Origin: Nemertoderma westbladi | Taxonomy: Eukaryota > Animalia > Xenacoelomorpha | Assembly (NCBI GenBank): GCA_032718475.1 | Contig: JAUCBJ010000909.1 | Coordinates: 1 to 41,544 of the forward strand | DNA length: 41,544 bases | Direction of reading: 5' to 3' | Shown: one piece after another, positions 1 through 41,544 of the stretch | Position numbering within the stretch: position 1 is the first letter of the stretch | Layout of the letters: each line of letters starts with the position of its first letter | Notes under the pieces: generated by a model | Told to the model about the DNA's origin: nothing | What the model saw: only the letters and a program-made list of their open reading frames with translations | Database searches by the model: none | Made by a program: the position numbers and the translations under genes

Positions 1-3000
1 CACGGATATAGTACAGGTAGGAGACACGGATATAGTACAGGTAGGAGACACGGATATAGTACAGGTAGGAGACACGGATATAGTACAGGTAGGAGACACG
101 GATATAGTACAGGTAGGAGACACGGATATAGTACAGGTGGGAGACACGGATATAGTACAGGTGGAGACACGGATATAGTACAGGTAGGAGACACGGATAT
201 AGTACAGGTAGGAGACACGGATATAGTACAGGTAGGAGACACGGATATAGTACAGGTAGGAGACACGGATATAGTACAGGTAGGAGACACGGATATAGTA
301 CAGGTAGGAGACACGGATATAGTACAGGTAGGAGACACGGATATAGTACAGGTAGGAGACACGGATATAGTACAGGTAGGAGACACGGATATAGTACAGG
401 TAGGAGACACGGATATAGTACAGGTAGGAGACACGGATATAGTACAGGTAGGAGACACGGATATAGTACAGGTAGGAGACACGGATATAGTACAGGTAGG
501 AGACACGGATATAGTACAGGTGGGAGACACGGATATAGTACAGGTAGGAGACACGCATATAGTACAGGTAGGAGACACGGATATAGTACAGGTAGGAGAC
601 ACGGATATAGTACAGGTAGGAGACACGGATATAGTACAGGTGGAGACACGGATATAGTACAGGTAGGAGACACGGATATAGTACAGGTAGGAGACACGGA
701 TATAGTACAGGTAGGAGACACGGATATAGTACAGGTAGGAGACACGGATATAGTACAGGTAGGAGACACGGATATAGTACAGGTAGGAGACACGGATATA
801 GTACAGGTGGGAGACACGGATATAGTACAGGTGGAGCACGGATATAGTACAGGTAGGAGACACGGATATAGTACAGGTAGGAGACACGGATATAGTACAG
901 GTAGGAGACACGGATATAGTACAGGTAGGAGACACGGATATAGTACAGGTAGGAGACACGGATATAGTACAGGTGGACACGGATATAGTACAGGTAGGAG
1001 ACACGGATATAGTACAGGTAGGAGACACGGATATAGTACAGGTGGAGACACGGATATAGTACAGGTAGGAGACACGGATATAGTACAGGTAGGAGACACG
1101 GATATAGTACAGGTGGAGCACGGATATAGTACAGGTGGAGACACGGATATAGTACAGGTAGGAGACACGGATATAGTACAGGTAGGAGACACGGATATAG
1201 TACAGGTAGGAGACACGGATATAGTACAGGTAGGAGACACGGATATAGTACAGGTAGGAGACACGGATATAGTACAGGTAGGAGACACGGATATAGTACA
1301 GGTAGGAACACGGATATAGTACAGGTAGACACGGATATAGTACAGGTAGGAGACACGGATATAGTACAGGTGACACGGATATAGTACAGGTAGGAGACAC
1401 GGATATAGTACAGGTGACACGGATATAGTACAGGTAGGAGACACGGATATAGTACAGGTAGGAGACACGGATATAGTACAGGTAGGAGACACGGATATAG
1501 TACAGGTAGGAGACACGGATATAGTACAGGTAGGAGACACGGATATAGTACAGGTGGGAGACACGGATATAGTACAGGTAGGAGACACGGATATAGTACA
1601 GGTAGGAGACACGGATATAGTACAGGTAGGAGACACGGATATAGTACAGGTAGGAGACACGGATATAGTACAGGTAGGAGACACGGATATAGTACAGGTA
1701 GGAGACACGGATATAGTACAGGTAGGAGACACGGATATAGTACAGGTAGGAGACACGGATATAGTACAGGTAGGAGACACGGATATAGTACAGGTAGGAG
1801 ACACGGATATAGTACAGGTAGGAGACACGGATATAGTACAGGTAGGAGACACGGATATAGTACAGGTAGGAGACACGGATATAGTACAGGTGGGAGACAC
1901 GGATATAGTACAGGTAGGAGACACGGATATAGTACAGGTAGGAGACACGGATATAGTACAGGTAGGAGACACGGATATAGTACAGGTAGGAGACACGGAT
2001 ATAGTACAGGTGGGAGACACGGATATAGTACAGGTAGGAGACACGGATATAGTACAGGTGACACGGATATAGTACAGGTAGGAGACACGGATATAGTACA
2101 GGTAGGAGACACGGATATAGTACAGGTAGGAGACACGGATATAGTACAGGTAGGAGACACGGATATAGTACAGGTGGGAGACACGGATATAGTACAGGTA
2201 GGAGACACGGATATAGTACAGGTAGGAGACACGGATATAGTACAGGTAGGAGACACGGATATAGTACAGGTAGGAGACACGGATATAGTACAGGTAGGAG
2301 ACACGGATATAGTACAGGTGGAGACACGGATATAGTACAGGTAGGAGACACGGATATAGTACAGGTAGGAGACACGGATATAGTACAGGTAGGAGACACG
2401 GATATAGTACAGGTAGGAGACACGGATATAGTACAGGTAGGAGACACGGATATAGTACAGGTAGGAGACACGGATATAGTACAGGTAGGAGACACGGATA
2501 TAGTACAGGTAGGAGACACGGATATAGTACAGGTAGGAGACACGGATATAGTACAGGTAGGAGACACGGATATAGTACAGGTGGAACACGGATATAGTAC
2601 AGGTGACACGGATATAGTACAGGTAGGAGACACGGATATAGTACAGGTGGAGACACGGATATAGTACAGGTGGAGACACGGATATAGTACAGGTAGGAGA
2701 CACGGATATAGTACAGGTAGGAGACACGGATATAGTACAGGTAGGAGACACGGATATAGTACAGGTGGACACGGATATAGTACAGGTAGGAGACACGGAT
2801 ATAGTACAGGTAGGAGACACGGATATAGTACAGGTAGGAGACACGGATATAGTACAGGTAGGAGACACGGATATAGTACAGGTAGACACGGATATAGTAC
2901 AGGTAGGAGACACGGATATAGTACAGGTAGGAGACACGGATATAGTACAGGTGGAGACACGGATATAGTACAGGTGGAGACACGGATATAGTACAGGTGG

Positions 3001-6000
3001 AGACACGGATATAGTACAGGTGGAGACACGGATATAGTACAGGTAGGAGACACGGATATAGTACAGGTAGGAGACACGGATATAGTACAGGTAGGAGACA
3101 CGGATATAGTACAGGTAGGAGACACGGATATAGTACAGGTAGGAGACACGGATATAGTACAGGTGACACGGATATAGTACAGGTAGGAGACACGGATATA
3201 GTACAGGTAGGAGACACGGATATAGTACAGGTAGGAGACACGGATATAGTACAGGTGGAGACACGGATATAGTACAGGTAGGAGACACGGATATAGTACA
3301 GGTAGGAGACACGGATATAGTACAGGTAGGAGACACGGATATAGTACAGGTGGAGACACGGATATAGTACAGGTAGGAGACACGGATATAGTACAGGTAG
3401 GAGACACGGATATAGTACAGGTAGGAGACACGGATATAGTACAGGTAGGAGACACGGATATAGTACAGGTAGGAGACACGGATATAGTACAGGTAGGAGA
3501 CACGGATATAGTACAGGTGGAGACACGGATATAGTACAGGTAGGAGACACGGATATAGTACAGGTGACACGGATATAGTACAGGTAGGAGACACGGATAT
3601 AGTACAGGTGACACGGATATAGTACAGGTAGGAGACACGGATATAGTACAGGTAGGAGACACGGATATAGTACAGGTAGGAGACACGGATATAGTACAGG
3701 TAGGAGACACGGATATAGTACAGGTAGGAGACACGGATATAGTACAGGTAGGAGACACGGATATAGTACAGGTAGGAGACACGGATATAGTACAGGTAGG
3801 AGACACGGATATAGTACAGGTGACACGGATATAGTACAGGTAGGAGACACGGATATAGTACAGGTAGACACGGATATAGTACAGGTAGGAGACACGGATA
3901 TAGTACAGGTGGAGACACGGATATAGTACAGGTAGGAGACACGGATATAGTACAGGTGGAGACACGGATATAGTACAGGTGGACACGGATATAGTACAGG
4001 TAGGAGACACGGATATAGTACAGGTAGGAGACACGGATATAGTACAGGTAGGAGACACGGATATAGTACAGGTGGGAGACACGGATATAGTACAGGTGGA
4101 GACACGGATATAGTACAGGTAGGAGACACGGATATAGTACAGGTAGGAGACACGGATATAGTACAGGTAGGAGACACGGATATAGTACAGGTAGGAGACA
4201 CGGATATAGTACAGGTGACACGGATATAGTACAGGTAGGAGACACGGATATAGTACAGGTGACACGGATATAGTACAGGTAGGAGACACGGATATAGTAC
4301 AGGTAGGAGACACGGATATAGTACAGGTAGGAGACACGGATATAGTACAGGTAGGAGACACGGATATAGTACAGGTGGAGACACGGATATAGTACAGGTG
4401 GGAGACACGGATATAGTACAGGTAGGAGACACGGATATAGTACAGGTGGAGACACGGATATAGTACAGGTAGGAGACACGGATATAGTACAGGTAGGAGA
4501 CACGGATATAGTACAGGTGGGAGACACGGATATAGTACAGGTAGGAGACACGGATATAGTACAGGTAGGAGACACGGATATAGTACAGGTAGGAGACACG
4601 GATATAGTACAGGTGACACGGATATAGTACAGGTAGGAGACACGGATATAGTACAGGTGGAGACACGGATATAGTACAGGTAGGAGACACGGATATAGTA
4701 CAGGTAGGAGACACGGATATAGTACAGGTAGGAGACACGGATATAGTACAGGTAGGAGACACGGATATAGTACAGGTAGGAGACACGGATATAGTACAGG
4801 TGACACGGATATAGTACAGGTAGGAGACACGGATATAGTACAGGTAGGAGACACGGATATAGTACAGGTGACACGGATATAGTACAGGTAGGAGACACGG
4901 ATATAGTACAGGTAGGAGACACGGATATAGTACAGGTAGGAGACACGGATATAGTACAGGTAGGAGACACGGATATAGTACAGGTAGGAGACACGGATAT
5001 AGTACAGGTGACACGGATATAGTACAGGTAGGAGACACGGATATAGTACAGGTAGGAGACACGGATATAGTACAGGTAGGAGACACGGATATAGTACAGG
5101 TAGGAGACACGGATATAGTACAGGTAGGAGACACGGATATAGTACAGGTAGGAGACACGGATATAGTACAGGTAGGAGACACGGATATAGTACAGGTGAC
5201 ACGGATATAGTACAGGTAGGAGACACGGATATAGTACAGGTAGGAGACACGGATATAGTACAGGTAGGAGACACGGATATAGTACAGGTAGGAGACACGG
5301 ATATAGTACAGGTAGGAGACACGGATATAGTACAGGTGGAGACACGGATATAGTACAGGTAGGAGACACGGATATAGTACAGGTGGAGACACGGATATAG
5401 TACAGGTAGGGAGACACGGATATAGTACAGGTGACACGGATATAGTACAGGTAGGAGACACGGATATAGTACAGGTGGGAGACACGGATATAGTACAGGT
5501 AGGAGACACGGATATAGTACAGGTGACACGGATATAGTACAGGTGGGACACGGATATAGTACAGGTAGGAGACACGGATATAGTACAGGTAGGAGACACG
5601 GATATAGTACAGGTGGAGACACGGATATAGTACAGGTGACACGGATATAGTACAGGTAGGAGACACGGATATAGTACAGGTAGGAGACACGGATATAGTA
5701 CAGGTGGGAGACACGGATATAGTACAGGTAGGAGACACGGATATAGTACAGGTGGAGACACGGATATAGTACAGGTAGGAGACACGGATATAGTACAGGT
5801 AGGAGACACGGATATAGTACAGGTGGGAGACACGGATATAGTACAGGTAGGAGACACGGATATAGTACAGGTAGGAGACACGGATATAGTACAGGTGGAG
5901 ACACGGATATAGTACAGGTGGGAGACACGGATATAGTACAGGTGGGAGACACGGATATAGTACAGGTAGGAGACACGGATATAGTACAGGTAGGAGACAC

Positions 6001-9000
6001 GGATATAGTACAGGTAGGAGACACGGATATAGTACAGGTAGGAGACACGGATATAGTACAGGTAGGAGACACGGATATAGTACAGGTAGGAGACACGGAT
6101 ATAGTACAGGTAGGAGACACGGATATAGTACAGGTGGGAGACACGGATATAGTACAGGTAGGAGACACGGATATAGTACAGGTAGGAGACACGGATATAG
6201 TACAGGTAGGAGACACGGATATAGTACAGGTAGGAGACACGGATATAGTACAGGTGGGAGACACGGATATAGTACAGGTAGGAGACACGGATATAGTACA
6301 GGTAGGAGACACGGATATAGTACAGGTAGGAGACACGGATATAGTACAGGTGGAGACACGGATATAGTACAGGTAGGAGACACGGATATAGTACAGGTGG
6401 GAGACACGGATATAGTACAGGTAGGAGACACGGATATAGTACAGGTAGGAGACACGGATATAGTACAGGTGGGAGACACGGATATAGTACAGGTGACACG
6501 GATATAGTACAGGTAGGAGACACGGATATAGTACAGGTGGAGACACGGATATAGTACAGGTAGGAGACACGGATATAGTACAGGTAGGAGACACGGATAT
6601 AGTACAGGTGGAGACACGGATATAGTACAGGTGGAGACACGGATATAGTACAGGTAGGAGACACGGATATAGTACAGGTGGAGACACGGATATAGTACAG
6701 GTAGGAGACACGGATATAGTACAGGTGGAGACACGGATATAGTACAGGTGGGAGACACGGATATAGTACAGGTAGGAGACACGGATATAGTACAGGTGGG
6801 AGACACGGATATAGTACAGGTGACACGGATATAGTACAGGTAGGAGACACGGATATAGTACAGGTGGAGACACGGATATAGTACAGGTAGGAGACACGGA
6901 TATAGTACAGGTGGAGACACGGATATAGTACAGGTAGGAGACACGGATATAGTACAGGTGGAGACACGGATATAGTACAGGTAGGAGACACGGATATAGT
7001 ACAGGTGGAGACACGGATATAGTACAGGTAGGAGACACGGATATAGTACAGGTAGGAGACACGGATATAGTACAGGTAGGAGACACGGATATAGTACAGG
7101 TAGGAGACACGGATATAGTACAGGTGGACACGGATATAGTACAGGTAGGAGACACGGATATAGTACAGGTGACACGGATATAGTACAGGTGGGAGACACG
7201 GATATAGTACAGGTGGAGACACGGATATAGTACAGGTAGGAGACACGGATATAGTACAGGTGGGAGACACGGATATAGTACAGGTAGGAGACACGGATAT
7301 AGTACAGGTGGGAGACACGGATATAGTACAGGTAGGAGACACGGATATAGTACAGGTAGGAGACACGGATATAGTACAGGTGGGAGACACGGATATAGTA
7401 CAGGTAGGAGACACGGATATAGTACAGGTGACACGGATATAGTACAGGTAGGAGACACGGATATAGTACAGGTGGGAGACACGGATATAGTACAGGTAGG
7501 AGACACGGATATAGTACAGGTGGAGACACGGATATAGTACAGGTGGGAGACACGGATATAGTACAGGTGGGAGACACGGATATAGTACAGGTGGGAGACA
7601 CGGATATAGTACAGGTGGACACGGATATAGTACAGGTAGGAGACACGGATATAGTACAGGTAGGAGACACGGATATAGTACAGGTGGGAGACACGGATAT
7701 AGTACAGGTAGGAGACACGGATATAGTACAGGTGGAACACGGATATAGTACAGGTAGGAGACACGGATATAGTACAGGTGGACACGGATATAGTACAGGT
7801 AGGAGACACGGATATAGTACAGGTAGGAGACACGGATATAGTACAGGTAGGAGACACGGATATAGTACAGGTAGGAGACACGGATATAGTACAGGTAGGA
7901 GACACGGATATAGTACAGGTAGGAGACACGGATATAGTACAGGTAGGAGACACGGATATAGTACAGGTAGGAGACACGGATATAGTACAGGTAGGAGACA
8001 CGGATATAGTACAGGTGACACGGATATAGTACAGGTAGGAGACACGGATATAGTACAGGTGACACGGATATAGTACAGGTAGGAGACACGGATATAGTAC
8101 AGGTAGGAGACACGGATATAGTACAGGTAGGAGACACGGATATAGTACAGGTAGGAGACACGGATATAGTACAGGTAGGAGACACGGATATAGTACAGGT
8201 GGGAGACACGGATATAGTACAGGTGGGAGACACGGATATAGTACAGGTGACACGGATATAGTACAGGTAGGAGACACGGATATAGTACAGGTAGGAGACA
8301 CGGATATAGTACAGGTGACACGGATATAGTACAGGTAGGAGACACGGATATAGTACAGGTAGGAGACACGGATATAGTACAGGTGGGAGACACGGATATA
8401 GTACAGGTAGGAGACACGGATATAGTACAGGTGGACACGGATATAGTACAGGTAGGAGACACGGATATAGTACAGGTGACACGGATATAGTACAGGTAGG
8501 AGACACGGATATAGTACAGGTAGGAGACACGGATATAGTACAGGTAGGAGACACGGATATAGTACAGGTAGGAGACACGGATATAGTACAGGTAGGAGAC
8601 ACGGATATAGTACAGGTGGAGACACGGATATAGTACAGGTGGGAGACACGGATATAGTACAGGTGACACGGATATAGTACAGGTGACACGGATATAGTAC
8701 AGGTAGGAGACACGGATATAGTACAGGTAGGAGACACGGATATAGTACAGGTAGACACGGATATAGTACAGGTGGAGACACGGATATAGTACAGGTGGGA
8801 GACACGGATATAGTACAGGTGGGAGACACGGATATAGTACAGGTGGGAGACACGGATATAGTACAGGTGGAGACACGGATATAGTACAGGTAGGAGACAC
8901 GGATATAGTACAGGTGGGAGACACGGATATAGTACAGGTGACACGGATATAGTACAGGTAGGAGACACGGATATAGTACAGGTGGGAGACACGGATATAG

Positions 9001-12000
9001 TACAGGTGACACGGATATAGTACAGGTAGGAGACACGGATATAGTACAGGTAGGAGACACGGATATAGTACAGGTAGGAGACACGGATATAGTACAGGTA
9101 GGAGACACGGATATAGTACAGGTTGGAGACACGGATATAGTACAGGTGGGAGACACGGATATAGTACAGGTGGAGACACGGATATAGTACAGGTGGGAGA
9201 CACGGATATAGTACAGGTGGAGACACGGATATAGTACAGGTAGGAGACACGGATATAGTACAGGTGGACACGGATATAGTACAGGTAGGAGACACGGATA
9301 TAGTACAGGTAGGAGACACGGATATAGTACAGGTGGGAGACACGGATATAGTACAGGTGACACGGATATAGTACAGGTAGGAGACACGGATATAGTACAG
9401 GTGGGAGACACGGATATAGTACAGGTGACACGGATATAGTACAGGTAGGAGACACGGATATAGTACAGGTGGGAGACACGGATATAGTACAGGTAGGAGA
9501 CACGGATATAGTACAGGTTGGAGACACGGATATAGTACAGGTGGGAGACACGGATATAGTACAGGTGACACGGATATAGTACAGGTAGGAGACACGGATA
9601 TAGTACAGGTGACACGGATATAGTACAGGTAGGAGACACGGATATAGTACAGGTAGGAGACACGGATATAGTACAGGTAGGAGACACGGATATAGTACAG
9701 GTGGGAGACACGGATATAGTACAGGTGGGAGACACGGATATAGTACAGGTAGGAGACACGGATATAGTACAGGTAGGAGACACGGATATAGTACAGGTAG
9801 GAGACACGGATATAGTACAGGTAGGAGACACGGATATAGTACAGGTAGGAGACACGGATATAGTACAGGTAGGAGACACGGATATAGTACAGGTGGGAGA
9901 CACGGATATAGTACAGGTAGGAGACACGGATATAGTACAGGTGGGAGACACGGATATAGTACAGGTGGGAGACACGGATATAGTACAGGTGACACGGATA
10001 TAGTACAGGTAGGAGACACGGATATAGTACAGGTGGACACGGATATAGTACAGGTAGGAGACACGGATATAGTACAGGTGACACGGATATAGTACAGGTA
10101 GGAGACACGGATATAGTACAGGTGACACGGATATAGTACAGGTGGAGACACGGATATAGTACAGGTAGGAGACACGGATATAGTACAGGTAGGAGACACG
10201 GATATAGTACAGGTGACACGGATATAGTACAGGAGACACGGATATAGTACAGGTAGGAGACACGGATATAGTACAGGTAGGAGACACGGATATAGTACAG
10301 GTAGACACGGATATAGTACAGGTAGGAGACACGGATATAGTACAGGTAGGAGACACGGATATAGTACAGGTAGACACGGATATAGTACAGGTAGGAGACA
10401 CGGATATAGTACAGGTAGGAGACACGGATATAGTACAGGTAGGAGACACGGATATAGTACAGGTGGGAGACACGGATATAGTACAGGTGGGAGACACGGA
10501 TATAGTACAGGTGACACGGATATAGTACAGGTAGGAGACACGGATATAGTACAGGTAGGAGACACGGATATAGTACAGGTAGGAGACACGGATATAGTAC
10601 AGGTAGGAGACACGGATATAGTACAGGTAGGAGACACGGATATAGTACAGGTGGAGACACGGATATAGTACAGGTAGGAGACACGGATATAGTACAGGTG
10701 ACACGGATATAGTACAGGTAGGAGACACGGATATAGTACAGGTAGGAGACACGGATATAGTACAGGTAGGAGACACGGATATAGTACAGGTGGAGACACG
10801 GATATAGTACAGGTGGGAGACACGGATATAGTACAGGTAGGAGACACGGATATAGTACAGGTGGGAGACACGGATATAGTACAGGTAGGAGACACGGATA
10901 TAGTACAGGTGGGAGACACGGATATAGTACAGGTAGGAGACACGGATATAGTACAGGTAGGAGACACGGATATAGTACAGGTGGAGACACGGATATAGTA
11001 CAGGTAGGAGACACGGATATAGTACAGGTGGGAGACACGGATATAGTACAGGTAGGAGACACGGATATAGTACAGGTAGGAGACACGGATATAGTACAGG
11101 TAGGAGACACGGATATAGTACAGGTAGGAGACACGGATATAGTACAGGTAGGAGACACGGATATAGTACAGGTAGGAGACACGGATATAGTACAGGTAGG
11201 AGACACGGATATAGTACAGGTGGGAGACACGGATATAGTACAGGTGGGAGACACGGATATAGTACAGGTGGGAGACACGGATATAGTACAGGTAGACACG
11301 GATATAGTACAGGTAGGAGACACGGATATAGTACAGGTAGGAGACACGGATATAGTACAGGTAGGAGACACGGATATAGTACAGGTAGGAGACACGGATA
11401 TAGTACAGGTAGGAGACACGGATATAGTACAGGTAGGAGACACGGATATAGTACAGGTGGGACACGGATATAGTACAGGTAGGAGACACGGATATAGTAC
11501 AGGTAGGAGACACGGATATAGTACAGGTGGAGACACGGATATAGTACAGGTAGGAGACACGGATATAGTACAGGTAGGAGACACGGATATAGTACAGGTG
11601 GAGACACGGATATAGTACAGGTAGGAGACACGGATATAGTACAGGTGGAGCACGGATATAGTACAGGTAGGAGACACGGATATAGTACAGGTAGGAGACA
11701 CGGATATAGTACAGGTAGGAGACACGGATATAGTACAGGTAGGAGACACGGATATAGTACAGGTGACACGGATATAGTACAGGTAGGAGACACGGATATA
11801 GTACAGGTGACACGGATATAGTACAGGTAGGAGACACGGATATAGTACAGGTAGGAGACACGGATATAGTACAGGTAGGAGACACGGATATAGTACAGGT
11901 AGGAGACACGGATATAGTACAGGTAGGAGACACGGATATAGTACAGGTAGGAGACACGGATATAGTACAGGTAGGAGACACGGATATAGTACAGGTAGGA

Positions 12001-15000
12001 GACACGGATATAGTACAGGTAGGAGACACGGATATAGTACAGGTAGGAGACACGGATATAGTACAGGTGACACGGATATAGTACAGGTAGGAGACACGGA
12101 TATAGTACAGGTAGGAGACACGGATATAGTACAGGTAGGAGACACGGATATAGTACAGGTAGGAGACACGGATATAGTACAGGTAGGAGACACGGATATA
12201 GTACAGGTAGGAGACACGGATATAGTACAGGTAGGAGACACGGATATAGTACAGGTGACACGGATATAGTACAGGTAGGAGACACGGATATAGTACAGGT
12301 AGGAGACACGGATATAGTACAGGTAGGAGACACGGATATAGTACAGGTAGGAGACACGGATATAGTACAGGTAGGAGACACGGATATAGTACAGGTAGGA
12401 GACACGGATATAGTACAGGTAGGAGACACGGATATAGTACAGGTAGGAGACACGGATATAGTACAGGTAGGAGACACGGATATAGTACAGGTAGGAGACA
12501 CGGATATAGTACAGGTGGGAGACACGGATATAGTACAGGTAGGAGACACGGATATAGTACAGGTAGGAGACACGGATATAGTACAGGTAGGAGACACGGA
12601 TATAGTACAGGTAGGAGACACGGATATAGTACAGGTAGGAGACACGGATATAGTACAGGTAGGAGACACGGATATAGTACAGGTGACACGGATATAGTAC
12701 AGGTAGGAGACACGGATATAGTACAGGTAGGAGACACGGATATAGTACAGGTAGGAGACACGGATATAGTACAGGTAGGAGACACGGATATAGTACAGGT
12801 AGGAGCACGGATATAGTACAGGTAGGAGACACGGATATAGTACAGGTAGGAGACACGGATATAGTACAGGTAGGAGACACGGATATAGTACAGGTAGGAG
12901 ACACGGATATAGTACAGGTAGGAGACACGGATATAGTACAGGTAGGAGACACGGATATAGTACAGGTAGGAGACACGGATATAGTACAGGTAGGAGACAC
13001 GGATATAGTACAGGTGACACGGATATAGTACAGGTAGGAGACACGGATATAGTACAGGTAGGAGACACGGATATAGTACAGGTAGGAGACACGGATATAG
13101 TACAGGTAGGAGACACGGATATAGTACAGGTGACACGGATATAGTACAGGTAGACACGGATATAGTACAGGTAGGAGACACGGATATAGTACAGGTAGGA
13201 GACACGGATATAGTACAGGTAGGAGACACGGATATAGTACAGGTAGGAGACACGGATATAGTACAGGTAGGAGACACGGATATAGTACAGGTAGGAGACA
13301 CGGATATAGTACAGGTAGGAGACACGGATATAGTACAGGTAGGAGACACGGATATAGTACAGGTGACACGGATATAGTACAGGTAGGAGACACGGATATA
13401 GTACAGGTAGGAGACACGGATATAGTACAGGTGACACGGATATAGTACAGGTAGGAGACACGGATATAGTACAGGTGACACGGATATAGTACAGGTAGGA
13501 GACACGGATATAGTACAGGTGACACGGATATAGTACAGGTGGAGACACGGATATAGTACAGGTAGGAGACACGGATATAGTACAGGTAGGAGACACGGAT
13601 ATAGTACAGGTAGGAGACACGGATATAGTACAGGTGGAGACACGGATATAGTACAGGTAGGAGACACGGATATAGTACAGGTAGGAGACACGGATATAGT
13701 ACAGGTAGGAGACACGGATATAGTACAGGTGACACGGATATAGTACAGGTAGGAGACACGGATATAGTACAGGTAGGAGACACGGATATAGTACAGGTAG
13801 GAGACACGGATATAGTACAGGTAGGAGACACGGATATAGTACAGGTAGGAGACACGGATATAGTACAGGTAGGAGACACGGATATAGTACAGGTAGGAGA
13901 CACGGATATAGTACAGGTAGGAGACACGGATATAGTACAGGTAGGAGACACGGATATAGTACAGGTAGGAGACACGGATATAGTACAGGTAGGAGACACG
14001 GATATAGTACAGGTAGGAGACACGGATATAGTACAGGTAGGAGACACGGATATAGTACAGGTAGGAGACACGGATATAGTACAGGTAGGGACACGGATAT
14101 AGTACAGGTAGGAGACACGGATATAGTACAGGTAGGAGACACGGATATAGTACAGGTAGGAGACACGGATATAGTACAGGTAGGAGACACGGATATAGTA
14201 CAGGTAGGAGACACGGATATAGTACAGGTAGGAACACGGATATAGTACAGGTAGGAGACACGGATATAGTACAGGTAGGAGACACGGATATAGTACAGGT
14301 AGGAGACACGGATATAGTACAGGTAGGAGACACGGATATAGTACAGGTGACACGGATATAGTACAGGTAGGAGACACGGATATAGTACAGGTAGGAGACA
14401 CGGATATAGTACAGGTAGGAGACACGGATATAGTACAGGTGGGAGACACGGATATAGTACAGGTAGGAGACACGGATATAGTACAGGTAGGAGACACGGA
14501 TATAGTACAGGTAGGAGACACGGATATAGTACAGGTAGGAGACACGGATATAGTACAGGTAGGAACACGGATATAGTACAGGTAGGAGACACGGATATAG
14601 TACAGGTGACACGGATATAGTACAGGTAGGAGACACGGATATAGTACAGGTGGAGACACGGATATAGTACAGGTAGGAGACACGGATATAGTACAGGTAG
14701 GAGACACGGATATAGTACAGGTAGGAGACACGGATATAGTACAGGTGACACGGATATAGTACAGGTAGGAGACACGGATATAGTACAGGTAGGAGACACG
14801 GATATAGTACAGGTAGGAGACACGGATATAGTACAGGTGACACGGATATAGTACAGGTAGGAGACACGGATATAGTACAGGTAGGAAACACGGACATAGT
14901 ACAGGTAGGAGACACGGATATAGTACAGGTAGGAGACACGGATATAGTACAGGTAGGAGACACGGATATAGTACAGGTAGGAGACACGGATATAGTACAG

Positions 15001-15460
15001 GTGACACGGATATAGTACAGGTAGGAGACACGGATATAGTACAGGTAGGAGACACGCATATAGTACAGGTAGGAGACACGGATATAGTACAGGTGACACG
15101 GATATAGTACAGGTAGGAGACACGGATATAGTACAGGTAGGAGACACGGATATAGTACAGGTAGGAGACACGGATATAGTACAGGTAGGAGACACGGATA
15201 TAGTACAGGTAGGAGACACGGATATAGTACAGGTAGGAGACACGGATATAGTACAGGTAGGAGACACGGATATAGTACAGGTGACACGGATATAGTACAG
15301 GTGACACGGATATAGTACAGGTAGGAGACACGCATATAGTACAGGTAGGAGACACGGATATAGTACAGGTGAGACGGATATAGTACAGGTAGGAGACACG
15401 GATATAGTACTGGTAGGAGACACGGATATAGTACAGGTATGAGACACGGATATAGTACAC
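1..15460 (+). repeat. Tandem satellite, 24-bp consensus GGAGACACGGATATAGTACAGGTA with 20-25 bp variants; runs off the left edge of the window
   Basis: Directly visible. The core ACACGGATATAGTACAGGT is nearly invariant; after CAGGT the variants are AGGAG, GGGAG, GGAG, AG, GG or G. Substitutions accumulate near the right edge (e.g. ~14887, 15056, 15411, 15440). All GDTDIVQV and RRHGYSTG ORFs in the track are translations of this unit. Confidence 0.99.
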
Positions 15461-15464
15461 GTAT

Positions 15465-16086
15465 AATTTTTATTTTTGCTTTCATTCTTTAGGTACAAGC
15501 GTTTGAAAAGGTGTCTCCGTCGGTATTGCGCCAGTTACACCGCAGTTATACTTCAACCTTATAGCGATTTGTTGATATTGACGGACAGCGGGCCATGCAA
15601 GGATTCCAAATATGTATCATAATCTGAATTTCGTCGTAAAATAGCTGAGATATGAGCGCTCAAATGTTGCATGATTTAGCATCTGCGCGAGGCTATTTTA
15701 TTCTATTTAATTAGTAATCCATATTCTAGAACACTTTGTTTATATACGAATAGCTACACAATAATATGATTACAAAGTTATTGCATTGTTGCCCAGCTAC
15801 GTATGGGATGAACAACATGTTCTAGAATATTGTGTATTTTTTAATATAATAAAATAACCTTGCGCAGATGTAAAACCATGCAACTTTAGAATGCCCATAT
15901 CTGTGCTGTTTTACGACGAAATTCAGATTGTGATACATATTTGGTATCCTTGCATGGCCAGCTTTCTGTCAATATCAACAAATCGCTATAAGGTTGAAGA
16001 ATAACTGCGGTGTAACTGGCGCAACACCGACGGAGACACCTTTTTCAAACGCTTGTAGCTAAAGAATGAAAGCAAAAATAAAAATT
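15465..16086. mobile_element. Foldback/MITE-like non-autonomous element, ~620 bp, with ~270-bp imperfect inverted arms
   Basis: Left arm AATTTTTATTTTTGCTTTCATTCTTTAGGTACAAGCGTTTGAAAAGGTGTCTCCGTCGGT...ATATTCTAGAACA (15465-~15733) is the reverse complement of TGTTCTAGAATAT...ACCGACGGAGACACCTTTTTCAAACGCTTGTAGCTAAAGAATGAAAGCAAAAATAAAAATT (~15818-16086). No ORF and no clear TSD. Confidence 0.85.
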
Positions 16087-16225
16087 CTAGCTCACCCAGC
16101 AAGGAGGAGGGAGGTGAAACTATCTCTGCTTCAAATTTCATGCTATCACATTAGATTTGTAGAAAAATTTGGGGGTGGGGGGTGGGGGGGGGGGTCCAGG
16201 TACCTGAATAACGACACTATATTCC

Positions 16226-16264
16226 AGGACATGGTGTAGTACAGGTAGGAGACACGGATATAGT
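16226..16264 (+). repeat. Orphan degenerate copy (~1.5 units) of the 24-bp satellite
   Basis: CAGGACATGGTGTAGTACAGGTAGGAGACACGGATATAGT; the last 28 nt match the satellite consensus exactly. Confidence 0.9.
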
Positions 16265-16787
16265 CTATGTAAGACAGACAGACACCAGGGTGTTATCGCC
16301 TAGATCATCATGTATAGTGCGCTAAATAAATACAACAATTATTATTAGTTGGTTTAACACATCTTATGATGTTTTATCATTACTGGATAGACAGGAACGA
16401 AGGGAAGAACTTTCCCGTTCATTGTTCATTATTATTAATTAATCATATAAAATGATATTATACTAAAATGATAAGATTGCACTTCACAAGTAAAAGGTTG
16501 AACGAGTACCTGAATAAAATCGTGTAAAATATCGAGTAAATATACTGTAGTTATGTACAAGGCACGAAAAGAAACCAACACATGTCGAATATTTGTAATG
16601 TACAACAGATTATAATGTGAACTGTGTAGGCGGTAGTGGCTGGGTCAGTTCGCCGTGAAATGAGGAAAGTCGGGTTCGATTGAGAAGTAGTTTAAAATAG
16701 TATTGTGCTTTTGGCTGAATGTACGCCCCCAGGTACCATAGCACTCGTGTAGGAAGTTTGCATCCAGGATACTTTGACGGGATGGGG

Positions 16788-17635
16788 TCAAGTGCACCAG
16801 TCTAGATAGAATGCTCTTGGTAGAGTATGATGAAACAGTAAGGATGGTAGTTCCGGTAGGCTGTAGTGTGATCTAGCAGACTCGTAAAGGTGACCAAGGC
16901 CACTGTACTTGTTCCCACGAATGTAATTCCTGAGTAATGCTATTTTTTGGGAGCATGCGAGTTTCGGGTGCGGTATCTGCGCGATACGAAACAGCTTGCT
17001 GGTACATTCCCTGTATGCATCTAAAATTAAGGGCCTCAGACCCATAGCATTATAAAGCGTGTCGTTGCTGATGTAGCATCCCACGTGTAGAATACTCCTA
17101 AGGCTGACTCTATACGCCGTTTCGATGCGATCCAGTTTAGTTTCACTAAAGCTTCCAATCGAATACACGATCCGATATATGATTGCCGGAAGAGCCAGAG
17201 TTTTCCAGAGAAGTGCGACTATTTCCAACGAGAAATGGTGCGTTGTCCAGCCTTTACTATGGACTTTGATATTTGTTGATTGTTTGAATGATGTCCGAGA
17301 GGTGGGATGGTTCCTTGTTGATGGCAACTCCAAGATAGGTGATGTGTTTAGATTGGCTGTATATGACATTGTTGATGTGGAGGAAGTTTGGTATATTTTT
17401 GGATTTATGTTCATGGCATGCAATCCAGAATATCTTTTTGGGGTCAATTGAGAGATTGATTTTCATTAGCTCGTCGCATATGACATTAGCCAAGTGTTGT
17501 ATAGAAGCTGCGGATCCTCCCATCAGTAGTATGTCGTCAGCAAAAGAATAGCACCCCATGTTTGTGGTATGGACTTTGTGCCCCATTCCAATGGTATTCA
17601 TAATGGAGAATGCGTTCTTTGTAAAGAAGTTAAGG
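16788..17635 (-). mobile_element. Degenerate 5'-truncated non-LTR retrotransposon (LINE), reverse transcriptase C-terminal part, frameshifted
   Basis: ORF 17257-17601(-) has GCYSFADDILL (RT YADD-type motif), LSIDPKK and HITYLGV. Overlapping ORF 16788-17447(-) continues with LWKTLALPAIIY...LDRIETAYRVSLRSILHV...ISNDTLYNAMGL, typical of the post-RT region of LINE ORF2. The 3' boundary (toward ~16400) is uncertain. Confidence 0.8.
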
Positions 17636-17708
17636 ATACTGCTAGAGCTAATAGCTAGATACTGCTAGTGCTAATAGCTGAATACTGCTAGTCCTAATAG
17701 CTCGATAC
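17636..17708 (+). repeat. Three tandem copies of a 23-bp unit ATACTGCTAGWSCTAATAGCTNN
   Basis: Units start at 17636, 17659 and 17682, next to the 5' truncation point of the LINE fragment. Confidence 0.8.
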
Positions 17709-18780
17709 GCAGGTCGTTTGGGGCAGCGGCAGCCAAATTGACAGCAACTACTAACTATGTATTTGGTTAGTTTAAAAAATCGTAATTTGAAATAATTGAA
17801 AACAATAAGGGAAAGGAGCGGGTTACAGTGGCGGTGTTTAACCAAAACAATAAACAAAATTTATCTCAATGCGACCAATTTGTCATGAAGATCACGTTTT
17901 GCATTTGCAGACAATGTGCGTATGATCTGAAAAAAAATTAAGTTTAATTATTTATTTTCCCTATAATCACAAATTGTTTTTTCAAATATACTCGATATTT
18001 CTCAGTGTATTATAAGAAACATATATTTACTGATTATTGTTATTTACTTTACTGCAATTTTAACATACATCACGCAAATAAGATTATCACTTTTGATTAA
18101 AGTAATAACATTGTAAATCATTAATTTTCATCTTCATTTTCAGCAACATTAATACTGCAGGTCTTGAGTTAATTATGTTTTCAATAAGACTTTCTTCCGG
18201 TTTTTCTTCCATTCCATTATTCTAAGCTAAGCCCAGTCCCGATGTATTTACTGTAATTTGAAGATTAAAATACACGATTAATAAGACTACAGCACTACTT
18301 CTGTAAATAAACATAGTGCAGATGTAAGACTACCTATATATTATTTATACGAAGAGAAACATTAAGCAAATCCTTGAAATCTTGTGAAGTCCACGAGTAA
18401 AAAAATCTCAGCTTCTTTAGCAACCAAAAATGTATTTTTTTCACGGCAGGTCTGTGTTTTAGTTATGGTTCGAGGAAAAATTATTTATTGGACCATACTC
18501 TAGTATTAGGTGTACGTGTGGGTGTATACGTTGTTGTGTAGCGTTAATACTAATTAATATGATTGCTATTAAAGTAATTTATTGGATAAAATCATCTTTA
18601 ATATCTTACTTATCCACAGTTTGGGGACTCAATTCTATTCTATTCTTTTTAGTCTATTATTGTTGGTAGGCCTACAATGGGTAATGTAGGCCTTATATTG
18701 TAGTGCCTGTTATAATACAGTATAATATGTATCGCAGTGTCTATTATTTGCTTTATCAGTGTTTATTGTTTGTATTTCAG

Positions 18781-18870
18781 ATCCTGATGTTCCATGGTGC
18801 TAATCCAAGTCGCGCTGACCACAGGGGAAACTATCCACTGCATTTAGCTCTCCAGTCCAGGAACACCCAG
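18781..18870 (+). CDS. Internal coding exon (90 nt, phase 0/0) of an ankyrin-repeat protein gene
   Basis: Acceptor TTTATTGTTTGTATTTCAG ends at 18780; donor CAG|GTACGA at 18871. Translation ILMFHGANPSRADHRGNYPLHLALQSRNTQ fits the ankyrin consensus (LL..GA.vn..d..G.TPLHLA). Confidence 0.88.
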
Positions 18871-19790
18871 GTACGAAACACCAGAAACCCCTTTGGGTGG
18901 GTAAACAGTGACACCTAGTTACATAACACAAGATACCCCTTTGGGTGGGCAAATAGTAACACCCAGATACGAAACACCAGAAACCCCTTTGGGTGGGTAA
19001 ACAGTGACACCTAGTTACATAACACAAGATACCCCTTTGGGTGGGTAAATACAGTAGTAACACCCAGATACGAAATACCAGACACCCTTTTGGGTGGGTA
19101 AATAGTAACACCCAGGTACGAAACACCAGAAACCCCTATGGGTGGGTAAACAGTGACACCTATTTACATAACACAAGATACCCCTTTGGGTGGGCAAATA
19201 GTAACACCCAGATACGAAACACCAGAAACCCCTTTGGGTGGGTAAACAGTGACACCTAGTTGCACAACACAAGATATCCCTTTGGGTGGGCAAATAGTAA
19301 CACCCAGATACGAAACACCAGAAACCCCTTTGGGTGGGTAAACAGTGACACCTAGTTGCACAACACAAGATACCCCTTTGGGTGGGCAAATAGTAACACC
19401 CAGATACGAAACACCAGAAACCCCTTTGGGTGGGTAAACAGTGACACCTAGTTGCACAACACAAGATACCCCTTTGGGTGGCTAAATAGTAACACCCAGA
19501 TACAAAACACCAGACATCCCTTTGGGTGGGTAAACAGTGACACCAAGTTACAAAATACCAGACACCCGTTTGGGTGAATGCAGTAACACCCCGGTACGAA
19601 AACCAGACACCCCTTTGGGTGGGTAGACAGTAACACCCCGGTACGAAACACCAGACACCCCTTTGGGTGGGTAAACACATAGTAACACCCCGATACGAAA
19701 CACCAGACACCCCTTTGGGTGGGTAAACAAACAGTAATACCCCGATACGAAACACCAGACACCCCATTGTGCGGGTATGAACACCCAGCT
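18862..19790 (+). repeat. 48-bp minisatellite (~19 units), alternating A/B types (96-bp dimer) in the 5' two-thirds; overlaps the exon end and splice donor
   Basis: A = AACACCCAG(G/A)TACGAAACACCAGAAACCCCTTTGGGTGGGTAAACAGT; B = GACACCTAGTT(A/G)CA(T/C)AACACAAGATACCCCTTTGGGTGGGCAAATAGT. Unit starts at 18862, 18910 and 18958 give the 48-bp period. Confidence 0.95.
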
Positions 19791-20231
19791 TCGTCACCAG
19801 TCACCTAGGTATTTTTTGTAGGCACTAGTGTTCCATTGGGGAAATCGCAATCACTAATGATATAATGCAGACACCGACTGGCTGAGATCGTGATTCCAGA
19901 GTTTAAACATTACAGTGAAGTTGTTTGAGATCTTAGAATAATTTATTAACAAATACTTCCGTGTCCAGGTTATTATCCCAGATAATGTAAAATATAGTTG
20001 CTGTGATATTTAGGTTAACAGGGTATTAATTAATTAAACAACTACTAACGTTAAAGTTGTAGAGTTAAATAGAGAGATGAATAGAGTTAAATACCACATA
20101 TGTTCCCAATTAGTTATTTTCATTCTGACAAATAGCTAGAGAGATATGTTATTTTCTTCCCTATTATATAAATTTCTGCTTTTTATTGTCTTTGTGAAAT
20201 TAGTATGATAATTGCCCTGCAACTATTACAG

Positions 20232-20380
20232 ATTAATCCCGGTGTTGTCCGCTTGCTGCTCGGTAGCGGAGCCAGGGTCAATGTTCTCAATTCGGATTCC
20301 GTCACACCCCTATCTTTTCTCATATCCCGTAACTGTGACAGCGGGCTGCAGCATAACAACTTGGACGATGTTTTTCTCAG
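20232..20380 (+). CDS. Next coding exon of the ankyrin-repeat gene (149 nt, phase 0/2)
   Basis: Acceptor ...CAACTATTACAG ends at 20231. Translation INPGVVRLLLGSGARVNVLNSDSVTPLSFLISRNCDSGLQHNNLDDVFL continues the ankyrin repeat in phase (VVRLLL..GARVN....TPL). Donor CAG|GTGTGT at 20381; an alternative GTAAGA lies at 20385. Confidence 0.85.
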
Positions 20381-20507
20381 GTGTGTAAGAAAGTTATTAT
20401 TGTGAGATTTAAGCTAAATAGAGCTTAAACACTTACCAACCACAATTTATCTCGTAATATTAGTCGTCGTCCTTTATCCGTAAATGCTGTATTTTCCTGA
20501 GTGGCTC

Positions 20508-20539
20508 CATGACCTAACTATAAATTATAGTAGGTCATG
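20508..20539. mobile_element. 32-bp palindromic micro-insertion with a 7-bp near-perfect flanking direct repeat
   Basis: GTGGCTC|CATGACCTAACTATAAATTATAGTAGGTCATG|ATGGCTC. Confidence 0.5.
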
Positions 20540-23500
20540 ATGGCTCATTAAAAAGTTAAATTTCAGAATTAAGGAGGAATTCTAGGAGGAAATTTAAGGG
20601 TCAACCCACCCTACCCGAACTGTGTCAATATAAATTTCAGATTTCGTTTCAGCAGTATTCAAGTATTTTGTAGGAAAAAGTTTCTATATTCAGATATTGG
20701 ACTACATGCGTCGCTTATTTCATTGCCGGTGTCTAAATCAAATTAAGGCTTTCTAATGCACTTGTTTACAACCTTTGTGCATCTGTCAAATTACAAATAG
20801 GGTTTTGATTACAATAGATACCCAGAGGCTAGGTAAAGTAATTTCCTGATCAGCTCGCACCTTGTGCGAGAATTGAAGGAACATCCACATAGACAGCAAT
20901 ACGATTACAATCTCAAATTAAGGAATATATATCTTTGATGTGATGGGCATTATTCCTTTGATCTTATTGGTCAGCTAACACCTTTGCAACTGGCTGTGAA
21001 TTAATGGGTTTACACTTATTGATTGCCGTAACTTAAATGAGATTCAAAGCCAAACCAATTATATAACCACATATGAGGGCATAAAGGGCACTCGCACGGG
21101 CAAACTTAATTAATTTCCAAGGGAGAATGGACGCAAATAACGGCAAATTACGAACACTAATTGAACACATCTTAAAACTATTTTTTATTTAATTAAATAT
21201 CATGCCACTGTAATCTGTTCCTTTCCTAAATATTAAGTCTGAATATAGATGATTCGCCCATATGGGATTTGCATCAATACCCCCCCCCCCCCCCACCCCC
21301 CCTCCCGCCTGTCTGCATTAACACGGGACAACACAAGTAATATCAAAAAGATTACCATAATGAGATATGTTTTTTAATATATCCGTCATCATCTCTATAA
21401 ATTATCAAATAGCAACACTTCAATAATGTATAGCAGCCAGAAATGGAATAACTGCAGTAAATACGAATATAGAAAGAAAAAAACTACATTATCTACCGCC
21501 AGGTGCAGCACATCGTCTCTCATATTTCGACGTAATTGAATTATTTATTAGCAGCAAAATTAAAACTTAAATTCATCGAAATGGTTCATTATAATATATT
21601 TGCAAGATATGAAAAGCACCAATATTAGGGTAGTTTGGTGATAACATTTTGGTTGAAAATAACCACATCGTCCTTTTAATCTTTTTCTTGTCCGTTTTAC
21701 TTTTTTTTCTTTATCTGTTTTTCCCCTGTGTTTTATTTATCATTCGGTACATATATTTTTAGTAGCTAATGATTAAGGATCTCTTTTTTACTTTTTTGTA
21801 TAGTTTATGGTTGAATGTTGATTGGTATTTAAGTAATTTTGAGGTTTAGCAAATAAACTTATTGCCTAATTTATTTGAAGTCAGTTGAGACTAAGAGTTG
21901 AATTCCTTAAAAGGCGTTTGACTAACAATTGAGCGTTTTTTTTTAGTAAACTGTAAAACATCGCAATCAATGGGTGACCAAAACAACTGACCATTCTTAC
22001 TTCATCATTAAAAAACGCCAAATATTTCTAGCCGCAACTTGACTAGTTAAAGGTTGACCGATTGCCTTGATTCAACTAATAAACCGAATATACCGGCTAG
22101 ACAATAATTTAAAGCGAAGAAACAAATATTATCATGAAACTACCCTAAATGTTAGGGAAATAAGATAACGCGTGTCTATGTTTGTATGTATATGGTTGTA
22201 TGTGGTTATGGCATGTAAGAATATCCTACGATACATGAAGCTCATACTCGTTCAGTAACTTCGTGAGTTTTAATTTACCGTGGGAAACGTAAAGGTTTGT
22301 TTTCGTTCAAGATGTTTAAAACTCATTTATTCGTTTCAACATTTAAAATAATAATAATAATTATTATTATAAAGCTAATAAAATTAGAAATAATGTGGAA
22401 TTATAAAAAAAATTTATATATATAAAATACTCACTGCCTTGCGACATTAATTTATTTATCATCAATATTTATTTAAAATTTAGAAGTATTTAGACTCAAA
22501 TCATTAATACATAGAATCAAAGCTTATTTATTATTTTGTATTATTTTCTGACTCAAAATGGTCCCGAAAAACGTCGAAATGAAAACATACCTTTACACAA
22601 TTCAATGACGATATACATTTTAACAGATTGAGTTCTGAGTTCAATAACATTATTTTTTAGCAGTAGGTTAGTGATACTATACCCTGTAAATGCGCGAGGC
22701 CAGTAGCAGTAGCCTTATGTACACAATAATAAATGCAATACACCTGAATAAAAGGAGCCAATGAGTTTACTGGTTCGCATAGCATTGCGACTAACACAAA
22801 AACACTACTAATAAGCTAATAACGAGGGATGGCTGCTAATTTACTAGAGACGTGATTACATCACGTATTTGGCCCCTTAGCACAAAATCTCATTGTTATA
22901 TTTTCCAAGTTAACTGCAGAGTTATGCTGGTTTTAATATATTAAATGCCAGAGCCAGTAATTGAAAAGTAATGCAAAATTCAAATTAACAGAATACGGTC
23001 ATTGTGAGGTGGTAGAAATCACTAAGGGTACCGGTAAGCTTATAAAAGTAAAGCAAACTTAGAGTCACAGATGTATATATTTGAGAATTTTAACCAGCGT
23101 TGCCACAAAAAGGGTTTAGTCGAATGGGTACGGCATAACTAAATAGATTCAAGTCTAATACAATTAATTAAAGTATTAAGTATAACGGTAATCCAGACCA
23201 ATATAGATAGACAGGCAGATCTATCTGGATTACATTTATAGATAAATTCCGTAACTGATATAAGTCAAATGAAGAATTAATAATATTTACAGTATCGGTG
23301 AATGAATAGATGATATAAAATAAATACGATACCCGATGGAAAATTCCCCGAGTTCGTAACCACGGGACCTTTATGACATCTGGCATAAAACTACAGTTGC
23401 AGCTTCCTCCCATATGTACCATAATAACTGTGTGCTGGAAAAATATTATTAGTAGAGAAACCAATCGTTACTATGTGTGTCTCACACAATAATATTAATA

Positions 23501-23808
23501 AATACTCCATCCTAATTGTATATAAAATATTATGAAAAACGGACTATCCGCCAGTCCCGCTCACATAGAATTTACTTAATTATGAACAAATATTCGTTGA
23601 GATCTCAGTAAGTAACAGCCTTAACGATTACAATACGATAAGAATATAACTATTTAATAATATTAATTTTTTAATTATTTTAATTTAATAAAAACAAGAC
23701 AATATCAAACTATAATTCGACATTGGCGACATAATAATAGATAACGAGATCCGTTACTGTTACAGCAATCCTTATATACAGGGGGCGGGGGGTCTAGTTA
23801 CCGGTTCA

Positions 23809-24825
23809 CTACGCTTGTGACTGAGTTGGTGATGTTGTACGACTCTCCTCGGGTAGACTCACCATAAGGACTCCCCCGCCCTCAGTCTGGGCCCCCTCCC
23901 CCGCGGGGTACAGCACGCTGTACGAGGGTGGCTTCACATCCCCCCTTACCCCCGTCTGTCCCCCGGCTAACCTCGCCTTTGCGGCCTCCCGGCTGCGATA
24001 CTTTCTGTAGCAGTTGAAAGACATTTTAGCGAGGACTACAAATCCAATTATAATGAATATGGATACCATGACCCCAATGAGTATGTATAGCCAGCTGGTT
24101 GACCCCCCTTCTCTAACGTCGCATTCAGTATTCCCACTGTTTGCTAAGTTCCAGGTAACTCGTTTTCCTAATAAGTCCTTAATGGTACCGACAATGGCGA
24201 GTATTTCCTTCACGAATCCGCGCAGTTGAGTGTCGCGGTCTTCACTCTGGTTGAATTTGTAGGGTTCACGAATCCCAGCGAGCTGTCTGGAGTCGTCGTT
24301 CACTATAGAATGGAGAGTAGAGGTTCGATTCCCTGTCTCGACCACGAAGTAGCCTTCCAGCAGCTTACCTTCTTTGGTCAGGACACCGGCGGCCAGTAAG
24401 ACCATGGTCTTGTAACCGCAGTTCGTACAACTAAAGTCCCATTTTTCTCGGATAATTTTCGCGAAATCTACGATTTGTTCGCGGTTCTTTTTGTTTGCCT
24501 GCTCTTCGAATTCGTATTGATTACCGTTGGTGAACAGGACACTCAGTATAGGTACCGCTATGTGAACGTAATCTACCGGTTTCACACACGCCGACTGTCC
24601 ACACGGACAGTATGTATCGTGTGACAGCGACACCAATCGGTTGTCTACAAGCGTGCGGCTGTGCGGTTCTAGAACCTTCTTGGGGTCGCATATGAGACCG
24701 GGATTGTCGAGTCCACATTCCGAGGGCGCCTCCTGGGGACTGGGGTATTCCGAGGTCGCTAGAACCAGGTAGCTGATCATAATGAGTAAGTCGCTGGTCG
24801 TAAACAAGTAGAACAGTGTCGCCAT
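23809..24825 (-). CDS. Intronless 338-aa type I membrane protein, MOLO-1-like (modulator of levamisole receptor-1 / TPM-domain family), antisense within the ankyrin gene intron
   Basis: Long uninterrupted ORF that is GC-richer than its flanks. Hydrophobic N-terminus; YPSPQEAPSECG...GLICDPKKVL and FAKIIREKW...C...MVLL resemble the YPNP..C..ICDPD.lL and FA..l...W motifs I recall for the MOLO1 family; transmembrane segment WLYILIGVMVSIFIIIGFVVLA followed by basic residues; cytoplasmic PPSY motif. Confidence 0.82.
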   Translation of the reverse strand: MATLFYLFTTSDLLIMISYLVLATSEYPSPQEAPSECGLDNPGLICDPKKVLEPHSRTLVDNRLVSLSHDTYCPCGQSACVKPVDYVHIAVPILSVLFTNGNQYEFEEQANKKNREQIVDFAKIIREKWDFSCTNCGYKTMVLLAAGVLTKEGKLLEGYFVVETGNRTSTLHSIVNDDSRQLAGIREPYKFNQSEDRDTQLRGFVKEILAIVGTIKDLLGKRVTWNLANSGNTECDVREGGSTSWLYILIGVMVSIFIIIGFVVLAKMSFNCYRKYRSREAAKARLAGGQTGVRGDVKPPSYSVLYPAGEGAQTEGGGVLMVSLPEESRTTSPTQSQA

Positions 24826-25252
24826 AGTTCATAACATCAGCATAGAAAACAGGTTATTTTAAAGCACCCCACTACCGGTACCTCCAACGGGCAATAATGG
24901 TTAGGTCCCAGACAACCAGAATATGAGAATCATTACCGGAACTGGGATATCATCGTCAATTAGATTGAATCGGAAAATCATATGTATGTATGTGTATAGG
25001 CTAATATTGTGATATACCGGTACGAATGTATAAATTTAATGTTTATAGGGGTATAGCTGTGCTGTATACTGGTATAATACCAGTACCCGGTATACCTATC
25101 CGATATCAATGTATTAATAGTTCCTATACAATTCTGCAATTATGACCTGAAAAACATCATTATCACAGTATCATTTTCAATTACTTACATACATTTCCAG
25201 TAATTTACATAGGGCCTACCTAATTACCACAATGCAGTCCTGCCTGATGCAT

Positions 25253-26741
25253 TAGGGCACATAAACTGGCGGATTCTTCACGAATTTCGCAAACGTCGGA
25301 ATTGTTGGCATTACAAAACCTTGGGTACCGGCTGACCGGTACCGTGCGTACGGCGTACCCTATCCATAGACCAGAATTTTTATACTAGATAGGTTTTACA
25401 ATTATAATATAAATAATTAATAACGTAGGTATTACATAATAGCAAATGTTCTAGATCTGTAGATCTAGAACATAACAAAACTTTCTACAAGTACAACCAA
25501 TTAATATCATCGTTAGTTCAGGAAATTTAAAGGGAAAGGAGCAGGTTACAGTAACGAATTAATCTAACCAAAACAATAAATGAGAGTCAATCTGTCAATA
25601 GCACAGGTTACAATTTAGTTTTGTACTACCAAAACCACAAAACGTACCCTATGCATCATTGTTGAATGTTAAAACGTACCCTATATTCGGGTACGTTTTA
25701 ACCAGGCACCAGGCAGCCAGGGTACGTTTTCACTTCTGCACTTGTTCCCAGCTAGTTCTGTAGTTCTTGATACTGGGTTATCGTTCATATGCGTACCTCT
25801 GGCAAAAGAAGCAGGTTAAGTGGTGGTGTTTTCTAACCAAAACAATAAATTAATCTCCATTAAATTAACGGAAAGCAAAAACACCAAAAAAAACACCGAA
25901 AAAAACCAAAACAATAAACAATATCTCAATAACATAGGGTATTTCATACTTACAGTCTTATTTTTGCAATACGAAAATACCAGAGGTACGCATATGAACT
26001 ATAACTTGATACTGTGATAGGCCTACCCACTACCGGTACTTTTTTTAAATGTTCCAAAACATGTTAGCTATCAATTAAGGTCTGAAGGTTCTGGAACAAA
26101 TTTTTTTGTTCTAGAACATTTTGTTAAAATAAAAAATGTAGGCCTATATCTTCTCTTCTCTAGGCCTATACATCTTACTCTTACGTCTTATTGCTCTATA
26201 TTTTGTATAAAAAAAACCGCCGGTAGCTAGTAAATAATTACTAATTACCCTGCCTGCATACAGTAACAAGAATTACTAGGCCTGCCGGCACTGTTGGGGT
26301 GGAAGTGGAAGCTACAATGCAGCAATGACTCAATTATTCCAGACAAATTTAATTGAGGATTAAATTATAATTTAAATTGTTTTACTAGCTAATAAAAAGT
26401 AGGTAGGCCTACCCAAGTAGGCCCTACTACAGGACAGGTAGCTAACCCTAACACCAGAACAAAAAATCTATTATTACAGTATTCGTTACCGCCTACCGGC
26501 ATACCGGTACCATCTTACTGTCAGGTCAAATATTTGTTCTAGAACAAAAACCTCATATTACAGTATTAAGAGCCATTTTCACAATCAAAGATTGGACAAA
26601 TTTGCGGCGTTTGCGAAGTTTGTCAGTTTATGAGGCCAATATCTGAATATACGTTCTGATGGTATTACCGGTACGGTTCATAAAAAAAATATTCCTGACG
26701 TTATCGAAATTCGCGAAGAATCTGTCAGTTTCTGTGCCCTA
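25253..26741. mobile_element. Old non-autonomous DNA transposon, hAT-like termini (TAGGGC...GCCCTA), ~50-bp imperfect TIRs
   Basis: TAGGGCACATAAACTGGCGGATTCTTCACGAATTTCGCAAACGTCGGAAT (from 25253) versus ATTCCTGACGTTATCGAAATTCGCGAAGAATCTGTCAGTTTCTGTGCCCTA (ending 26741). No TSD recognisable. Confidence 0.6.
25776..26005. mobile_element. ~230-bp MITE with 9-bp TSD (Mutator-like geometry)
   Basis: TIR GTTATCGTTCATATGCGTACCTCTGG / CCAGAGGTACGCATATGAACTATAAC with a perfect 20-bp core; TTGATACTG duplicated at 25767-25775 and 26006-26014. Confidence 0.8.
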
Positions 26742-27244
26742 CTCCAGGTACTCTACTGCCAGACTATATAGGTATAGATAGATATATATATATATATATA
26801 GATATATAGGGTTGACTATTCAAATTCCGGACAAAATTTCATTTTTTTTTAATTTGGGACACTTTAAATTGCATTAATCCTTGATATTATGTTTGCAACT
26901 GTACAAGATGCTATTGTAGTTCACTATAAAACCAAATTGTTACCACTCAGTTCAACTGTTTAGTTGTAACTGGGTGGTTTTCATTTTATAAATTGACTGT
27001 CCGGAATTTGACTACCTGGTAAAATACCGGACATGTATATAATTCCGGACAATGCCTTTTATTAGATGTGAGAGTTGATGTGAGGGTTGATATTAGGGCT
27101 ATTTTAATAATTAAATTAAACTTTATTTCCATTAGTTTAGGTATCTGGCAGTCTGGGTGTATTACATACAGCCATTTTACTCCTGTACTCAGTTCTGAAG
27201 TTATGCAATGCTTTATGTTTTGCATACCCACCCCAGATAGGGGG

Positions 27245-28086
27245 CCCATGTGAAGAATACCAGACTTTCTGCCGTTATATTTCACTTTGCAATTACCCCC
27301 ATGTGAAGAATACCAGGTTTTCACCAAAAACACAGATTACAGGAGGGCTGAATCTAACCAAAACAATAAACGAATTAGTATATGTGTACAGGTTAGGCTA
27401 TAAGAAAGGCTACAGGAAAGGCATGGACAGCCTTGAATAGGCTTTCCAGGATTTGGAAGTCACCGAGAATTAATCGGAAACTTAAGGTCCGATTATTTAG
27501 AGCAGCAGTAGTTCCAGTACTCCTCTATGCAGTCTATGGGAGTCCATCCTGGGCTCTAACTGCTGAGGACACCAAATCTCTGGATGGCACATTCACAAGA
27601 ATGCTACGCCGGGTTCATTGTGTCAAGTACATGCACACATCTCCAACCAGACACTATATAGCATTGGAGGTGTCAAACAAAATCGCCTCCGCTTTGCAGG
27701 ACATTGCTTTCGCCGTGAGGACCAGCCAGTTCATAATCTTGTACTTTGGCAGCCTCATGGAGTGAATAAGCATGGTGGACAGCCCATGACTTTCTTGAGA
27801 CGCATCTTAAAAGGACACTGGTCTTGAAGATGCAGATGATCTAGCAAATGTCATGGGTGATAGGGAGTTGTGGCGGCGCAATTTTGTCGACAAGCCGGCA
27901 CAGCATTCTTAAAAATGCAGCTGCAATGCAGCATGCCGATACTAGTAGTAGTAGGCTATAAGACAGAAATAAGCGGTATAAAACACTTAATAAAGATATA
28001 TTTAAAAAAATATAAAATCTTCATATATAAAATTCCAATAAAAAGTCGACCGAAAAGTTAAATCCTGGTATTCTTCACATGGGCGG
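27245..28086. mobile_element. MITE-like element with probable 9-bp TSD, interrupted by an RTE insertion
   Basis: CCCATGTGAAGAATACCAG(G) at 27245 and 27298, inverted as CCTGGTATTCTTCACATGGG at 28064-28083; GATAGGGGG flanks at 27236-27244 and 28087-28095. Confidence 0.55.
27406..27951 (+). mobile_element. 5'-truncated RTE-type LINE with (TAG)n tail and 12-bp TSD
   Basis: Frameshifted translation LNRLSRIWKS..LKVRLFRAAVVPVLLY..SWALT..LDGTFTRMLRRV / HISNQTLY / RLRFAGHCFR..LVLWQP is typical of the RTE ORF end. Tail TAGTAGTAG; TAGGCTATAAGA duplicated at 27394-27405 and 27952-27963. Confidence 0.88.
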
Positions 28087-28855
28087 GATAGGGGGTGGGG
28101 GGACTTTCAACGCAATAATAATGATCCCTCTCCATGAAATTCGACACAAATAACAGTTCGATTACTCCCATAAATAAAACTATAACCTGTTCTATTGTGT
28201 TCCATTTATTGTTTTGGTTAGAAATACGTGTCACTATAATCTGCTCATTCAGTCATTCGTGTCATTTGACATTTCCCTAAATTGAGAATTTAACATTGAA
28301 GCGAAATATTCATTCACCAACAGACCAAGATGGGATTTGCGAACAGTTAGCAGTTGCTGATAATTGAAACTATTATAAATTAAACAAAGTTGTTCTAGAG
28401 TTACTACAGTCTGACAGTGCTATGGTTGTTGGCAGACATTACATGGATTGGAAATATCACCAAACGCATTCCTTATGACGTATATATTTCTCAATGTTTG
28501 GATCAATTATCGATGGGGCTCCTCTCCCAAATTGTCTATTTGACGATTTATAGAATTTAACCTGTATCTTGCGGTTATAACCCAGCGCCATCGTAATAGG
28601 TACCGCCTATAATATATATGATACACCTACTGGAATATATATTATATATATAGTTCTGTAGTTATGCCTAAAGCGTTCCAGGTTCTGCTGGCTAGCTGGC
28701 TTATAAAAAGTACTGTTTAGACATATCACAAAAGATAGACAAGTAGACTTGGCGAGCCTTTATTGGTAATAATAATAAGCACACAATTTATGCAATAGGC
28801 AATCAACACGCAGCTAGCAACTTTTGAAATTTGGTGATGCTTGAATCTATCTATG

Positions 28856-29455
28856 CAGTCCTGCAAAAGCGGAGGCGGCTCCGCCCTAGAGTCAAGCTAG
28901 GGGAGATTGATGGAACACCTCCAATTTTGTATAGAGTCTGATTAGAGATGTGTTCATTGTACTTGAAACAATGAACCCGGCGCAGCATTCTTGTGAAAGT
29001 ACCATCCAGATATATGGTATCCTCAGCAGTTAGAGCTCCAGCATGGACTCCCATAAGAGTAATGGCACTATTGCTGCTCTAAACAATCGAACCTTAAGGT
29101 TATGTTTTATTCTATGGTCCCATAGTCTGTCCAAATCATGGACAGACTATTTAACGCTGCCCATGCCTTCCCCTTACGTATCCGAAGGTCTTCACCTGAC
29201 TTTCTGATCCACGATCCCAAGTAACAGAAGTCATACACGTGCTCAAGAAAGCCCCGTTGCGTTTGTCCGTAGAGCTTGTGCCCTTACGATCAGACATTTC
29301 TTGAGGGCTGTCTAGGTTGACTGTGATTATTTTGGTCTTCTTGGAATTTACAAAAAGACCAACACTAGAAGCAACCTGCTCCAATTGGCAGAGAAGCCTT
29401 TGGCTGTTTGGGCTCCCTCTAGTGATTCTGACAGTACCTCTAAGTCATCAGTGAT
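28856..29455 (-). mobile_element. Second, diverged RTE-type LINE fragment in the opposite orientation
   Basis: Minus-strand pieces LEQVASSVGLFVNSKKTKII, DFCYLGSWI, IRKGKAWAALN and ALTAEDTIYLDGTFTRMLRRVH...HISNQTLY match the 27406-27951 copy. Confidence 0.85.
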
Positions 29456-30230
29456 CAAAGTCTATAGGCTATTGTACAAAGTCAGATATTAATTCCATAG
29501 TTTGTACCAATGAAATTTAAATTTGTCCGTAATTTGACCATGGTGTCCGGAATTTGATTTGTCCGGAATTTAAAGAGTTAACCCTATATCTATACATATA
29601 TATACCTATATATAGATATAGGCCTACAATCTGACAATGTACAGATGTAGACCTGGGTCCTGGACCTGGACACACTCTGACACTTGGCTGTTGGCTGCTT
29701 GGAAATCTAAACTTCTCTTGACAGCTTGCAGTTTGAATTCATTCAGCCACATTTCTGCATTTAGCCAATTGGATATACTTGCCCAGAGACCTTTCTTGCT
29801 TTCTAGGCTAGTAGGCATTTTAATGTAAATTACTGAATTATAATACCGGCTGACCGGTACGACGAGAAACGGAGAAAGGAAAGGAAGGGCTTAACCAGCC
29901 AAGCTCAGACGCTATGCTAAGCTAAACTTGATAAAGTGCTTGTGCGTGCACTGCACTGCAGTGCATACTCAGATACTGCACTGCATAGGCAGATAGGCCT
30001 CTGTCTGTTAGGCCTACTCTGCTGGTCTGTCTGTCTGTCTGTGCGTGCATCCCGGATATGTCACCGCCCAGCTGTCTGTCTGTTGTCTGTCTATCCGTCT
30101 GTCCTGTCCGTGCCCTGGTGCTGTGGTGCCTTTTCTGCAGTACAGCAACCTGCCAACAGCATGCCAACTGTTATATTTATAATTTAGTAATGGTTGTGTA
30201 TTGATTCCGTAGATTTCATGTTGATTATAA

Positions 30231-30977
30231 CTATTCATCATAACTAAGCATACATCCACTACTGGAATCGTCATAGACTCAAATTGCATCTCACTGAAGC
30301 TCGCAGATGATGCCAATGTTCTCTATTCCCATAACAATGCAAATGTTATTTCTGCGGTTCTCTCATCGAAACTAAATAATATATTCATGTGGGCAACCGA
30401 CAATAAACTATCACTAAACTTTGGAAAAACAAAGAGTATTCTGTTTGGGACCCACCAACGCGTGAATTCTGCAGAACCATTAGACATCGAGTGTGCGAGT
30501 AAAAAAATAGAACAACAAACGTCAGTGAAATATCTTGGCTGTATGTTGAAATCGTCTCTATCAGGAAATCCTATGGCATCGAAGGTGATTAAACGAGGCA
30601 ACTCGACTCTTCGTTTTCTTTATCGTAAGAGTGCCCTGCTTGATTATGAAACCAAACGGTTGTTATGTAACACCCTGATTCAACCTCACTTAGACTTTGT
30701 TGCATCATGCTGGTATTCCAGTGCCAGCAAACAGCTAAAAAGCCAATTACATGCACTTCAACGAAAGTGCGTGCGATTTTGTCTGAGTTTACACCGGCGA
30801 GAGCACGTAACCGTCCAGCACTTCGCGGAGATGGCGTGGCTACCCTTAGACTACCGTATCGACCAAACTATCGTCACCCATATGTATCGCATTACTCGAG
30901 AGCTTTCGCCGCCTTACCTGAGATCCCTCGTTACACTCAATACGGCCAACATCAATCTAAGAGGCAACACGCACAGG
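30231..30977 (+). mobile_element. L2/CR1-group LINE, RT C-terminal half (5' part of an interrupted copy)
   Basis: LKLADDANVLY..., then ORF 30387-30986: W..DNKLSLNFGKTKSILFG, VKYLGC.L, LCNTLIQPHLDF...WY, LQRKCVRF, WL, PPYL. Confidence 0.9.
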
Positions 30978-33519
30978 CCCTATTGAAAAGTTTTATTTTC
31001 TGCGCCGAACGCGGCGCCGGGTGCCTAAAATCCTGCGCCGGCTCGGTGCAAAACCACGCCGGGTGCAAAAAATCCTGCGCCGGCTCTGTGCAAAACCACG
31101 CCGGGTGCAAAAAATCCTGCGCCGGCTCTGTGCAAACCCACGCCCATGCCAGGTGCAAAAATCCTGCGCCGGCTCTGTGCAATGCAAAACGCTGCGCCGG
31201 GTGAAAAATCTTCCACCGGCTCTTTAAAGCTGCACCGGGCTGACTGGTATAAAACATAAAATATGCCTGTTAGACTGTACAGTACCTGTCTGCCTGTAGT
31301 TTATTCGGTTATCTATAATACTGCAACTGCACTAATTGCTAATCCGAGTTGTTACTTAAACGAACGAAAGTTGTGGGTGGGTGAAATGAAAATAAGGATA
31401 CAGAGACGGAAAACCTTAAAGACAAATGCAACAAGTACAGTAGGTACGTTGTTTTATTCCAAAAAGTGTAACATTACGAAACAACTACTTAAGAAACACT
31501 GCATGTAAATTTTTGTTGTCAAGTAAAGTGTACATTTTTTGAAATTACTCAAATGTTACAATATGAATTATAGAAAGAATATTAAAGACTACTTCAGTAG
31601 GCCTAGTCCTTGTATTTATGTACTACGTTCTACTTTACTACATACTACGTACTGTGGTACATTCTTTGCTACAGATACGGTATGTCTGAATGAATAATGA
31701 CTAGCTGTATGTTATGTTATGTTATTAATATCGCCAGAATAACAATAAAATATTAATTTTTGCACATGTACGTACACGTATAGTAGATTAAAATAAAATG
31801 AACACATATCTGCAAAGTACGCTAATAAGCGTATTGCTGTACTGTTGTCTGATTGTAATAAAAATACGGATAATAGTATTCAGGTAAAATTAGTAAAATA
31901 TTTAAAATTATAGTTTATTTACAGTACTTACAGTTGGTGCATATTAATTATTAAAAAAAAAATGAAATTACAGTAAAATTAAATTAAAAAACGGCAAAGC
32001 ATACTTACAGTAGGTTCAAGGGCTTCAACAACATACAGTACTAAAGGCAAACATATTAATAAGGACCAAGGGTATTACGTGCATTAACAACACTTTCCGG
32101 TAATGGTAAAGGATTCCAAATGTTTACAACGCTGTCTACAAAGTTGTTGCGTGTTAGCATTGGTGGAGTTAGGAACGAAACTGGAAGAAATTACATCGCT
32201 CAATTTTGTCAATCCCGTTGATAAACTTGTAGGCCTATGTTGTTATAAGGTCGGCTAGTCCTAGTACACGGCGATATATTAATGTCGGTAGTTTGAGTGC
32301 AAGTAGTCGGTTTTCATATGACAACTCAGCCAGCGATAGTACAACAAACTGTACAAGGCGAGTGACCACACGGTGTTGTACTCGTTCAAGACGTTCAATA
32401 TTTATCATGTCGGAGGAATGGCGAACAAACAACTGTGTCGTATTAAAGGAGAGGCCGAACAAAGGATTTGTATAACAGGGTCAGAGGGTAAACATCGGAG
32501 CTTCCAAATACGTAAAAGTTCTTCGTATTAAATGTACGACTCGCATGGCGCGGGCTGGAGTCTTTGTGCTGTGATGCTGTGAAGGACAAGTCTGGTGTAA
32601 ATGTAATTCCAAAATCGCGTTCCTCGGTCAGTCGGTTGCCGATAAAAGTGTCCGTCCATTCATTGTGTAAAAAGTAGTTGCTTGGGGATTTCTAGAACCT
32701 ATATGCATGCATGACCTTGCACTTGGAGTCATTGAACTGTAATTTCCAATGGTTACACATGTGTGTCGGTAATAAATTGTTTCATTATCAATAGTGCCAT
32801 AGTATAAGTCGTTTTGTTTTATTCACTGTTCAACTTCATTCTGTCTGCCTGTTTTATTATATGTTCAGTTTTATTTATTACGCTTCTATGACAGCGGTGT
32901 CTCCATCCAAATAATATAAATATAATATAAATATAGCTTATACAATACAGCAATATTATGTAAATAAATAAACTGACTATGACCAATAGCAATAATGACT
33001 GATCAGCTGATAGCTGGAACTGTGATAGCCTACCTGCCTACTGCATAACAGCATAAGGTTAAATACGTAAATAAATGACCAGTTTGCAGTCAGCCTGTGC
33101 AGCAGTGCTGCAGTGTGAGTTTCTTTTCTGCCTCATGCATGGCCAGTTGTTATTGTGTTGCTGTGCTGTTGGTCTGATGAACGCATATCTGCTGTCTCAG
33201 TCTCACTGTCTGCCTGGTGCTAGGTTCGGCTGATTTCTGCGCCAGGCAAATATGTACGCCGGGTGTGCTGGGCTGATTACTGCTCCGGCGCCAGGTCAAT
33301 TTCTGCAGCGTCGACGCCGGGAATATTTCGACGCCTGCTGCGCCGAGCGCAGCATCTCTACCATTGCCAGTGCTCCGCCGGCTACGCCGGCGTAGCACAT
33401 CTCTGCGCCGACCCTTCCGGCTCACTGCCCGGCGTAGCACATTTCTGCGCCAGCTCCCGGCGCAAGTTCTAGTGCTGCGCCGAACGTGCTCGGTGTACAT
33501 GTAAAACTTTTCAATAGGG
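30978..33519. mobile_element. Non-autonomous DNA transposon (2.54 kb), perfect 18-bp TIR, 8-bp TSD, GC-rich subterminal repeats
   Basis: CCCTATTGAAAAGTTTTA (30978-30995) / TAAAACTTTTCAATAGGG (33502-33519); CGCACAGG duplicated at 30970-30977 and 33520-33527. TGCGCCG-rich repeats at ~31000-31240 (period about 42 bp) and ~33230-33490. Removing it restores the host LINE frame. Confidence 0.92.
32060..32760 (-). mobile_element. Decayed CR1-type LINE fragment nested in the DNA transposon
   Basis: Minus-strand pieces HWKLQFNDSKCKVMH, EERDFGITFTPDL, IERLERVQHR, LSYENRLLALKLPTLIYRR and RNNF..SVVNIWNPLP..ESVVNA are CR1 ORF2 motifs. Confidence 0.85.
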
Positions 33520-34213
33520 CGCACAGGGCCGTCGTCCCACGCCGTAAAACCGTATCAGGCACAGAGTGCTTCTCGTTTGCGGCGCCAAAACTCTGGAATA
33601 AGCTCCCTGATGACATCAAAAACAGTGTGTCACTAGAAAGCTTCAAACATAGCGTAAAAAAGTACTACTTCTTTAAACTACTATCAGGCGACAAATCAAA
33701 CTATATTTATTTTTTTTAAAAACTTTTAGATAATTAACAATCATAGTAAATATTTACAAATAAACTCAGTCTCTTTACTGCTTCTAGATCATTATTTTTA
33801 GATATTTTAATTAAATCTTACATTGTATTGCACTTTTCATATATTTTATTTTATTTATTTTATTTAATTAAATTTTTACTCTCATGCCGTATTTGATGAG
33901 CGCTAATTAATAGAATGAATTTTAAATAGGACCCCCATGGAAACGAGGTATAACCTCATGGGGCTATCCTAGGTGCACCATATTATTTTTAAATAGTGTT
34001 ACTGTGTTAACAGGTTAACGTTATTTTTAATTTTGTTGTAAATGTTGTCAGAATGCTGGAACGTTATGCAGGGCCGATCATTAAGTATGTCTATTTATGC
34101 TGTCAATTTTAATATGTTTCGTAATTTTAATATGCTTTGTGTTCGTTTTACAGTAGGCACTATTACTATAATTTGGCGTCCAATAAAAAACTTCAACTTC
34201 AACTTCAACTTCA
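33520..34213 (+). mobile_element. 3' part of the interrupted L2-like LINE: ORF2 end, 3' UTR with stem-loop, (AACTTC)n tail
   Basis: HRAVVPRRKTVSGTECFSFAAPKLWNKLPDDIKNSVSLESFKHSVKKYY; stem-loop AGGACCCCATGGAAACGAGGTATAACCTCATGGGGCTATCCT at ~33928-33970; AATAAA followed by AACTTC repeats at ~34182-34213. Confidence 0.85.
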
Positions 34214-36170
34214 TTCTGCCATTTGGAAACAGATTTAAATATAGGCCCAATCAAATGCCAACAGCATGCTGAATTGCTAAACACTAGCTGACTAGTCCTA
34301 TCAGATTTGTCAGATTACTGGATTACCGGTATCAAGCGGTAGATCTTTATCGTAATTATTAGTACTGTCTGACTGTAGTCATGTAGGTACCGGTAGTAGG
34401 CCTAACATATTCAACAATCAATATTGGTTTTAATTTCGTGTTTGGTCAAGTCTCTAGGGGCTAGGCTAGGCCTCCTACCTGCCTACGACTCAGCGACTAC
34501 CGTTATATTTATCGATTATCCTACAGTACTGCAGTACCAGTAAACCCTATGTCTGTATGTAGTACAGCAGTCCTATGTCTGTATGGCAGACAGTAGGATA
34601 CATTACCGGTATTATAATAAGATAGGCCTACCCTGCCTACACCACACACCACTCCATCAGCCCTCCCCAGCCGAGCCCCTCACTGACACAGTTTCAACAA
34701 AGAATAAACTACAAAACTATACCGTCATGCGGTCCCTAAGATATATTGCAGTGACAGTTGACAGTATTATACGCTGGTAGTATTGTACTAGAGTTCATGG
34801 CAATGGGCCACTGAATACCCACACGATATTATATAAACCTTCTGAATGCAACACAAGAGAGCTGCACCAATACTAACTAGAATTGCTGGTATCAACCATC
34901 CTCTTTGGGCAGTGAAACTGTTTCTGTTGCCAGCGTGGTTACAGCCTCCAATTGGCTAGCTGCCACCGGCACCAGTTAGATCTACCAACCCCATTATCTT
35001 CACTAACTTTACGTGAATTGAACCTCGAATGTAAACAAAAATACCGGAATGGAAGATGATAATATGCATGGATAATATTAGTCTCGTTGGATACATTGTA
35101 AGGAATAATTATGGAATTTAACTACGGAATAGTTTTAACTTTTATAACACGGACTGATACAAAATATTATATAAACCAACCATTCCAATTCTACTTTAAA
35201 GCGGCTGTTTCGGTGACAATTAAATTCCAAATGATTAGTTTCGATTTGTTATATTATTGTATATTGACCTAAATAACTTGTAATGTTTTATCTACATTAT
35301 ACTGGCACTGGGACACACAATCACTATCATTTAGCCCGATCATGTAGATATAATTTCATGCGTTGTTTCATCCGACATTGACACATAACAAAATACATTT
35401 GGCAAAGATTTACTAAATAATTAATTAGGGGTTTAAATAAATGTTTATAATGGACCTTGAAGTTGTTTAATGAGTCAAACTATAACTACATCCTAGGCTA
35501 AATGGGACAGTGTTAATTCCAATAATATGTCCACTCAAACACACACTATGGTAAACTACTCAGACGTCACAAACCCTGTTGTAAGATTATAATCCAACAA
35601 TGCCGTCGGGTTGGGTGGACTATAATACACTATCTGCATATAATCTATATACTTTAACTTTTGAATAATAGGCCAACCTAACTAAGCCAGCAAGCCAGGG
35701 GTTATTTTATGCAATGGTTACAGTGTTCTGTTATTATTTCAATAAGTATTCATAGTTCATAGTGGTGAAACTACTATTATTTAACCATTTAATTACTCGG
35801 TACATCTATTTCTGAGCCCCTGTAGTATACGATACCAGGAATTTGTACAAAACCTTTTGCAATATTCTGAAGTACCACATCCACGAGTTAGTAACTAATT
35901 ATGTGGTATAGTAGAGTTTGACCAGACGTAAAAAAACATCTCTAGGCCCCTGCCTGTATCAGAACAAGTTTAAAGAAGTATAAATTATTATTCAAAAATT
36001 TAGCACACATATACAACACAATACAACTTACTGGGTATAACACATTTATATAATAATTTACAATGTACATGTTATGTAGGAACACCAAGTGGTTTGGCGG
36101 GAGCATAGGGGATTCCGGATTGGTTGTTGTTGTCGGAGTGGTAACTGACTGACAAGTCGGGTGAGTTGAA

Positions 36171-36227
36171 GCCGGCACAGCATTCTTAAAAATGCAGCTG
36201 CAATGCAGCATGCCGATCCTAGTAGTA
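36171..36227 (+). mobile_element. Extremely 5'-truncated (~57 bp) copy of the RTE 3' end with TSD
   Basis: GCCGGCACAGCATTCTTAAAAATGCAGCTGCAATGCAGCATGCCGAT(C)CTAGTAGTA is near-identical to 27894-27950; GTGAGTTGAA duplicated at 36161-36170 and 36228-36237. Confidence 0.88.
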
Positions 36228-38594
36228 GTGAGTTGAAGGGAGACTCATCTCAGGGTTACTGGTTGGGACCCCAATGATGTTGATAGAAGCACTGATGGAC
36301 CTAGGTGGTACAGTTCTAAGGATTCCATGGCATGATTAGCGCACATGGACCATCATCACCATACCATACACACACTGTGTCTCACATATGCGTGTAAGTC
36401 TGCTGTAAACGCAAGCATATACAGAGTCCAGGCTTATCAACTTTTAGACTCACAGGGCACGAGTTTAGATTTCTCCCCAAGGTACTGTACAACGCAACGT
36501 TCTTGTATAGGGTTCGAGATCGAGTTAAACCAAACACCTCTCGACATTGATGGTCAACAATGCATGCAAGATCAATTTACATTTTAAACTATGCTGTGTC
36601 TACGTTTGTATCTTAGCTAGAGTAAGAAAAAGTTATTGGTTATATGAACCTTATAAAACCACACCAACCTCTTCAATCACTTATACAAATACAAACAAAG
36701 TAATCCATTCATATTCCTATAAATTTTTGTAATGCAGTATCATTTTTCTAAGAATTATTTCAAATTTTATTCATTCAATATTTTGTAACTATATGGGTTA
36801 ATCCGATTCCCCTTTTTCAGAGTTCAACAGTCCACTCACTATATAGAGATAACATTTAAGTTCTACTATTGCCTTTCATCGTACTGAAACTGCGTCCACT
36901 TTATACAATTCTATTTACCCCAAGACAAAGATAAATTAATATTAATAACTATAAAACGCGATAAGCATATGGCAATGTAAGTCAGCATGTCATTTAATTA
37001 AAGGTACATTAGATGATGATGACAAGGCCAGAATCATAGAAAGCTGAGGAGGAGGTTATACGACAAAACAAACATGACGCACCGAAGTAGTAGTAATGAA
37101 ATTAATTAATATAATATTCATAAAATCTAATAAATAATGTAGTAATGGATGGGTTTGGTAATACGATACGTACGTAAAGGATCAGCTACCGCTGATGTTT
37201 TACCGTATTAATTTTTTGAATTACAATTGTGAAGGGTAAGGTACCTTTGTCTGTTTCCCGTGGTACCAACATAACAAATATTTACGGGTAATTAGAATGC
37301 GAAGTTGGAAAATTGGAGGCTGTCCGGGGGGGATTTTCAATGACATATCTCCCCAGTATGTCTTGATTGAAAGTTGAGCCTTAGAGAGTAAATTAGAGCA
37401 GAGAGTGCTGCTTATGCCTAACCTCGCTGGCAACGCCGGTTCTTCCAACGCACATAGCCGGCAATTTCATATTTTGTTTAATTCACTTCCCAGGAGGAGG
37501 AATTCTGGCGTGTAGGATGAGTTGCTTCGTGCACAGAGGCATCCGCGTAAGTTCCACTGGAGTGGCCACTTTAAAGCCGGTGTCTCAGAAAAGCTAATCA
37601 AGGAATTGGGAATAGAGTTACCCGGGGATTGAATTTACTACGACATAAAATCCCCTCTAGGCCCCTGTGGCATTTACAGTTGGCAGAAAATCCTATGGAT
37701 TTAGTGGGGGACAATGGAAATAAACGCCAGTTTTGGTGACGGAATTTTGAGAAATTGAAGTTTACATTTTATTTGATTTAGTTCTCATCGAGTGAAGGAA
37801 TGGAGCGGAAGTCCATTTTGGACTGGCCGATGTCAATAGAAATAGTTTCCTATTCTACATACCAGATAGATGACTGTATAGTCAAATAACTTTGATAAAG
37901 CTATTAAATATTTTCAATGGTTCATCACAGATCAGCGATTCAGAGACTGAATGAGACACCATTCCTTCCTCACGATGTACATCATGCACGTTGAACATCC
38001 AGTGTAGCAGCGGTCACTCTTTGTCATCACTTCTTCATTCCCCTAAAAGTCTAAACAACTTTACGCATGCTGTTTTGTGTGCATGCATGGTGCTGTTTCA
38101 TTACTCTAAACAACTTCTTCAGCAACCACGACACAGTTTTGTCTTGCGAAAATGACAGGACACATACGGAGGCTCTGTAGTATACATTGCTGTTAACTAT
38201 AACGGTGTACTGAAAGTTTATTATTAATTTCTTCCGAGTTTAATATACAATATTATCATTATTCTTATTCTTATTCTTACAATATTCGTAGTTTTAGATA
38301 GATCATTTATGGACATTATTCATTATAAGCATCATTGGGTAGCACCATTCAGTCATCACAATAATTAGTATTCAGTAAGGCACCCGATGATTCTCCCACT
38401 CCCCAATGTCATTATAACACGATCGAACAGCTGCCAAGTGTGACTGCTCCAACAGTACAGGAACTAACTTAAACCATATTACAAATTCACCTTGAAAAGT
38501 ATAAAAAATAATTGCATGTTATTTATTTTGCTGTGCGTGCCTAGAGAACTGGTAACGCACACCTCCCCTCCCTCATTGTATGCACTCTTCTCAG

Positions 38595-38640
38595 CGGAAC
38601 AGCATTCTGGATGACTTCGAATTTCATTGAGCCGAAGCTG
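38595..38640 (+). CDS. Candidate next exon of the ankyrin gene (46 nt, phase 2/0)
   Basis: Acceptor CACTCTTCTCAG, donor CTG|GTCAGT. Open in the phase left by the 20380 donor: (S)GTAFWMTSNFIEPKL. No homology support. Confidence 0.45.
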
Positions 38641-39190
38641 GTCAGTGTAGTTTTGATATGGCTTTGCTGTAAATTAAACGGAAATTGTCAATATTATTTG
38701 TTAACATTTTGTGCTTCCTTTTACCAAAGGTACACTCTGACTCTATCTATGTCTAGGTGAAGGAGGTGAGGTATACTGTGTAGTGTTCGCTACATCATGC
38801 ACTTAAAAATTGAATTAATCCATTATTGCTCAAATCTATTTATGGCCTCCTCTTCAGTCCAGTTTATGCCGACTCAAACTCTCATCGTCCACTTTTGCAC
38901 TAGTTGGATGTTGTTGGATTCACATCCTTACGGCCTTTAATTTGCGGCAATGCATTAGCTGAGTAATAATAATTATGTAAAACGCCCTACATTATGCTGC
39001 CGTAGCCGACATCTTCTTACGTCCTTTTTTCTTTAGACACTGGCGAAGTCCGTCCTTATTACACTTAGGAAACACTTATTTTAATAGGAAACAATTTTCC
39101 TTAAGCCGTATTATTACGTCAATTTGTCGTCATATTATCAATGATCCCGTCTACTACAGCTGTTGAAACGTCCTGAAACTATTTCCATCT

Positions 39191-40033
39191 ACCAGCTCCC
39201 CAATCATCCAAATTCGCTCGACATAGTAGTAGTAGTACCAGCTCCCCAATTGTCCGAGTTCGCTTGACCTAGTAGTAGTAGTACCAGCTCCCCAATTGTC
39301 CGAGTTCGCTTGACCTAGTAGTAGTAGTACCAGCTCCCCAATTATCCAAGTTCGCTCGACATAGTAGTAGTAGTACCAGCTCCCCAATTGTCCGAGTTCG
39401 CTTGACCTAGTAGTAGTAGTACCAGCTCCCCAATTGTCCGAGTTCGCTTGACCTAGTAGTAGTAGTACCAGCTCCCCAATTGTCCGAGTTTGCTCGACCT
39501 AGTAGTAGTAGTACCAGCTCCCCAATTGTCCGAGTTCGCTTGACCTAGTAGTATTAGTACCAGCTCCCCAATTGTCTGAGTTCGCTCGACCTAGTAGTAG
39601 TAGTACCAGCTCCCCAATTGTCCGAGTTCGCTTGACCTAGTAGTAGTAGTACCAGCTCCCCAATTGTCCGAGTTCGCTTGACCTAGTAGTAGTAGTACCA
39701 GCTCCCCAATTGTCCGAGTTCGCTCGACCTAGTAGTAGTAGTACCAGCTCCCCAATTGTCCGAGTTCGCTCGACCTAGTAGTAGTAGTACCAGCTCCCCA
39801 ATTGCCCGAGTTCGCTTGACCTAGTAGTAGTAGTACCAGCTCCCCAATTGTCCGAGTTCGCTCGACCTAGTAGTAGTAGTACCAGCTCCCCAATTGTCCG
39901 AGTTCGCTTGACCTAGTAGTAGTAGTACCAGCTCCCCAATTGTCCGAGTTCGCTTGACCTAGTAGTAGTAGTACCAGCTCCCCAATTGTCCGAGTTCGCT
40001 CGACCTAGTAGTAGTAGTACCAGCTCCCCAATT
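39191..40033 (+). repeat. 46-bp minisatellite, ~18 units, ACCAGCTCCCCAATTGTCCGAGTTCGCT(T/C)GACCTAGTAGTAGTAGT
   Basis: Unit starts at 39191 and 39237; highly homogeneous, with the first and fourth units more diverged. Confidence 0.97.
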
Positions 40034-41544
40034 AAACGCGCACACATTGCAGTACATACAATATATAGTGGTATTGGTAGCTATCGATTACATAGTGTAA
40101 TTATTATAGTAATACCACAGCCCATAATCACTTCAGCACCGCACTATTGAAACAAGAATGAGTTGACAACTTGAGTATGCTCTTATATACTACTAGATTA
40201 CCTGGTTGGAAATGTTGTTTTAACATTTTGTCAGATGGTCATGGGGCCATAGTGAAGGGATACGAGTAAATGTTGTAATGCGTGGTTAATATCATTCACG
40301 ATACTCATAACTGTTATCTCTTGGAAAAGAGCTAGGTCTCCTAGTCTTTTATTTAATCCAGTTCGTGCTCAATCCACAGACCTCGATACGATCATAACGA
40401 TTTGGGAATTATCGGTTTTCAGTATCTCTCTGCGGAAGTTAATATGCTGAGTTGCAATAGAGCTAATTTTATTGTATGTATGAACTTGGAGGTCTGATGA
40501 CTTGGTTGTATCTTTAAAATCCATGACAGTAAACTTGAACTCGGCCGAGAACATTATTGATCGTTATATGTACACATGATCATTGTACATTCGCTTGATG
40601 GAAGTAGCGAGCATGTAGAAGCTGTAATATCCAGTACATGTTGGCTTCTCAAGGATACCAACCTAGAGAGTGTAGATGAGATCGTAACCGAGACTGATAT
40701 GGAGACGTGAGTGGGGGACAGTTTCCACGAACCTTTTTTAGATAACTCGTACACGGCTTTTGGTGATGATTTCGATTTATTTATTATTCCGACAGATCTT
40801 CGGATCTTCGGCTTTCTCCTAGATATTGTTTATGGTAATTATTTGAACATTATTTCTTCATTATTTATTTAAATACAAAGAACAAGGATTACTAGTGGTC
40901 TCAAGCATTGCCGCCAGTAAAAACTCTCTACTCTCTAAATTTACCACCAAATTTATCTAATATATATAAAATATATATTATTGTATAAACATTTGAATCC
41001 TTTACAACTGCAACCATACGTGCGTCAGGTGGTTAACCAATAATTATTATTTATCTTTATTATATATTGCAATAAACATATGGTAAATTCCATAAGAAAC
41101 GGGCAAAAAAGTTAAAAAATAAATGCATAATTTGTTATCACTGAATACACTTTCTGGTGCCATTTTTACCATAGATTATATATTATAAAATAAAATAAAT
41201 AAATATATTATATTTAAAAAGTCAGCACTAGAGCCGTTTGTACAGATTTAGTAAAATTAATGAGACTATCTCTTTTTTTGAGATAATTCTTCAAAATTAA
41301 GTCAGTTTATGATCCGTCATAATTACTAAAGTACTCGGTATAAATTGATGTTTTCTTGTATCAATATCAAGGTTATCTATTACTGCATCAATTAAGCTAT
41401 TACAAAGTGGTAGTGCATACTTGCTTTTAAATAAAATTTGGTGTTAAATGAACTCTTGTAAATTTCACAAATGTCCGACACTTTTTTTCACAATTTTCTT
41501 TCTATTTACACGCCCAATTAAATAGAGTTGGTTTTGTGGAAGTT

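Follow-up and report, generated by a model that had tools for sequence, protein, structure and literature searches.

How did a gene come to carry hundreds of near-identical donor-like sites at the end of one of its exons, and what would splicing make of them? The question is raised by a 41,544-nt stretch of Nemertoderma westbladi DNA (the window), which opens inside a 24-nt minisatellite. TRF reported a single array of period 24 on the plus strand, with 659.8 copies and 95% matches at 1-15463 (1..15461 in our feature list, about 660 units), each junction reading CAG|GT; this agrees with the initial annotation, which had described a >15-kb satellite of GGA GAC ACG GAT ATA GTA CAG|GTAG units with hundreds of near-identical donor-like sites. 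We counted 660 unit anchors and 657 CAG|GT sites, AG|GT being present in 657 of 659 units; the canonical 24-mer accounts for 445 of the 656 spacings between CAGGT sites, and the density of the motif AGGT[AG]nG is 33.7 per kb within the array and 0.32 per kb over the remaining window. Frame +1 of the unit encodes VGDTDIVQ and is free of stops, as had been noted; taken alone this is unremarkable, because two of three plus frames and two of three minus frames are equally stop-free. The left array end is absent from the window, since the window begins within the array.

The predicted exon entering the array

The left junction was found among the assembled DNA contigs of one run, X3, where an entry contig of depth 33.7 (record 19) consists of 194 unique letters and 52 further letters on units. 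The 30 visible entry letters translate as YAQVLNEAAL in the unit frame, the other two frames containing stops; joined to the unit they read ..LNEAAL-VGDTDIVQ, which resembles an ankyrin helix in register with the exon at 18781. The upstream exon ending in GDTDIVQ, predicted by the initial annotation, appears in this contig, its unique letters running into units in the ankyrin L-x-x-A-A register. The contig shows no gap across the exon copy and the following unit, and a full 24-nt unit precedes its first CAG|GT. The unit is the last 24 nt of the exon (VGDTDIVQ), wholly exonic in the first copy, and therefore the donor-like GTAGGA is a copy of Val-Gly codons; the earlier division of the unit into ~20 exon and ~4 intron nt has to be given up. 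According to the graph logic, the sole difference in the entry contig would lie at -4, the third position of the Val codon, and be synonymous. No single record bridges this first donor-array exon and the array of the window.

We compared the junction with an ankyrin profile. VGDTDIVQ scored 7.4 bits at the eight profile positions directly before exon 18781, a value attained by 9 of 31,356 stop-free 8-mers from a null of non-array window DNA, and the 18-mer of flank and unit reached +5.4 bits in the expected ankyrin register (a score attained by 30 of 17,891 null 18-mers); none of the other 24 registers gave more than -7.0. Of 50,424 windows, about 2% attained the score of the last six flank residues and 9 had L..AA in the exact register, a motif picked after being seen. 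All ten flank residues jointly scored -2.0 bits, a value attained by 4,518 of 27,991 stop-free null peptides; YAQV departs from the GNTP ankyrin consensus, and a profile of first-in-run repeats left the ten-residue score at -2.0. Among the fetched proteins, one first-in-run natural repeat has LREAALIGD at the corresponding place. The profile gave 41.6 bits with no unit, 49.4 with one and 46.9-47.2 with two to four; it separates zero units from one and hardly one from more, extra units simply realigning. With 30 of the 194 unique letters visible, as DNA and in one of four runs, the case that the first unit overlaps a predicted ankyrin exon end is of moderate strength.

In X3 all 24 canonical 31-mers lie in three high-depth records with one entry and two exits, whose depths balance (33.7 for the entry vs 20.4+14.2 for the exits). 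Within this run, whose filter may hide contigs, the array acts as one locus and not as a dispersed satellite family; a dispersed satellite was rejected on the same count of entries and exits, and arrays at many unrelated loci, the case that the initial annotation had set against itself, were not seen in X3. No entering contig is listed for X1 or X2, and X4, having no contigs on the unit and no cover of 17954-18870, was kept out of the evidence. One exit is common to X1, X2 and X3 and the other occurs in X3 only; the first 17 letters beyond them had no match in the window apart from one three-mismatch match, which is at chance level. The two exits suggest that the window is not identical to other haplotypes, or to a paralogue. 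The X3 contig at exon 18781 has a depth of 74.3, twice that of the entry, and an X1 contig equals 17751-18870 with 0 differences. Canonical depth, which is not copy number, steps to ~370-380x local depth in X1, near the 299-446 copies that the window holds per canonical 31-mer, and to 11 to 59x single-copy depths in X3, where it is likewise no copy number; depth ratios disagree between X2 and X3, from one sample, and the exits differ between runs.

The right end of the array and the predicted downstream exons

The last units of the array are interrupted at 15460..16238 by a high-copy, non-coding DNA-transposon-like element (no strand assigned), recognized by inverted repeats, loose contig ends and termini. 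It has long internal inverted arms (15462-15710 and 15840-16089), the left one with no counterpart of 16090-16236, and ends before TA; loose ends behind 16238 were seen in 133, 113, 126 and 22 contigs of X1, X2, X3 and X4, respectively. The true 3' array end is not 15463 but a cut-off piece behind the transposon, at 16237..16268 on the plus strand in our feature list (also given as 16237-16264), the sole unit-like piece outside the array (X3 record 18 covers 16215-16454). Its last unit matches the unit at 21 of 24 positions and ends in CTAT, not ACAG; a difference at -4 is found in this end unit too. A 24-nt microexon at 16245-16268 was considered and rejected, there being no pyrimidine tract upstream. 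Directly behind, at 16269..16274 on the plus strand, GTAAGA stands in exact register with the array donors and may be the ancestral donor, with -3 and -1 positions decayed; for this, several of the last 4 nt of the end unit would have to have changed, and no orthologue supports the reading. Farther into the intron, a LINE-like reverse-transcriptase remnant with raised contig depth occupies 16788..17664 on the minus strand (RVT_1, E 2.4e-6 for 17260-17664, below the Pfam cut-off); no Pfam family was found for 16791-17462.

A 90-nt ankyrin-repeat exon of phase 0-0 is predicted at 18781..18870 on the plus strand, with acceptor TTTGTATTTCAG and donor CAG|GTACGA. As the initial annotation had it, the exon starts in phase 0 and is ankyrin-like: its frame is open and AG/GT-flanked, with the translation ILMFHGANPSRADHRGNYPLHLALQSRNTQ, Pfam Ank_4 matches it at E 0.0058, below the curated cut-off, and of 348 PDB sequences at E<=10 the 60 shown were all ankyrin or designed repeat proteins. 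A second donor-spanning minisatellite, with 19 copies of a 48-nt unit, lies at 18858..19777 on the plus strand and overlaps about the last 9 nt of this exon; CAG|GT occurs in two of its copies only, the real donor and a copy at 19107. That the same gene carries a second such array was counted in favour of the explanation preferred below. The next predicted ankyrin-repeat exon, at 20232..20384 on the plus strand, starts in phase 0 with INPGVVRLLLGSGARVN; it matches Ank_4 at E 0.041 and ankyrin entries of PDB and the Atlas, its donor is at 20384 or 20380, and no array stands at its end. Both exons are open, match in phase and have intact AG and GT. Repeats in successive phase-matched exons, each exon being below the Pfam cut-off, point to a putative ankyrin-repeat protein gene.

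The Pfam scan covered 84 plus-strand frames, namely exon 20232 and 83 of the 99 frames of at least 38 aa (the other 16 were frames antisense to the nested gene, frames of retroelements or repeats, and 39145-39264), and no ankyrin was found in the 83 frames downstream of 20390. The orthologue hunt yielded no candidate for 18751-18870 and 42 for 20232-20384, none at E<=0.1. Among the best 150 of 7,486 representative protein matches, with 37-52% identity and nearly all over several stretches, none was an evident orthologue; the Atlas matches were generic ankyrin clusters of low recognition value, none of 595 pattern matches in metagenome contigs was confirmed, and none of 2,149 candidates for the nested MOLO1-like frame reached E<=1e-5.

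Proposed origin and competing readings

We consider it probable that the array is a locus-specific minisatellite of about 660 copies, derived from the duplicated last 24 nt of an ankyrin exon, and that splicing at the first copy leaves the protein unchanged. The exon codons TTG GTA GGA GAC look like the presumed donor CAG|GTAAGAC 24 nt downstream, and slippage or unequal exchange between the two look-alikes may have given the first duplicate. Since the copied segment begins with GT, the second copy would have provided a new donor right after the intact exon, and the old donor would have become intron. Copy number could then have risen through ordinary minisatellite turnover, which would also have spread a few variants; the last unit would have been severed by a transposon, and the old donor would have decayed. 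Judging from F7, ABCA7 and the lancelet cases, the most upstream donor presumably wins, the second perhaps being chosen in a few percent of cases; the donor-scanning data are mammalian. The array would thus be tolerated rather than a designed switch.

A more active role is rather unlikely. Here the array would be a working ladder of donors, later ones adding in-frame VGDTDIVQ units and giving length-variable proteins that escape NMD, and array length would tune either the ladder or skipping of the 90-nt exon, which preserves the frame as the exon is of phase 0-0. The stop-free unit and the gapless entry contig are consistent with this, as is the small loss of profile score with extra units, though these simply realign. 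In human 6-16 and CBS, two additional donors are in use (PMC1557585), and skipping of the next exon in ABCA7 increases with repeat length (PMC5954066). However, the reading frame is lost in 126 of 656 units and in-frame runs average 4.2 units (the longest 26), so that, by arithmetic, the later donors put forward in the initial annotation could add VGDTDIVQ over a few units and not in long ladders. None of the variant donors in the array surpasses the canonical one in its fit to the U1 consensus at +3..+6. AG|GT is retained nearly throughout the array, whereas 4 of the 19 copies in the neighbouring array keep G|GT (read by eye), but a young homogenised array would show high GT retention anyway. 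Use of the second donor of ABCA7 is low, with one-unit retention of ~2% independent of length (PMC5954066), and in F7 identical, frame-keeping downstream donors remain unused (PMC1557585). We are equally doubtful of the boldest version, in which copied codons replaced the donor and left the old one >15 kb inside the intron, in a reiterated-donor array longer than any other that we came across, and in which tens to >660 in-frame units act as a dial, adding VGDTDIVQ or skipping the next exon in frame.

A dead or barely expressed gene, with arrays free of splicing constraint, seems very unlikely. Both of two successive donors carry arrays and the scan past 20390 added no ankyrin exons, as such a reading would have it; yet both visible exons have kept their frames, phases and splice sites, and the one difference of the entry contig would be synonymous.

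We give even less credence to an intron gain of the Rogers type, in which copies of a duplicated exonic GT...AG 24-mer became a new intron. The unit does start with GT, end with AG and lie wholly within the exon in its first copy, and two fission-yeast genes acquired introns when an exonic AGGT segment of 24 bp was duplicated multiple times (PMC4974935). But 2.5 kb separate the last unit from the acceptor (18780), which shares 9 of 24 positions with the unit and is preceded by a pyrimidine-rich tract of its own (15 of 24, against 7 of 24 in the unit), and the array ends at the donor-like GTAAGA and not at the next coding exon. The reading was rejected, since the last duplicate does not supply the acceptor.

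An unrelated satellite or assembly over-expansion with a chance ankyrin fit, for which the open left end and the low X3 depth could speak, is just as improbable in view of the rarity of the 8-mer score, the single entry from open ankyrin-like DNA, the X1 depth steps and a 4-nt deletion variant that is also present in short-read contigs. Recursive-splicing sites have a polypyrimidine tract before AG|GT; the unit, with 7 of 24 pyrimidines, has none, and recursive splicing was rejected.

Comparison with known donor-spanning arrays

The array has head-to-tail units, a reiterated donor, a single locus as judged in X3 and an apparent overlap with the exon end, as do donor-spanning minisatellites already described in F7, ABCA7 and the lancelet mirages; the novelty implied by the initial annotation is thus not supported, and what is unusual here is the length of the array and its in-frame unit. 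The literature search returned neither an invertebrate genome-wide survey nor duplicated-donor arrays closer than these papers. The value of the locus is that of an extreme test case within a known class, with ~657 near-identical donors over 15 kb. The unit would not trigger NMD, and the strictness of first-donor preference could be seen free of the bias from frameshifting units in F7 and ABCA7. If the old-donor reading is true, the locus records a donor replaced by copied codons with the protein unchanged; if alleles span tens to hundreds of units, they would form a natural dose series of donor load against skipping of the next exon.

The array shares with the Rogers-type gain a duplication that converts a formerly exonic GT to a donor, but no new intron arose in Nemertoderma, where the acceptor stands apart from the array and seems to be of greater age; the effect of the duplication would have been donor replacement and intron extension. 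Lancelet mirage minisatellites (Adh3, troponin C, globins and PGBD5) likewise reiterate exon-intron boundaries in tandem, at more than one site; they were reported not to disturb splicing, and they show haplotype length differences and terminal units outside homogenisation (PMC3087553, PMC3902484). The globin mirages consist of 3 to 6 units, each ~150-160 bp long, and Adh3 units measure 10-72 bp, whereas no array of hundreds of units was found in the available parts of these papers (PMC3087553, PMC3902484).

The 37-bp VNTR of human F7 intron 7 is similar in that its first unit spans the exon end and the donor is reiterated; it has 5 to 9 copies, and the most upstream donor only is used (PMC1557585). 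The donor is also reiterated in the 6-16, CBS, LMNB2 and PDGF cases cited with it, where, as described there, the most upstream donor is the sole or main one in use (PMC1557585). Copies in these genes number at most ~26, against ~660 in Nemertoderma, and the F7 unit comprises 4 exon and 33 intron nt, whereas the first copy here is exonic over its full 24 nt. Human ABCA7 has a unit of similar size in intron 18, 25 bp, which opens with the two bases of the donor GT; the length of that array is strongly polymorphic, from ~12 to 427 units and up to 10,678 bp (PMC5954066, PMC13747324). The Nemertoderma array differs in having at least 660 units over at least 15.4 kb and a 24-nt, in-frame unit that is a copy of coding sequence; as this unit is also stop-free, leakage to a later donor would add 8 residues and not, as in ABCA7, a premature stop.

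The 24-nt array and the predicted ankyrin exons to its right

The window starts already inside a tandem array (period 24, 659.8 copies, 95% matches) ending at 15463, which bears out the initial annotation of a satellite of more than 15 kb with several hundred units. The unit encodes VGDTDIVQ in the coding frame and its CAG|GT junction resembles a splice donor. Splitting at CAGGT gave 657 sites and 656 spacings (445 canonical), 126 of which are not divisible by three, so that in-frame stop-free runs are limited (mean 4.2 units, maximum 26). With a second anchor added, 213 of 659 units were variants, of 19 types; in 207 of them (15 types) the changes are confined to the first ten bases past the junction (+1 to +10). 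Outside that stretch the unit hardly varies, a pattern that speaks against random sequencing error as the source of the variants, and a 4-nt deletion variant was also found in short-read contigs. AG|GT is absent from 2/659 units. None of the 19 variant types beats canonical GTAGGA in fit to the U1 consensus at +3 to +6. The GT-removing deletion occurs once, and mutation bias would explain the +1 to +10 clustering as well as selection.

To the right, a predicted 90-nt ankyrin exon on the forward strand (18781-18870, AG/GT-flanked, phase 0-0) has PDB ankyrin matches and an Ank_4 match under the cut-off (E 0.0058), in agreement with the phase 0 start and ankyrin likeness already ascribed to it; a further predicted forward-strand ankyrin exon, also starting in phase 0, runs from 20232 onward (Ank_4 and PDB ankyrin matches). 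On a profile of 1,400 ungapped ankyrin repeats, cut from the 150 best representative-search matches to the exon, VGDTDIVQ directly upstream of 18781 scored 7.4 bits, above 74% of real repeats, a value attained by 9/31,356 null 8-mers. No orthologue of the gene was found in exon-sequence, representative-protein, Atlas cluster or metagenome-contig searches.

A second forward-strand array (18858-19777, 48-nt unit, 19 copies) overlaps the final bases and donor of exon 18781, thus donor-spanning arrays arise repeatedly in this predicted gene; G|GT is kept in 4/19 copies. A third (39190-40033, forward strand, 46-nt unit, 18 copies, first unit divergent) begins within an AG-preceded open frame (39160-39264), and is possibly another exon-end array marking a candidate exon.

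The left end and the origin of the donor copies

Sixty bases of canonical units were compared with the assembled contigs of four DNA sequencing runs (X1 to X4). X3 contained 8 matching records in all, three of which, at high depth, span 24/24 canonical 31-mers; one record (246 nt, depth 33.7) leads into this unit cycle, and two others, at depths of 20.4 and 14.2, lead out of it. The X1 and X2 contig listings for canonical units included no entering contig. Of the entering record's 194 unique letters 30 are visible, and these are open only in the unit's coding frame, reading YAQVLNEAAL and then VGDTDIVQ. This 18-mer scored +5.4 bits on the ankyrin profile in the expected register (next best -7.0); the flank alone was weaker, its 10 residues giving -2.0 bits, attained by 16% of stop-free nulls, and its last six a score attained by about 2%. 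An ankyrin exon likely runs into the array's left end; the upstream exon ending in GDTDIVQ that had been proposed is supported in frame and register, from one run and 30 letters, with no record bridging to the window haplotype. The exon copy in the entry contig also contains TTG|GTAGGA 24 nt upstream of the first donor, a cryptic donor predicted from sequence whose use would remove VGDTDIVQ in frame.

The exits share exactly 30 letters with the units, as a 31-mer graph predicts, and the entry shares 52 with one difference; by graph logic this mismatch falls on the third position of a Val codon, at -4 relative to the donor. The entry's match starts one base ahead of GTA GGA, hence the complete unit lies within the exon. 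The proposal of about 20 exonic plus about 4 intronic nt must give way to a first copy that is exonic over all 24 nt, and the intronic half of the reiterated donor is, as we read it, copied Val-Gly codons and not the original intron start.

The array's right end is occupied (15460-16238) by an element that is present in many copies and has long inverted arms. Beyond it lies the sole unit-like piece in the window outside the array (16237-16264), whose last unit has a terminal CTAT followed by GTAAGA in register, and which carries C at -4, the same position at which the exon copy appears to differ from the array. In the simplest proposed history, this end and GTAAGA would be the ancestral exon end and donor; resemblance of exonic GGTAGGAGAC to GGTAAGAC at the donor may have seeded the 24-nt duplication, and the new upstream junction would then have replaced the older one. 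Creation of the intron by the duplication itself, as outlined in a published model (PMC4974935), is highly improbable because the acceptor is separate from the unit and unlike it.

Haplotypes, copy number and other sequences in the window

One exit is common to X1, X2 and X3 and another occurs in X3 only; DNA beyond both was not found within the window. Other haplotypes probably end differently from the window, or a paralogue may supply these exits. In X1, one of whose contigs is identical to 17751-18870, the depth steps for canonical units are ~370-380x local depth, similar to the number of times that each canonical 31-mer occurs in the window (299-446); the X3 ratio is 11 to 59. These values hint that most of the array is inside the window and that other individuals carry much shorter alleles, but depth is not copy number, and X2 and X3, registered as one sample, are discordant.

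An intron-less 339-aa open frame on the reverse strand (23809-24828; MOLO1 domain, E 2.6e-13, above cut-off) has a hydrophobic stretch close to its C-terminus; should the ankyrin gene extend further to the right, this frame would lie nested within it. A sequence search found no relatives. A LINE-like element is present as two fragments in opposite orientation (27397-27827 and 28851-29444; inverted repeats I2, I4, I7), with a DUF6451 match (E 4.8e-6). A frame judged by eye to be reverse-transcriptase-like (30231-30986 and 33438-33719; no match in a Pfam scan) is apparently interrupted by a ~2.5-kb insertion with GC-rich repeats close to both ends (31014-31223; 33230-33500). A short high-copy repeat (17720-17860) shows raised contig depth and loose ends at 17839, and further copies of its 29-nt core lie at 25825, 25894 and 27346.

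Probable splicing of the array and comparison with known donor repeats

In the F7 37-bp repeat, as described, identical donors are functional, yet only the most upstream is used; in 6-16 and CBS two additional donors are used (PMC1557585). The ABCA7 25-bp donor repeat is reported at about 12 to 427 units (PMC5954066; PMC13747324), with one-unit retention of about 2% whatever the length and skipping of the next exon that increases with repeat length (PMC5954066). Splicing is reportedly undisturbed by lancelet mirages (PMC3087553; PMC3902484). From the F7, ABCA7 and mirage precedents we favour, with good but not full confidence, use of the first donor with minor leakage. A functional ladder of donors, or length-dependent skipping of the next exon, seems unlikely here; a dead gene, or a chance fit or assembly artefact, is less likely still.

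The donor-reiterating array belongs to an already known class. De Grassi and Ciccarelli list 27 intron modifications by exon-intron-boundary repeats in duplicated human genes (PMC2812944). Literature searches limited to open-licence papers found no larger donor-repeat array. The present unit is, by its sequence, in frame, and the array is longer than the largest ABCA7 allele reported in the sources cited (PMC5954066, PMC13747324).
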